IMG/VR virus record: IMGVR_UViG_3300027896_005002
Span: 352,030 to 416,029 of that record
Length of the DNA: 64,000 nt
Strand: one strand, 5' to 3'
The notes beneath the pieces were generated by a model. The model worked only from the letters and a program-made list of their open reading frames with translations. It did no database searches and had not been told where the DNA came from. A program made the translations under genes and the position numbers. Positions 1 through 64,000 of the stretch are shown here, piece by piece (the stretch's first letter is position 1; every line of letters starts with the position of its first letter).

Positions 1-446
1 GAATATCCAAAACCAGTACTAGGATTTAAACCACCACCAAAAAGACCTTGCTCAACAAGTGCGCCTACAGCTTGTGTTTCAGTAAATATTGCTTGAAAAT
101 CAACAATATTTGTTCTTGTTACCGATGGTAAAAATGTTATAGGATCAACATAATTTTTAGTTAACGATGCTCTTGCAATCTCATTAACTAATGTATGTTG
201 CGCCGCAGTTGCAACTGGTGGATTTTGTAAATCCCAACCAGGATCACCAACACCAACTGCTAATCTCATAATTCCAGCAACAGTTGATGGATCATCTTGA
301 ATAGCCCATTGAGCCATTTGTAACGATGCATCATCAACAATAACATTATGATCTTCACGATGTTCAATCATACCATTATTGTGCTTCATCTCCATTACAA
401 TCAATCCACTTTTTATTCGAAAACGACTACCCAAATCTATAAGCAT
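1..446 (-). CDS. Tail-collar/fibre-attachment-like baseplate protein, 3' end outside the window
   Basis: Not in the ORF track. My translation from the ATG at 446 (SD AAGGAG) is open to the window edge: MLIDLGSRFRIKSGLIVMEMKHNNG...LAVGVGDPGWD...EQGLFGG. The A.G.G and E.GLFGG pattern is typical of myovirus collar/fibre-base proteins. Confidence 0.55.
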   Translation of the reverse strand, partial: MLIDLGSRFRIKSGLIVMEMKHNNGMIEHREDHNVIVDDASLQMAQWAIQDDPSTVAGIMRLAVGVGDPGWDLQNPPVATAAQHTLVNEIARASLTKNYVDPITFLPSVTRTNIVDFQAIFTETQAVGALVEQGLFGGGLNPSTGFGY

Positions 447-458
447 GGTTAACTCCTT

Positions 459-590
459 TTAAAATTTGCGTTCTTCAATTCTTCCATCACTATGCTTCAT
501 AACACTAACACAAGCATCTGATTTTACTTTTGAAAATTCTTCAGTATTTGAAGGTTTTGACTTTGGTTTTTCTTTCTTTTTCTCTTGCAT
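459..590 (-). CDS. 43-aa hypothetical protein resembling the N-terminus of the downstream gene
   Basis: ATG at 590 follows AGGAG; translation MQEKKEKKPKSKPSNTEEFSKVKSDACVSVMKHSDGRIEERKF*; fills the gap between two genes. Confidence 0.5.
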   Translation of the reverse strand: MQEKKKEKPKSKPSNTEEFSKVKSDACVSVMKHSDGRIEERKF

Positions 591-598
591 ATTTTCTC

Positions 599-3500
599 CT
601 AAACTACTCGCTCAATTTGATAATACAATAAATTATTAACTGTGTTTGTTACTGAATTAGCTCTATTCGTAGTAAACATTATTTTTACCAAATTAGGCTT
701 ATTTGATTCAATCATTACAGCAGATTCATCAACAATTGTCTGTATTAATTCATCTATCTCAGTTACAAGATCTGAAAATACTACTTCCTCAGGAATTTCA
801 ATATGTGTTGTAATCGTTAATGTTGTTCCATAAAAATTATCTTGAATCCCTGATGTTAAAATTGTTTCATTTCTTGATTCAATATAATTTGAATAACCTG
901 TTTCCTCAGTTAATGGAAATTTCCGTTCAATAAATGGTTCAAATTGCCATTCTACATCTACAAAAGATTCACATATATGTGCATGTAAATCTTCAGGAAT
1001 ATTATAACTAATTATTGTACTAGCATTTGTAATCTGATTCATCAAATACGGTTGTGTCAAATCAAAATGATCACCTTGAACCGTATAAGTATTTAAAAGA
1101 AAATTTAACTGTCTATATATGACGTATTTATTAAATTTATAGATAATTTTTACGATCTCAACAACAGATGGATTGCTATCAAAACAAACTGTTCCTGACA
1201 ATCCATCAACAGAACTAACAGATAACATATTACCTGACTGTGACGTCATCGTTTGCGTTCCAGCACCAATTGTTGTCAATGTAATCGGAAATCCACCTGA
1301 TGTCGCAGATAATTGAATATGTGTTGAATCAATTCTAATTACAAAATATATTACCATTGGCACTAATGGCGCCGGTAATAATGCTGATGTTTCAAATGTT
1401 ACTGTGTCATTATTAAACCAATCTTGATCAATAGTTATTTGCGAATTCAAAAGATTCACAGCTGTTGGAGTAAATTGAATAGAAACAGTAACCTGAATAT
1501 CATTCGGATTATTAGTTATTGTATTTTCACTCCAACTTAAAATTGGCTTATAAAATGTTGTACAACAATGATTTGTACCATTAAACTGAAATGATACATC
1601 TTCAGTTATAATTTGAGCTTGTTTATATTTATCTGCACAATTAGTTCTTACATCATCACTACCTAAAAATTTAAAATCTATTTTTGTTATTTGATCAATA
1701 ATATTCTTTGTTCTTATAGTCTCAAAAAACAAATATCTTAATAAAAAGAAAGTATGGGCAGGTTTTATCAATTTCAGCACATTAGTTGCACTTGTGTTAA
1801 AACTTTGCCAATCGGTAAATTTCTTATTATTTGCGTCAATATCAACAGCAAAAGTAAATTGTCTTGCAATATCATACAAGAAATATTCAGTAATATTTAC
1901 TGATAATGAACTAACAGTATGTTCTAATCCTAAAAACATTGTCAATCCATCAGTAATACTTTCAATTGTTGATCCTTTAAAAAACATTTGCATTAATGTC
2001 AATAATGCTTGTCTATAATCAGAATTTATTGGAAATGCAGGTGATGGCGGCGTCTTCAATAAATAACCCAAATTTTGATACAATAATTCAGTAGATTCCG
2101 ATGTTGATGCATTATAATACATGTCATTATTATAAGATTCTGCTCGTTCTTTTGCTCGAGCTATTTCAGAAGCTATCATTCTAAAATAACCATCAAATAC
2201 TGTCGATTCAGTATCTTTATTATACGTGCTTTCTAAATTATTCAGAATATTGCTAATAATTTCAATTTGATATTTATACCATAAATCTCTTGTCGTTCTT
2301 GACGGTGTAACAATATCTCTGCAAACAAATGAATATGTTTGTGTCGGCATTACATGAGGACCATTTAATCCACTATAAAAATCTTTTGCGTCAATAGCTA
2401 CATTTACTGTAGCTTTATCTTCAAATATTTCATTAGGAGTGATAGCAATCAAATATCCACGACTTCTTGGAATATAAAAGAAATTCTTATTATCGTCAAA
2501 ACTTGCAAGTGATAATACTAATGAATTAACAATTGCAATATTATACAAATTTATTAAATCAATACTTGGTAAATATGCATAATTATCATTCAAAATTGTT
2601 GAACTAAAATATGGCAATGTATTAATATAGTTGTTAACTTTCTTTATAGTTGAAAATTCATCTCTTGTCAAATTCATTGTAGCAATAACAACGCCATCAA
2701 CTATAATTCTCAATAAATATTCATCCAATGTTAAAAATACTTGAGTTGATGACCCAGAATAATCTATTCTTAAGGCGTCTTTTACAACCAATTGATAAGT
2801 AGTATTTGAAATCTTAACTTTTACTGTTCTTATATCAACACCAGATACATCATCATCAATAAAAAACATTACATTTGTTTCTCGAGAAACATCAACTGCT
2901 TTATCACGAGGCCAGCAACCTTTTAAATACGGCGCGCTTGAATCAATCGGTGTCAAATTGATAGTCTTAATATTTGCTAAATTTCCAGCAACATCTTTAG
3001 CATAAATAACAACACTATCAATATCATCAAAATTTGGAATATTTGCTACTGGCCCAATTTGTACCTGTAATGAGTAATACCCACCACCAGGATTAATTGG
3101 GCCAACACCAGTATAATTAAAGAATGACGAATTTTTAACAGTTGAATATTCGATGTCATCAACAAATATTTTAACTGAATTAACATCAATTCCAGAACAA
3201 GTACTATCTGTTGATGATAATGGATCATAAAGATTTATTGTTAAATATGTATATAATGTAAAATCTAAATCAGCAGGAACAACTGATGTCACTATAGGTT
3301 TTATTACATCCAAATAAAAAAAGCGCTCAACTGGTGTAGTTGCTACAATATAATTTGTCTTTATTTCAGTCGCAGAATATGATCCTTTTGTAGCTGTCAA
3401 AGTAACAGTATATACTCCGGCAGTATTATAAACATGAATAGGATGTTGTAAACTACTATGTGGCGTTGCATCACCAAAATTCCAATTCCAGCTAGTTGGA

Positions 3501-5032
3501 CCACCAGTAGTCAAATCTAGAAAACTGACAGCTAAATTAATATTACCTATAGTCGGAGAACCACTGAAATCTACAACAATCGGTACTGTCACTATAATAT
3601 AATTTGGTTTAACATTAATAGAAGAGCTAATACCTCTTGAAGCAGTTAAAGTAACAGTATAAATGCCAGGAACATTATAAATGTGACTTGGATTTTGTAA
3701 ACCACTATGAGGCGATGCATCACCAAAATCCCAATCCCAACTAGTAGGATTTCCCAATGTTGAATCAATAAAATTTACAGTTAAAGGAGCATTACCAGAA
3801 GTAGTAGAACTAGAAAAATCAGTTATAATATTAACAGTAATATAATCTGTTTTTACTGCAGTAGAAGTATGTAAACCATCTGAAGCTATCAAAGTAACAG
3901 TATATATTCCGGCAGTGTCATAAATATGAATCGGATTTTGATCACCACTATGAAGTGATCCATCACCAAAATCCCAATCCCAAATTGTTGCTCCGCCTGT
4001 CGTTAAGTCAGTGAAATTTACTGTTAAATTGGCATCACCAGAAGTAACAGAAGCAGAAAAATCTGCTACTATAACAACTAAATCTTCATAAGCACCTATA
4101 CTTGGAGGATTTAATCTAGTTGTTTTAAGCACATCATCAACCGGACTATCAGTAAAATGATGACCTGTATGTCTGGCTGGACTGCCATCTTGTAATGCAT
4201 AAGGTTCTGCACCAGAACCTATAAAAAGAGGATCACCCTGTATTTCAGTAATATCTGGCGAAAATGGAACTGAATGATCTGTATAAGTATAAGCATCATA
4301 GCCATTATATTTCAAAACAATATTATAAGAATGTTGAAAATCAGCTATAATATGACCAAATAAAAGCGTATTATCAATTGTTATTCCCCCATATGTTGTA
4401 ACTTCATTCTCAGTGACTATATTATTTCGAATATATACTTTATTAACTGCTTTATTTCCACGAATAGCAAAATTTATGTCGGTAGTTCTAATAAATGTAT
4501 TATTTTCTATTATTATATGATCGACATCACCTGCAGCATCAGTATCTATAAGAACATCACCATAACCAACACCATCACAATAAAAAATATTATTTGTGAT
4601 TATACAATCATTTCCATAATTACCATGAATGAATAAATCACATACTTGTGATGGAGTACCTACAAAACCAATCTTACAATACTTCATGTCTTTACAATCT
4701 ATAATGATAAGACCACCTGAAGTATCATCATTTGTCCAAATATGTAAATCTCTAAGTTCTCCAATATTTTCAAACCAATTATCTACACCCAAATAAATCT
4801 CATCAGTATGAAAATCAGTACCATGCATTGTACAGGCGCCCATTCCATATACAAAACTAGAAGTCACTGATTCAGTAATAACTCCTCTAACTTCAACAAC
4901 ATCAGTTGGACTCAAAGTTACACTATGGGCATCCAATCCTACAAAAAGATCATTAAAAGTGAGTGCGGCTTTAACTTCAGTATCAAATGGCCAAGTATTT
5001 GATCCGGTTGCTTTTACATAATAAACAGCCAT
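599..5032 (-). CDS. Baseplate wedge protein (gp7/P2 gpI-like core) fused to an N-terminal beta-helix and 3 PKD domains
   Basis: Beta-helix-like IIIENNTF/VYIRNNI repeats ending in PYALQDGSPA..IGAYE; three DFS..TSG...W.WDFGD..HS..QNP.H.Y...G.YTVTL PKD repeats; wedge-like LGYLL..YRQAL...GST.ESI..LKLIKPAHT; located downstream of the baseplate J-like gene. Confidence 0.7.
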   Translation of the reverse strand: MAVYYVKATGSNTWPFDTEVKAALTFNDLFVGLDAHSVTLSPTDVVEVRGVITESVTSSFVYGMGACTMHGTDFHTDEIYLGVDNWFENIGELRDLHIWTNDDTSGGLIIIDCKDMKYCKIGFVGTPSQVCDLFIHGNYGNDCIITNNIFYCDGVGYGDVLIDTDAAGDVDHIIIENNTFIRTTDINFAIRGNKAVNKVYIRNNIVTENEVTTYGGITIDNTLLFGHIIADFQHSYNIVLKYNGYDAYTYTDHSVPFSPDITEIQGDPLFIGSGAEPYALQDGSPARHTGHHFTDSPVDDVLKTTRLNPPSIGAYEDLVVIVADFSASVTSGDANLTVNFTDLTTGGATIWDWDFGDGSLHSGDQNPIHIYDTAGIYTVTLIASDGLHTSTAVKTDYITVNIITDFSSSTTSGNAPLTVNFIDSTLGNPTSWDWDFGDASPHSGLQNPSHIYNVPGIYTVTLTASRGISSSINVKPNYIIVTVPIVVDFSGSPTIGNINLAVSFLDLTTGGPTSWNWNFGDATPHSSLQHPIHVYNTAGVYTVTLTATKGSYSATEIKTNYIVATTPVERFFYLDVIKPIVTSVVPADLDFTLYTYLTINLYDPLSSTDSTCSGIDVNSVKIFVDDIEYSTVKNSSFFNYTGVGPINPGGGYYSLQVQIGPVANIPNFDDIDSVVIYAKDVAGNLANIKTINLTPIDSSAPYLKGCWPRDKAVDVSRETNVMFFIDDDVSGVDIRTVKVKISNTTYQLVVKDALRIDYSGSSTQVFLTLDEYLLRIIVDGVVIATMNLTRDEFSTIKKVNNYINTLPYFSSTILNDNYAYLPSIDLINLYNIAIVNSLVLSLASFDDNKNFFYIPRSRGYLIAITPNEIFEDKATVNVAIDAKDFYSGLNGPHVMPTQTYSFVCRDIVTPSRTTRDLWYKYQIEIISNILNNLESTYNKDTESTVFDGYFRMIASEIARAKERAESYNNDMYYNASTSESTELLYQNLGYLLKTPPSPAFPINSDYRQALLTLMQMFFKGSTIESITDGLTMFLGLEHTVSSLSVNITEYFLYDIARQFTFAVDIDANNKKFTDWQSFNTSATNVLKLIKPAHTFFLLRYLFFETIRTKNIIDQITKIDFKFLGSDDVRTNCADKYKQAQIITEDVSFQFNGTNHCCTTFYKPILSWSENTITNNPNDIQVTVSIQFTPTAVNLLNSQITIDQDWFNNDTVTFETSALLPAPLVPMVIYFVIRIDSTHIQLSATSGGFPITLTTIGAGTQTMTSQSGNMLSVSSVDGLSGTVCFDSNPSVVEIVKIIYKFNKYVIYRQLNFLLNTYTVQGDHFDLTQPYLMNQITNASTIISYNIPEDLHAHICESFVDVEWQFEPFIERKFPLTEETGYSNYIESRNETILTSGIQDNFYGTTLTITTHIEIPEEVVFSDLVTEIDELIQTIVDESAVMIESNKPNLVKIMFTTNRANSVTNTVNNLLYYQIERVV

Positions 5033-5059
5033 GTATTACTCCATACTATAATTTTTATA

Positions 5060-8000
5060 CTAACCAACTTTTATAGATTCAACATTACCAGCAACATCAA
5101 CAGAAAAATATTTTATATGATAAATTCCGCTCAATGGTACAGTTATTGTAAAAGTTTCAGTATACGGTGAAAGTAATGTTGGATCTGGTACTGGAATAGA
5201 TGATAATCTTATTTCATAATATGTCCGTTTTGCACCAGATACATTGTCAATAGCTGTAAATGTAATCACTGGATTATTTGTCCATTGACCTGAAATATTA
5301 TCAATTGTAGTCGGCGGATTTACATCTAATTTAAAAACATAACTTTTAATTTGTTCAGTATTTCCAACATTGTCAACACTAAAAAAGTATAAAGTATGAA
5401 TGCCTTCAGATGGTATTAAAAATACGCCAGTATATACCATAAAGAAAATACTATTGTCCCATTTATAATAAATAGCATTTACACCTGAATGCGCATCAAC
5501 AGCTGTTAAGCTTATATTTGGATTTGTAACATACCAATTTTCTAAACCGTTAGGTGGACTTACAACAACACTTGTAATTGGCGCAATATTATCAATTTGA
5601 ACAATATCTGTAGCGGTTTGAACTAATTCAATATTTCCTGCATAATCTTGTGCGAAATATTTAATTGTATATTGACCTGAAATATCAAGTATTATTGATG
5701 CATCAAATATATCAACGGGTGTAGGACTTGTAACAACTACATCAGGCACTAAACCGTGTATATTGTAAGTTATGCTCTTAATTCCAGAATTGTTCGGTGT
5801 ATTAAAATCTGTAGCTGACAATGTAACTATAGCAGATGATACCCAACCAGTATGACCTGGAGCGGGATTCCAGCCAATTATTGATGATGTGTCATCTGTT
5901 GTTACGGGAATAAAAGTATCTAATTTTATGATATTATTGAATCCGACCAACTGTGTGATAGTAGATTCAATTGTAAGATTATTATTTTTATCAATTATTG
6001 CTACAAAAGCAGTATGTTGACCCTCAAAATTATATGTATATGATACGCCATTGAAGAATAAATGCGGACTTAATTGATTGTAAAAATCATCAACATAACT
6101 AACAGTAGATGTTGAATGTGGTATAATATCAATTTGTTTTGATAACGGTGTCACATTATCCTGAGAAGTCGTAAAAATATAATCAATTTCAAAAGTATCA
6201 TTGCCTAAAAGAGCAACATTTGTTGCAGCAAAAAATCTACTAGGATTTATATCCAAAGTAATAGAAGAATATATTCCACCATGAATAGTGTTAACAATAC
6301 TTGAAACTGAAATCATTTGTTCTATAAATGGATCAACTCTAAAGGCTTCAAATGTAACTATATATGCGCCACTTATAGAAATAGTTTCTAAATAAACAAC
6401 TGTTGATGATGATGTTACAAAAAATGTATCACCTTGAACAATTGATGATCCTTTAGCAGCTGCGAGTGCTCCATCACCTGTATCAGTACCATCACCTGAA
6501 AAAAATCTATTTGCATTGTTTAAGGATCCACTGCCGTCAGTCGTTAAATCAATGAAGATATTATTTACAGCATCATTATATGTTAATGCTAACTTTAATT
6601 CAGTAGATGACACATAAATTGCATAATATGCTGTCATTGTAGTTAACGGTGTCGGTAATAAATCTGGAAATATAGGAGCTATAATTTCAACAACATCACC
6701 TGTTTCATAAGTATTTACTGGAACAGTTAATATATCTGTTGCTGCACTTGCAACAAATGATGTTTGTGGAAAATATGAAATTAATAAATTTTCAGTTGTC
6801 GTTAATTGGGTTAAATTTGCATATAATGATGGAATGACAGATTTATTGATACTAACAACAAAAGAACTTTCTTTAAAAACATAATGTAATTGATCTTCAA
6901 ATGTTACCTTTATTTCGGGTGATGTCCCGTTAATATACCAACCATCACTATTTGGAGATAACGGATTATTTGTATGTAAACTATCAACAATGTCTGTTAT
7001 AATTACTGGTCTTTGATTTATAATAGCAATTTTTGCAGGATATGTTTCAAATGGTTCAACATTACCTGCAATATCAGTCGATCTATATTGTAAATTGTAA
7101 AATCCACTATCTGCAAGAATGACAATTAAACCAGAGCCTGATCGTGTAGTGAAATTAATATCATCTGCTGAATATGTAACTATATAATCTGTGGACGTTA
7201 TTCTAGAATATGTGTAATTAACCAATATATTATCACTTACGCCAAAAGGTTCTAATATATAAATTTTGTTGTCATTAAAATAGTCAACTGTTAAATATTG
7301 ACTTGTAGTATCATTAAATACTGTAACAATACTGTCTATAATGCCACTAACAGTTAATATATTATTGACAACATCTCTATCTATCGGTAATTCAGTAACA
7401 GTAACAGATAAATCATCAGTAGGTAACAAATATAATCTGAAATCTGTTATAATATTTCCTGAACCTAATGATGCTAATTCAATAGCATTATTTGCAATTG
7501 CATTAGCATATGAATATGCAAGCTTTATTGCAATTGGAGACAATTTAATAATGTAATAAGTTTGATTTCGTACTAATGGTTCTGGTAATGATAGACCTGT
7601 CAGTTTTACTGCATCTCCAGTAGCATATTTATAATTAGGTTCTGATAAATCTAAAGTGTCATCTATTATTATTGATACAGTAAATAATGTTGGTGCATGA
7701 CTATTAAAAATTGTTGCTTCTGGCGTTACTCTAACTAAATCGCCATTACCACTAGATGTTAAATCAATCGGTGTAGGAACAATTGCAATTGCATCAGCAT
7801 AAGTTGCTGCAAGTTGTAATTGTGTTGCAGACAATCTAATTGCATAATAATTTGTTGATTCAGTTAATGGTGCTGGTAATGAAGATCCTATAACATTTAC
7901 AACATATCCCGTTTGATAAATATTAGAGCTAACAGTTAATATATCAGTTAATGAGTCAGCTGTAAATGCTATATGAGTATAATTTAAATTTAAAGTTGCC

Positions 8001-11000
8001 AAATAAGCATCTAATTCAGTCCATGTTCTAAAATATTGTAAAGTTTGTCTTAATGACGGCGTCATCAATGATGTAATTTCATATTGTCTCGTAACATCAT
8101 TATAATCAACTACAGGAGCTAATGTGCAAAGAATATCATATCTAGAAGGTACGATAAATCCTGCATCTTGTATATGATCGCCAATGGGTCCATAATTATT
8201 TTGCCACTTTTCATCAGTTTCTTCATCAGTATCTTGAATTCTATCAATATCGGTAAAATCGTTAATATAATTTGTAGATACACTATTTATTGATGTTATA
8301 GGTGGCGCGATATCAAAATTTAATATTATTTCATGTGGTGATTCAATATTTCCAGCAATATCTGATGAAAAATAAACGAATGTTATTGTTCTAGATGCTA
8401 ATACAAATGGTAATTGTATGGGTCCCGTATAATAGCGGATCGTGGGATCCTTATCCATTTGATAAATAATTTTGTCAACGCCTGAAATATTATCTGTCGC
8501 AGTTAATGTTATTTGCTGTTGTTGTGTATAATAATTATTAATTGATCCAGGAAAGATACTTATACTGGTTTCAGGATTTGTTGAATCAAGATAATAAATC
8601 TTTTGTGTTATTGCAGTTTCTGTATCAGTAACAGCTTTAGCACTTACCAACCAAATATTATCACTTGGTAATGTAAATAGATTTGTATAGGTCTGATATA
8701 AATAAGTTTCTGTAAATGTATATTCTGGTTGAAGATCAAAATCAAGACCAAACACAGTTAAAGTAGCATCAAATTTTCCAGGATTAACAAATTTTATTTC
8801 TGATGTTGCAACTCCAGTTGCTGCAGCCGGTGATGTAACAGTAATATATCCAGTTCCAGCTAAACCATCAACACCAGTTTGCGTTGCTATAACTGTACCA
8901 ATAGCATTGTTGATGCCATCAATAATGTCTTGAATCGATGTATTTCTAGAGTCGACACCTCTAATGTCAATTGTTAATGGTTGACCTGATTGATCAATTT
9001 CAAGAGAAATTAATGACCCATTAAATAAATCAATTGGACTTGTTATTTGAACTGTACTAGTATAGGTTGCTGTCGTTGGTTTGCTGTTTGGAGCAATTTT
9101 ATATTGTAATGTGTTTATTAAGTTAGGTTTGTTTGTAACAACACCAATATCAGGCGATGATCTATACCAACCGTGTTTTCCGTTTATTGGAAAACTTTCA
9201 GTTAATATTACTTGTAGAGTTGTTTCACCAAGCTCAATTCTAAATGGATCAGATTGTTTTACACTTTCAATATTTCCAGCATCATCTACTGAAAAGAATT
9301 TTACAACATATAATCCAGAATCTTTAATTTCAAAAGATGATCCCGATTTAGAATTAATTGTAGGAGTTGTTCCATCAATTGTATAATATGTTGTTGTATT
9401 ATCTGATGCACTATCTGTTGTTAAAAAAGTTATTGTAACTGGTTCATGAGAAACAGTTAATGGGATTAAAATTTCAGTTGATGGAACAATATTATCATAT
9501 TTGAACACTTGCGTTAAAGCATCTTCTTTATTTCCTGCTATATCTACAGAATAAGCTTGTAAATAATGAACACCAATATTTGGTATTGTTATAAACAATG
9601 ATGTATATTCTTGAAATGGTTGACCATCCCAAGAATAAAATATTTGTTTTAACCCAGATACATTATCAGTAGCAGATAATGAAATAATCGGAGATGTTAA
9701 ATACCAATTATTTGACCCATCAGGTACAATATTAGTATTTACAGTTGTAATAGGCGAATGACTGTCAATTTTTACATATTCTGTTTGTACATCATTTATC
9801 TCGCTAGTAGAATGGCTTATTGAATAATATCTTATTCTTAATCCGGTTATTGTTATATCACCAGTGCCTGCAAAAGTAAAATCAATAAAATTATTAGCTA
9901 CTGCATTGGCAAAAGTTGTCGCAAGTCTTATAGTTGTTGAAGATAATCTAATAACATAATATTGTGTACCTGAAACTAATGGTACTGGAATAGATGGTCC
10001 TGAAACAGTAACAATATCTCCAGTAAAATAATTATTGTCGTTGCTTATTGTTATTATACTAGTTATTAACCGTCCTATACCTGTTGAAGCAATATCAACA
10101 AAATTAATATCTCTAGCATTTTCCTGAGATATCGACAATCTTATTTGCGTGTCAGATAATCTAATGATATAATAATTAGTTGTTTCTGACAATACTGAAG
10201 GTAACGAGTCATCAAATAAAACAGTACTTAAAGTATCAACTGTAAAGGCATCATCTGCATTAAGTGACGCAGCCTTTGCAGTCGTTAATTCTCCACTAGT
10301 AACATCTGACCCGTCAGCAGTATTAAATATATCTGATATACTTAAATTTTCGCCAATAATAAGATCTGCCAATGTGGCATAATTTGACGGAATAACTGGT
10401 TTTCCTGCTCCAGATACAGTAGTAATAGAATAACTACGGACAGTACCAGATCCATTATTTGTTAAATGAATTGCAATATTCGCTTTTGCATCATCAAATG
10501 TTAAAGCAAGTTTTAAAGAACTTTCAGAAATTCGAATCGCATAATAATTTGTTGATGTATTTAATGGTGATGGTAAAGAATTTCCAGAAACTGTTATGAT
10601 ATCACCAGTAGTATAAATGTCTAATGACAAATTCAAATATAATATATCATCACCTAAATCAGAAATGAAATTAATCGGCATATCACGAATAAATAAAATT
10701 TCACTCGCTGTTGCTGCACCACCAGTTGTTAAATCTATAGGTATATTAGCCAATGCATCAGTATACGATGCTGCTAGTTTTATTGAAGTATTACTAATAT
10801 GAATTACAAAATAATATATATTTTCTTGTAACGGTGTGGGTAATGATCCACCAGTTAAAGTTACGATATCTCCAGTATTATAAGAATTATTGCCAATCAA
10901 AAGATCTGTTATACTATCACACACAAAAACATTCGCAGGAATATCAACATTCAATATACTTGTTTCTAACTGTCCTCCAACACCTGTGCTAATCAATGTA

Positions 11001-11443
11001 ATAAAATTGTTTAAAATAGCATCATCATATGTTAAAGCTAATTGTATTGTTGTCGGAGATGTAATGATTACATAATAATTTGTTCCTACAACTAATGGAT
11101 CTGGCAACGCAAATCCCGAAACATTTACAATATCACCAACAGTATAAATACTAGAATCAAAAACATTTAATTCGCTTGTTAGTATATTAGCAATAAAAGA
11201 TACTGGACCATTTACTGTGAAATTAAATGCATTACTCGACCAAAAACCTTTAGCAACTATGGGATAAGTTTCGTCTTGTAATATAAATGGACTGATATAT
11301 TGTAATCTTGTAATCGAAGTTTTAGGATCAGTACCATCTAAAGTATAATATGTATCACTTGGTTCATTTACTGTAAAATAAACTGCAAAAAAACTATTAC
11401 ACCACTGTGTTGAAATATTGCTAACAGTTATTGGAATTCCCAT
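5060..11443 (-). CDS. 2127-aa baseplate/fibre-associated repeat protein (OmpL47-like Ig repeats, Fn3-associated domains, 8 LPxPL-YY modules)
   Basis: About 7 D..P.T...YFS.D.AGN.E repeats, two YYT.DGT.P motifs and 8 TGD.V...LP.PL....YY.I..S...LA modules; sits between the J-like and wedge genes. Confidence 0.6.
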   Translation of the reverse strand: MGIPITVSNISTQWCNSFFAVYFTVNEPSDTYYTLDGTDPKTSITRLQYISPFILQDETYPIVAKGFWSSNAFNFTVNGPVSFIANILTSELNVFDSSIYTVGDIVNVSGFALPDPLVVGTNYYVIITSPTTIQLALTYDDAILNNFITLISTGVGGQLETSILNVDIPANVFVCDSITDLLIGNNSYNTGDIVTLTGGSLPTPLQENIYYFVIHISNTSIKLAASYTDALANIPIDLTTGGAATASEILFIRDMPINFISDLGDDILYLNLSLDIYTTGDIITVSGNSLPSPLNTSTNYYAIRISESSLKLALTFDDAKANIAIHLTNNGSGTVRSYSITTVSGAGKPVIPSNYATLADLIIGENLSISDIFNTADGSDVTSGELTTAKAASLNADDAFTVDTLSTVLFDDSLPSVLSETTNYYIIRLSDTQIRLSISQENARDINFVDIASTGIGRLITSIITISNDNNYFTGDIVTVSGPSIPVPLVSGTQYYVIRLSSTTIRLATTFANAVANNFIDFTFAGTGDITITGLRIRYYSISHSTSEINDVQTEYVKIDSHSPITTVNTNIVPDGSNNWYLTSPIISLSATDNVSGLKQIFYSWDGQPFQEYTSLFITIPNIGVHYLQAYSVDIAGNKEDALTQVFKYDNIVPSTEILIPLTVSHEPVTITFLTTDSASDNTTTYYTIDGTTPTINSKSGSSFEIKDSGLYVVKFFSVDDAGNIESVKQSDPFRIELGETTLQVILTESFPINGKHGWYRSSPDIGVVTNKPNLINTLQYKIAPNSKPTTATYTSTVQITSPIDLFNGSLISLEIDQSGQPLTIDIRGVDSRNTSIQDIIDGINNAIGTVIATQTGVDGLAGTGYITVTSPAAATGVATSEIKFVNPGKFDATLTVFGLDFDLQPEYTFTETYLYQTYTNLFTLPSDNIWLVSAKAVTDTETAITQKIYYLDSTNPETSISIFPGSINNYYTQQQQITLTATDNISGVDKIIYQMDKDPTIRYYTGPIQLPFVLASRTITFVYFSSDIAGNIESPHEIILNFDIAPPITSINSVSTNYINDFTDIDRIQDTDEETDEKWQNNYGPIGDHIQDAGFIVPSRYDILCTLAPVVDYNDVTRQYEITSLMTPSLRQTLQYFRTWTELDAYLATLNLNYTHIAFTADSLTDILTVSSNIYQTGYVVNVIGSSLPAPLTESTNYYAIRLSATQLQLAATYADAIAIVPTPIDLTSSGNGDLVRVTPEATIFNSHAPTLFTVSIIIDDTLDLSEPNYKYATGDAVKLTGLSLPEPLVRNQTYYIIKLSPIAIKLAYSYANAIANNAIELASLGSGNIITDFRLYLLPTDDLSVTVTELPIDRDVVNNILTVSGIIDSIVTVFNDTTSQYLTVDYFNDNKIYILEPFGVSDNILVNYTYSRITSTDYIVTYSADDINFTTRSGSGLIVILADSGFYNLQYRSTDIAGNVEPFETYPAKIAIINQRPVIITDIVDSLHTNNPLSPNSDGWYINGTSPEIKVTFEDQLHYVFKESSFVVSINKSVIPSLYANLTQLTTTENLLISYFPQTSFVASAATDILTVPVNTYETGDVVEIIAPIFPDLLPTPLTTMTAYYAIYVSSTELKLALTYNDAVNNIFIDLTTDGSGSLNNANRFFSGDGTDTGDGALAAAKGSSIVQGDTFFVTSSSTVVYLETISISGAYIVTFEAFRVDPFIEQMISVSSIVNTIHGGIYSSITLDINPSRFFAATNVALLGNDTFEIDYIFTTSQDNVTPLSKQIDIIPHSTSTVSYVDDFYNQLSPHLFFNGVSYTYNFEGQHTAFVAIIDKNNNLTIESTITQLVGFNNIIKLDTFIPVTTDDTSSIIGWNPAPGHTGWVSSAIVTLSATDFNTPNNSGIKSITYNIHGLVPDVVVTSPTPVDIFDASIILDISGQYTIKYFAQDYAGNIELVQTATDIVQIDNIAPITSVVVSPPNGLENWYVTNPNISLTAVDAHSGVNAIYYKWDNSIFFMVYTGVFLIPSEGIHTLYFFSVDNVGNTEQIKSYVFKLDVNPPTTIDNISGQWTNNPVITFTAIDNVSGAKRTYYEIRLSSIPVPDPTLLSPYTETFTITVPLSGIYHIKYFSVDVAGNVESIKVG

Positions 11444-11451
11444 AGTATCCC

Positions 11452-14400
11452 TTAGATAATATTGATGATTAATGATTTAAGATTCAAATAATCTAAATCT
11501 GATACAATGATGTCATTCGCACCAGATTCTCCATGTACATTATATGCGACAGTCACATTAAAATTTGTCACGCTTGAACTAATCTGACTGACAATTGTAT
11601 GATTCCCTGTACCTTGATTTATAAAAGGTATTGCAATTCCGGACTGAGCATTAGCTAGTGAACTTGCAATTCTAATATAAATATTGTTAAGAAATATCAC
11701 ATAATAATCTGTTAATGGTAGTAAAGGATCAGGTAATGATCCTGTTGAAATAAATTGAACCTTTGTTCCTGTTTCCCATACTTGACTTACAAGAATAGTG
11801 TTATTTACTATATTTATATCAGTTGCGGCAACAACTTCCTGTTGATAATTAACAGATAAATAGATAGATCCATCACTACTAATATATGCTTGATTTGCAA
11901 AAGTTTTGACATCATCTGGTGTCGCAACTAATGTAAGATCAACATTATCTTTTGTCACTCTCCAAAATTTTGAAATATCACTGCTACTACCCAATGTCTT
12001 ATATCTTAATATACCAGCTAATGTTTTATAAACAATAGCATTTCCAACTTGATAAATAAACCAATTAATACTGTTTGGTATTACCTCGTTTGCAATATGA
12101 ACACCATCAGATATTTTCATTGTTGTCATAGGCAAACTAACATAATCAACATCTGCACTATCATCAATTACAGCAACGACATCACTTTGACTAATTCTAT
12201 CACCCATTTTCTTTTGATCAAATATTGTAAACAATTTAGTTGAAAGTTGATCTTTAACTACTGGAGTATTTGCACCAGTAGCTAATTTTACATTAAATTC
12301 TAAGTCAACATCAATTTGATTTGCAGCTTTAACCAAAACATCTGCAGTAACGTGTCTTGAAACATTTATTTTATCTTGTATAGTTTTAATTAATGAATTC
12401 ACAGTATAAGTTGCAGTCATTTGTTCACCATATTTATAACTTACGATAACTGTTTGACCCGTTGATATTGAAGATGTATTTGATCTTGCAATTTGAACAT
12501 AATTAAATGGTGTTTCTGCAGACAATATCAAATAATCATTATTTAATTCATATGTTATTGTTTGTGTTAAATCAGTAACTACAATTGTATGCTCATCAAT
12601 TCCTTTTTTATTTAACGACTTGTAATCAAGTCCGGCAAGCACAACATTCTCACTAAAATCATATAATTGTCCTTCAGGCATTCCTGTACTAGGATTATAT
12701 AGTAGTGTCACACTTCGTTGTGATCTTACTGAATTTCCTTCAATTAAAATATCGTCAACCTTATTAAATGTGTATCCTGAACCTTCCTGTAAAACTGTCC
12801 CATTAGCTGTAACAATAGAAACAATAGTATCAACTGGTTGATTTGAAAAAATAATCGGCGGCGATTTACGATAACGATATGTCATTCTAACAATATCTGT
12901 TGACAATAATCCAATAGTACTATTAATAGCATTATGAGTATTAATATTAATAGTTTTTCCATCAGCTTCTATTAATATCGCTTCAACAACATTGTCATGA
13001 CTTAATAATGCTGTTATTTCTCCACCAGAAGCACTTGCAATAACAACTTCATTTAATACTGTTGTAACATATTTATAATCTGCAGTCAACATGTCACCAA
13101 CAGCAATAAATGTATTATAAAATCTTTGTGTCGTCAATGCACTATTTATTGTTACAATGCCCGTACTATAATCTATTGTATAATCTAAATCTTTTACTAA
13201 TGTCACTTTTGTATCAGGAGTAATTACTAATGATCCAAAACCAGCATCAACAAAACCAATTGCCACACCTGCTAATGCATTTTCTATTGTTGTGGCTAAT
13301 TTCAACTGTCTTGTTCCAGTTTCTGTTAATCTACTACAAATCACATAATAGCCTATATCAGCTACTAATGGAGCAGGTAATATTCCTGAAGGACTTGAAA
13401 CTAAGACTTTATCACCAGTTCTGAAAATATGACGTTCACCTGTTGTTATTGTTATAACTGATACTGGAAAACCAACTGTTGATATTGTCCACGGATTAAA
13501 TGATCCTGATCCAGCAGTAGACGTCACATTCACGACTAAAATTCCTGTCATCACATCATATGATGTTACAGCTCCTTGCATTTTATGTGTATCATCATAT
13601 TTAAGTTCAATGACTTCATCAACACTAAACATCAAATTCAAATCATTTGTAATTACAGTTTGTAATCCTGTACTTATTGAAACTATCGTATTTGATGTTG
13701 TTAAATTTCCAACTACAAAATTATTTGTTCTCGATCCATAAATTATCTCAGAAAATAATGCTACTGGATTATTAATAGTTTGAATAGTTTGGGGATCAAG
13801 AACTATTACTGTTTCATTTGTAATTGCAACTTTATAATCATAATCTGCAACTATTTGATCACCAAACGATAATGGTGTATCAAATGTCATTTCTCCCGTT
13901 ATTAAATCCATTGAATATTGATCTTTAGGTAAAATAACAGCATTTCTTTTAATTGTAAAATTGCCTGTCAAATCATATAATTTACTTTTTGTTATATTCT
14001 CAATCATTTGTATTAAATAAACAGGATCATCAATTGAAACATCTGGATTTATAACTTGAATTCTCCACTGTACTGGTAAACTAGCAACAACAACCACTAC
14101 TGTTTCATCAATCACACCATTATATACAAAACCAAAAGTATCAGTATAACTTATTTCTGAAAATCCTTTAAAATAAATATCAACTTTTCCATAAGCATGC
14201 TGCTTTCTTACAATATCATAATCTCTTTGCATTAATGGATGACCTGCATCAACTACTAAAACATCTTGAACGTATTGAACACCAATAGTTGTTCTTAAAT
14301 ATCCGTCAAGAGTTCCAATATCTAAACCAGTAAAAGCCAACATTGCTCTAAAAGCTAAATTACTATTACTTTCACTATCAGATCCTTCTTGCGTCGGCCT

Positions 14401-15483
14401 TATATTTGTTACCTGAAATTGTGTAAATGTAGAGTTTGTAATTGTGCCAGCATCAACATTTGTTATAGAGCCTGTTTGAACAGATTGTACTGGAGCAGTT
14501 ACTTCATATCGTTGTGTAGCTTCATTAAAATATTGATCAATTGAAGATATCAACATTTTAGCTTCAGCCAATGTTTGAAAATTTATGGCAGGCACTGTTG
14601 ATGTTGCTGTCGTTGACACAATAGTATTTAACGGTACAGTTATTGTTGCTGTTGGTTTTATTATAGTATAAAAAACAACTTCACCTATAGATCCAGTTGC
14701 AGGCTCTCTAAATGTTTGACTATTTGCTGCAAGTTTGTCAAAAGAAAAATCAATCAAACTTTGTACATCTGCATCTACAGTTAAATGTAATGCTGCCTTT
14801 AACTGTTGTTTATATACAGAATTTGATACACTGATTGATGATCCAGTATTATTAGGATCATCAATATTTAACAACGTTAGAAAAGATTGTGACCTCAAAA
14901 GAAAATCAATATAAATGTATAAATCACCATAATTAGCAGCATGTGGATCAATATGAATGTCTCTAGTCATTGTACCAGGTTTAACATCAAGATCAGGATA
15001 TCTATCAAGCATTCGACCAATCATTGTTTGAGCTACATCACTTGTAGATCTAACAGGAAAATCAACAATACTTGATGTTATTATTATTGGTACATCGCTT
15101 ATTTCAATAGAAAATAAACTTTCTTCATTACCATTATTAACAGCAGTAATTACATAATATTGTCGTCTATTATCAACAAGCCCGCTATGAGTATAAGCAT
15201 AAATTGATATATTTTGAAAGTCTTCAACTGTTGTTGTAGTTTTTACACCACCTATTACTTGTACTGTAGTTGTAGAATCAATCACTTTTTGAACAACACT
15301 ATTCACAACTGTAATTAATTCATTATTTAATTTAGCATATCCACTAACACCACCACCAGAAGTAGTGGCATTATAAATATTATAACCTTTAATATCAGTT
15401 TCAGGATTGGCATCCCATTTTATGATGACTGCATTTCCTGATGATTCTGTAAATAGACCGGTAGGCTGTGAAGGTCTAGACAT
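11452..15483 (-). CDS. Baseplate J-like (T4 gp6-type) wedge protein with N-terminal FN3 and inserted modules
   Basis: LDVKPGTMTRDI, REPATGSIGEVVFY and GSDSESNSNLAFRA are baseplate J motifs. N-terminal FN3-like PSQPTGL..IIKWDAN.ETDIKGYNIY. Start moved to the ATG at 15483 (SD AAGGA). Confidence 0.85.
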   Translation of the reverse strand: MSRPSQPTGLFTESSGNAVIIKWDANPETDIKGYNIYNATTSGGGVSGYAKLNNELITVVNSVVQKVIDSTTTVQVIGGVKTTTTVEDFQNISIYAYTHSGLVDNRRQYYVITAVNNGNEESLFSIEISDVPIIITSSIVDFPVRSTSDVAQTMIGRMLDRYPDLDVKPGTMTRDIHIDPHAANYGDLYIYIDFLLRSQSFLTLLNIDDPNNTGSSISVSNSVYKQQLKAALHLTVDADVQSLIDFSFDKLAANSQTFREPATGSIGEVVFYTIIKPTATITVPLNTIVSTTATSTVPAINFQTLAEAKMLISSIDQYFNEATQRYEVTAPVQSVQTGSITNVDAGTITNSTFTQFQVTNIRPTQEGSDSESNSNLAFRAMLAFTGLDIGTLDGYLRTTIGVQYVQDVLVVDAGHPLMQRDYDIVRKQHAYGKVDIYFKGFSEISYTDTFGFVYNGVIDETVVVVVASLPVQWRIQVINPDVSIDDPVYLIQMIENITKSKLYDLTGNFTIKRNAVILPKDQYSMDLITGEMTFDTPLSFGDQIVADYDYKVAITNETVIVLDPQTIQTINNPVALFSEIIYGSRTNNFVVGNLTTSNTIVSISTGLQTVITNDLNLMFSVDEVIELKYDDTHKMQGAVTSYDVMTGILVVNVTSTAGSGSFNPWTISTVGFPVSVITITTGERHIFRTGDKVLVSSPSGILPAPLVADIGYYVICSRLTETGTRQLKLATTIENALAGVAIGFVDAGFGSLVITPDTKVTLVKDLDYTIDYSTGIVTINSALTTQRFYNTFIAVGDMLTADYKYVTTVLNEVVIASASGGEITALLSHDNVVEAILIEADGKTININTHNAINSTIGLLSTDIVRMTYRYRKSPPIIFSNQPVDTIVSIVTANGTVLQEGSGYTFNKVDDILIEGNSVRSQRSVTLLYNPSTGMPEGQLYDFSENVVLAGLDYKSLNKKGIDEHTIVVTDLTQTITYELNNDYLILSAETPFNYVQIARSNTSSISTGQTVIVSYKYGEQMTATYTVNSLIKTIQDKINVSRHVTADVLVKAANQIDVDLEFNVKLATGANTPVVKDQLSTKLFTIFDQKKMGDRISQSDVVAVIDDSADVDYVSLPMTTMKISDGVHIANEVIPNSINWFIYQVGNAIVYKTLAGILRYKTLGSSSDISKFWRVTKDNVDLTLVATPDDVKTFANQAYISSDGSIYLSVNYQQEVVAATDINIVNNTILVSQVWETGTKVQFISTGSLPDPLLPLTDYYVIFLNNIYIRIASSLANAQSGIAIPFINQGTGNHTIVSQISSSVTNFNVTVAYNVHGESGANDIIVSDLDYLNLKSLIINII

Positions 15484-16267
15484 GAAATGTCCTTTCAACT
15501 ATTTTATTTCTAATTTTTCTTGTTATAATCAATGTCTTAATAATTTTAGATAATTTTTTTCCTTTTTTTGATTCACCAATTTTTCTTTTTGTTTCTTCAG
15601 ATAATTTTTTTCCTTTTCTTGACTCACTAATTTTTTTCCTAGCTTCTTCAGACATTTTTTTACCTTTTTTTGATTCACTAATTTTTCTTCTAGTTTCATC
15701 AGAACATGGTCTATTATAAAAATTAGGATTGTTTTTTCTTGTTTCATTCATTTTTCTTTTCACTTCATCTGAAAGATGTTTACCAAATAAATAATGATTT
15801 TCACCTTTATTTGATTCACTTATTTTCTTTCTAGTCTTTTTTGAATGATGCTTGCCAAACATTGGATGATTTTTACCTGACTTTATTTCACTTAATTTCT
15901 TTTTATGCTCTTCAGTAAATTTCCTACCCTTTGATGCTATACTTAATTTTTTTCTAGTTTCTTCTGATATTATTTTACCCTTACCACCTTCATTTAAGTT
16001 ATAACCTTTTTGTGGATTCATAGTATTATGCATTTTTATAAAATACTGTTCAGCTTTATCTAAAGTAGAGTTGTCTAAAGTATTACATTTTATACTCCAC
16101 TCAAATTTATCAAACCCATACTTTCTAAGAGCTCTATGAAAATAAAGATCATCATTTTTCATAGCATCTTTAAAATGTTGAATCCTTCGTTTTTCTAAAG
16201 TTCTAGTAGTCTGACCAAAATAAAGTTTTCCGTTTATTTTATTTTTAACTTGATAAATTATAGACAT
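15476..16267 (-). mobile_element. Free-standing GIY-YIG homing endonuclease with NUMOD3 repeats
   Basis: IIYQVKNKINGKLYFGQT..LEKRRIQH, E..FI, GYNLNEGG and repeated SEETRKKISES motifs; Lys-rich composition unlike its neighbours. Confidence 0.9.
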
Positions 16268-17763
16268 TAATTTCCTTGAAAGAGCGGCTTGTTAAACATT
16301 AGTGATGTGTCCAACTGAATAGCTGTCGCAGCTTGAGATACAACAGTAGCATCTATATCATAAAAATCTGGATCAATATCACTCTGTTCAACAATAATAT
16401 TACTAAGAAAACTAAAAAATTCTTCATCATCAACTTGTTGATACTGTGTCTGTTGTGTTTGTAAATCTTTCATCTTCTCACCAGCATCAATAATCTCACC
16501 TTTAAATTTCGGTATATAATATTCCGATGGCTTAGCTGTACCAATATAAGATATTAATGATGTTCCATACCATGGATGTGCTGTATTTGTTCCTTTTATT
16601 GCTGTTACAAGTTTCAATAAATCTTGCAACATTTTTTGCTCTTTAACCACTGTAATTACATCATGTAACTTATCATAATCATAATCATTAACTTGACCAG
16701 TTCTTCTACATTTTCTGCATTTTAATATTGTGACTTGATAATCTAATGATATTATATCTGTCGGCACATTTTCATCTCTATAATTATATGAAATTGTCAC
16801 AGTATCAGTTATTTTTGGTACAAATCCTAAATTAATTTCACCTGTTATTGCATCCATATTAACTGGAGTAATACGTTGTCCATTAACTAATACAGCTACT
16901 TGAGTTATCATTGTTGCATTTGGATCTGTTCTTATTTTTGCTTTTGGTGGAATTATAGGTTTATGTTGTGTATAAAAATAATTTTCAATACCAGTAAATT
17001 GATTTGACACATCTTCATCCTGAATCAAAAATTGATTTGTTTGTTTTTGTTGATCAAAAATAATCTTACTTACACCAAATGTGTTATCAAATGTTAATTG
17101 CCACCCATCCTTAAATAATGGATAATAAAATATTGCAACAGTTTGATTCGTTGGAATAACCTCTTTAATTGTTATTCTACCTGTTGTTGCGTCAACATTC
17201 TTAACATGCGCCCTATATATATAAGATACAGTCACAATTGCACCAGCAACCGGCGCATTTTTTAATATTATTTTACCAAATATAGGTTCAATAGAATCAA
17301 TATCTACAATAACAGAATTAACTTTGACTGTAATATCATTTTTTGTTAGTTGTGTTGCATATATGTCATATTTTGACATTAAAGGTCTATGTTGTGTCAC
17401 TAAAAGTGTATCTATACCTGTAAACTGAGCTGAAGCATCTTCATCAGTAATAGTTACTTGTACAATTACATCATAAGGTCTTGATGCCAATATTTTTCTA
17501 TTTGAACCATCATAAATTGGTATTTTAGATGCTACATAAATAGTATTTGATCCTGTAATTTGTGATGTTACATCTTCTGTAAATAAAAGTTCTGTTGTGT
17601 TATTTCTATTTAAAGGCACACCATCAACTCTAACAATCATACTATCAGGATTTGCAACAATAGAACTAATTGTCACTGTTTTGAAATCAGTATCTTCAAC
17701 ACAGTATTCATCCTCAGATACTTTATGATCACAATATCGTAAAAGTTTTGTATCAAATGACAT
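16267..17763 (-). CDS. Baseplate gp25-like (sheath initiator) protein with three inserted EDVSxQ modules
   Basis: C-terminal KMLQDLLKLV...GTNTAHPWYGTSL matches the gp25/GPW pattern; adjacent to the J-like gene. Confidence 0.75.
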   Translation of the reverse strand: MSFDTKLLRYCDHKVSEDEYCVEDTDFKTVTISSIVANPDSMIVRVDGVPLNRNNTTELLFTEDVTSQITGSNTIYVASKIPIYDGSNRKILASRPYDVIVQVTITDEDASAQFTGIDTLLVTQHRPLMSKYDIYATQLTKNDITVKVNSVIVDIDSIEPIFGKIILKNAPVAGAIVTVSYIYRAHVKNVDATTGRITIKEVIPTNQTVAIFYYPLFKDGWQLTFDNTFGVSKIIFDQQKQTNQFLIQDEDVSNQFTGIENYFYTQHKPIIPPKAKIRTDPNATMITQVAVLVNGQRITPVNMDAITGEINLGFVPKITDTVTISYNYRDENVPTDIISLDYQVTILKCRKCRRTGQVNDYDYDKLHDVITVVKEQKMLQDLLKLVTAIKGTNTAHPWYGTSLISYIGTAKPSEYYIPKFKGEIIDAGEKMKDLQTQQTQYQQVDDEEFFSFLSNIIVEQSDIDPDFYDIDATVVSQAATAIQLDTSLMFNKPLFQGN

Positions 17764-18227
17764 TAGGTCACAATCCCTTCTGTCTTTAAATACCTATGTT
17801 TATTGTCAAACAATGAATTAATTGTTTCGATATTAGTTCTAAAATCTGACTTAGTAATCCGTAACAAATGAATTCTTTCTTGCAATTGTTCTATTTTATC
17901 AAGAATTTTTCTATTTCGATGTTCAATATTATCTCTTACTTTAATATTTGAATAAAAAGGTTCTTTTATTCTCTGTACTAAAATAGCAGAATCAATGTCA
18001 TCAACTTGTGTAGGTACTACTCTAAAAAAAGATTTTTCAAAAGTTTTAAACTTAACATTCATACGATTGGAATAATCTGATAAATCAGATAATGTTTTCT
18101 GTAACTGGCCTATCTCAAAAATCATATGATTAATTTGTGCATCTACACTATCAAGTTGACTTTGCAGATACGTACGTAAAGATTCAAGTTCTTGTTTTGA
18201 AAATATTCCCAAAAAATCAAATGCCAT
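17763..18227 (-). CDS. Hypothetical coiled-coil protein (baseplate region)
   Basis: 154-aa helical ORF whose stop overlaps the start of the gp25-like gene (TAATG). Confidence 0.6.
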   Translation of the reverse strand: MAFDFLGIFSKQELESLRTYLQSQLDSVDAQINHMIFEIGQLQKTLSDLSDYSNRMNVKFKTFEKSFFRVVPTQVDDIDSAILVQRIKEPFYSNIKVRDNIEHRNRKILDKIEQLQERIHLLRITKSDFRTNIETINSLFDNKHRYLKTEGIVT

Positions 18228-18295
18228 GAATGTCTCTTTTCATAATTGTAAGATATTATGATTTTATAAAACGATTATCGATATTGAGAGGATAT

Positions 18296-18332
18296 AAAGA
18301 CATTCTCCCTTAATAGGTCGATGAATGTCTTT
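18296..18332 (-). promoter_or_regulatory. Kink-turn hairpin, copy 1
   Basis: Minus-strand RNA: AAAGACAUUC-AUC-GA-CCU-AUUA-AGG-GA-GAAUGUCUUU, i.e. 10-bp C-stem, 3-nt bulge, tandem G.A/A.G pairs and 3-bp NC-stem. Confidence 0.7.
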
Positions 18333-18363
18333 GAGGGATAAAAGAAGCAAGAATTATAAATTT

Positions 18364-19122
18364 TTAATCGTACATCTCACCTTCTCGATGTTGTGCTAAA
18401 GATTTAAGATCACTAATAAAATAACTGTCAACTTTTGAAATTTCAGGACCCCAGTCACCAGATCTTAGTACTGCTTTTTTATGTTCTTTTGTTGGAATAA
18501 CCATAAGAGTCATACCGTCAGGATCTACACCACCATGTGGTCCCTCACCAACAGAAAATAATTGTTTGGGATATTTCTTCTTCAACTTAATAATTCTATT
18601 TACCATTCTTTTAGGACTAGTATGTGACATATCAAAATCAAAAGTTTTTAAACCTTTTACTAATTTTTGATCAGCATCTTCTAATTCTTTATTTTCTTTT
18701 GTTAAAATACTAACAACAGTATTTTTACTATATTTCTTATATGAAAGTATAATTTCATTTCCATCTTTATTCCATGTTCTGACGCCAATATGGTAATCAG
18801 TTTTAGGTAATTTCTTACTTTTTCCATAATGTTCATTAAATTGTTTAAATAATTCTTTATATTTTCTTTTAGATTTATCTGGAAACGATTCACGTATTGC
18901 ATAATCTCCATCACCTTCAGGCTCATTTTGCAATAATGATTTAATAGATTCAGAATGTTCTTGCGTGTCTTCTCCAGAAACTTCACGTTTTGGTCTCGCA
19001 GTTAACCGTCTTTTACTTTTCCTATGTCTTTTTAAATAAGCCCTTTGTTCATCTAAAGACAAATCATCCCATTTTCTTGCTTCTTTAACAAATTCTGATT
19101 GAATTATAGCCAAATGTTTCAT
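18364..19122 (-). CDS. Hypothetical basic/charged protein
   Basis: 252-aa ORF with a strong AAGGAG SD; contains KWDDLSLDEQRAYLKRHRKSKRR; no recognisable family. Confidence 0.65.
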   Translation of the reverse strand: MKHLAIIQSEFVKEARKWDDLSLDEQRAYLKRHRKSKRRLTARPKREVSGEDTQEHSESIKSLLQNEPEGDGDYAIRESFPDKSKRKYKELFKQFNEHYGKSKKLPKTDYHIGVRTWNKDGNEIILSYKKYSKNTVVSILTKENKELEDADQKLVKGLKTFDFDMSHTSPKRMVNRIIKLKKKYPKQLFSVGEGPHGGVDPDGMTLMVIPTKEHKKAVLRSGDWGPEISKVDSYFISDLKSLAQHREGEMYD

Positions 19123-19169
19123 TATTACTCCTTGAATGTTTCTTAAACTATAACTGACTTATCAATTGA

Positions 19170-22100
19170 TTAAAAAAACAAATTCAAAAAGCCTTGAATC
19201 TTATCTACATTCGGTCCACCAATCAATAATACCAATCCAGCAGTATAACCATTTTGACCTGAATCAGGACCTCCAATTGCAGATTTAACCTGAGCTTTTA
19301 TTCTTTCAACACCACCAGTTTTAACATCAATTCTAAGAATATAAAAACCTGCATTCGGAGAAAAAATAGTCTTTATAGTATCAATAATTTTTTCAATTTG
19401 ATCTATAAAATCTGCCAATGTATTAATCTTAACAGTCAACAAATCTATAAATTGTGTTACAGATTCAGATCCTTTTTGAATTGCATCAAGTTCTGAATTA
19501 ACCCAAGCTTCTAATGATTTAATAAAATCCTCAACGGGTTTAAATAAACTTTGTGCAGTCATATTCATCCAATTTGGGTATGTACCAGTAACACCTTCTT
19601 CTATTGATGTATAACCGGCACAAGAACCTGATGAATTACCTATCGTTGGCAAACAATAATTTGGATCATTTCTATATTGCTTATTATAATATTGTACTTC
19701 ACCACCTATTGTTCCATCCTGACATAAAACAGTATCAAAAAATAATCTATTTGGCACACATTTAGTACCTAACTTTGTATAACCGACATTTAAGCATGCG
19801 TTTCCACTATCATAAACACATCGTTTATTTACATATTGTTCACAAATTTGTTTATTGACACCATTAGCACACAAAATTTCATCAAAATTTATATTTTGTT
19901 TTCTACAAGCTGGTGAATAAGCCTTTATAGTATATTCTACGTATATATCATCACCATTTTGATAACCAATACTTGAAATATCACTAATTGTTAATATAGT
20001 TTTATTATTCTGTCTAGCTATTAACAAATCCCAACCATAAGTTAACTTTGTATCATTTAGTACTGTTATAAATCGATCATATCCAGGAGCATTTGTATCA
20101 ATTTTGCTCGTTTCCACATCAATGAATCTATCATAGTTAAAATTTAGATCATTACTTTTCATTCTACGTATAGTTTCACTCAAATTTCTAATTGAGATAT
20201 ATCTCATGTCAATCATATCATCAATTGTAAAAGTAAATGTATTTACTTGTTGAAATCCTGCATTAATTTGTATTTTTGTACTAACAGAAAAATTACTAGA
20301 TTGCTTCGCAATACCACTTCTATTAATAGATTTTACAATTACATTACTAAGTTTTTTGATCACAGTTGTTTGTGACTTATCAATATTACAAGCAAAATTT
20401 GCACATCTTTCAAAAATAACAGAATCTATCGATGGTTTTGCAAATAATTTTGATGAACCTACAACTTCATTTGATAATACACTACCACTACTCGATCCCA
20501 TTGTAGTTCTAATAGTATAATAATAATTTGTACCATTTTCAACACTTAAATCTTGATACTCATATCCTAACGGCATTGCAGGTTGAACATCTTTGCTCCA
20601 ACCAACAGCAAAATTGCTAAATCTAAGTTTATATTCAGATGCTTTCACACTACCTATCGGTTTTAACTTTTGTTTTGTTTGAGAATCAATAACATCACCT
20701 CTATTAGATATTATTGTCTTATTATCTGTATCATAATAATCTTGTTGAGCAATTATAGCATTTGATTGTAGTTGAGTCCTGTAAATATCAAATCCAGAAA
20801 CTAAATCAATTAAATTTTGTTTATGAAATATTCCAGATATACTAAATGTTATAAATTCCGGCAATTCCCATCGTACTATAACTTTTGAACTTCCAGAAAC
20901 AGCTGTAACATTTTTTGGTTCTTGAACCTGTGGTTGCCAATCTATTGACGTAAATATTTTCTGTAATGATTTTATTCCATTTATCACGTCAACAAGGTTT
21001 CCAGAATCAATAGCAATAATATATGCACCTACATCCGCTGATTCAGAAAATTGTGGTCGTTTACTATCAAAAATATCATCAAAAGAATCAGTAACTCTTT
21101 TCTTAAAAGCTTCAGATCCACCTCCAACACTTGCCAAAAATTTTGCAAATCCAGGTTCAGCTTCTACAGTCGGATCATTATAATTTATATTTGGAAATAC
21201 AGGCAATAAATAAACACCAGATGCAGCTAAATCATTAACATATTGTTCAATAGCTTTTGATAATGCAGTCAATATTGCTTTTAATGCACTTCCAGTATCA
21301 ACCAATAATACTTTAACAACACTTAACACACTATTAATTAATTTTAATATTGTCTTCATTGGATCTATTACATTTTTAATAGCATCTGCTGTTGATATAA
21401 TAGACTTCGGTAACATTGACTGTAAATCAAATGATTCCCATGCACCTTCAGGAACAACTCCAAGACCTTTTAACACAACATCTACTTGAGGTCGATCTAT
21501 ATCACTACTATTTATTCGAATTTTTCCTAAAAGATCACCTGATGTACTTGGTGCAAATATTATTGAATAAAACGCTGAACCGCCAGGAGCTATAGTTGTC
21601 GGTATAAATCCTGCAACACTATACGAAGATGAAGCACTATCTATAACACTAATATTAGTAACACTCAATGTATCATTACCAATATTATTAATCGTCACAG
21701 TTCTTTGACTTGAAGTTTTAACATTAGTATCTGCAAATAATATTTTATCTTCAACTTCAATAATTGGTTTATGAACACCAGTACCAGTGATAGTAATAAT
21801 AATTTGACTATTTATAGGATCATCACATGTAATTCTTAATTTAGCTGTATATGACACTGTATCTAATGGTTTGAATATTACATCAAAATTATAGAAATTA
21901 TTTGCTAAAACAATAGCTGATATTGGAGAAATTACAAAAACATCTGATATTAATTGTATTGAAACAATCAAATCAACACTATTAATGTTTTGTATTGACA
22001 ATATATGCTTACTTTCAATATTAGTAGGTTGATTTCCAAAATTTATATCTGATGTATCAACTAAAATTTGAGGATATATACCTTGACCAGTGACATGAAT

Positions 22101-22979
22101 TGATAAATCATTTAGTGAATTACTTTGTACAACAATATCTTGATCCACCAATGCATCATCAGTAGGTTGAAAAAATATGCCTAAAGTATAAATATTTCCA
22201 GGATTAATACTAAAAGGATAACTCTCATTTACAGAAAATGGCAAACTAAAATTTATGTTTGAAACTGTAATTACAACATTTCCTGTGTTCTTAAGTTCAA
22301 CTTTTTGCTCAATTTTTTGACCAACTTTTGTTTCAAATTTTGATGGTATACTATTTAAAAATAATGATATTATTGGTTCAATTCCTGCGCCAGAACAAAC
22401 TATTGGATCAATCAATATATTTGCAGTAAAAGTTAATTGAGCAGCTATAAGTTGCTCAACTGTAGTAGGAGTAAAAGTTACAGCAACAACGATAGATTCA
22501 CCGCTAACAACTTCAAAACTTGTTTGACTAATAGTTATATCAGGATTTAGCAATGCTTGAATGTTTGTTATATTTAAAATCGAACCATTTGTAGCAATAT
22601 TAGACACAGTCATTGATAAAGTTAACAATTCACCAATAACAACATCTCCAAAATTAAGAATTCCTGGATCAATAGATACAATGGGTTCTAATATTACAGC
22701 TATTGCATCGATAATAACATCGGGACCAGCATTATTTGAAATAGTTATTGTAGCAGATTGATCAGTATTTGCAGTATATACAAATGTAATTTGCACCCAG
22801 TCATAAGCAGCAATAGTAAAAGGTACAGCATTAGTATTAAAATCTACACTTGAAATATTTATATTAGTGATATCAACGGGATTATTACTAGTATTATATA
22901 GCGACAATATTTTTGATGCCGAATATCCTTTAGATACTGGGTCAAAATCAATTACAGTTAATGATGGTGTTACACTCAT
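19170..22979 (-). CDS. Baseplate-region protein with tandem ASH/choice-of-anchor-D Ig domains, FN3, a Cys-rich segment and a duplicated helical domain
   Basis: Four to five P.I.V....L.FG.V.......I.N.G...L.V repeats; FN3-like PKNVTAVSGSSKVIVRW; about 11 Cys in the C-terminal third. Confidence 0.6.
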   Translation of the reverse strand: MSVTPSLTVIDFDPVSKGYSASKILSLYNTSNNPVDITNINISSVDFNTNAVPFTIAAYDWVQITFVYTANTDQSATITISNNAGPDVIIDAIAVILEPIVSIDPGILNFGDVVIGELLTLSMTVSNIATNGSILNITNIQALLNPDITISQTSFEVVSGESIVVAVTFTPTTVEQLIAAQLTFTANILIDPIVCSGAGIEPIISLFLNSIPSKFETKVGQKIEQKVELKNTGNVVITVSNINFSLPFSVNESYPFSINPGNIYTLGIFFQPTDDALVDQDIVVQSNSLNDLSIHVTGQGIYPQILVDTSDINFGNQPTNIESKHILSIQNINSVDLIVSIQLISDVFVISPISAIVLANNFYNFDVIFKPLDTVSYTAKLRITCDDPINSQIIITITGTGVHKPIIEVEDKILFADTNVKTSSQRTVTINNIGNDTLSVTNISVIDSASSSYSVAGFIPTTIAPGGSAFYSIIFAPSTSGDLLGKIRINSSDIDRPQVDVVLKGLGVVPEGAWESFDLQSMLPKSIISTADAIKNVIDPMKTILKLINSVLSVVKVLLVDTGSALKAILTALSKAIEQYVNDLAASGVYLLPVFPNINYNDPTVEAEPGFAKFLASVGGGSEAFKKRVTDSFDDIFDSKRPQFSESADVGAYIIAIDSGNLVDVINGIKSLQKIFTSIDWQPQVQEPKNVTAVSGSSKVIVRWELPEFITFSISGIFHKQNLIDLVSGFDIYRTQLQSNAIIAQQDYYDTDNKTIISNRGDVIDSQTKQKLKPIGSVKASEYKLRFSNFAVGWSKDVQPAMPLGYEYQDLSVENGTNYYYTIRTTMGSSSGSVLSNEVVGSSKLFAKPSIDSVIFERCANFACNIDKSQTTVIKKLSNVIVKSINRSGIAKQSSNFSVSTKIQINAGFQQVNTFTFTIDDMIDMRYISIRNLSETIRRMKSNDLNFNYDRFIDVETSKIDTNAPGYDRFITVLNDTKLTYGWDLLIARQNNKTILTISDISSIGYQNGDDIYVEYTIKAYSPACRKQNINFDEILCANGVNKQICEQYVNKRCVYDSGNACLNVGYTKLGTKCVPNRLFFDTVLCQDGTIGGEVQYYNKQYRNDPNYCLPTIGNSSGSCAGYTSIEEGVTGTYPNWMNMTAQSLFKPVEDFIKSLEAWVNSELDAIQKGSESVTQFIDLLTVKINTLADFIDQIEKIIDTIKTIFSPNAGFYILRIDVKTGGVERIKAQVKSAIGGPDSGQNGYTAGLVLLIGGPNVDKIQGFLNLFF

Positions 22980-23176
22980 ATTTTTGACTTCAATTCTTTT
23001 ATTTTGTTATTAAATATTTCATCATCAATTTGAATCACACCTAATTTTTTTAAATTCTCTAACTTATGTATCAATTGTTCTTGTTCATGTACTAAAGCTT
23101 CTTTTAAAGACTTTAATAATGGTTCTAAAATATTATCTTGAAGGCCTAATGATGTTTTCTTTTCCCAAGTAGCCAT
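22976..23176 (-). CDS. Small hypothetical protein
   Basis: 66-aa ORF overlapping the next start by ATGA. Confidence 0.55.
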   Translation of the reverse strand: MATWEKKTSLGLQDNILEPLLKSLKEALVHEQEQLIHKLENLKKLGVIQIDDEIFNNKIKELKSKI

Positions 23177-23178
23177 AT

Positions 23179-23697
23179 TTATCCTTTTGTCAATTCAGCA
23201 ATTTTCTTTTTAAGTTCAACTATTTCCAATTTAGCTTTCTCTAATTCCGTTTTTTCATTTATACATATTGGCAATAATGCATCAGATTGTTCTATTGATA
23301 AAGACTCTGGCAACAAATTTTCATCTATCAGGAATGGATCAATTTCAACTTCTTCATTCATTGCAGCTTGCACATCCATGACTGAATATTCTTTTATTAA
23401 AGTTTCTAATTCTTTACCAAAATTATCCATGTCTTGTAGCACATAATTATTATCCATTATAGTCGGCATGTTTTTTTCATTTTTTATTGAATATTTTTGA
23501 CATAATATTCGTCGTTTCTTTTCAAATTCAACTAAAGGTCTTTCAATATCAATTATAACAGTCATCTCTTCATGAAATCTTACTTTATTTTTAGAAATAG
23601 CTATAGCAAATTTTGTATTAACTTTTTCTTTACTAAAACTATTTATTATTACATGTAATTTTTTCAAACTATTTCGACTAATTTTAATCATATTCAT
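23179..23697 (-). CDS. Small phage protein, DUF1617-like (possible fibre chaperone)
   Basis: KFAIAISKNK...FEKKRRILCQKYSIKNEKN pattern recalled from DUF1617-type phage proteins; follows a fibre-like gene. Confidence 0.35.
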   Translation of the reverse strand: MNMIKISRNSLKKLHVIINSFSKEKVNTKFAIAISKNKVRFHEEMTVIIDIERPLVEFEKKRRILCQKYSIKNEKNMPTIMDNNYVLQDMDNFGKELETLIKEYSVMDVQAAMNEEVEIDPFLIDENLLPESLSIEQSDALLPICINEKTELEKAKLEIVELKKKIAELTKG

Positions 23698-23701
23698 CTC
23701 C

Positions 23702-26700
23702 TTAAATCATTGATTTTAATTCATTAATTTTAGAATTATTATTTGAAATCATGTTTGTCGCTGTTACAATGTTCTGTTGTTTTTCACCAACTTTATAATA
23801 AGACCCAGTTTTCTTATTCAAACGTTTTATCACTTGCTGCCATCTATTATCATAATATGATCCTGGATTATAAAAATACAAATAATTTTCAATATTAATT
23901 AGTCTAGTAATAACCCAGGGTATCCTACCATTAGGAGAATTATTAATTGCTGCTATTCTATTACCAATGAGATTAAATCTTGCAATTCTATCACTATCCG
24001 TCATTCCCGACATACAATGTACTAAACTACTATAATTATTATTTTCACTTGTAATAGCAGTTATTAAATCAGGATTTGGATTACCACTATTAATCGGATC
24101 ATACATACTATTTGAAAGTTCTTGACCCAATACTAATAACTCATTTCCTGCAACAGACAATTCTGAACTTGCAATAGTATGCCAACTACTAAAACTAAAT
24201 GATGGTAATACATACCAACTATTAAAAGTGCCTGATCCAGTTATAGATGTTATATTAACAATTAATGTTCCAGGACCTGGATTGTATGATATTACAGTAC
24301 CTATCATTGTATGAGTATTATCATAATAAATTGTAATCGACTGTCCAAATGACAATGATAAAGTAGAATTAACATGTAACGTCTGACTACCAGTTGAAAT
24401 TAACAGTGATGTATTACTTGTAGATAATAATAATAATGTATGTTCAGATTGTAAATATCCTAATTCAGGATAAACTAAAAAATTATAAAAAACATTCCAA
24501 TAATCATATGACCCTGAACCTACAGTTGATGTTATGTTAACAACTAAACTTCCATTTAAAGGATTATAAGATGTCACTGTGCCAATCATTTCATTTGAAC
24601 TAGTATTTGCTAGAACAATATACTGTCCTGGATTTATTATTAATCCTAAATCAACTGTTATTAAAGTTTTTGTTCCTAAACCTATTGTCAATGGTGTTCC
24701 TGATAAAGTAAATGAACATTCTTTAAGACTATTGACAGTATAATACGGTGGCTGATAATTAAATACTTGTTTTTGTACAAATTGCGGAATTTCTGACATA
24801 CTAAAAAAATCAGCACCAGAAAAAGTTACAGAATAATTTGCTGTAAAAGTTCCCGGTCCTACTAAATCAACTTCTGAAAAACCTAAATATCTTGCCATGC
24901 TAAAGGCTTTATTTGATCCTGAACCAAATAAAAATGAACCTGCTGTAAGGGTTATAATAAATTTTGATAATGATTGTTTATATTGAACAGTACAAATTGG
25001 TATAGTATCCTGAATTAATGTTGCTAATTCTGATTCAGAATAATTACCATAAGCGAATGCATAAGGTCCTATAGGTATATCAATAATATTATTACCACCA
25101 TCAATTTTTAATTTTCCACCATATAATCTTGGTTGCCCTAAACTAGCAGTATCGTATTCATTTGTCGTTTGTAAAACCAAACCTGTATTTAAAACATCTG
25201 TTGATATGATCATCGGATTTTGTATTGAAAGTAATGAATAACATGAATGCCAATAATCAGTTGTTAAATCTGAACAACTAAATCCATTACTATTTAGAAA
25301 ATCATACAAAGCTTTTATTGTATCATATGATGTCTCATTATTTCTTACTTCTGTTGGTGTTACCATTCCAATAAAAGGACTTAAATCTCTAAGAGGATCT
25401 TCTGCAGCTAAAAATTGTATTGACGACGTCGGACCAAAAGTCGGAGAATACACTGTAAATTTATTATTTGTAGTATAATAATCACATTCAACATCAGGTA
25501 CAGACTCCCGAATTTTACTTTGAATCAATACTGCTAATGCAGAACCATTATTTGCCTGTGCGGGCTTCAATAAACTATCAGTAAAATCCCATCGCCAATC
25601 AGAACTGAAATCATCTAAAGCATACCCTAAATTATTGTTAAATTCTGGTTTTCTAATATCACCATAAGTAAATTCTAATCTATATACATTACCATCAATA
25701 TTTACTTTCAATTTATTATTAGCATATCTACCGATAATTTGTTTTTGATTGTCAAATCCCATTAAACTTGATAATTCAATTGTTGAAACTATCCAATACC
25801 TATAAACTTGTGATGGAGGACCTGAAGAAACAATGCTTGTAGCATTTATTGCTATTTCTCCATTTATAGGATTATATGAAATAATATTGCCTCTCATAAA
25901 ATTCAAATTGTCATAAATAATATCAACCATTTCACCAACAAATAAAGTTGTCAAATTCTTTTCAACATTAAATATTCGTAATCCAATATTTATTGTAAGT
26001 GCAGAATCAGAAATTGTCAATATTTTTCTATTTATTATCCAATTACTATACATTCCAGAACCAATCACAGTTGTAATATTAACAATTAATTTGCCTGTGA
26101 CTGGATCATATGATACAACACTACCGACCATTCTATTATTTTCGTCATTAAATAATTCAACAATCGAATTTACAGGAAATATTAATTTAGTATCTACAGT
26201 TAAAGTCTGTTGTTCTGCTACTAATGCCAAAGTATCAAAAGATTGTATTGTCTTATTTACAATAACTTGTGCTGTCGATGTCGGACCAACATTACTTGAT
26301 GCAATTGTAAAAGTTTTTGCTGAACTATTATAAATACATTTTGCATCTGCAAAACCAGCAGCACCTAATGCTAATGTAATTTGTCCGGCTAAAGCATCAG
26401 CTGCAATATCTGATTTACCACTTAAAGCATTTAAAATATCTTCAGTATAAACTTGAACATCAGTATCAATACCGCCATCAAAATTAACAGTTATGAAATT
26501 ATTACTATTATAAATTGTATAACTTAATGGTACATTTCTATATGTTGTTGTTGACCCATGTCTATCTCTAGTCCACAATTCAAAATTGGGACTAGTTATA
26601 TTACCTGAAACATTATAAGCTCGAGAAGAAATAATAGGAACATTTATTGGCGGAGTAGTTGCTATAAATCTACTATCATTTATAGTGATTCTAACATCAA

Positions 26701-27943
26701 ACGTTGTACTAATAAAAGATGCTCTTGCTGATCCTTGATATATCCAATGTATTGTTCTTATAACATTACTATTATTGAATGCTAGTACTCTTACTAAAAT
26801 TCTATCAGTTACAAGCAAAGAAATATCTGAAGAAATAATATAATTAACAATTTCATTTTGTGCAGACAAAGATGACACAGCAGTAATAGCTGATGTAGAA
26901 TCTGTAATAAATAATGAAGTTATTATTCCATTAACATCTATTTTACAAACTTCAAATTTTACAGTTACTATTCCAATACTTATTGAATCAACCCAAAACC
27001 AACCATTAAAAGTCCAAGTTCCAGCACGTATAACATTATTGTTAGTAAATGTTCGTCCAGGAAAATCTATAGCAGTTATATAATTTTCAATTACATCACC
27101 ACTATTGTCAATATTGATGATTTCAAATGATCTATCTTGTTCTACACCAAATGCTATTCCTTCAGTAAATTGTTTATTGTTAATAACAAAAGTAACAAAT
27201 GATTTTCCTGTATCTTCATATGTTAATATAGTACATGCGCTTAAAATTAATTCCAAATCATTGACAACTATCACTGTATAAATACCATCATTTAATGATG
27301 AATTTGTTACTTTAAGTCTACATTGTGATATCCAACCATCTTGAATAAAACTACCTGATCTTCTAGTTATTATATTTGGATGTATAAATTTTACTTTGTT
27401 TACATTTGCCTCGGACATTACTGTTTGATCAAGTATTAGATATAAATCATTAACATTTGTTATTGTATAAATACCATCATTTAATTCAGACCCTTCTATT
27501 TTAAGTCTTTGTTGCGATAACCAACCATCTTGAATAAAACTGCCTGATCCTCTAGTGATTACATTCGGATAAACAAATGTTACATCAAATACCTGAATAA
27601 AAGGTGCAAAAATTATATGATCTATTGTCGTCGTTGGAAAATTAATAATATTACTATCATTAGTATTAAAAAATAATCTACAAATTGAAGTTATTGAAAA
27701 AGCAGGTTGTTGAACTGGATTAATAATTGTTTTTCCATCAAGTATTCTTCTTTCTTCTTCCAATTCAAATACTTGTGCATGAGTTTCATCAACATATTTT
27801 TTACTAGAAATATCGACTAACATTAAATTATTAACTGTTTTAATATCTGATGAAATACTGTCCTGTAATTGTTTATTTTGACTAATCAAATCATCGATTT
27901 GTTTTTGAATTAGTCCTTTATCCCTGTCACTTAAAGTCGGCAT
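23702..27943 (-). CDS. Large baseplate/tail-fibre-like protein with repeated beta modules and coiled-coil termini
   Basis: Start moved to the ATG at 27943 (MPTLSDRDKG; SD AAGGAG). Four TI..G..T....G.V.SY.P..G.L.VNIT...GSG...W modules. Confidence 0.6.
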   Translation of the reverse strand: MPTLSDRDKGLIQKQIDDLISQNKQLQDSISSDIKTVNNLMLVDISSKKYVDETHAQVFELEEERRILDGKTIINPVQQPAFSITSICRLFFNTNDSNIINFPTTTIDHIIFAPFIQVFDVTFVYPNVITRGSGSFIQDGWLSQQRLKIEGSELNDGIYTITNVNDLYLILDQTVMSEANVNKVKFIHPNIITRRSGSFIQDGWISQCRLKVTNSSLNDGIYTVIVVNDLELILSACTILTYEDTGKSFVTFVINNKQFTEGIAFGVEQDRSFEIINIDNSGDVIENYITAIDFPGRTFTNNNVIRAGTWTFNGWFWVDSISIGIVTVKFEVCKIDVNGIITSLFITDSTSAITAVSSLSAQNEIVNYIISSDISLLVTDRILVRVLAFNNSNVIRTIHWIYQGSARASFISTTFDVRITINDSRFIATTPPINVPIISSRAYNVSGNITSPNFELWTRDRHGSTTTYRNVPLSYTIYNSNNFITVNFDGGIDTDVQVYTEDILNALSGKSDIAADALAGQITLALGAAGFADAKCIYNSSAKTFTIASSNVGPTSTAQVIVNKTIQSFDTLALVAEQQTLTVDTKLIFPVNSIVELFNDENNRMVGSVVSYDPVTGKLIVNITTVIGSGMYSNWIINRKILTISDSALTINIGLRIFNVEKNLTTLFVGEMVDIIYDNLNFMRGNIISYNPINGEIAINATSIVSSGPPSQVYRYWIVSTIELSSLMGFDNQKQIIGRYANNKLKVNIDGNVYRLEFTYGDIRKPEFNNNLGYALDDFSSDWRWDFTDSLLKPAQANNGSALAVLIQSKIRESVPDVECDYYTTNNKFTVYSPTFGPTSSIQFLAAEDPLRDLSPFIGMVTPTEVRNNETSYDTIKALYDFLNSNGFSCSDLTTDYWHSCYSLLSIQNPMIISTDVLNTGLVLQTTNEYDTASLGQPRLYGGKLKIDGGNNIIDIPIGPYAFAYGNYSESELATLIQDTIPICTVQYKQSLSKFIITLTAGSFLFGSGSNKAFSMARYLGFSEVDLVGPGTFTANYSVTFSGADFFSMSEIPQFVQKQVFNYQPPYYTVNSLKECSFTLSGTPLTIGLGTKTLITVDLGLIINPGQYIVLANTSSNEMIGTVTSYNPLNGSLVVNITSTVGSGSYDYWNVFYNFLVYPELGYLQSEHTLLLLSTSNTSLLISTGSQTLHVNSTLSLSFGQSITIYYDNTHTMIGTVISYNPGPGTLIVNITSITGSGTFNSWYVLPSFSFSSWHTIASSELSVAGNELLVLGQELSNSMYDPINSGNPNPDLITAITSENNNYSSLVHCMSGMTDSDRIARFNLIGNRIAAINNSPNGRIPWVITRLINIENYLYFYNPGSYYDNRWQQVIKRLNKKTGSYYKVGEKQQNIVTATNMISNNNSKINELKSMI

Positions 27944-27953
27944 CTCATCTCCT

Positions 27954-28571
27954 TTAAAATATTTTACCTGTATCAGTCCCAACGCTCGGGATTGGAGGAA
28001 ATGCTGGCGGTACTGGTCCAACTGCAACACCAGTTATTGTCGTGTTTACAATTGCAGTTTGAAAAGCAGCCGCAACTCCATATCCTATTCCATTTGCTAA
28101 TTGAAAATTTTTTGTTCCTACTAAACCTACAGCAACCATTTGAGCTAATATAATTGATGCCATCATCGGTCCTATTATACCAACAATTATTCCTGTACCA
28201 GTTCCAATACCTACTATAGTTGATACACCTTGAACTATAGCTGTTGTCATGTGAGAAGCCACTGCATTTCCAATTGCCATTGACATTGGTTGCATTTTAC
28301 TGCCTATCAACCCTTGTGCAGTACATTGCAAAAAAATCAAATTTCCAACAGTTGATCCTATAATTATTCCACCAGATAATGTACCAATTGATGCACCTGT
28401 TCCCAATCCCAATCCAGTTGACACCCCATTATATATTGCAGTTGACAATACATTAGTTACAATTCCATTTCCAATAGCCATTGACAATTGTGGCACCATT
28501 GTTCCTGTAAATCCTATAGAAGCAAGTTGTGCCTGGATTTGAGCTCCAAGCAATGATCCATTAATTGGCAT
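27954..28571 (-). CDS. Gly/Ala-rich protein with an internal 3-fold repeat; candidate spike-tip protein
   Basis: Three repeats of I.AQ....G..G.....L..AIG.GV; first structural gene after the spike. Confidence 0.45.
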   Translation of the reverse strand: MPINGSLLGAQIQAQLASIGFTGTMVPQLSMAIGNGIVTNVLSTAIYNGVSTGLGLGTGASIGTLSGGIIIGSTVGNLIFLQCTAQGLIGSKMQPMSMAIGNAVASHMTTAIVQGVSTIVGIGTGTGIIVGIIGPMMASIILAQMVAVGLVGTKNFQLANGIGYGVAAAFQTAIVNTTITGVAVGPVPPAFPPIPSVGTDTGKIF

Positions 28572-29964
28572 GATTAATTACATTTCTGTTTTTATGTCGT
28601 AATTTAGTATAAAAACCTTCTTGTTTTATCTGTACATTATTTTCATATAATATTTTTTTCACTCTTTTTTTAAGAACATTATATTTATAACATATTTGTC
28701 TAATCGACGTATTATTCTGATAATCTATCAGAATATTTTTTTTAATATCATCAGTAATAATTGTCAAATTATGATCTTTATTAACTTTATCTAAATGTTT
28801 ACCATAATTTTCATTATATTTTTCAATTTGTTTTTTCTTTCTATCATCCTTAGCATCTTCTGGCAAAATTTTATTAAGATCTTCTCGTTTTATTTTATAT
28901 TTTTTATCAAGTTTATGTAAACTACAATTTGTACGATATTCACTAATAATGTCATTAATACAATATGACATTACAAACTGACGAAATTTTTCAATATCAT
29001 TTAAATAATCTTTTATCCATAAATGATATATTTGATCAATAATTCTATATGTTGTATTATATTTTTCTGCAAGTTTTGTTAAATTCAATCTATTAATTAT
29101 ACAATCTTTAATTATTATTATTTTGTCTTTTTCATATATTTCAATAAATTTTTTTAATGATATATCTTTAGTATAATCTAATTCATAAAAATCAAGTCTA
29201 ATATTTAATTTTTTGTCAATATCAAGTATATCAAACACATTCAATTTGTTTTTATCATAAATTTCAAATTGTTCATTAGGATATAATTTTTTAATAATTT
29301 GCATTTTTTGTTGATCTGATTTTTTAAAATATCCTTTTACTTCAACAAAAATATTATCGTCAATTAAATAAAAATCAGGACAATAAGTATGATCTATATT
29401 ATTTATTTGATAAGTAAATTGTCTTACATGTTCATGACAATAGAATCTTTTATTTTGTTGTATTAACCATAAACCAAATTTAAATTCCCATGATCCTTGA
29501 TATGTTTTTCCTTCATAAAAGTACCATCGACATTGACCAGCTCCCACTGATGGAGCTTTACCAAAATTCGGATGATTTTTGCCAACACCTAATCCTAATT
29601 TTATTTGTTCTTGTCTAGCTTCATTACAAGTTTTCAATTTAATATTAGCGTGTTTAAGTATAATACTTATAGTTTTTCTACTTAAATTATATTTTCTTTC
29701 AAGTGATCTTAAATTATTGCCAGACTTTTGATATTCATTAACAATGTTTTTGCCAATATCTGATTCAAAAATTTTTTTATTTTTTTGTATTAAAAATGAA
29801 CGTTTAATTTGAATATTATTATATTGTAATAGATCTTTAATTACTGATCTACTTACATTATATTTTTTAGAAATTTTTCTTATTGGTAAACCATTTTTGT
29901 ATTCTTTAATTAAATTTAAACCTTCATCTGTTGTTGATAATTCTCTAATTTTTTGAATTGACAT
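28561..29964 (-). mobile_element. Free-standing PD-(D/E)XK homing endonuclease with multiple HTH-like repeats
   Basis: YQGSWEFKF...HTYCPDFYL..NIFVEVKGY catalytic motif; repeated Y..G..IR.I..KYN.SR helix-turn-helix units; K/I/N-rich insert between structural genes. Confidence 0.75.
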
Positions 29965-29974
29965 ATTAATTTCT

Positions 29975-29999
29975 CCTTTAAATAATTGTCATTTAAAGG
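29975..29999 (-). promoter_or_regulatory. Hairpin sequestering the SD of the endonuclease gene
   Basis: Minus strand CCUUUAAAU-GACAAUU-AUUUAAAGG(AG): a 9-bp stem whose 3' arm contains most of the AAAGGAG SD just upstream of the ATG at 29964. Confidence 0.6.
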
Positions 30000-30021
30000 T
30001 TGACCAGTTATCAATTAATTA

Positions 30022-31965
30022 TTAAAATGTTGCGCTCACAGTTTTAGAGCCCATTAGTGGAAGTCCCGTCAAATAATCTAAATGGCTAGGAGGGCCGCTA
30101 CCAGGCAATCCTGTGACAACACCGTTTTGAACAGCAGTACCTCCTATTTTTACTAATGGTGCTTTAACATTCACAGTTGTTGCGCTTACTATATCAACCC
30201 CTAATAATCCATTAACTGTTACTTTTTGAGTGCTTGCATTTACATCAACAGTTCCAGATAAAGTTTTTATTGAAATATTTCCAGCTGTGACACTAACTGT
30301 AAAATTTCCAAGAACTATTGATATTGTTTTGTCGCCTAATAATAATGTTTCTTTACTACTACCGGCAATTAATTTTACGTCTTTACTTCCTAAAGTCAGT
30401 AATTCTTTTTTATCACCTAATAAAATATTCTCAGTATCACCTTTAGTTGCTATATCTCTAACTACACCTTCACCATATTTTTCTTGTTTTTTACCAACAA
30501 CAATTTCTTGATAATCACCACCATAATTTGTCATTTTGTCATTAACATAATTTTCAACCTTAGCACCTAAAATATTTTCTTGTATCTTACCTTTAACAGT
30601 TAAAGTATATGACCCATCAACATCTACAGTTTTATTTCCTCTAACTTTTTCATACATATTTCCCGTATAATCAGAATATGCTGCATATCCATCAATATCA
30701 GGTCCATTAACTATAATTCTTAATGACCGATCTAATGTCCATTCACAACTTCTCAATGTTTGAGAATCTGATCCGTAATGTATCAATACTTTACCCTTTG
30801 TGTCAAGCTCAATTGATTTTTCACCAACATTTGTTTTACCTATAGACATTCGAATACTACCATCAGATGCAAATTCTAATGACCGACCAGCACCTAATGG
30901 ATGCACTGAAGATGAAGCAGCAAGATATACAAATGCATGACCTTCTTTGTCAACATCAAATTTTGAGCCACTACCAAATTTTAACTGATAAGCAGATGCA
31001 AGATTATACAATTCATTTGGTTTACAAAGTATATCTGCAATAGCTATAGAATTATCTGCAGATGGAAAAATTTGAGGTCTTAATACTTTACCGTAGCGTT
31101 CAATATCTGATCGTTGATTACCTACTAAAGTACCAAGAATTTGACTGACCAATAATCGACCTTTTGATGTGTCTTCAGCAAAATCATCTATATCGTATTT
31201 TTCAATTATATCAAGAGCAGCATTTGCTATTTCTTTTACTTCAGTTCGTACTTCCGTAAATGCTTTACCATTTGCATCAACTACCTGTCCATCAGTAACT
31301 ACATATAATAATTGACCGTTTTCTAATATTATTGGTTCTATTGTCGGTGCATTTGGTCTAATAACTAATCCATTTAAAATTCTTGCACCACCTGTATAAA
31401 TATGATTGTTTGTCGAATTACTATAAATGGTTTTATCTATGCTCGAAATGAGTATTTCATTAAGTTTTGAATCAGATAATAAAATATTTTCATCAAGATA
31501 AACTTCAGAACCATGAGTAGACTCAAGACCAACATCGCCAGGATATTGTTTTCTTTTCTTTAATCTTTTGATGTTGTATCCAATTTTATCATGAACATCA
31601 TTTATAGATAGAACATCATCAGTAGCTTTACCTTGAGTATAGATGTAATTTAATGCTCTAAAGTATTCAGCATCTATATAACTTAATATTATTGGATGTC
31701 CAATTTTGTTTGTGAATTTTATGAATCCGCAAATAACAATTGATCCAACTTCAGGCATTCCACCAATAAATGCTCTACCTGTAAAAAATGGGTTTGTAAC
31801 AGGAACATTTTTGGAAAGAATAGGATTTGAACTAAATTGAATGTCAACTACATTTCTTTCATTGTCAACGCGCACAATTCTACCAATTTGTAAAAACTTA
31901 TAGAAGTCTACAAATTGTTTTAAAGATGGATCATCACCTTTTTGTACGTATGCTTTCTTTGGCAT
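30022..31965 (-). CDS. Baseplate central spike (gp5/VgrG/gpV-like)
   Basis: N-terminal OB-fold GRIVRVD...GGMPEVGSIVICGF and C-terminal beta-helix repeats (VRGNKTVDVDGSYTLTVKG); follows the hub gene. Confidence 0.8.
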   Translation of the reverse strand: MPKKAYVQKGDDPSLKQFVDFYKFLQIGRIVRVDNERNVVDIQFSSNPILSKNVPVTNPFFTGRAFIGGMPEVGSIVICGFIKFTNKIGHPIILSYIDAEYFRALNYIYTQGKATDDVLSINDVHDKIGYNIKRLKKRKQYPGDVGLESTHGSEVYLDENILLSDSKLNEILISSIDKTIYSNSTNNHIYTGGARILNGLVIRPNAPTIEPIILENGQLLYVVTDGQVVDANGKAFTEVRTEVKEIANAALDIIEKYDIDDFAEDTSKGRLLVSQILGTLVGNQRSDIERYGKVLRPQIFPSADNSIAIADILCKPNELYNLASAYQLKFGSGSKFDVDKEGHAFVYLAASSSVHPLGAGRSLEFASDGSIRMSIGKTNVGEKSIELDTKGKVLIHYGSDSQTLRSCEWTLDRSLRIIVNGPDIDGYAAYSDYTGNMYEKVRGNKTVDVDGSYTLTVKGKIQENILGAKVENYVNDKMTNYGGDYQEIVVGKKQEKYGEGVVRDIATKGDTENILLGDKKELLTLGSKDVKLIAGSSKETLLLGDKTISIVLGNFTVSVTAGNISIKTLSGTVDVNASTQKVTVNGLLGVDIVSATTVNVKAPLVKIGGTAVQNGVVTGLPGSGPPSHLDYLTGLPLMGSKTVSATF

Positions 31966-31972
31966 ATATCCT

Positions 31973-34105
31973 CTATGTTTTTGGCGCCATAGTTAATGGA
32001 ATGATAGATTTTGCTGTTTGTGATTTGACTTGAACATTTGTTATTTGATCTAATGTTAATGGCTGTTGAAAACTTAATGTTGGTCTTTCGCCAGCTTTAG
32101 TTGATATCGTCATTGATGAAATTATAGCTGCTTTTTCATTACTTTCTTGACCTTTAGGCACAATTTTTAAATCTTCAGTCAAAACTAATCCTCGTCCAAA
32201 AGGAAATCCATTTCCTAATAAACTATATCCTTCATTATCTGTAACCTGTTGAAATTGTCTGGGATCATATTGTGATTGTTGTGTTTTAAAATATTTAAAT
32301 GACCCTTGAAATTGTAAAATGTCATCAAGCGTTTTATAATGATAATTTGGTCGTTCAGCTACAAATTGTAAATAAGCTTGTGAATCACATAATTTTGTAA
32401 TATTCTTAAGTAAATTATCTTCATTAAAATCGACATTTTTTCCTGCAACATTTGGCTGTACAGTACCGGCACCTTCACATTGTGTAAGTAGTTGCTTAAT
32501 TGGATTGCCGTCTGGATCCAAAATTTTCTTTCTTCTAGCTGTTAAAGTTAAAGTCGTGTCAAAAGATGATCCAAAAGAAAACGAATGATCAATTCCTGTT
32601 ACATAATAAAATTCATCTTTACTAGTTATATATACCGGATAACCTAGTTTAATTTCAGGTCGACCAACAATTGTTATAGAACCATTTACTATTAAACTAT
32701 TTCTTCTTGCAAGTTCTCTTTGAGCATACAACATTGCATCCTGAGGACTTGTTAAAAAATTTGTTTGTGCTTCTTCAATACGTAATCCATATTTTTGTAA
32801 TTTATCAAAATCAATAGCATATCCATAAGATGAATTCACATCTTTACCATATAAATATCCATTTACAGGCGTTCCACATACATCAATTCTAGTAATAACC
32901 TGACTTTCATCTTCAGTTGAACTCATACTGACAATATCAATATCATTAATAACATATACGGGATTTTTTCTAGTGTCCATATTGTAAAATTGCGGTTTTA
33001 ATACAATAGTGCCGTCAACATCTTGATAAAATTCAAGGTGCGCCTGGTCTTTTGCTTCATTGGCTACATCTAATCTATTTTGAAAATTTGATTCAAAAAC
33101 TGGAGGTTCTGCCGAATTAAAAGGTGCTGCACCAAATGAAAACATTTTTGAAATATCCATCCACGGTAAATCTTTACTTACAGGAGGTATTGCTGGATCT
33201 TCATTCGTTATTGTTACTGGTCTTGATCCATAAATATATTTATATGCATCCATGTCTAAAACAAGGTCACTTACTCCAGTATATTGATTTGCATTTTTAT
33301 CAATGTCCTTATAACCGTAAACATAAAAAGCACCAGCTAAATCTTTAAACTTTTCTTGCCATGCTTTCATTAATTGATCAGAATATTTTCTATTACTATC
33401 AATAGTTATGTTAACAGTCTGTCCATTTGCCAAAACACTACCTGATCTATTATCTAAATTTTGAGGCAATAAAAAGTTTTCACCAGTTGTAAAATTCAAT
33501 AAATCTCTAATAACACCAGGAGTACTTAATTGAACATAATATGATCCATAAGGATGAGCTGTGTCTTTACTTAGTTCTTTTTGACTAACCTGAGCCGTTG
33601 GATCTGTCACCATAGCTGTTGTATACACAGAAGCATTAACATTAACTTTAGTAATTGCTAACCATCTCATCATATCTTGACATGTAACAGTGACTGATAG
33701 TAAATCACCTGCAACTTGTACTTCTGATAAATTGCTTATAACACCCCAAAATACTGGATAATAAGGATATTCACCATTAAGAACAAATCTACCCTTCATA
33801 TAAACTTGAATTTCCATCATTGTAGATAATATATTTTTAATACTGCCATAAACACCATCCATCATATGTTTTGGTGCTTTAACATTTATAGTTGCTTCAC
33901 CTGGTACTCTATCTATACCTTTAGAAACTGTTATACTTTCTACAAAATTCATAAAATCAACTTCAATATTATTACCTGAACCATCTTTCATTGTAATTGT
34001 TCGCTTCAAATTATTATTGTTCTGACTACCGCTATCAATGAATATTATGGCATCAGGTGCAACTGCATCAACTATTGGTTGTTTATAAAAATTATTTCCA
34101 GTCAT
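31973..34105 (-). CDS. Baseplate hub protein (T4 gp27/Mu gp44-like)
   Basis: ESITVSKG...ATI, VFWGVISN, EFYQDVDGTIVLKP and GSITIVGRPEIKLGYPV...YYVTGIDHSFSFG.SFDTTLTL motifs. Confidence 0.8.
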   Translation of the reverse strand: MTGNNFYKQPIVDAVAPDAIIFIDSGSQNNNNLKRTITMKDGSGNNIEVDFMNFVESITVSKGIDRVPGEATINVKAPKHMMDGVYGSIKNILSTMMEIQVYMKGRFVLNGEYPYYPVFWGVISNLSEVQVAGDLLSVTVTCQDMMRWLAITKVNVNASVYTTAMVTDPTAQVSQKELSKDTAHPYGSYYVQLSTPGVIRDLLNFTTGENFLLPQNLDNRSGSVLANGQTVNITIDSNRKYSDQLMKAWQEKFKDLAGAFYVYGYKDIDKNANQYTGVSDLVLDMDAYKYIYGSRPVTITNEDPAIPPVSKDLPWMDISKMFSFGAAPFNSAEPPVFESNFQNRLDVANEAKDQAHLEFYQDVDGTIVLKPQFYNMDTRKNPVYVINDIDIVSMSSTEDESQVITRIDVCGTPVNGYLYGKDVNSSYGYAIDFDKLQKYGLRIEEAQTNFLTSPQDAMLYAQRELARRNSLIVNGSITIVGRPEIKLGYPVYITSKDEFYYVTGIDHSFSFGSSFDTTLTLTARRKKILDPDGNPIKQLLTQCEGAGTVQPNVAGKNVDFNEDNLLKNITKLCDSQAYLQFVAERPNYHYKTLDDILQFQGSFKYFKTQQSQYDPRQFQQVTDNEGYSLLGNGFPFGRGLVLTEDLKIVPKGQESNEKAAIISSMTISTKAGERPTLSFQQPLTLDQITNVQVKSQTAKSIIPLTMAPKT

Positions 34106-34656
34106 TATACATTCCTAACATCGAAAGTTTCAGTAATCATGAATTGAAAATCAAATTCAAAATTAAATGGTTTTTGATCAGTTTCATTTATTGTCATAGA
34201 TTCAAATGATCCTCTATAAATAACATCATCGTATGCAATAATTACTCTACCGACTGATTTTATTAATCCACCACCACCTGTAAGTAGTGGACTTGAATTT
34301 GTTACTCGTCTATTATAATTTCTACCATTATTACGATAAATTTCAATAAGACTTTTTAAATTTCTGTAACCTAATGTATCCTTTCTACCATCTGTAGTCA
34401 ATCCATTTGTACCATAAAACATTGCGGATTTTCCTGAACAATTCATAACATCAAGTTCATCATAATCAAAGTTAAAAACATATGATGCACTATTTCTAGT
34501 TGCTGGTCTGTTTCTAGCTTGTGTTACTTTTTTTACAAATGTTTTATTAAATTCTTCAGGATTTATTGCAAGTACTAATGTAGGCGGCGGTTCATCAATG
34601 TCCAATTCAAAAAACATCGGTTTTGAAGCTAGTTTGCATCCTAAAATATTAACCAT
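34105..34656 (-). CDS. Tail tube initiator-like protein (paralogue 2)
   Basis: Tube-like fold signature INP...G.....YRG.F.S..I.E...KPF...F.F; located after the tape measure gene. Confidence 0.65.
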   Translation of the reverse strand: MVNILGCKLASKPMFFELDIDEPPPTLVLAINPEEFNKTFVKKVTQARNRPATRNSASYVFNFDYDELDVMNCSGKSAMFYGTNGLTTDGRKDTLGYRNLKSLIEIYRNNGRNYNRRVTNSSPLLTGGGGLIKSVGRVIIAYDDVIYRGSFESMTINETDQKPFNFEFDFQFMITETFDVRNV

Positions 34657-35377
34657 TTGTTTGTCCTGTTGGTATGTTGACTATATCAAGAGTTGATCTA
34701 TCATTTCTAATAGCACCTGGTGTTGGAACAGTTGTAACATTAGTAAATGATAAAACTCTACCGGGATAAACTTCTTTTGTTACTTTGAATGTAAAATCAT
34801 ATTCAAGTTGATATGGTTTTTCTGCAATTTCATTAAGATTAAAACTATCAAAATATCCTCTATACACGGCATCGTCATAATTCATTACTACATAGCCTTG
34901 AGCAAGTATACGATTAGTTTTAGAATCATACAATGTTCCATTATTTCTATAAATCTGTACAAATTGTTCAAACGATTTAAAATTATCTGTGTCTCTACGA
35001 CCATCACTTGTTAATCCTAATTGACCGTAAAAACTTGCAGATTGTCCAGATGCTGATAATGAATCTAATTGTTCACCCCAATGTTCTTCAACAAAACCAG
35101 CCCAAGTTCTTTTATGATTAATTAATTGACTGTATTGTTCAGATAAATTATGTGGATTAATTTTCATTGTCAAATCTGGTAATGTATAACTACTTGGTAA
35201 TCCACCAATTTGCCAAATAATTAATTTTTTATTTCTAACTGTACCTTGTCTTACTTGACTAGGAATAGGAATACCTGAATATTGATCAAGATTCCTATTA
35301 AGTCTGATATCAGTTTCACTAATAGTATTTATCGTGTTTTGTAATCCAAAAATTGCATCACTTGTACTTATACCCAT
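34649..35377 (-). CDS. Tail tube initiator-like protein (paralogue 1)
   Basis: Aligns to the neighbour: GLTSDGRRDT/GLTTDGRKDT, IYRNNG in both, YDDAVYRGYF/YDDVIYRGSF. Confidence 0.65.
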   Translation of the reverse strand: MGISTSDAIFGLQNTINTISETDIRLNRNLDQYSGIPIPSQVRQGTVRNKKLIIWQIGGLPSSYTLPDLTMKINPHNLSEQYSQLINHKRTWAGFVEEHWGEQLDSLSASGQSASFYGQLGLTSDGRRDTDNFKSFEQFVQIYRNNGTLYDSKTNRILAQGYVVMNYDDAVYRGYFDSFNLNEIAEKPYQLEYDFTFKVTKEVYPGRVLSFTNVTTVPTPGAIRNDRSTLDIVNIPTGQTNG

Positions 35378-38034
35378 TAAGCACCTACCGTTTTCTCATC
35401 ATACAAAACTCTATAGATTATTTGCTCAATTTCTTGTCTGTCGCGCTGATTAATATTAAGTGTAATATGATTTGTTATTGCTGGCCTTGTATCTACAGCC
35501 TTGGCAACACCACCGCCTCCTTTAAGCATAGACATTAATGTATTTAAATTATTAATGCCAGCTTTTTGTGTTGCATCTTTATCAAAAACATACTCATTTT
35601 TATGAACTGCACCTGCAATATCATTATCAGATCCTGTACCAGTATATCCACCACGTGCATAACCTGCACCTTTTACTACTGGTGTATTTGGACGAGCAGC
35701 AGCAGCCATTCCCTCTGATGCAGCTAATTCTCGACCAGTCATTGTACTTCTATTAACTTCTATTGTTTTAATATCGACAGGCTTTTGCTTCTTTTCAAGT
35801 CCAAAAAATTTTGTAAGATTTTCAATTGCTTCAGCAGCAGATGCTAATAAAGGACCCATTGTGTTTGTCAACCAATCATAAATTTGTTCTATTACTTGCC
35901 AAATTTTTTCTTGTATAGATGTTAATGCAGCTCTTGTACCCATTTCAATTATATGAGCTTGTTCTTTTTCCTTTTTTCTTAATTCCTTAGCTTGTTCTGC
36001 ACCAATTTGTGTTCCAATACCTTCAAATTTTTTACCACTTTTAGAAAATTGCTCTATTAATCGTAATACTCCAGGTGATATTCCTATTGTTGGCATCAAT
36101 TTATTAAGTTCAAATCTATGTGATTCAATTGCTTCTCCAAGTTTATCAGGAATAATTTTGCCAAATTTATCTATAGTTCCACTTAAAAGACCACCGCTTG
36201 CTTTAATCATTGCTTTAACTTGTGCTTCAATTCGCGGTCCCACATCCATTTTCTCAAATTCATTTAATAATGTAGATGCAGATTTTCCAATAGCACCATT
36301 TGTACTCAATTGCATAACTAAAACTTTTTGAGTATCAGTCATTGTGTTAACACTATTTAACATTTCAGTTGCAAGTTGTTCAGCTTGTTTTTGCGGCATC
36401 TTAAGACCCTTTGTCAAGTCTCTAAATGAAGCAGAAACTTGAGTTATATCATTGCCATATATAGCTAAACCTTGAGCAGCATTCATGACATTTGAATAAA
36501 ATCTTGATGTTGTTATGCCTGCTTCTTTAGCATCATTTTTCATTATAACAAAAGTATCAGTAATTTGTTGACCCGTTTTCTTAAATTCATTTCTAAGATC
36601 ACCAGCTTCAGATGCAACCTCTTCAAAAGATTGACCGGTTATTGTACCAATTTGTTCAATATCTGCCATAAATTCTTTAAAATTATGTCTTGCAGTTTTT
36701 TGTGTAATATCAAGTGCAAAACCAGCTTTAGTTAATGCTTCAACATTTTTTACTGCATCTTCATATGTCATTCCAACTTCATTATAAAGACCTCTTAATG
36801 ATTCTCTAAATGCATTAGCTTGACCAACTGCACCTTTATCAATTGCATCTCCCAATTTGCCAAATCCTATAGACCCTGATGCTGCTAATTTTAAAATATT
36901 CTTCTGTGCAGTTTTAATCTCTTTATTAAAATTCAACAACATCATAATAGCAGTTGCAATTCCACCCAATGCCATTAATGGTCCCGCAAGCTTTCCTGCT
37001 ACAGTCATTAATTCACCACCCACATATCCTGCAGCTCCTGCTCCTGGACCACCACCAGCAACAACACCAGCTGCAACTCCTCTACCAGCGCTTTTAACAG
37101 CTTGTCGTTTTTCTTCCTTCAATATTTTTTTACGTTCAAAAAATCCAATACCTTGTTGTTTAAGTAATAATCCATGTAACTTTATTTCATTAAGTTGATC
37201 TTTTAGATCTTCTTTCTTCATCTTTCTAGTTTTCTTGTATAAATCAAATTGCTTTTTCTCAAATTTTGATTGCTTTTCATTAAGCGGTAGCATCTGCTTT
37301 GCTCGTTTTAATCTCTCTTTTTCAGTTAATTCTGGATGAGTTTTTTGCATTTCTTCAGCTAATTTTTCTTGCATTGCTTTGCGCTGTTTTATAATATCAT
37401 TCATCTCAGTATTTAATTCATTTAATCTATCACTAGATCTTTCCTCTTCTTGTGAAACATCCAAAGCAGACTTATCCAGATCTTTTATATCACTTTTAAT
37501 TTTTAATTTACTTTTATTTAATTGTGATAATTTATCCTCTAATTCATTACTGCGTTTTTTCAATTTATTTTCATTTTCAATATCAGTTGTTAATTTCTTA
37601 TTTAAAACACCTTCTAATTTTTTAATTTTTAATGCATCTTCATCAGAATCTGTCCCATTTTCTTTAAGCTCCTGTATCTTCTGTTGAATCTTAATTAATT
37701 CATCTTCTGTTGCTTTTCTAGTTTCTATAGCTTTATTAGTATCAACTTCCAACATTTTATTTTCAATATTCAATTTTTTAATCTGATCTACAACCAACTT
37801 ATGTTTACCTTTGGTTTTAGTAATATTGTCAGCAATGGCACTCTGCTTATCTAATATAGTCGAATGTTCTTTCTGTAATTTCAATAAATCTTTTTGAGTT
37901 TTCATCCATTTTGGATCAATCTCTACAGAACGTAACCCTTCAGTTATTTGTTTACTCAATTCCTGCATTTTTTGTTTGTCAATTTTACCAAAATTGACAT
38001 CAACAGTCATTGATGCATCACTGTTCCGTGCCAT
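35377..38034 (-). CDS. Tape measure protein
   Basis: Long coiled coil, a hydrophobic Gly/Ala stretch and the C-terminal GYARGGYTG....AGAVHKNEYV motif; canonical position after chaperones. Confidence 0.85.
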   Translation of the reverse strand: MARNSDASMTVDVNFGKIDKQKMQELSKQITEGLRSVEIDPKWMKTQKDLLKLQKEHSTILDKQSAIADNITKTKGKHKLVVDQIKKLNIENKMLEVDTNKAIETRKATEDELIKIQQKIQELKENGTDSDEDALKIKKLEGVLNKKLTTDIENENKLKKRSNELEDKLSQLNKSKLKIKSDIKDLDKSALDVSQEEERSSDRLNELNTEMNDIIKQRKAMQEKLAEEMQKTHPELTEKERLKRAKQMLPLNEKQSKFEKKQFDLYKKTRKMKKEDLKDQLNEIKLHGLLLKQQGIGFFERKKILKEEKRQAVKSAGRGVAAGVVAGGGPGAGAAGYVGGELMTVAGKLAGPLMALGGIATAIMMLLNFNKEIKTAQKNILKLAASGSIGFGKLGDAIDKGAVGQANAFRESLRGLYNEVGMTYEDAVKNVEALTKAGFALDITQKTARHNFKEFMADIEQIGTITGQSFEEVASEAGDLRNEFKKTGQQITDTFVIMKNDAKEAGITTSRFYSNVMNAAQGLAIYGNDITQVSASFRDLTKGLKMPQKQAEQLATEMLNSVNTMTDTQKVLVMQLSTNGAIGKSASTLLNEFEKMDVGPRIEAQVKAMIKASGGLLSGTIDKFGKIIPDKLGEAIESHRFELNKLMPTIGISPGVLRLIEQFSKSGKKFEGIGTQIGAEQAKELRKKEKEQAHIIEMGTRAALTSIQEKIWQVIEQIYDWLTNTMGPLLASAAEAIENLTKFFGLEKKQKPVDIKTIEVNRSTMTGRELAASEGMAAAARPNTPVVKGAGYARGGYTGTGSDNDIAGAVHKNEYVFDKDATQKAGINNLNTLMSMLKGGGGVAKAVDTRPAITNHITLNINQRDRQEIEQIIYRVLYDEKTVGA

Positions 38035-38431
38035 CTACAATCTCCGTTTGTTCAGTTCCTAATTTTTTGTCAATACTACTTTTAATCTTACCATCTAAGA
38101 TACAATATTCATTAAATAGCATTTCTACTAATTCATCACCAAAAGATAAAACAATTTGCCTCTTATCGTCAACAAATGATTTCGGATCTAATTTTACATC
38201 ATTTATAGCAATAATAGATCTTGCTATTGTTTCAACTTTTAATGTATGAGTAGCAGCATCAGCATCATTATATTTTGCACAACTTTCAAAAACATCTATT
38301 GTTTCTTGTGAGGTTAATGGTGCCAGTAATATTTTTACTTTGGCTATTTCTACTTGTCTTTCACTATAACCAAAAGATTCTAATGACTTTAATGCAGTTA
38401 ATGCATCTACAACTTTTTTAATTTGATTCAT
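38018..38431 (-). CDS. Tail assembly chaperone-like protein (paralogue 3)
   Basis: Likely start is the ATG at 38431 (SD AAGGA); LAPLTSQE...KVETIARSIIAIND motif. Confidence 0.65.
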   Translation of the reverse strand: MNQIKKVVDALTALKSLESFGYSERQVEIAKVKILLAPLTSQETIDVFESCAKYNDADAATHTLKVETIARSIIAINDVKLDPKSFVDDKRQIVLSFGDELVEMLFNEYCILDGKIKSSIDKKLGTEQTEIVDGTEQ

Positions 38432-38888
38432 TTGAATTTTCCTTTTTTTGTTCTTCTTTTTTAATCTGTTCTTCTTTTTTAATTTGATCTTCTTTATATC
38501 CAACAACATTTGTTTCTGCAGTCAATTTTATTTTTTCAAAATATTCATCAATATCACCAACCAATTTTGCATATTCTCTATACACATAATCAACCAATGT
38601 TTGTTGCCACTGTCCTATAACTGATTTTTTAATATTTATATCAATAGTTTCAGTCGACATTCCATTAATTTGCGTTATTGATCTACTTAATGTTTCAATC
38701 TTATGTTTATAGACAAATGCCTGTCCCCACGTATTCATACATTCAATAAAAGTAGCAGTTTCATCTTCTGCACCTAATGACTTTATTACTACTTCAAACT
38801 CATCACCAATTGTTACAGTTGCAGTCCGTTTTTCCAGTTCAGCTACAGCATTTAATGCATCTAAAGCACTATCAAACTTTTTTACCAT
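38418..38888 (-). CDS. Tail assembly chaperone-like protein (paralogue 2)
   Basis: Likely start is the ATG at 38888 (SD GGAGG); IKSLGAEDE...KIETLSRSITQING motif. Confidence 0.65.
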   Translation of the reverse strand: MVKKFDSALDALNAVAELEKRTATVTIGDEFEVVIKSLGAEDETATFIECMNTWGQAFVYKHKIETLSRSITQINGMSTETIDINIKKSVIGQWQQTLVDYVYREYAKLVGDIDEYFEKIKLTAETNVVGYKEDQIKKEEQIKKEEQKKENSNESN

Positions 38889-40251
38889 GATTAACCTCCA
38901 TATGAATTTCATCTAAATTTTGTTGTTTAATTTGTGATATCATATTCTCTTGTTCATTCTCAAATTTATTTTTTGCAGATTTATTTGTTAAAATACTATC
39001 CCTCATATTAAGCACTCGTTCTTTACTATCAGTAATCTTAGGATTTTTAAGTGATTCTATTATTTTCATTACCTCAGTTTTTTGATCTTCTTCCTCTTTA
39101 ATATATTGTTCAATAAAATTAGTTGTAGTTTCATCACTCTCATTTGCAACTTCATTTAATATACTATCTTTATTTTTCAACATTGAAAATGATGTTATAG
39201 TTACAATGTCTGAGTAATCTACTCCATTAATGAAATACTTATTTGATTTCATTTCTTCTTTAATATTTTCTGCAACTACATCATCACCTAATGTAGATAC
39301 CTGAATAAATCCAACGTTAATTCCTTTTGGCGCCTCTGGTAAATTAATAACTATTGCGTTAGATAATTTTTTCTCATGTAATATTTTTGCTCGACGTACA
39401 TTTTCTTTTTTGATTCTAAGTTCTTTATAGAATTGATATTCTTCATGTTCTCGAACTATTCTGTCATGTTCATCTTCAACAAACGCCTTTGTTAATATTT
39501 GTTGTACTCTACTATTTCGATCAAGAATAGATTCATCAGGTCTTTTCACTAAAGCATCAAATAATTCATCTGCTGTATTTTCTATCATAATTTTTCCATT
39601 TTCATTTTTTTGAATTTCTGCGCGCTCTTCACGTTCTAACTGTTCTTCCTGTAAAATTCTTTTCTTATTTTGAATTTGTTGCATTGCTTTTGGATTAACA
39701 AATGCACAAATACTATCTGTCATATATTCAACTCTAGCCCAATCAATTTTATTCTGATTTAATAAATCTTCTTGTTGATTTAAATAAATCCAAATTTGTT
39801 GAATATATGATATTCCTTTTGACTCAAATTCAGGATTACCAGTTATTACTGCACTATTAAGGGATGATTTAGTAGCTTTTAATACTGACCAATATAATCT
39901 TGAATCATCAGTTTTAACGAAATCATTGATAAGTTTGATTGCATTATGATAACGATTCATTAATTTCAAATATTGTTCAAAAACTTTTATAATTACTTGT
40001 TTTGGCCAGTCTTTTATTTTCTCTCTACAATCATTTATCTTACAACCATTAATTGAGTAGATCGATCTTTGAACGGTATCCATCGCTGCAAGTAAATTGT
40101 AATCATTATGTAAATCTTTATATGTTTCGACAATAAAAGATTCTTCAGATGCACACAGCGTTCTAATAACAATAATAAAATCATTACCGAACGTTAATGT
40201 CTCTTTTAAATAACCATCAAAAATTAACGCTTTAATATCATTAAATTTCAT
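38872..40251 (-). CDS. Chaperone-like N-terminal domain plus long helical extension (paralogue 1)
   Basis: IRTLCASEE...MDTVQRSIYSING motif. Start is uncertain; the track's 40320 ATG lies inside the K-turn hairpin. Confidence 0.55.
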   Translation of the reverse strand: MKFNDIKALIFDGYLKETLTFGNDFIIVIRTLCASEESFIVETYKDLHNDYNLLAAMDTVQRSIYSINGCKINDCREKIKDWPKQVIIKVFEQYLKLMNRYHNAIKLINDFVKTDDSRLYWSVLKATKSSLNSAVITGNPEFESKGISYIQQIWIYLNQQEDLLNQNKIDWARVEYMTDSICAFVNPKAMQQIQNKKRILQEEQLEREERAEIQKNENGKIMIENTADELFDALVKRPDESILDRNSRVQQILTKAFVEDEHDRIVREHEEYQFYKELRIKKENVRRAKILHEKKLSNAIVINLPEAPKGINVGFIQVSTLGDDVVAENIKEEMKSNKYFINGVDYSDIVTITSFSMLKNKDSILNEVANESDETTTNFIEQYIKEEEDQKTEVMKIIESLKNPKITDSKERVLNMRDSILTNKSAKNKFENEQENMISQIKQQNLDEIHMEVNHGKKV

Positions 40252-40271
40252 AGAATTTAAACCAACAAATT

Positions 40272-40286
40272 TTGTGAATGTAATTA
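40272..40286. repeat. 15-bp inverted-repeat arm (partner at 44249-44263)
   Basis: ttgtgaatgtaatta is the exact reverse complement of taattacattcacaa at 44249-44263. Confidence 0.8.
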
Positions 40287-40304
40287 GAGAAAAGAGAGGA
40301 ATTG

Positions 40305-40340
40305 AGGGCATTCTCCTCATTTAGAGTCAATGAATGCCCT
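40305..40340 (-). promoter_or_regulatory. Kink-turn hairpin, copy 2
   Basis: Minus-strand RNA: AGGGCAUUC-AUU-GA-CUC-UAAAU-GAG-GA-GAAUGCCCU, followed by a pyrimidine tract; 20 nt after the tube stop codon. Confidence 0.7.
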
Positions 40341-40360
40341 TGGAGGTTTCAAATATAAAT

Positions 40361-40999
40361 TTATGCCAACGATATCAATTTACTGATAGTAGTAGGATCA
40401 CGATCAACAAGTGTATCACCATAAGCACCGCGACCAGCAGCAGGATCATAAACATCAGTAATGTTTACTGCACAATCCTGCATAATCGTTGATGCACCAA
40501 TTTCAAATGTAATATTATAATCTTGCATCCAGCAACCTTCATAATAAGTCTGAATAATATTACCTGTCAGTCCACCTGTTTTACTTGTTCCTCTTTGTAC
40601 TGTATAGGATCCTGTGCCAATGAAATCAGGAACAATAATTTGTTCCTTAATATCAAAAGGCCAACGATGATGTTTCAATGACCGAATAATTCCTGAAGCA
40701 CCAGCATTATAACCAAGAACCTGCATAATATTTACAAGATACATTACAGCAATACTTAAAGAACCAGTTAAATCAGTGACACCAACTGATTGTTCAGCTG
40801 TTCTATCACCATGACCGATTCCTCTTACGGGTTCTGTCGGTCTTGATTGTGCCGGCGCCCAAGATTGTAGTAAACCAATTTGGTTTGCTGTAGGATCAGC
40901 TCCACCTGGATGAGCAGTAAATACTTTTACTTTTTGACTATTAAGTAAACTAGTATTTGGAGTAGATCCTTGTTGATAAATATAACTATTAGTAGCCAT
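40361..40999 (-). CDS. Tail tube protein
   Basis: IGLLQSW...SRPTEPVRGIG, GSLSI and YYEGCWMQDYNITF motifs; downstream of the sheath; strong GGAGG SD. Confidence 0.85.
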   Translation of the reverse strand: MATNSYIYQQGSTPNTSLLNSQKVKVFTAHPGGADPTANQIGLLQSWAPAQSRPTEPVRGIGHGDRTAEQSVGVTDLTGSLSIAVMYLVNIMQVLGYNAGASGIIRSLKHHRWPFDIKEQIIVPDFIGTGSYTVQRGTSKTGGLTGNIIQTYYEGCWMQDYNITFEIGASTIMQDCAVNITDVYDPAAGRGAYGDTLVDRDPTTISKLISLA

Positions 41000-41021
41000 T
41001 TGAACCCTCCATTATTATAAA

Positions 41022-41390
41022 TTAATCGTCTAACATTGCCTTTTTTATTTCATCAACCATTTTTTCATCTTCATTACTAAATGTCGTTAATACTGGATCA
41101 ATCATTTCCCCGGCTTCGTCAGCAGTAACAGATGATTCCATGTCCTTAACAGGTTCCATTTTCGGTACAACACCTTTTGGTTGACCAGGTGTTTGTTCAA
41201 AATCATGTCTTGGCGAATTAAACCTGTCAGTATTTATTGCATCATATAAATAATTATCTGAATCTAATTTAATCGGCTTTTCTTCAAATCGATCAACATC
41301 ACCAGGTAATGACCAAAATTTATCTTCATCACCTAAGTGAGGTTGATCTCTTTGTAAAACATTACCATAATAAGACGCCGACTTTTTCAT
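41022..41390 (-). CDS. Acidic hypothetical protein between sheath and tube
   Basis: 122-aa ORF starting immediately after the sheath stop (TAA ATG). Confidence 0.6.
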   Translation of the reverse strand: MKKSASYYGNVLQRDQPHLGDEDKFWSLPGDVDRFEEKPIKLDSDNYLYDAINTDRFNSPRHDFEQTPGQPKGVVPKMEPVKDMESSVTADEAGEMIDPVLTTFSNEDEKMVDEIKKAMLDD

Positions 41391-44162
41391 TTAGAGTTTT
41401 GCTCTAATATTAAATGTCACTCTAATATATGATAATTCAAATACTGGCTTATAGAAAGCTTCAGCTACTAAATAGTTAGGATCAGTGTCTGACGGTGTAG
41501 CTGTAACATTTGTATAATCAGAAATAATTTCAGCTTCCTTAAGAGCTGATAATGTTGCAGCGAGAGTAGAAGCAACATTACTTGCAGTATTGGGTAAGAA
41601 TTTCTTACCAATATACTGATCAAGACTAGATCTAGCCTGAATTTGAACCTCATCCATAATTGTAACAATGTTCGGTGCTTTATTAAATGGGTTACTCATA
41701 TCAGTTGTTAAAGCATGACGAACTTTCAAAATTCCACTATCAGAAACAATTACTGTTATACCAGCAGAAGCAGTTTCATCCATTTCAATCTCATCCATAT
41801 CTCGAACTAACCGTTTGAATCCAGTAATTGTCTTTCTTGTCATAGGTTCTGCAACATCATATGCTGTAGTTACATTCAATCCTACAAGAGCGGCAGCAAT
41901 GTAACTACCATCAACAATATATTCAGATTCAACTCCTCGTTCATCAGTTAATCCAATTACAGCACCATCAGGATAAACTGCAACAATACGAGAATAACCT
42001 AAAGCTTTTGCATAAACTGCAGCATCTTGAGATTCGGTTCCTACAGCAAATCCAATAAAAGCAGTTCTTTCTGATCTTCGTCTTTCAGATGACATTGTAG
42101 CTAAGTTAGTCTTAAGTGCAGATATTACTGTAGCAGAAGTAGTAACAACATGAATTACTCGAGGTTTAATTCCATTAATCGGCTTTTCTGTCTCAGCTAA
42201 AGCTTCAATAAATGCTTCATCTGATGCTACATCCTGACCAGGTTCCTTTAAAACTTGTTTACACATAACAGCAACAGCACCATTAACCATCATTAAAAAT
42301 GCTGATAATGTAATTTGATTACTAATGTCCAAAGCACCATATTCATTAGTAATATCTTTAAATAGTGTAAATACTTTAGGCGTAAAATCTGTCTTTTGAT
42401 AATAATATGTGATGTAATATGTAGAACCTACTGAAGGTTCACGTCCACTTCTATCAAAAGTCTGAATATTTGTTACATCACCAACACCAGTGTTCAAAGT
42501 ATCAGAAACAATCAACCTTAATCCATACATAACATATTCTGGTCCTTGACAACTAGTTATTACAGCTGACGTTCCGGTCTTGAATGGACCTGCAATACCA
42601 GTACCAGGACCACCAGATCTTGTGCCAGGAATGTCATCATTATGACAATGAATTGTAATTGTGTCACCTGGTGAATATGTTCCATCTGGTGTAATAGTAA
42701 ATTGTAATCCTGTACGAGCATCAATATATGTACTTCCTGTTTTACCGGCACCATTAGATCCTAAAATATTAGTAGATGTAACAGCAAAAACAGTCGAACT
42801 TGAAAATTGAATTGTTACAACTTCGTCAACTGCTTTAGTTTTACTAGCTTTTAGATGCGCACCAGAAGCGTCCATAAAAGTCGGTGTAGGTGTAGTTGAA
42901 TATCCTGTAACCTTAGCATTAAATAATGAACCATTAGCTGAAGTACTAATCTTATATGTTCCAGTTCCTGCAGCACCTGCAATAACAACTTGTATTGCAT
43001 AAGATTCATCCATTAGCTGACTTCTCCAGTATGACACTTCAACTAAAGATCCACCACCAGGAATATTCTTCAAATATACTTTTCCTGTTTCACCATCAAC
43101 TCTTGTAACTGCAACTTGTGTACCATTTACATATACAGCTGCTTTTGTTGGGTCATCAGTAATAACATTGCGACCATTACCGTCAACAATTGGTAAATAT
43201 TTGACTGTTAAAACATTTTCAACACCGGTAAATTGTGACGAAACATCTTCTTTAATAATTCGATCATCAACTAACATTGTTGCAATCTGGTCTTCAAAAT
43301 AAATGGATCCAGAAGTATGCGTCATTACAGTTTCTAACACTCCAGCACCCCATTGTATCTTATTGCCATCAAGAACAACAAAATCAACACCTTCAACATA
43401 GTTTGCTAAATCTGGAGAATCACCAACTGAAACAACACTCGTTAATCCACTTTGCGGCAATAAATCAAAAGTATCAGCATATTGATTAAAGTAGTAAGTC
43501 AATGTTACTGTATCAGTTATTAATGGTGCAACAGCAAATGTTACAACACCATCAATACCATTAACATCAGAAACTGTAACAACTAAACCATTAACTTTTG
43601 CAACAACATCAGTAATAGTTGTTGTTGGAACACCACTACCTCGACCATCAACAATTGGTTTATGTGATGTATAAAATATTCTATTAGTTCCATTAGCTTG
43701 TGTCGATTCATCTTCATTATTGATCTTTGTATCAGTCAATTTGAAATAATAAGTAATTGCAACAAAATCAGTAGCTTTTGGAGGTAATTGAAGAGTTACA
43801 AGACCATTAAGACCATCAACTCTAACAACAGGTACTGGATTATTATTAACACTTGCAATTACATCAGATACTCTATTTGTTATGGTCCCAGTACCATCAC
43901 CAGTTACTATGGGATAATAAGTAACTTGAAATACCGTATTTAAACCATCAGCTTGTCCAGAAACATCTTCATTAGAATACTTGTTGTCGATATAAGCAGA
44001 TGATCCACGAACAACATCCTGATTCAACAACAATTTCTGTTCTTGACCTGTGCCAATAACAATAGGAATTCTTAATCCGCCAAGTAAACTTGCAACGTTC
44101 GGATCTAACAAAGTCCTATCATACACACCAGGCGCCAAATAACCGGAAACAAATGCTGCCAT
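41391..44162 (-). CDS. Contractile tail sheath protein with inserted surface modules
   Basis: N-terminal YLAPGVYDRT and C-terminal IVTIMDEV...YIGKK...ISDY..V.....AFYKPVFELSYIRVTFNI are classic sheath termini. Confidence 0.95.
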   Translation of the reverse strand: MAAFVSGYLAPGVYDRTLLDPNVASLLGGLRIPIVIGTGQEQKLLLNQDVVRGSSAYIDNKYSNEDVSGQADGLNTVFQVTYYPIVTGDGTGTITNRVSDVIASVNNNPVPVVRVDGLNGLVTLQLPPKATDFVAITYYFKLTDTKINNEDESTQANGTNRIFYTSHKPIVDGRGSGVPTTTITDVVAKVNGLVVTVSDVNGIDGVVTFAVAPLITDTVTLTYYFNQYADTFDLLPQSGLTSVVSVGDSPDLANYVEGVDFVVLDGNKIQWGAGVLETVMTHTSGSIYFEDQIATMLVDDRIIKEDVSSQFTGVENVLTVKYLPIVDGNGRNVITDDPTKAAVYVNGTQVAVTRVDGETGKVYLKNIPGGGSLVEVSYWRSQLMDESYAIQVVIAGAAGTGTYKISTSANGSLFNAKVTGYSTTPTPTFMDASGAHLKASKTKAVDEVVTIQFSSSTVFAVTSTNILGSNGAGKTGSTYIDARTGLQFTITPDGTYSPGDTITIHCHNDDIPGTRSGGPGTGIAGPFKTGTSAVITSCQGPEYVMYGLRLIVSDTLNTGVGDVTNIQTFDRSGREPSVGSTYYITYYYQKTDFTPKVFTLFKDITNEYGALDISNQITLSAFLMMVNGAVAVMCKQVLKEPGQDVASDEAFIEALAETEKPINGIKPRVIHVVTTSATVISALKTNLATMSSERRRSERTAFIGFAVGTESQDAAVYAKALGYSRIVAVYPDGAVIGLTDERGVESEYIVDGSYIAAALVGLNVTTAYDVAEPMTRKTITGFKRLVRDMDEIEMDETASAGITVIVSDSGILKVRHALTTDMSNPFNKAPNIVTIMDEVQIQARSSLDQYIGKKFLPNTASNVASTLAATLSALKEAEIISDYTNVTATPSDTDPNYLVAEAFYKPVFELSYIRVTFNIRAKL

Positions 44163-44248
44163 AGTAATTTCCTTTCACAAAATATATACAATAACTTTTG
44201 TTTTACAGCAATGAATTTAATTTTAATGAATTTTAATTTAATTAATCT

Positions 44249-44263
44249 TAATTACATTCACAA
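44249..44263. repeat. 15-bp inverted-repeat arm (partner at 40272-40286)
   Basis: taattacattcacaa in the sheath upstream intergenic region. Confidence 0.8.
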
Positions 44264-44275
44264 CAATAAGGCAGG

Positions 44276-44300
44276 ATTATAAATCATACAGTAAATGGTC
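44276..44300 (-). promoter_or_regulatory. Candidate promoter for the sheath-tube cassette
   Basis: Two TATAAT hexamers, one within TTTATATAAT, in a 165-bp AT-rich gap. No convincing -35 or BRE, and such motifs arise easily at this AT content. Confidence 0.3.
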
Positions 44301-44327
44301 ATTATATAAAACAAATATTAAATCAAA

Positions 44328-45467
44328 TTAAGAAATATTTGTCGCTTGCCAAGTTGTTTCTACGCCAACATTATTAAAAACTTTTTCAATATTTATTTTC
44401 TTTAAAACGAATCTCCACTGTGGCGATGTTGGAAATAAAGCTCCTGTTATATACACATTAATTCTCATATTAAACGGAGAACTTGTGTATTGTTCAACAG
44501 TATATCTGGCAATGTTAGTTCCATCATTATACGGCAATGGTATAAAACAATCACTGGTCGTATGAGTTGTATTCCTTTGTACCATTGCTGCAACTACTAC
44601 AAAACTATCCCATGTTAAACTAACATCTAAATCAAACCACGCACCACTATTTAACGACGCATTTAAATAAACATATTCTCCAGTATTAATCATTATCCCA
44701 TTATATAAAACATTGCCATAAGAATCAATTGAAAAATTACCTATCTGTGGAATAACTTGTCTAAAATCAACTATGTCAGCTGCAAGAATATTTGGATTAC
44801 CACTATGTCTGTGAATTTCAGCAAGTTTGTAATAACGATGATAAACACTATTAGCATCTAAACCATCTACTGGAATTGATGTTGTTCCTTCAGCCACTAA
44901 CACATCTTGAACAATTCTAAATCTATTAGCAGACTGTACATTCAAAGTTGCATCTTTTATAGTAGTATCATGATATTCGCTACCGGCTTCTGAACTAACT
45001 TCTGCCAGATAAGTATCAACATATACTGTATCTATACGGTCAGATCCTGGCACGCTAATTGTGGGTATGACTGTTGTAGTATAATTATCATCTTCTAATG
45101 TTCCCGATGTTCCTTGTTGATTATATTCTATACTACCAAATAACAATAATGGATAACCTTTAACTATTAACATTGCAGGTTGATCTGCTGATCCACCAGT
45201 TACTGTAAAATTACTAACAGTTGTAACTACGCTTTGTGATACTGACCAAGAATTTATACCAATAGCACCATCACCAATATTTGATTCAAGAAATCTTCTT
45301 ATAAAATCAAAACTTCTATAAGAAATTTCTGACAATTCATAATCTAATACTGCCTTACCTGTTTGTTCTGCAAACAAATACCTTCTTTTTGCTTTACTTT
45401 CTAATTTTGATATTGGTAGAGGAATATAAGAATATATTCCAATATATGAACCAGCAGGATTACTCAT
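44328..45467 (-). CDS. Hypothetical virion structural protein
   Basis: 379-aa beta-rich ORF with a good SD, upstream of the sheath. Confidence 0.55.
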   Translation of the reverse strand: MSNPAGSYIGIYSYIPLPISKLESKAKRRYLFAEQTGKAVLDYELSEISYRSFDFIRRFLESNIGDGAIGINSWSVSQSVVTTVSNFTVTGGSADQPAMLIVKGYPLLLFGSIEYNQQGTSGTLEDDNYTTTVIPTISVPGSDRIDTVYVDTYLAEVSSEAGSEYHDTTIKDATLNVQSANRFRIVQDVLVAEGTTSIPVDGLDANSVYHRYYKLAEIHRHSGNPNILAADIVDFRQVIPQIGNFSIDSYGNVLYNGIMINTGEYVYLNASLNSGAWFDLDVSLTWDSFVVVAAMVQRNTTHTTSDCFIPLPYNDGTNIARYTVEQYTSSPFNMRINVYITGALFPTSPQWRFVLKKINIEKVFNNVGVETTWQATNIS

Positions 45468-45480
45468 TATTTATCTCCCT

Positions 45481-45642
45481 TTATTGTTCTCGTTGTTTCA
45501 ATGGATCTAAATACTTTGGAAAATTTAATGATTTTCCAAGCGTATTATCTACATCAGAATATAAATTAGGATTGTCAATCGTCCTCGGTGTAGGCTCTAA
45601 CATTTCTTTTACAATTTCATCAATCATTTCTTCATCATCCAT
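45481..45642 (-). CDS. 53-aa acidic hypothetical protein
   Basis: Not in the ORF track. My translation is MDDEEMIDEIVKEMLEPTPRTIDNPNLYSDVDNTLGKSLNFPKYLDPLKQREQ*, which fills the gap between genes. Confidence 0.55.
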   Translation of the reverse strand: MDDEEMIDEIVKEMLEPTPRTIDNPNLYSDVDNTLGKSLNFPKYLDPLKQREQ

Positions 45643-45653
45643 TGTACACTCTC

Positions 45654-46883
45654 TTATAACACCATTGTTTTTGAATTAATTAAAGAATACCTTGGAACGG
45701 GTCTTACAAGCATCGGTGTCAAATCATCAACAGGCTGTAGACCTACTTTATAATCAACACCGACTTGTGTAGAATCAAATGATCTTGCAGCTCTAACACC
45801 AAATTCAGCATCATCATATCGACCCGTGTCTTCAACTCTACTCAAAAATACTTGTTTAATTACACCTAATATTGGTTGATACGCTTCCCATTCAACATTA
45901 ATATCAAATGATAAATCTGCTAAAAAAGCTAACTCATTTGATGTTTTTACTTCATCTTCTTCAGTCTCGCCTGATATATTAACATTCTCAATGTATATTC
46001 CATCATTTACTAATTTATCTTGTAACACTGACCACAAATACATTGCTGTTAGATCTGTTAATTGTTCTTCAGTATCAGTGTCTTGTGCTGTTATAGATAA
46101 ATTTACCGTTAATTTCCATTTGCCCAAATAAGATCTTGCGACTTCCTGTCTTGATGGATACACTACTACAACTTGTAATCCACCCTTTTGCAAAAAATTA
46201 CCAAATGCCAAAATTACACCAGGAATTGCAGTATTATTATAAGTTTCTGATTCAACTTCAATTACCTGTGATTTTTCACCAATATACTGATAATCTGCAG
46301 TAATTTGTCCATAATCCTCTATCGGTTTTAAAAAGATAATTCTACCATTAACATAATCTATTGTATAATGTAAATCTCGTAACAATCTTTGAGCAGTTTC
46401 AGATATTAGATATTCACTTCCTGGATTTATGTTCTTATATTTTAAATCTGCATATGTTACAGGAGTCACTTGATATTCAAGTATTCCAACTTGAATATCT
46501 AATACCTCATCTGCAACAGTTAAATATGGTTGAACTGTAAACTTTTCATTATCAACCATTTCAACAACATAAAATCCCGGCTTTACAAGATTTTCAACAT
46601 TTCGAATATCTTCTCTAACCCATTCAATCATACGTCCAGGTCTATTTTTCAAATTTGCTAATGTCGTATAAGATGTTATAATCCCTTTAAAATTATCAGC
46701 ACCCAATTTAACATATTGCGCACTTGCAGTTTTAACAACAATAGAAAATTTTGGTCTTTCTGGCAATTGAAATTTGTTTGTTATAACAAGACTGCCATTA
46801 CCAAACACTGGATGGTCTACAAATAAAGCTTGCAACTCCTGTATTATAATTTTTTTTACAACGTTCGTGATTCGAAAGAACAT
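45654..46883 (-). CDS. Tail terminator/completion-like protein
   Basis: IIIQELQALF...ERPKFSIVVK and GKWKLTVNLSITAQD...EQLTD pattern of gpU/gp15-type terminators; upstream of the sheath. Confidence 0.5.
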   Translation of the reverse strand: MFFRITNVVKKIIIQELQALFVDHPVFGNGSLVITNKFQLPERPKFSIVVKTASAQYVKLGADNFKGIITSYTTLANLKNRPGRMIEWVREDIRNVENLVKPGFYVVEMVDNEKFTVQPYLTVADEVLDIQVGILEYQVTPVTYADLKYKNINPGSEYLISETAQRLLRDLHYTIDYVNGRIIFLKPIEDYGQITADYQYIGEKSQVIEVESETYNNTAIPGVILAFGNFLQKGGLQVVVVYPSRQEVARSYLGKWKLTVNLSITAQDTDTEEQLTDLTAMYLWSVLQDKLVNDGIYIENVNISGETEEDEVKTSNELAFLADLSFDINVEWEAYQPILGVIKQVFLSRVEDTGRYDDAEFGVRAARSFDSTQVGVDYKVGLQPVDDLTPMLVRPVPRYSLINSKTMVL

Positions 46884-46938
46884 ACTCTGTCACCTTGTTT
46901 GATCAATGCTATTAGGATTAATTGTTTTCATATACTCA

Positions 46939-47214
46939 TTAAAATGATTTATGAAATCTTGTAAATCTATCTACAGGAAATTCACCTTCAATATCATCAC
47001 CTATTTTATCTTCTTCAGGTGAATAATTAGCAATAGAAATCTTTCCAGGTGTAGCAATCTTTGTTACTTTATAAATAGATCCCTTATTGAGACCTTGTAC
47101 CTGATCAACTAATGTCACAGGATCACCAACTTTAAATACTTTTGCAACTTTGTCAGTAATTCCTGCTTCTTTCATTAATCGATCAATAACCCTAGATTCA
47201 AGTTCATTATCCAT
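46939..47214 (-). CDS. Small protein with an SH3/KOW-like domain
   Basis: Likely start is the ATG at 47214 (SD AGGAG); FKVGDPVTL..GSIYKVTKI motif. Confidence 0.5.
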   Translation of the reverse strand: MDNELESRVIDRLMKEAGITDKVAKVFKVGDPVTLVDQVQGLNKGSIYKVTKIATPGKISIANYSPEEDKIGDDIEGEFPVDRFTRFHKSF

Positions 47215-47227
47215 ATTTTCTCCTTTT

Positions 47228-48274
47228 TTATTCTTCTTCATATTCGGATATAGCACTATATAGACATCCTCTAGCTACTGCAAACATGGGATCCTGTGCC
47301 ATTCTAATATCTTTAATATTAAATGGAAATTTAATTTTTTCAATTTCTTTTTTGAAAACAACATCAAAAGATTTTATAAGTGATGTTCCACCAGCTAAAA
47401 CAATTGAAATAGGTTCTGGAAATTCGGGAACATCTTCAGCTTGTGACAATTTCTTTTCAAAACATTTAATAACATAATTTATAAGATTTATATAAAAAAT
47501 GCGTATAGATTCTTCATGTCGACCTTTTGGAGCTAATAAATCAATGCCTGCTTCTTTAATTGCAGTTATTTTTGATGTTCTTTCACCAATTGCCATGGCA
47601 GCACTATTATCAATCCAATCACCTGATCTTGATACTGAAAATTCAATTGATGCTGTCCCTAAATAACTCAAACATGCATTACACATACCGGCACCAAAGC
47701 TAATTGCTAATCCAGTAAAATTTTCCTCATCAAGTTCAGAATAACAAATAGCTCTTGCTTCATTAATGGGCTGTGCATCAAAGCCAAAAGATTCAATAAA
47801 TGATTTTAAAACATTCTCGTGATAAATAATATTATAATCGGCATCAATTGGATTTGCAGGAATTGAAAATTTACAAACTTCTTTATCACAAATAGGTTCA
47901 CCCAAAACATTTTTAATAATTGTTTTTATCATTAATAATGCTTCAGGTTCTCTTGTACTAATGACACCTTTTTGTAAAGGTCTGCGAACTTCTCTCTTAA
48001 ATATATTTGCAAAATTAAGAGCTTCTTGACCGATTACATATAATGATTTAGCATCATCAGATTCAATATAATGTGCTTTATTTAATGTCAACATATTACG
48101 AGAAAGTTTATCATTTTCAATATCAAAAAAAGCATCTCGTTGTGTTCTAATCTTTACTTCATCATCTTCTTGCATTATGGCACTATTAATAAATGCTGTG
48201 CCGATGTCTGCACCTATACCTTTTTGACGTTTAACTGGGATGTCCGTCTTTTCTTGTTTTTCATCAGTTGACAT
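47228..48274 (-). CDS. Actin-superfamily ATPase (volactin/MamK/MreB-like)
   Basis: All five actin-fold motifs in order: GADIGT (phosphate 1), PINEARA (connect 1), ISFGAG (phosphate 2), LAGGTS (adenosine), DPMFAVARG (connect 2). Start at the ATG at 48274 (SD AAGGAAGG). Confidence 0.9.
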   Translation of the reverse strand: MSTDEKQEKTDIPVKRQKGIGADIGTAFINSAIMQEDDEVKIRTQRDAFFDIENDKLSRNMLTLNKAHYIESDDAKSLYVIGQEALNFANIFKREVRRPLQKGVISTREPEALLMIKTIIKNVLGEPICDKEVCKFSIPANPIDADYNIIYHENVLKSFIESFGFDAQPINEARAICYSELDEENFTGLAISFGAGMCNACLSYLGTASIEFSVSRSGDWIDNSAAMAIGERTSKITAIKEAGIDLLAPKGRHEESIRIFYINLINYVIKCFEKKLSQAEDVPEFPEPISIVLAGGTSLIKSFDVVFKKEIEKIKFPFNIKDIRMAQDPMFAVARGCLYSAISEYEEE

Positions 48275-48326
48275 CTTGACCTTCCTTTTTAATTGTTTAA
48301 TTTTCATTTGTTTCATAAAATCTCCT

Positions 48327-48974
48327 TTAATTTTTATTAATCTGCTTTATCTTCTTAGCAACTGATTTAGCTTTAATATCTTTTTGCTGTGTTACATCAC
48401 CAATATCACCATTGATATTTGTTTTTAATTCTTTACCATCATCAATATTAACAAAAACATTACCAACAGATTTATCTATTTCATTATTAACTTTCTGTGG
48501 TTGTACTGTCGGTAATTTATCTACAATCTTATTTACAATTTCATCAACATCAACATTTTTTGATGATTCCTTTTTTAATTCCTGTAATATTGCAGCTGTT
48601 GATTGACCCAACATTTCGCGAAATAATTCTTTTATTTCATCTTTATTTATACTAGGTTTCTGTTCTTGATAAACTACAGGTTCATTAATAACTGGTTTTT
48701 CAGATGAATATGACATCTTCTGAACATATTGTTTACCTTCAATAACATCAATCCAATCTTTTGAATAAGCTGCTAATAAATCAGCAGATCGTCTAACTTC
48801 ATCAACAGAAATATCTAATATTTGATTATATTGAACAATTTTATTAATATCTCTTATTATTACCTGACCAACAACTCTACCAATAATTCTAACATTCTCA
48901 GGCCTCAAAGTCTTCATATGCTCATACCACATTTGCTCAGTTAAAGAATATCTATCATTTAAAATGATATTCAT
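48327..48974 (-). CDS. Hypothetical protein, possible actin adaptor
   Basis: 215 aa directly upstream of the actin gene: globular N-terminus, low-complexity linker and a basic C-terminal helix. Confidence 0.5.
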   Translation of the reverse strand: MNIILNDRYSLTEQMWYEHMKTLRPENVRIIGRVVGQVIIRDINKIVQYNQILDISVDEVRRSADLLAAYSKDWIDVIEGKQYVQKMSYSSEKPVINEPVVYQEQKPSINKDEIKELFREMLGQSTAAILQELKKESSKNVDVDEIVNKIVDKLPTVQPQKVNNEIDKSVGNVFVNIDDGKELKTNINGDIGDVTQQKDIKAKSVAKKIKQINKN

Positions 48975-49423
48975 GTTAAACCTTCATCAATTGCAATATC
49001 CATACAGGCATCTCTAATTTTATTGACAGATATATCAAAAAAACCTTTGCCACGTTTAAATCCTGGATGAACCCACTTTCCAGATTTATTTATATTTCGT
49101 CTATTGGCAACACGAAAAATTGTTTGTCCCCTACTAGTTGTAATTGGTATCGGACCTGCATCAACTAAATATCTCATTTTATGACGTTTAACACCATCAT
49201 TCAATATACCGGCGTAATCTGCTCCAATTTCAAATTTTACACCATCTCGTTTAATTGTTGCACCAACATTATCAATCAAATTTCTAGTATTTATTAAATG
49301 TCGTTTAGTAATCTCATGTTTAAAAATCTTTACACCTTTTCTTGCAACTTTCTCAATAATTTGACGTCGTTTTGAATCTAAAGCTCTATCATTAACAACT
49401 ATTGTTTTAAGTTGCAATTTCAT
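48971..49423 (-). CDS. HK97 gp10-like / neck-associated protein
   Basis: Basic protein with A.YAGILNDG and WVHPGFKRGKGFF motifs. Confidence 0.55.
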   Translation of the reverse strand: MKLQLKTIVVNDRALDSKRRQIIEKVARKGVKIFKHEITKRHLINTRNLIDNVGATIKRDGVKFEIGADYAGILNDGVKRHKMRYLVDAGPIPITTSRGQTIFRVANRRNINKSGKWVHPGFKRGKGFFDISVNKIRDACMDIAIDEGLT

Positions 49424-49425
49424 AA

Positions 49426-49878
49426 TTATACAACATCAGGATCTATTGAAGGATCCGGCATAATTGGTGCATGCGGTATAATAAATGGTTCAGCTGTCGT
49501 AAATGGAAATGATACTAAATTATACCTTGATTGTTGATCCCATTCATATTCAGAAATTGTTGCTCGATCACTATTTTTTTTATTATAAACATTCATCGCT
49601 GTTTGATCAAATATAGCTTGCGGCATCTCACTTGACTGCTTACCGACTAAAGACCGTTGTTCCTTAAATAATTCAGGCTCAACATAATTTTTATTACGTT
49701 CAACAGGATCACTTATATTAACAGTTGCAATTTCTGTTGAAATATCGTCATCATTAAACTTTTGTTTTATTGTTGCAGTATTTGGTCCTAATGGCAAATT
49801 TGCAACATCATTTAAAGATCCACCCAAATTTCTTTTGCCTAAAATATTTGCCGGAGCTATAATTACATCATTTGACAT
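49426..49878 (-). CDS. Hypothetical protein
   Basis: 150-aa ORF tightly packed in the operon. Confidence 0.55.
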   Translation of the reverse strand: MSNDVIIAPANILGKRNLGGSLNDVANLPLGPNTATIKQKFNDDDISTEIATVNISDPVERNKNYVEPELFKEQRSLVGKQSSEMPQAIFDQTAMNVYNKKNSDRATISEYEWDQQSRYNLVSFPFTTAEPFIIPHAPIMPDPSIDPDVV

Positions 49879-49886
49879 AATTAATC

Positions 49887-50327
49887 CTATGACACTGTTA
49901 TTACTATATGATTACTTTCAAACCCACCACCAATTTTTGCATAAATTTCTGCTGTACCTGTCGCAACAGCTGTCACTAATCCTTCAGAAACTGTTGCATG
50001 ACTAGCATTAGTTGTAAACCATGTTGCAACACCAGTAACATCTTTACCTTGAGCATCTGGTGTAATTGACGGTGAATATTGTTTCTCTCTAAACAATAAT
50101 GCTAATAACTGAATTGTATTACCAACAACCATTGTTTGAGAAAGACCACAATAAATTACAAGATTTCTTGGATTATTAAGAAATCCGTCTTTCATTAAAG
50201 TTCTAGCATTTGCAAGTGAAAACGGCGTTAATTGAGAAAAAGTATCTACATCAGAATTTGTTACTACAGATTCATTATACTCTCTTAACGCAGTACGAGA
50301 TTGACCTAATTCAATAAAATCGCTCAT
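49887..50327 (-). CDS. Virion protein with a C-terminal Big_2 Ig-like domain
   Basis: ATWFTTNASHATVSEGLVTAVATGTAEIYAK is a Big_2 signature. Confidence 0.75.
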   Translation of the reverse strand: MSDFIELGQSRTALREYNESVVTNSDVDTFSQLTPFSLANARTLMKDGFLNNPRNLVIYCGLSQTMVVGNTIQLLALLFREKQYSPSITPDAQGKDVTGVATWFTTNASHATVSEGLVTAVATGTAEIYAKIGGGFESNHIVITVS

Positions 50328-50441
50328 ATATCACTCCTTTACCAGTAGAAAATTTATCAAAATTTAATTACTTCTTCATTTGTCATCCAATTACGATAAT
50401 AAAAAATTGGACAATTTATTTTATCAGTTACTTCAATCATA

Positions 50442-52469
50442 CTAAAACATGGAATTTTCAAAATTTATAGTTCTGCCCTTAGGATCATCAAAATCAGGTC
50501 CTTTATCAGTTCTTATCTTATCAGCTTCTTGAAGCTCTCCATCTTTTATAACATTGTCATCTGTATAATGAGCATGTGGATTTCTTAATCCAACAAAATT
50601 TCTATAATTAAGTAAATCTAACTTCATTGATGTCACAAACTCATATCTTATATCTGTCATGTCGACACTTTCAACTGAAAAATGTTGTTGTGTCGGAATA
50701 CCTTTTATATCCGGTGTTGAAATAGGACCTATAGCATATATTTGTCCTCGTCTACGAACAATAAAATCTCTTTGCGTAATCGTTGGCGAAATTGTTGTCC
50801 ATGTTTCTTCTATATTTTCAAGTTTCATACCTCGTTCAGTCCACATTATCTTTTGATCAGACTTAAATGGCGATATTCTTATTTCATAAGGTCCTTCATA
50901 ACCACCAATAAAAGCAGTTCCCCAACATTTTTTACAAGGACCAACTTTTGCTTGTTTATGTGTGCGTTCATCTTTCAAATAACATTCACATTTCCTGCCT
51001 GTTGTCTTTTTAATAAATAATAATACTCTTTCTCCGGCTTGATCTAATAACCATGAATTTCTTCTTATTGCCTCTAAATACATATAATCTAATCGTTCAC
51101 CGTTTGCTGTCACAGGTTCACATATATTAAGTCTAGTCTCACTACCATCACTTAAAATAGTTGTAACTTTATAATGAGGTAATGCTGACAAATTCATTCT
51201 AAATAAATTGACCATATACTTATAAGTAATTGTTACAACAGATGTCGGTAATGGAACAACAGGTTCAACCCATTTATTTAAAACATTATCAAATACTCGT
51301 TCAGTTTCAAGTTTAACAATGCCCGCTAGACCATCAACAGATTTTATTGTAGCTAATCTATTATCAACAAGAACTTGAACCGATGCCGGTTTATCAGAAT
51401 ATGGATCTAGATTTGTAGTTGTATTTGTTTTATTGGTAACTATAGGAACATTTCTAACTTGGATATTATAATCACCTCTAACATCTTTTATTAATGGCAA
51501 AAATGTTAATCCATCATTTATATGAAAATAATCAAATTGTACTTCTAATGGTTTATCTGAACTTTTAGCATAAAAACTTACTTGTAAATCAATACCAGAA
51601 AATCCTAAATAAGATCTCATTAACACCCAACTACTACCATCAAAATAAGATGTTGATACATCAGTTCCTGTTCGACTTATTCTAAATTTACCTTTAAAAT
51701 CAACTGTTACAATCTCAGTTCTATCAATTATTTGTGAACTAACCATTAATGTACTAACATAATAATCAAATGCAGCAGTGCGATATCTAGATATTTTTAC
51801 AAACGAATAATCATCAATAGATACAATAAACCCGACCTCAGAATTAGATAAAACATCAGTCACAGGCCAATTAAATATTTCAAATTGTGTCTCAATATCA
51901 AATTGATCTCTCATATAAAATTTTGATCTAAAATATGCTTGTCTATTGTTTCCAAATACATCAACAAAATGAAGAGCACCAGATTGATTTATTAATCTAT
52001 CAGGATCTAATGCTTGCCATCTGCTATCATTCACAATTTGACCAGGAAAATCGGTAGCAGCATCGTCAACTTTCATTTTAAATTTAAATTGTTCTGATAC
52101 ATCTTCTTGTACAACCAAGACATTCAATGCAGAGTCTCTATAAAATGTCGTCGTTACTGGAACGTCATTTACTTTAATAAAGGTTTTGTCTTTTACAGAA
52201 TAAACATGATCTGCAGTTATCGAATCATGTGAAACAATATTCTGTAAATATTGAGCATCAACTTGTGATCGATAAATATTATAGCCAATAATATCAGAAT
52301 TCATAGGCATCATATCATCCCAACAAATATCTAATGTGTTTTTAATATAAGGAAAACTTACCGTCGCATTAGTTGGAACAATATTATTTTCTTTTGGCAC
52401 AATTGTTATTGGCGGTACAACATGACTATGTTCATGTTCAATGCAATTTTCATCATCAAAATCGCTCAT
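50442..52469 (-). CDS. Head-closure/neck-like protein with FN3 and ConA-like beta-sandwich additions
   Basis: C-terminal EAIRRNSWLLDQAGERV..KCEC...CKKCWGT..IGGY Cys-cluster domain of myovirus neck proteins; N-terminal W....IIGYNIYRS. Confidence 0.5.
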   Translation of the reverse strand: MSDFDDENCIEHEHSHVVPPITIVPKENNIVPTNATVSFPYIKNTLDICWDDMMPMNSDIIGYNIYRSQVDAQYLQNIVSHDSITADHVYSVKDKTFIKVNDVPVTTTFYRDSALNVLVVQEDVSEQFKFKMKVDDAATDFPGQIVNDSRWQALDPDRLINQSGALHFVDVFGNNRQAYFRSKFYMRDQFDIETQFEIFNWPVTDVLSNSEVGFIVSIDDYSFVKISRYRTAAFDYYVSTLMVSSQIIDRTEIVTVDFKGKFRISRTGTDVSTSYFDGSSWVLMRSYLGFSGIDLQVSFYAKSSDKPLEVQFDYFHINDGLTFLPLIKDVRGDYNIQVRNVPIVTNKTNTTTNLDPYSDKPASVQVLVDNRLATIKSVDGLAGIVKLETERVFDNVLNKWVEPVVPLPTSVVTITYKYMVNLFRMNLSALPHYKVTTILSDGSETRLNICEPVTANGERLDYMYLEAIRRNSWLLDQAGERVLLFIKKTTGRKCECYLKDERTHKQAKVGPCKKCWGTAFIGGYEGPYEIRISPFKSDQKIMWTERGMKLENIEETWTTISPTITQRDFIVRRRGQIYAIGPISTPDIKGIPTQQHFSVESVDMTDIRYEFVTSMKLDLLNYRNFVGLRNPHAHYTDDNVIKDGELQEADKIRTDKGPDFDDPKGRTINFENSMF

Positions 52470-52473
52470 AATT

Positions 52474-52959
52474 TTATTCTTTCAAAAAGTTTTCAATGAT
52501 TGGAAATAATTCATCTGCTGTATTAAAAGCATTAACATTTTGTTTTGTGTTAGTCCAAACATCAAATTGATTAACTCTCAAAAATGATTTTGATTTCAAA
52601 ATATTTTTATTATATGAATATCCAAAAATATTTGGATCAGACAATCCAAAAATAGCTATTCCTGGAGTTACCAAGCTCATACAATTGCACATATGAGGTA
52701 AAAAATTATCAACACTTATCCAAGAATAACAATCAGATAACTTTTGTTGCAACTTTTCAAATGATAACCCGTACATTACGTCATCTACATTTTGTAAAAC
52801 TTGTTCACCAAATGTACCAATCTGAATTAATTTGTAATTTAATGTTTTAAGTAATGGTATTAGTTGTATCCAATATGGATACGACTTTGGATGTGTAGGT
52901 GTAAAACTATAAGGACTAATAATAATAAAATCACCAACCTTTTTAGTTCTAATATTCAT
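52474..52959 (-). CDS. GT9 (heptosyltransferase-like) C-terminal Rossmann half
   Basis: IIISPY...KSYPYW..LI, WISVDNFLPHM and GIAIFG.SDP..FGY motifs. Confidence 0.7.
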   Translation of the reverse strand: MNIRTKKVGDFIIISPYSFTPTHPKSYPYWIQLIPLLKTLNYKLIQIGTFGEQVLQNVDDVMYGLSFEKLQQKLSDCYSWISVDNFLPHMCNCMSLVTPGIAIFGLSDPNIFGYSYNKNILKSKSFLRVNQFDVWTNTKQNVNAFNTADELFPIIENFLKE

Positions 52960-53537
52960 TTATTTTTCCATAATTTTTTATGTGATTTACTTATTTTTCT
53001 TTTAGTTTCTTCAGAATGATGAAATTTACCTTTTAAAGCTTTACTTAATTTCTCTTTTGTTTCTTTAGAAAGATGTCTACCTAACATCGGTGGTTTTTGA
53101 TTTTTTCTAGCTTCTCTTATTTTTGTTTTTGTTTCTTCTAAAAGATGTTTACCTTTCCAAAAACCTTTTCGTCCAAACATTCCATTTTTTTTACCTCTAT
53201 TAGCTTCACCGATTTTTCTTTTTCTTTCATCAGAACATGGTAATCCGCATGAACCATCACCGCCTTCAGTATCATTAGTTAATGGCCATTTTAATTTTCT
53301 ACCAAAAGCTATCCAATTTTTTTCTCTTTCCTGCCAAATATTTTCATCACATTGTTCTAAAATACAATAATTTGGTTTTAATCCTTGTTTAAGTAAAGAT
53401 TGAATCCAATAATATTTATGTGAAAGGCGCTTACTCTTAAGATGACCATTAAATCTATCATATGGATTATTTGCTTTACCAATATAACGTACTTCTAAAG
53501 TTTGAGGATCAATTAATCCATAAATAAATGTTTTCAT
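52956..53537 (-). mobile_element. Free-standing GIY-YIG homing endonuclease with NUMOD3 repeats
   Basis: FIYGLIDP...VRYIGKANNPYDRFNGH, E..WI, LTN.TEGGDG and HSEETKRKIS motifs; ATGA overlaps at both ends. Confidence 0.9.
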
Positions 53538-55267
53538 ATATTATACATTTGTTTATAAGCTTCAGCCAATGTCTTTTTCCATGCTTTATCCGTCATGAAT
53601 TTATAAACGTTGTATTGATCTATATTATTTAATAAACTTTTAGCATCTGCAATCGAAGCTTGTTTTATATTCTTTATATCATTAAAAACTTCGGGATAAG
53701 TTGTAAAAAATATGTGTGTTTTATTTTTATTTTTATTAAAATAATCATTCAAAATACTTTTAAAACAAAAATGATCTCCAATTCCATTTTCTAAAACAAC
53801 AAATGAATAATCATTTGGTCTTACATTCCACTCAAACATCTTTCGCATAAAGACTTGTTCATCTTTAAGTGCCATATTAGCAGCTTCATCATGTGATCTA
53901 TTTCCTCCTGCCGGATTACAGAAATGCCATGTTTTAGCACTTGGATCAATTAATAACTTATAACCTTTTCTCTTTATCTCATAAGTCAACATAGTTTCTT
54001 CTCTATGTCCTATAGGAGATAAATTCAAATTATAAGCTGCAATTGACTTACGATATATGAATGAGCTATATAAATGATCAACTTCTTTGATTAAATAATC
54101 AGTTTGTAAAAACCATTGATCATTTAGTCCTAGAAAAATATCTTCAATTTTATTTGATGTAATTGCTGGTGCATACTTTATTGCAGTAGAATTAATTACT
54201 AGTCCTGCAATTGCTCCAACATTATAATCAACATGTCGTATAAGTTTTTCTAATACATCATTTTCTGGTACATTATCATCATCTAGACGCCATATCCATT
54301 CAGTTTCTGCAATTTCCAATGACTTGTGATAATTTAAAACTTGACCTTTTGCTTCACCAAATATTACTTTCCAAGATATATTGTAAAAATCAAACAATGA
54401 AAAAATATGACTATATATTGGATCCGTTCTTAAGTCTTTATGTTCGTTCCAGCGTTCAGGCGGTAAAGAATCATCAAAAATAATAATGCACTTTGGTTTA
54501 TAAGTTTGATTACATACTGCAGTTAAAGTTAATGGTAAGGTTGAAAACTGACGATTTTTTGATGAAATTACACAAGTAATATCTACATTTTTTGCCTTTG
54601 TTTTTTGTATCTTTTTAAATTTATAAATCTTATTTGATCCTATACTTACTTGACCTTTGTCACCATAAACATAAAAATGATTTACTTTCATAAGTAAAAA
54701 ATTATTAAAATCAAGAAATTTTATAATCTCATCTGGCCAATGATCTTTTACTGTATGAATCTCAGCATAAATATAGTCAAGTTTATCAATAAATTCCGTT
54801 TTAAGACTCAATAAAATATCATATTCAGCACCTTCACAATCAATTTTTAAAATAAAACTTTCATCTTTATATTCTGTCATTATTGCAGATAAAGTATTTA
54901 CTTTAACAGATTCACTATTATTTTCACATTTATCAGTTGTAATAGCTAATCCACCAGTGCCAACTGTATATAATGTCTTAATTTCATTACTAATAGCTTC
55001 ATTTCTAATAATAATATTTTTAATTTTATATTTTTCAATATTTTTTGATAATTTTCCAAAATTTTTAGATTCAGGTTCTATTGCAATTATTTGCTTTGGT
55101 TTGAATTCAGATGCAAATATTGAAAACATTCCAACATTTGCACCAATATCTATTACAATTTTATTTTTTATTTCTTCTTCTTCTACACAATATGAATTTT
55201 TTACAAATACTTCATCAAAAATAAAATTATCTTCTCTTTTTAAATCAATGTACTTCTCTTCAAACAT
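53534..55267 (-). CDS. FkbM-family methyltransferase + GT2 glycosyltransferase + GT9-like N-terminal half
   Basis: VIDIGANVGMFS and LKIDCEGAEYDIL (FkbM); CVISSKNR, IIIFDDS and WIWRLDDDNVP (GT2); C-terminal VVLENGIGDHFCF (GT9 start). Confidence 0.85.
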   Translation of the reverse strand: MFEEKYIDLKREDNFIFDEVFVKNSYCVEEEEIKNKIVIDIGANVGMFSIFASEFKPKQIIAIEPESKNFGKLSKNIEKYKIKNIIIRNEAISNEIKTLYTVGTGGLAITTDKCENNSESVKVNTLSAIMTEYKDESFILKIDCEGAEYDILLSLKTEFIDKLDYIYAEIHTVKDHWPDEIIKFLDFNNFLLMKVNHFYVYGDKGQVSIGSNKIYKFKKIQKTKAKNVDITCVISSKNRQFSTLPLTLTAVCNQTYKPKCIIIFDDSLPPERWNEHKDLRTDPIYSHIFSLFDFYNISWKVIFGEAKGQVLNYHKSLEIAETEWIWRLDDDNVPENDVLEKLIRHVDYNVGAIAGLVINSTAIKYAPAITSNKIEDIFLGLNDQWFLQTDYLIKEVDHLYSSFIYRKSIAAYNLNLSPIGHREETMLTYEIKRKGYKLLIDPSAKTWHFCNPAGGNRSHDEAANMALKDEQVFMRKMFEWNVRPNDYSFVVLENGIGDHFCFKSILNDYFNKNKNKTHIFFTTYPEVFNDIKNIKQASIADAKSLLNNIDQYNVYKFMTDKAWKKTLAEAYKQMYNI

Positions 55268-55277
55268 AAACCACTCC

Positions 55278-55925
55278 TTATAGATTCCATTTATTTTGAT
55301 AATAACTTTTATCTATGCAAATATCTTTAACTGCTGATACATGATTTACTAAATGAGGTATCACTTTTATTTTATAATTATTTTTTCTCATTACATTACA
55401 ATAATCTAAATCATATAAATGAAATCCTTTTATATCTTCAGAAAATTTTAAATCAGTATTAGTTGCCATAAACATGCCATCAATATAATTTACATCATCA
55501 AAACTCTCATTAACTGTCCATAACCAAAATTCTTTCTGTTTACCACTTAATACTTGTCCCACTATATCTGATCTATTACACTCCCACCAAAAACCACGTG
55601 GATTTCCTTTAGTACCTACTAAACCAACAAGACCTGTATCTGGAAAAGAATTAAAAATAAAATCTACTCTACAAAATAATGGATTTAAATTATTATCCAT
55701 TAAATCAACATCTTCATGAATGAAAAATTTTGTTTTAAATTTACACTGTAGTATAGCTCTATTATAATTTTCACATATTGAAGTCTCTCCACAAACCTCA
55801 ACTACTTGTAAATCAGGCAATTTATTATTGTTTAAATAATCTTTAATGGGATTAAGAGATGGTAATAATACGGATTCAAAAACATCATGATTTTTTATAC
55901 TACAAATTACTGAAAACATTATCAA
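55278..55925 (-). CDS. GT2-like (GT-A) glycosyltransferase
   Basis: SICENYNRAI, FFIHEDV, DGMFMAT and GFHLYDLDYC motifs. Confidence 0.8.
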   Translation of the reverse strand: MIMFSVICSIKNHDVFESVLLPSLNPIKDYLNNNKLPDLQVVEVCGETSICENYNRAILQCKFKTKFFIHEDVDLMDNNLNPLFCRVDFIFNSFPDTGLVGLVGTKGNPRGFWWECNRSDIVGQVLSGKQKEFWLWTVNESFDDVNYIDGMFMATNTDLKFSEDIKGFHLYDLDYCNVMRKNNYKIKVIPHLVNHVSAVKDICIDKSYYQNKWNL

Positions 55926-55996
55926 GTTTCTTTTTGTTCAATTTTCTAATATCAAATATTCATATTCATATTTATTTGCATTAATTTTACTTTACT

Positions 55997-57640
55997 TTAC
56001 TTTGAATTTTGATAACAATTTATGATACAATTATAAACTTCATCAATCTCAGGTAAATAGTCACTCCAAGGACCTTCTTTAGATTCAGCGGTTGCACCAC
56101 CTTCAATCCATGTTGTTGGTCTTTGATCACAATCATCCAAAGTTAACTTCTTATATAGTGCAATTGCTCGATGATAGTTAGACACTTCACCTTGTTCAGT
56201 TTTTCTATAAGGTAATACATGATCTGGATGTTTACATGTAGGTATAAGAACAATCCAATTATTGAATGCACCTGCTATATGAACTGGAGCAGAATCATTT
56301 GACAATAAAACTGGAGCTCTAGATATAGCACTAATAAGACTTCCAACAGTCGTGCGATCAATTAAACTAAAAGAATTACTTGGTAAATCTAATTGAAATG
56401 CACCTCTATTTGTCTGATTATCAGTTCCAATTAAACAAACAGGGGCTTTAGTAGATATTTTATTTACAAGTTCTTGCCACCATTCTCTTGGAAATGTTTT
56501 ACTTTCCCAATGTCTTCCAGGATGAACAAGAACAGCTTTACTAAGATCAAAACCTTCCAATGTAGCATTTAATTCATCATCATCTTCTTTTTCTACAGAG
56601 AGTTTTATAATCTTTTCTTGCAATGGAAGAATTCTATGCATAGTGGCTAAAGAACAATAATCAACTGTATGGCACATTAAATTAGAGACAACAGAATATG
56701 TAACAGTCGTGGGATCAGGAAATGTTAACATTCTAAAATAAGGATAATCACTTTGTGATTGAAATTCCTGATGTCTACATACATTATATGGTATATGTTT
56801 AAAAAGTCTGGGCCAATGAGTTAAAATATTAACATCAGCATCTTTATAAACTTTTTTAATGTATTGTATTGTAGGTTCTGCATCAATCTGATCACCCATT
56901 CCCCCAGAAACAATTACAGCTATATGTCTTTTGTAATCATAATTTGGAGAATCTTCTCGCCATTTTTTCAAATCTTTGCCAATTAAGTCTTTAATACCTA
57001 CTGTTGTTGTAAAATACTTATAACCTGCATAATGTATAATATATGAAGCATGTCTTTCTTCACCGGAAAAATCTAAACATGTCATTCGATTAAATTTATA
57101 AGACAAATCGTACATTAAAGATTTATCTTCAGGAATTCTTCCAGCTTCATCAAGAGCAATTGTTAAATTCAAATAACCTTGTTCAAAATAGCTTGAAAAT
57201 TCTAAATCAGGTTTTTTAAAAATATGTCTATGACATTTTGATGCAATAATCACTCCAGTGTTATAATATTTGCCATTCCATCGAAGCTTTTCATAGTTCA
57301 CACCATAAGCTTGAGATGTTTCTACCAAAGAATATTCACGAGAAACAAACTTAGCTTCATTAAACATTCCAAGTTGACCATAAGGAACTTTATCAAATAA
57401 ATTGGGACAGTCATCACGAATAATAAGATCAGTATCAAGATAAATAATTCTATCAAATTTATTAAGAAGGTCTGCTATTCTAAATTTTTCCCAATGTGGA
57501 GTCGATGAAAAAGACACACCATTAAGAATAATAAATTCTGCTCCTATTTTGTCAGCATAAGCTTTTAAAATAGGATGTGTAAATTCCGCTAATGATTCAC
57601 TTTCTTCACCTATGCACAATGTAACTATTGCATATTTCAT
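55997..57640 (-). CDS. GT8-like + GT9 bifunctional glycosyltransferase
   Basis: IIYLDTDLII, YYNTGVI and YIIHYAG (GT8); GGMGDQI, VLVHPG..W.SK.FP..WW and LLSNDSAPVHIAGAF (GT9). Confidence 0.85.
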   Translation of the reverse strand: MKYAIVTLCIGEESESLAEFTHPILKAYADKIGAEFIILNGVSFSSTPHWEKFRIADLLNKFDRIIYLDTDLIIRDDCPNLFDKVPYGQLGMFNEAKFVSREYSLVETSQAYGVNYEKLRWNGKYYNTGVIIASKCHRHIFKKPDLEFSSYFEQGYLNLTIALDEAGRIPEDKSLMYDLSYKFNRMTCLDFSGEERHASYIIHYAGYKYFTTTVGIKDLIGKDLKKWREDSPNYDYKRHIAVIVSGGMGDQIDAEPTIQYIKKVYKDADVNILTHWPRLFKHIPYNVCRHQEFQSQSDYPYFRMLTFPDPTTVTYSVVSNLMCHTVDYCSLATMHRILPLQEKIIKLSVEKEDDDELNATLEGFDLSKAVLVHPGRHWESKTFPREWWQELVNKISTKAPVCLIGTDNQTNRGAFQLDLPSNSFSLIDRTTVGSLISAISRAPVLLSNDSAPVHIAGAFNNWIVLIPTCKHPDHVLPYRKTEQGEVSNYHRAIALYKKLTLDDCDQRPTTWIEGGATAESKEGPWSDYLPEIDEVYNCIINCYQNSK

Positions 57641-58858
57641 CTATCTTAAGTCCCTTGCTGGTCTGCCCCATGTTCCAGACGCATTAATGTTTGATAATAA
57701 TGATCTTTTCCAAGTTCCCGCAACATTAACCCATAATATAGGTCTACGTTTCCATACTCCTGCTATATTTATCATTATGTCAATTCCTGTTTGCATTGTT
57801 ACGAAACTATGAGCACCAATAACTGCAACAGGAGATGAATAATTAGTAAGTGTATTATTACCAATTTGTCCAAATGTATTTGTTCCCCAACCCCAAATAG
57901 TCCCAGTACTTTTCAAACCAAATATGCATGGTCCTCCAGTAGTTCTAATTTGAATAAAACTATGAGCACCTATTACTGCTACAGGTGATGAATAAGAATT
58001 TGTTGTGTTATTTCCTATTCCATTACCAAAACCCCATGTCCAAACAGTTCCATCAGATTTTAAACCAGCAGTCGTAAAATTTGTAGCTTGTTGAATATCA
58101 ATAAAACTATGAGCACCTACAACTTGTACAGGTGACGAATAAGACGTAAGATTATTAGTACCAAGTTCGCCATAAGAATTACTTCCCCAACACCATACTT
58201 GTCCTGTTGATTTTAATCCAAATGTTGCATATGTACCCAAAGCAAATGCAATAAAACTATGATTACCAACAACAGCCACTGGAGATGTTTTTGCAGTTAT
58301 ACTATTATCACCTAATTGACCAAATCCATTAGAACCCCAAGTCCATAAACTACCATCAGCCTTTAACCCAGCAGAAAAATTAGCAGAAGTTATACCACCA
58401 GTTCTGATTACTCGAAAACTATGACTTCCTACAACCTGAACTGGAGAAGAACGATTTGTAAATGTTCCATCACCTAATCCTGCAGCTTGATTATTTCCCC
58501 AAGCCCAAGCTTGTCCATTAACTTTTAATCCCATACACAAACGAGCACCTGTTATAACTTGAATAAAACTATGAGCCCCTACAATAGTTACTGGAGAAGA
58601 ATAGGAATTTGCAGTATTATTTCCTATTTGTCCATAATCATTTGCACCCGTTACCCAAGCAGAACCATCTTGTTTAAGTCCAATGTCATTTGTAAGTCCT
58701 GCTTCAATTATCATAAAACTATGAGCGCCTAAAACAGCAACTGGGGAAGAATAAGATGTTGGTTGAGTATTAATGCCTATTTGACCATAAGAATTACAAC
58801 CCCATGACCACATTAACCCGCCGGTTTTATAAGCCGTCATATTATTTGCACTACCCAT
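57641..58858 (-). CDS. RCC1/BLIP-II-like 7-bladed beta-propeller, putative fibre-tip adhesin
   Basis: Seven GLK.DG..W.WG.N..GQ.G.N....YSSPV.V.G.HSF repeats plus three C-terminal N(I/V/A)(A/S)G.W units. Confidence 0.85.
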   Translation of the reverse strand: MGSANNMTAYKTGGLMWSWGCNSYGQIGINTQPTSYSSPVAVLGAHSFMIIEAGLTNDIGLKQDGSAWVTGANDYGQIGNNTANSYSSPVTIVGAHSFIQVITGARLCMGLKVNGQAWAWGNNQAAGLGDGTFTNRSSPVQVVGSHSFRVIRTGGITSANFSAGLKADGSLWTWGSNGFGQLGDNSITAKTSPVAVVGNHSFIAFALGTYATFGLKSTGQVWCWGSNSYGELGTNNLTSYSSPVQVVGAHSFIDIQQATNFTTAGLKSDGTVWTWGFGNGIGNNTTNSYSSPVAVIGAHSFIQIRTTGGPCIFGLKSTGTIWGWGTNTFGQIGNNTLTNYSSPVAVIGAHSFVTMQTGIDIMINIAGVWKRRPILWVNVAGTWKRSLLSNINASGTWGRPARDLR

Positions 58859-58958
58859 ATTACTCCTTAGAATCTATAGACTAAGTATATGCAATCTACT
58901 TAAATAAGAAAGCTATAATTTCAGAAATTATTTGAGTTTTTGTCATAAGATCCCTACT

Positions 58959-61900
58959 TTAAGTTACATATTGTACATATATTGTTCCATAAGGAATACC
59001 TGAAGTAGATGGTGGATCACCTGTTCCATAACGAATCGGTGCAACAACATTTGAAGTTCCTGCAACATCGCCTGTAATAGTAACAGAGTTAAATGATGGA
59101 TCAGTCCCAACATTTCCAGAATAACCAGAAATTCCACTATATCCTGACTTTCCTGAATAGCCTGACGTCCCTGAATATCCTGAATATCCTGATATGCCTG
59201 AATATCCACTTGTTCCTACACCTGAATAACCTGAAATACCCGAATATCCACTATAGCCTGATATACCTGAATATCCTGATGTTCCTACACCAGAATATCC
59301 TGATGTTCCTACACCAGAATATCCTGATGTTCCTACACCACTATATCCACTTTGTCCTGAATATCCCGATTGTCCTGAATAACCAGAAATCCCTGAATAT
59401 CCACTATAGCCTGATATACCTGAATATCCTGATATTCCTGAATAACCACTTTGTCCAGAATATCCCGATTGTCCTGAATAACCAGATGTACCTACACCAC
59501 TATAACCACTTTGTCCTGAATATCCTGAAGTTCCTACTCCAGAATAACCGCTCTGTCCAGAATAACCGCTCTGTCCAGAATATCCTGAAATGCCTGAATA
59601 TCCTGATGTTCCTACACCACTATATCCACTTTGTCCTGAATATCCTGAAATACCTGAATACCCTGAAGTTCCTACACCCGAATAACCTGATGTTCCAGAA
59701 TAACCACTTTGTCCTGAATAACCACTTTGTCCTGAATATCCTGAAATACCAGAATATCCTGAAAGACCTGTAGTAAGAGGACCAAATATTGATGAAGATG
59801 TACTACCTTCATATACGAAATGAATCTTTGTTGTGCTTGCACTACGTCCATATATTTTTACAACAATTTGATCTGTTACATTTAACCCATGTGATGACGA
59901 ATCATATTTATATACTACAAATTCTTGAGCACTTAATAAAGTAGTTGATGTTATAGCAGGTGATACTATTTCAAATAAAAGAGTTTCAGTTCCACTAGGA
60001 TATGCTCGGGTATAAACTTTTGCAACTACAAAATCTCCAGTTGAAACAGCATCTACATAACTCCATGCATGAAATACCCAATAGCCACTTGGTATGTAAG
60101 TTACAGTAGGATCACCATAAACAGTAACATAATTTTTAATCAAAATATCATCAGGCGGAGCAACAGTTCCAGAATCATCTTGTTGTCCTCCAGATGGAAT
60201 AGATCTATTAAGTTTATTGTATAATGGAAAAACAGTTACATTTTCAAAGAAAAATGTTGTCCCTACCAATCCACTGTAACCTGATGATCCTGAATAGCCG
60301 CTTTGACCTGAATATCCTGAAGTACCTGAATAACCAGATGTGCCTATACCAGAATATCCTGAAGCACCAGAATATCCTGAAGTACCTACACCAGAATATC
60401 CACTTTGTCCAGAATATCCTGATATGCCTGAATATCCTGAAGTTCCTACTCCAGAATATCCTGATTGTCCTGAATAACCAGATGTACCTACACCAGAATA
60501 ACCACTTTGTCCTGAATATCCAGATGTACCTGAATAGCCTGATGTTCCTACGCCAGAATAACCACTTTGTCCTGAATATCCTGACAAACCATCAATTCCA
60601 CTATATCCTGATATTCCAGAATAGCCTGATATTCCTACACCACTATATCCACTTTGTCCTGAATATCCCGATTGTCCTGAATAACCTGACGTTCCTACGC
60701 CAGAATAACCTGATGTTCCAGAATAACCTGACGTTCCTACGCCAGAATAACCACTTTGTCCTGAATATCCCGATTGTCCTGAATAACCTGATGTTCCTAT
60801 ACCCGAATAACCACTTTGTCCAGAATATCCTGACAAGCCATCAATTCCACTATAACCTGATATTCCTGAATAGCCACTTTGTCCCGAATATCCAGATACC
60901 CCACTATATCCTGAAGTGCCTGAATATCCACTTGTACCTATGCCTGAATAACCTGATATTCCTGAATATCCCGATGCACCATCAACTCCAATATAGCCTG
61001 ATGCTCCTGAATATCCTGACACTCCACTATATCCACTTTGACCTGAATAACCTGATGAACCACTATATCCTGATGTTCCTATTTGACCTGAATATCCTGA
61101 TATTCCTAGTGTACCATCAATTCCTGAATAACCAGATTTTCCACTATAACCACTAACTCCTGTTGTTGCAGTCAATTTGCCACTATATCCAGAAACACCA
61201 CCAGTAACTACTATTGTAGATCCATCTGCAATATTAGTCAAATTTACGTCTAATGTAATATCATTTATACCTGGTTGATCTACAACATAAAAATTGCTAG
61301 ATCCAGGTATTAAATTCTTAAATTGAAGATCAACACCTTGTTTTATTTTAAATAATCCAACTCCTCCTACTCCGACATTAGACGCAGTATTTGCTTCTCC
61401 AGTTCCTCCACCAACTCTACCTGAAAGAGTTCCAAATTTATTTGCATTAACGATCTGAGCTTCTAAAGGATCATTTAAATCTGTACAACCCTGTTTAACT
61501 ATTATCCAACATCTAAAAACATCTGCTGAATTAAAAGGATTTTGCGCAATCAATTTATTTGTAGCAGCTTGAGCATATGCTAAATCTGGATATACTACTT
61601 GACCGTATTGAAGATCATTTGCATCTTCTGGAGCATAAAGCGACATTGTTTGAATTGTCCAGCCTCCAGGTGTAATGTCAGACACAAGACCCAATCCCGA
61701 CCCTGTGTCATAATGTTCTGGATCTATGATTGTTGTCGGTGCTAAATCATTTACCCAAACACCAGGAGCTGATTGATAATAATATTGAAACGTCACTGGC
61801 TGTTCTGAAGCTGTAGGATAAATATTAGGTTGTTTTTTGTCAACAGTATAATATGTACCATTATCCCATACATGACCTTCTGATCGATCAATACTTAAAT

Positions 61901-64000
61901 TTACTCCACTATCAGTTCTCGGAAAATATTCATTGCCATCAATATTAAATGGCCCAAATGAATCCCAAAAACATTGTGTTTGAACCGCCATGTCAGGTTC
62001 AAAATTAGGCTCTGTCAAACAATTAATAAGTGTTAACCTATTATTATGATCTATCCAACCTATTCTAATAATACTTCTAAGTTGAACAGGTGTAAATTCA
62101 GATACTTGTAAAACTATAGATCCACTTGAATTAATTCCTACAATTGTAGTATCATCTGTTGTTCTATAAGGTGTTGTTTGTCCTGTAAATGTTGACCAAC
62201 TAACAAACTGTACTGTTGGATTTAAAGTATCTGTAGTATTATCAACAATTACTCCTGTCCCAGCAGATAGTTGAAATGTATGATAAGGAGCAATGTTTTC
62301 AAGTGATAAAATACCTCCAACCAATAAACCCGTGGAATTTGCATTGTATAGAAGTTCAATTTGTTGAGAACTTAATGGTTGACCAGAATATCCTGATATT
62401 CCTGAATATCCACTGTGTCCAGAATATCCCGATGTACCTACACCACTATAACCACTTTGTCCAGAATATCCAGAAATACCGCTATAACCACTTTGTCCAG
62501 AATAGCCACTAATGCCAGAATAACCTGATGTACCATCAATTCCTGAATATCCACTAATACCACTATAACCTGATAATCCTAATTGTCCTGAATATCCACT
62601 GCCTCCCGAATAGCCAGATATACCACTGTAACCTGATGTGCCATTAATTCCCGAATATCCACTTTGTCCTGAATATCCTGAAGTTCCTACGCCAGAATAT
62701 CCGCTTTGTCCAGAATAACCACTTGTACCTACACCAGAATAACCACTTTGTCCTGAATACCCTGAAGTACCAGAATAACCTGATGCTCCAATATTACCTG
62801 AATATCCACTTATGCCTATTTCTCCCGAATAACCTGATGTGCCTACACCAGAATATCCTGATGTTCCTACGCCAGAATATCCACTTTGTCCTGAATATCC
62901 AGATGATCCTATACCTGAATAACCACTATATCCTGAATATCCTGATGATCCTATACCTGAATAGCCTGATACTCCTATACCTGAATAGCCTGATGTTCCT
63001 ACACCTGAATAGCCAGAATAACCACTTATTCCTGAATATCCTGATACAGCTGATACTGTAAAAGTAGTATCAATAAAAGATGCTCGTGATGATCCTTGAT
63101 ATACAAAGTGAACAGTTCTTGCAGTCGCATTGTTATTAAAAACTAATACTCTAACAACAATTCTATCTGTAGTCAATAATGTAATATCATTTACGACTGT
63201 ATAAATTACTACTTTATTTTGTGCAGTCCCAGATGTTGTTGCTGTTATTGCAGATGTTGCATCTGATATAAACAAAGAAGTAGTACTACCATCTATTCCT
63301 CGCTTACATACTTCAAATTTTGCAGTTACTATTGGACCACCACCTACGGCACTTACCCAAAACCATCCATTAAAAGTCCAGTTTCCTGCAGGTATTGATA
63401 ATTGTCCGGGAACATTAATTTTTGTTATATAATTGTCTATAGGCACACCGTTCGGGTCATCATTTGTAATAGATAATGATTCATCTATCTCAATGCCAGT
63501 TGCAGGCACTCTAGTTAATGTTTCATTATCCACTGTTAATGTAACACTAGCTCCTGCAATTTCTGCAGTTAATGTATCAGTAAATGCTAATGTTAAAGTT
63601 AAAGCAGATACTATACTTATTTCATAGACACCATTATTAAAATTTGACCCTGAAACTGTTACTTTTTGTCGTGCAACCCAACCATCAGAAATAAAACTTC
63701 CTGATGTTCGAGTTATAGTATCAGGATCAGAATTAACAAAAGCTATATTTGTTCCAGTAGTTATAGGTGTAACTAAATCACTATTAGGGTTATCAAACCA
63801 CAATCTAAGTCCTGCTGATGCTCCATTTATTCCTGAATAACCACTCCATCCAGAATATCCTGATATTCCAGAATATCCACTGTGTCCAGAATATCCTGAT
63901 GTACCTATACCAGAATAACCTGATTGTCCACTGTAACCAGATATGCCTGAATAGCCACTTTGTCCAGAATATCCTGATGTACCTATTCCAGAATATCCAC
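58959..64000 (-). CDS. Gly-X-Ser (GYS-GxS) repeat fibre protein, 5' end outside the window
   Basis: The track start at 63803 is an internal TTG; the frame stays open upstream (...GYSGWSGYSGINGASAGLRLWFDN) toward the window edge. Four repeat blocks alternate with three globular inserts; fibre-like C-terminus DPP...GTIYVQY. Confidence 0.8.
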   Translation of the reverse strand, partial: GYSGIGTSGYSGQSGYSGISGYSGQSGYSGIGTSGYSGHSGYSGISGYSGWSGYSGINGASAGLRLWFDNPNSDLVTPITTGTNIAFVNSDPDTITRTSGSFISDGWVARQKVTVSGSNFNNGVYEISIVSALTLTLAFTDTLTAEIAGASVTLTVDNETLTRVPATGIEIDESLSITNDDPNGVPIDNYITKINVPGQLSIPAGNWTFNGWFWVSAVGGGPIVTAKFEVCKRGIDGSTTSLFISDATSAITATTSGTAQNKVVIYTVVNDITLLTTDRIVVRVLVFNNNATARTVHFVYQGSSRASFIDTTFTVSAVSGYSGISGYSGYSGVGTSGYSGIGVSGYSGIGSSGYSGYSGYSGIGSSGYSGQSGYSGVGTSGYSGVGTSGYSGEIGISGYSGNIGASGYSGTSGYSGQSGYSGVGTSGYSGQSGYSGVGTSGYSGQSGYSGINGTSGYSGISGYSGGSGYSGQLGLSGYSGISGYSGIDGTSGYSGISGYSGQSGYSGISGYSGQSGYSGVGTSGYSGHSGYSGISGYSGQPLSSQQIELLYNANSTGLLVGGILSLENIAPYHTFQLSAGTGVIVDNTTDTLNPTVQFVSWSTFTGQTTPYRTTDDTTIVGINSSGSIVLQVSEFTPVQLRSIIRIGWIDHNNRLTLINCLTEPNFEPDMAVQTQCFWDSFGPFNIDGNEYFPRTDSGVNLSIDRSEGHVWDNGTYYTVDKKQPNIYPTASEQPVTFQYYYQSAPGVWVNDLAPTTIIDPEHYDTGSGLGLVSDITPGGWTIQTMSLYAPEDANDLQYGQVVYPDLAYAQAATNKLIAQNPFNSADVFRCWIIVKQGCTDLNDPLEAQIVNANKFGTLSGRVGGGTGEANTASNVGVGGVGLFKIKQGVDLQFKNLIPGSSNFYVVDQPGINDITLDVNLTNIADGSTIVVTGGVSGYSGKLTATTGVSGYSGKSGYSGIDGTLGISGYSGQIGTSGYSGSSGYSGQSGYSGVSGYSGASGYIGVDGASGYSGISGYSGIGTSGYSGTSGYSGVSGYSGQSGYSGISGYSGIDGLSGYSGQSGYSGIGTSGYSGQSGYSGQSGYSGVGTSGYSGTSGYSGVGTSGYSGQSGYSGQSGYSGVGISGYSGISGYSGIDGLSGYSGQSGYSGVGTSGYSGTSGYSGQSGYSGVGTSGYSGQSGYSGVGTSGYSGISGYSGQSGYSGVGTSGYSGASGYSGIGTSGYSGTSGYSGQSGYSGSSGYSGLVGTTFFFENVTVFPLYNKLNRSIPSGGQQDDSGTVAPPDDILIKNYVTVYGDPTVTYIPSGYWVFHAWSYVDAVSTGDFVVAKVYTRAYPSGTETLLFEIVSPAITSTTLLSAQEFVVYKYDSSSHGLNVTDQIVVKIYGRSASTTKIHFVYEGSTSSSIFGPLTTGLSGYSGISGYSGQSGYSGQSGYSGTSGYSGVGTSGYSGISGYSGQSGYSGVGTSGYSGISGYSGQSGYSGQSGYSGVGTSGYSGQSGYSGVGTSGYSGQSGYSGQSGYSGISGYSGISGYSGYSGISGYSGQSGYSGQSGYSGVGTSGYSGVGTSGYSGVGTSGYSGISGYSGYSGISGYSGVGTSGYSGISGYSGYSGTSGYSGKSGYSGISGYSGNVGTDPSFNSVTITGDVAGTSNVVAPIRYGTGDPPSTSGIPYGTIYVQYVT
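59110..64000 (-). repeat. Coding tandem repeats of 18/24-nt units (SGYSGx, SGYSGxGT)
   Basis: Blocks at about 59110-59770, 60270-61200, 62380-63050 and 63820-64000; synonymous variation throughout, with a local near-perfect 24-nt triplication around 59270-59340. Confidence 0.9.

Follow-up and report, generated by a model that had tools for sequence, protein, structure and literature searches.

A 416-kb freshwater jumbo phage carries, in the middle of its virion genes, a set of soluble sugar-adding enzymes whose relatives across uncultured phages are found beside two kinds of fibre gene, namely serine-rich collagen-like genes and RCC1-propeller genes. These enzymes therefore most likely glycosylate the phage's own fibres, although this has not yet been demonstrated by experiment and no chemical, proteomic or expression evidence supports it so far. 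The stretch of DNA analyzed here, referred to as the window, comprises 64,000 nucleotides and corresponds to positions 352,030 to 416,029 of the IMG/VR record IMGVR_UViG_3300027896_005002. The original prediction that the interval 52474-57640 holds five GT domains (one GT8-like, two GT9 and two GT2) plus an FkbM methyltransferase, tightly coupled on the same strand, was confirmed. Its proposal that they form a single virion glycosylation system acting on the neighbouring fibre was only partly supported.

The interval contains five genes, all on the minus strand, at 55997-57640 (547 aa), 55278-55925 (215 aa), 53534-55267 (577 aa), 52956-53537 (193 aa) and 52474-52959 (161 aa). The junctions are 0, 71 and 10 nt, followed by two 4-nt ATGA overlaps and then by 4 nt to the next gene. 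They lie in one same-strand virion operon that runs from a collagen-like fibre and an RCC1 gene through the GTs to neck, sheath, tape measure and baseplate genes. Upstream, the collagen-like fibre gene (58959-64000, minus strand) is partial, as it runs off the window and contig end at its N-terminus. It was recognized by Pfam Collagen (E 8e-60) and by PHROG tail-fibre families and is made of (G-Y-S / G-x-S)n runs interrupted by globular domains. The Y position is Ser in 180 of 213 triplets, the runs hold 0.1% Pro and 1.2% charged residues, and the part present in the window contains 313 Ser, 144 Thr and 157 Tyr. Of note, the contig start (C1:1-5843) is another GYS ORF on the same strand that runs off the start. 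The RCC1-repeat beta-propeller protein (57641-58858, minus strand, 405 aa; Pfam WD40_RLD/RCC1, E 1.9e-52) directly precedes the first GT gene and is a candidate target or partner of it. Downstream, the 675-aa protein encoded at 50442-52469 (minus strand) is of unknown role but probably a virion protein. No Pfam or PHROG family was found for it, the nearest Atlas clusters are viral-only, with fn3, and residues ~133-320 match ConA-like/DUF1349 domains at weak scores. It was not found next to the GT genes in relatives and is not shown to belong to the module. Further downstream lie a tail-completion/Neck1-like gene, the sheath, the tape measure and a baseplate wedge.

The 547-aa protein combines two GT domains. 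Its N-terminal GT-A domain (56966-57640, minus strand, residues 1-225) scores only marginally as Glyco_transf_8 (PF01501, 24.7 bits against a cut-off of 24.3), but D69 and D71 of the DxD motif are invariant in 39 homologues. The domain (AF2 model, pLDDT 91.9) is structurally closest to PBCV-1 A64R (Z 18.4, rmsd 2.6 over 186 residues), the next best match being glycogenin at Z 15.1. The C-terminal domain (55997-56932, minus strand, residues 237-547) is a GT9-fold GT-B domain (Glyco_transf_9, PF01075, 44.3 bits) with fold matches to 3tov (Z 22.4), WaaF (Z 21.2) and TibC (Z 20.5), yet it falls far below the NCBIfam cut-offs for LPS heptosyltransferases I and II. The 215-aa protein (55278-55925, minus strand, TTG start) is a stand-alone GT-A glycosyltransferase (Glyco_tranf_2_5, PF13712, 105 bits, E 5.2e-30). 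Homologues were found upstream of the GT2/GT-B gene in two other loci, L009 and L010, and in L010 it is fused to an FkbM domain.

The 577-aa protein starts with an FkbM-family SAM methyltransferase domain (54623-55267, minus strand, residues 1-215; PF05050, 40.8 bits; NCBIfam TIGR01444, 101 bits against a cut-off of 37.7). It is followed by a GT2 GT-A domain (53843-54595, minus strand, residues ~225-475; Glycos_transf_2, PF00535, 47 bits) with an invariant DDD motif. The model of a fused homologue, P0007 (pLDDT 91.4), gave 21 ppGalNAc-T entries as the top rows (Z 18-19.8), against 16.9 for SpsA. The second GT9 domain is real but is not seen by Pfam in the window's own proteins. It is split between residues ~476-577 of the 577-aa protein (53537-53842, minus strand) and the 161-aa ORF (52474-52959, minus strand). 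Indeed, 37 fused homologues of ~510-520 aa exist, and a profile of the fused form maps positions 3-345 onto one ORF and 356-509 onto the other. The 161-aa protein shows 39% identity to gp26 of the cultured siphovirus P19250A and 40-57% identity to the C-termini of fused homologues, a homologue is present in 76 of 80 GT2 loci, and it gives a weak RfaC C-domain hit. The corresponding part of the fused model matches TibC with Z 17.2. In addition, the two halves are predicted to dock, with an ipSAE of 0.89 against a best control of 0.02, a mark that was reached by 51 of 78 solved complexes and 2 of 108 mismatched pairs.

Interestingly, a gene missed in the original prediction sits exactly in this split. 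The ORF at 52956-53537 (minus strand) is a free-standing GIY-YIG/NUMOD3 homing endonuclease (PF07460, 60.4 bits; PF01541, 23.8 bits; phrog_314) and not a glycan gene. It overlaps both neighbours by 4 nt, no intron was found by Rfam, and it forms its own unitig at similar depth in the source run.

The co-occurrence of GT clusters with GYS-repeat genes, suggested in the original prediction as a check, was positive for one part of the module. The GT2/split-GT-B family occurs in more than 589 IMG/VR contigs. Among 53 clusters at 80% identity, 24 have a collagen-like ORF within 10 kb, and 10 of 16 among clusters with full flanks, while only 2 of 119 random loci have a collagen-like ORF and 0 of 119 a GYS-type one (Fisher p 1e-12). 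Of these 24, 22 are on the same strand and 16 lie within about 2 kb. All 41 neighbouring collagen ORFs have Ser in the Y position (86% of 4741 triplets), with about 50% aromatic residues in X. In the reverse test, 14 of 120 (GYS)4 loci carry the GT family, against 0 of 119. In the same way, the unrelated P19250A has the same GT2 gene plus a 147-aa gene directly after a 1201-aa (G-Y/F-S)n protein. Nevertheless, the link is not obligatory, since only 12% of the sampled (GYS)4 loci carry this GT family within their short flanks and about half of the GT clusters have no collagen gene within 10 kb.

On the contrary, the GT-A/GT9 gene tracks RCC1 and not GYS collagen. An RCC1 gene abuts it in 19 of 22 related loci, against 1 of 119 random loci (p 2e-19). 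Close relatives of this phage have the GT-A/GT9 protein but lack the GT2/FkbM cassette, and their collagen is of the G-x-T/Q type, not G-Y-S. The module is thus not one unit, and the picture of a single fibre glycan is too simple. Elsewhere in the same genome, outside the window, two more pairings were observed, a 3xGT2+MT gene right after a capsid-family gene and a third GYS-stalk gene next to another GT2.

Taken together, the explanation that we favor, with only slightly more confidence than doubt, is a phage-encoded, cytoplasmic protein O-glycosylation module that acts late in infection on the phage's own fibre proteins and that is a composite of two independent enzyme-target couples plus accessory tailoring enzymes. 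In the first couple, the ppGalNAc-T-like GT2 domain and the TibC-like GT-B domain, made here of two polypeptides that re-associate, are inferred to start and extend a glycan on the Ser hydroxyls in the Y position of the proline-free (G-Y-S)n fibre. In the second, the A64R-like GT-A domain fused to a GT9 domain is inferred to work on or with the adjacent RCC1-propeller protein, while the 215-aa GT probably adds a further sugar. No GT has a membrane segment, the maximum 19-residue hydropathy being 1.44 or less in every one of them, and the best fold matches are to protein-glycosylating enzymes, among them A64R, which acts on a virion capsid protein. However, fold similarity cannot tell the acceptor and the Z margins are modest (19.8 against about 17-18). 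The GT2 family is nearly absent from 185,579 prokaryote genomes, in which only 8 loci were found, all on short MAG contigs from unrelated phyla. No NDP-sugar epimerase (PF01370) or nucleotidyltransferase (PF00483) lies in the window. Two epimerase/dehydratase-like genes are present elsewhere in the genome but no nucleotidyltransferase was found in the record, so donor sugars must come from the host. The likely benefits would be to stabilize a triple helix that has neither proline nor charge pairs, as the repeats hold 0.1-0.4% Pro and 1-3% charged residues, and to shield or tune the fibre surface. Of note, glycosylated Thr in the Y position is known to make a Gly-Pro-Thr peptide triple-helical (PMC11923368, citing Bann 2000 and Mann 1996).

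The main rival is host envelope modification, already raised in the original prediction, in which the GTs and the methyltransferase remodel the LPS core or O-antigen, the capsule or the S-layer glycans of the infected cell to block superinfection or to stop progeny being trapped on debris. Genomic association does not prove enzyme-substrate relations, and the position next to fibre genes may only reflect a plastic host-recognition island. Fibre regions of aquatic phages are known hot spots for cargo genes, and GTs, mostly GT8, in the tail-fibre hypervariable region of pelagimyophages were read as host O-chain modifiers (PMC7029224). GT9 and GT8 families classically act on LPS cores, FkbM-type methyltransferases probably occur in O-antigen clusters as well, and the GT2/FkbM cassette is accessory. 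Yet, no flippase, polymerase or lipid-carrier priming enzyme lies in the module, the GT2 family is almost confined to viral contigs, and scores are far below the LPS heptosyltransferase equivalog cut-offs (31 bits against 134.6). A cargo island does not predict that every neighbouring collagen gene is of the Ser type, nor the abutment with RCC1 genes. Moreover, homologues of the GT-A/GT9 gene carry inteins, which usually sit in conserved, important genes. Host-envelope modification is therefore weakened and seems unlikely, but it is not excluded.

Less likely still, the enzymes may build a glycan on another acceptor, such as a free or lipid-free oligosaccharide, a small molecule or other virion proteins including the capsid, the sheath or the 675-aa ConA-like protein, that the collagen and RCC1 proteins would bind as lectins or scaffolds rather than carry. 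RCC1 propellers and collagen stalks are common carriers of binding domains, and mycobacteriophage glycans sit on capsid and tail-tube proteins and not on fibres (Freeman 2023, as cited in PMC12619734). But the 675-aa gene is not conserved next to either GT family, and the association with the repeat chemistry itself, Ser in the Y position, fits an acceptor better than a lectin. It is also doubtful that the cassette is decaying or selfish cargo brought in by mobile elements, although an endonuclease gene interrupts the GT2/GT-B gene and could impair the GT-B domain, the cassette is absent from the closest relatives and its GC is low (25-28% against about 30%). All ORFs are intact, the catalytic DxD and DDD motifs are conserved, and the split falls exactly in the ~13-residue interdomain linker and loses no conserved residue. 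In addition, a two-ORF form is the majority state of the family (44 of 53 clusters). Finally, glycosylation of hydroxymethylated bases of the phage genome to evade restriction is very improbable. Phage GTs often do this and the genome has two thymidylate-synthase-like genes that could be base hydroxymethylases, but these lie about 140-155 kb away (C1:251418 and C1:265590), the GT genes sit inside the virion operon and not in the nucleotide-metabolism region, and the links with Ser-type collagen and RCC1 genes would have no meaning under this model.

Several known systems resemble parts of this module. Phage Gtr-type serotype conversion systems and the LPS core heptosyltransferases WaaC/WaaF share Pfam families (GT2, GT9) and carriage by phages with it, but Gtr systems use membrane proteins and a lipid carrier, none of which is present here, and scores are far below the WaaC and WaaF equivalog cut-offs. 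The TibC/AAH autotransporter-adhesin O-heptosyltransferases have the GT9 GT-B fold and transfer sugar directly to Ser in repeat-rich surface adhesins in the cytoplasm. TibC is the best match of the split GT-B domain and a top match of the other GT9 domain, but its N-terminal residues 1-96 have no counterpart in the alignment of the split GT-B domain. The chlorovirus PBCV-1 capsid glycosylation enzyme A064R (A64R), like the 547-aa protein, is a virus-encoded, soluble, multi-domain protein, but it belongs to a eukaryotic giant virus, acts on N-linked capsid glycans and has no GT9 domain, and at 16% identity no family membership can be claimed. A precedent is the collagen-like spore-surface fibre BclA3 of Clostridioides difficile (and BclA of Bacillus anthracis). 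The soluble GT2-type GT-A enzyme SgtA is encoded directly beside bclA3 and O-GlcNAcylates Thr, and Ser in peptides, in the Y position of its collagen repeats, after which further sugars, some of them apparently methylated, follow (PMC7157674). The present system is viral and not sporulation-linked, its repeats are G-Y-S with aromatic X rather than G-P-T, and its GT2 is coupled to a TibC-like GT-B domain instead of TPR repeats. In mycobacteriophages, phage-encoded GTs also sit inside the late structural operon and decorate the phage's own virion proteins (Freeman et al. 2023, as cited in PMC12619734). There the glycans are carried by the C-termini of capsid and tail-tube subunits of actinophages, while here the inferred targets are a collagen-like fibre and an RCC1 protein of a freshwater jumbo myovirus, the GT families differ and a methyltransferase is included.

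All long ORFs in the 64-kb window run on the minus strand of a linear 416,029-bp IMG/VR virus record recovered from a freshwater metagenome, with a CheckV completeness of 77% and a GC content of about 30%. In transcription order, the gene run comprises a collagen-like fibre (58959 to the window end), an RCC1-repeat protein (57641-58858), the glycan-building genes (52474-57640), a 675-aa protein of unknown role, an Ig-like protein, a tail-completion/Neck1-like protein, a Volactin-family actin, the tail sheath (41391-44162), the tape measure (35377-38034), a baseplate wedge (11452-15498) and a fibre-like giant protein. This is the late virion operon of a jumbo myovirus-type phage, in agreement with the original prediction that placed the module inside such an operon. 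Promoter and terminator scans were no better than shuffled sequences and hence say nothing about operon boundaries. Of note, the 362-aa protein encoded at 47228-48316 among the neck and tail genes matches the Volactin family of actin-like proteins (PF25216) very strongly (E 7.8e-81) and MreB weakly, an actin homologue being unusual inside a phage virion operon. DNA similarity searches of the region against 50,697 phage records gave only an 80-nt NUMOD3 stretch in SPbeta-like phages.

The first gene of the interval (55997-57640) encodes a 547-aa protein. Its N-terminal GT-A domain reaches the GT8 profile (PF01501) only marginally, at 24.7 bits against a cut-off of 24.3 and over profile positions 89-165 only, although D69 and D71 of its DxD motif are invariant in 39 homologues. 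Its C-terminal domain has a clear GT9 fold and scores 44.3 bits with PF01075 against a cut-off of 22. The next gene (55278-55925) encodes a 215-aa PF13712 glycosyltransferase. It is followed by a 577-aa protein (53534-55267) that contains an FkbM methyltransferase (TIGR01444, 101.2 bits against 37.7; PF05050, 40.8 bits against 22.7), a GT2 domain (PF00535, 47 bits against 23.3) and an extension of about 100 residues. In the GT2 family alignment, termed A1, D105, D106 and D107 are invariant in 18 sequences.

The extension of the 577-aa protein and the 161-aa protein encoded at 52474-52959, which has no Pfam family, are the two halves of one GT9/TibC-like GT-B domain. No Pfam hit to this domain was obtained in the window's own ORFs, but a PF01075 hit is on record for two fused homologues, P0028 and P0033. 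In 37 close homologues the two parts form a single polypeptide of about 510-520 aa, and a profile of the fused form maps positions 3-345 onto the 577-aa ORF and 356-509 onto the 161-aa ORF. The break lies in the ~13-residue interdomain linker and no conserved residue is lost. In addition, the two halves are predicted to dock, with an ipSAE of 0.89 against 0.02 for the best of 3 controls, a mark that was reached by 51 of 78 solved complexes and by 2 of 108 mismatched pairs. The original count of five GT domains plus an FkbM methyltransferase is therefore right.

Nevertheless, the interval does not consist purely of glycan genes, since a 193-aa free-standing GIY-YIG/NUMOD3 homing endonuclease that the original prediction did not report is encoded at 52956-53537 (PF01541, 23.8 bits against 22.6; PF07460, 60.4 bits against 20.4; phrog_314). 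Its ORF overlaps both halves of the GT-B domain by 4 nt. Rfam found no intron, so the split gene is not explained by a group I intron. A two-ORF form without any endonuclease is in fact the commoner state of the family, in 44 of 53 clusters. Mapping of the source run showed an even depth of 23-29x, with unitig breaks at both ends of the endonuclease ORF (52981-53013 and 53506-53540). No convincing endonuclease-free junction appeared, the listed joints having sides of only 20-23 nt. Depth rises to about 45-50 at the 3' part of the ORF, the NUMOD3-coding stretch that also matches SPbeta-like Bacillus phages at 80% identity, which may be due to a repeat shared among endonuclease copies or to population variation. 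Two more free-standing GIY-YIG homing endonuclease genes were found on the minus strand of the virion region, one beside the baseplate wedge gene (15476-16267) and one just upstream of the collagen gene at the start of the 416-kb contig, designated C1 (C1:6258-7019).

The module is a composite. Close relatives of this phage, which share 63-81% identity in the 547-aa protein and sit on contigs of 210-497 kb, keep the order collagen-like fibre(s), RCC1, GT-A/GT9. They lack the 215-aa GT, the FkbM-GT2 protein, the endonuclease and the 161-aa ORF, and their collagen repeats are G-x-T/G-x-Q, not G-Y-S. The GT2/GT-B pair has its own distribution. The cultured siphovirus Methylophilaceae phage P19250A (KX815270) has a GT2 gene (36% identity) followed by an overlapping 147-aa gene (39% identity to the 161-aa ORF). 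Both lie directly after a 1201-aa protein (P19250A_0023, at 3750-7355 of the retrieved locus) annotated as a tail length tape-measure protein. This protein is in fact a (G-Y/F-S)n collagen-like protein and the annotation is probably wrong. The 215-aa GT has no similarity to gp24 of P19250A.

A single-sequence search with the 577-aa protein found no locus, whereas the A1 alignment found more than 589 IMG/VR contigs, of which the best 80 loci were kept. A collagen-like ORF, defined by 10 or more consecutive G-x-y triplets, was observed within 10 kb in 34 of the 80 loci. After clustering at 80% identity this corresponds to 24 of 53 clusters, and to 10 of 16 among clusters with at least 9 kb on both sides. 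About half of the GT clusters have no collagen gene within 10 kb. Of the 24, 22 are on the same strand and 16 lie within about 2 kb, often right after the ~150-aa partner gene. Interestingly, all 41 distinct neighbouring collagen ORFs have Ser as the main Y-position residue, pooled 86% of 4741 triplets, with about half of the X positions being aromatic. Among 119 random IMG/VR loci drawn with an arbitrary 14-mer (1.03 Mb in all), 2 have collagen-like ORFs, none is GYS-type and none has the GT family (Fisher p 1e-12 to 1e-13). In the reverse direction, 14 of 120 loci found with a (GYS)4 DNA pattern carry the GT family against 0 of 119. Most of the sampled GYS loci lack it within their short flanks; these loci average only 8.4 kb.

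The GT-A/GT9 family, with 882 homologues, shows a different association. An RCC1-repeat gene directly abuts it in 19 of 22 loci, a few of which are near-duplicates, against 1 of 119 random loci and 0 of 80 GT2-family loci, while collagen genes near this family are of either type. There are thus two specific couples, GT2/GT-B with Ser-type collagen and GT-A/GT9 with RCC1. Searches of an incomplete literature collection found no paper that links these GT families to collagen-like or RCC1 fibre genes in phages, nor any description of the conserved GT-propeller pair. Some GT-A/GT9 homologues of about 900 aa (P0146, P0162-P0164, P0202 and P0209) carry a LAGLIDADG intein domain (PF14528).

None of the five proteins of the interval has a membrane segment, the maximum 19-residue Kyte-Doolittle hydropathy being 1.44 or less. 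A scan of 185,579 prokaryote genomes with the GT2 family, limited to two peptide patterns, found 8 loci, all on short MAG contigs from unrelated phyla including an archaeon, which looks like mis-binned viral DNA. Sequence searches of the PDB were uninformative and gave nothing for P0008, a relative of the fused GT2/GT-B homologue P0007. AlphaFold models were confident, with pLDDT of 91.9 and 91.4. The predicted N-terminal GT-A domain matches best PBCV-1 A64R, which glycosylates a virion capsid protein (Z 18.4, rmsd 2.6 A over 186 residues), the next best being glycogenin (Z 15.1) and LgtC (Z 14.7). The GT2 domain has a predicted GT-A fold (Z 17-19.8) and matches polypeptide GalNAc-transferases in the top 21 entries (Z 18-19.8), compared with 16.9 for SpsA and 17.9 for K4CP. 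The split GT-B matches best the protein O-heptosyltransferase TibC (Z 17.2), and the other GT9 domain matches 3tov, WaaF and TibC at Z 22.4, 21.2 and 20.5, respectively. These matches are leads and do not prove what the acceptor is.

Other glycan genes and fibre genes are found outside the window. The contig start is also a GYS collagen ORF on the same strand (C1:1-5843, 1947 aa) that runs off the end. As the 1679-aa piece at the other contig end (63998-64000) does likewise, the assembly probably broke inside one repeat-rich fibre region. The two pieces may be one giant fibre gene, which would then be 3,626 aa or longer, or two adjacent ones. A 1019-aa protein with three GT2 domains and two methyltransferase-like domains (C1:16202-19261) lies directly downstream of a Phage_capsid-family gene (C1:19354-20226; 354-1226 of the retrieved locus L208), an arrangement that recalls the glycosylation genes of mycobacteriophages and chloroviruses. 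A full-length DnaJ homologue with J domain, zinc-finger and C-terminal domain (C1:11789-12787) is encoded between this capsid-side glycan gene and the fibre gene. The genome also contains an epimerase-like gene and a third glycan cluster (C1:326528-334892) that holds a GT1-like gene, two O-methyltransferases (Methyltransf_24/CmcI-like), a 321-aa NDP-sugar epimerase/dehydratase, a 743-aa GT2-like protein and a GT8/Nucleotid_trans protein. Moreover, a third, short GYS-collagen-stalk protein of 431 aa (C1:52833-54128) lies directly upstream of another GT2 gene with a Glyco_transf_7C motif (C1:51595-52818), which is not a member of the A1 family. No nucleotidyltransferase (PF00483) was found.

Taken together, the original proposal of a virion glycosylation system is partly supported and refined, and glycosylation of virion proteins is held to be somewhat more likely than not on the basis of genomic association and fold likeness. 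In the mechanism inferred here, the enzymes would act late in infection in the cytoplasm. The GT2/GT-B pair would start and extend an O-glycan on Y-position Ser of the (G-Y-S)n fibre, the 215-aa GT would add a sugar, the FkbM domain would methyl-cap the glycan and the GT-A/GT9 enzyme would service the RCC1 protein. A rationale for the tight co-inheritance is that the repeats have 0.1-0.4% Pro and 1-3% charged residues and therefore lack both usual stabilisers of a triple helix. Of note, glycosylation of Y-position Thr turns a random-coil Gly-Pro-Thr peptide into a triple helix (PMC11923368, citing Bann 2000 and Mann 1996). A more far-reaching and rather unlikely, though not excluded, hypothesis is that phages have evolved a 'sweet collagen', in which a proline-free, uncharged (G-aromatic-S)n fibre can fold into a stable triple helix only after Ser O-glycosylation by a dedicated, virus-restricted two-domain enzyme (a ppGalNAc-T-like GT2 plus a TibC-like GT-B), co-inherited with the fibre across hundreds of unrelated aquatic phages. 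A second virus-specific enzyme (A64R-like GT-A plus GT9) would similarly service RCC1-propeller fibre proteins. Fibre glycosylation would then be a widespread, unrecognised layer of phage host recognition and immune or defence evasion, and many 'LPS-modifying AMGs' in aquatic phage fibre islands would be mis-assigned.

Modification of the host envelope is the usual reading in the field for such genes (PMC7029224), GTs in the fibre islands of aquatic phages being routinely annotated as host LPS modifiers, and it remains possible. Yet it predicts neither the repeat-type specificity nor the RCC1 abutment, and it fits poorly with soluble, apparently virus-restricted enzymes and with a module in which no flippase, polymerase or lipid-carrier enzyme lies. 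Glycosylation of the phage DNA was considered and set aside as unlikely, and the view of the cassette as dead cargo is also unlikely. If phages do glycosylate their own receptor-binding fibres, this would change how such genes are annotated, add a post-translational layer to host-range determination and offer enzymes for making glycosylated collagen-like materials.

With regard to known systems, the scores are far below the equivalog cut-offs for LPS heptosyltransferases I and II (TIGR02193, 28.3 bits against 185.3; TIGR02195, 31.2 bits against 134.6), and the 161-aa ORF scores 21.5 against 437 for RfaC. A phage Gtr-type (GtrA/B/C) serotype-conversion system relies on a membrane-embedded flippase, a bactoprenol-linked GT2 with transmembrane helices and an integral-membrane serotype-specific GT, and no such gene was found in 50-59 kb. 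Virion glycosylation in phages has been shown only for some mycobacteriophages. As in virion glycosylation systems of the mycobacteriophage or chlorovirus type, the GT genes lie within the late structural gene block, on the same strand with 0-71 nt junctions and flanked by fibre, neck, sheath, tape-measure and baseplate genes. Two large, apparently virus-restricted GT families were found here, each tied to one class of fibre gene, Ser-type collagen for one and RCC1 propeller for the other. The fibre has the genomic features of glycosylated bacterial-type collagen-like proteins of the BclA/BclA3 type, with Ser in the Y position in 85% of triplets and GT genes within 1.3-6.5 kb on the same strand, a pairing that recurs in 24 of 53 clusters. 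The nearest proven analogue is SgtA of Clostridioides difficile, a GT2-type enzyme that is encoded next to bclA3 and O-GlcNAcylates Thr and Ser in the collagen repeats (PMC7157674).
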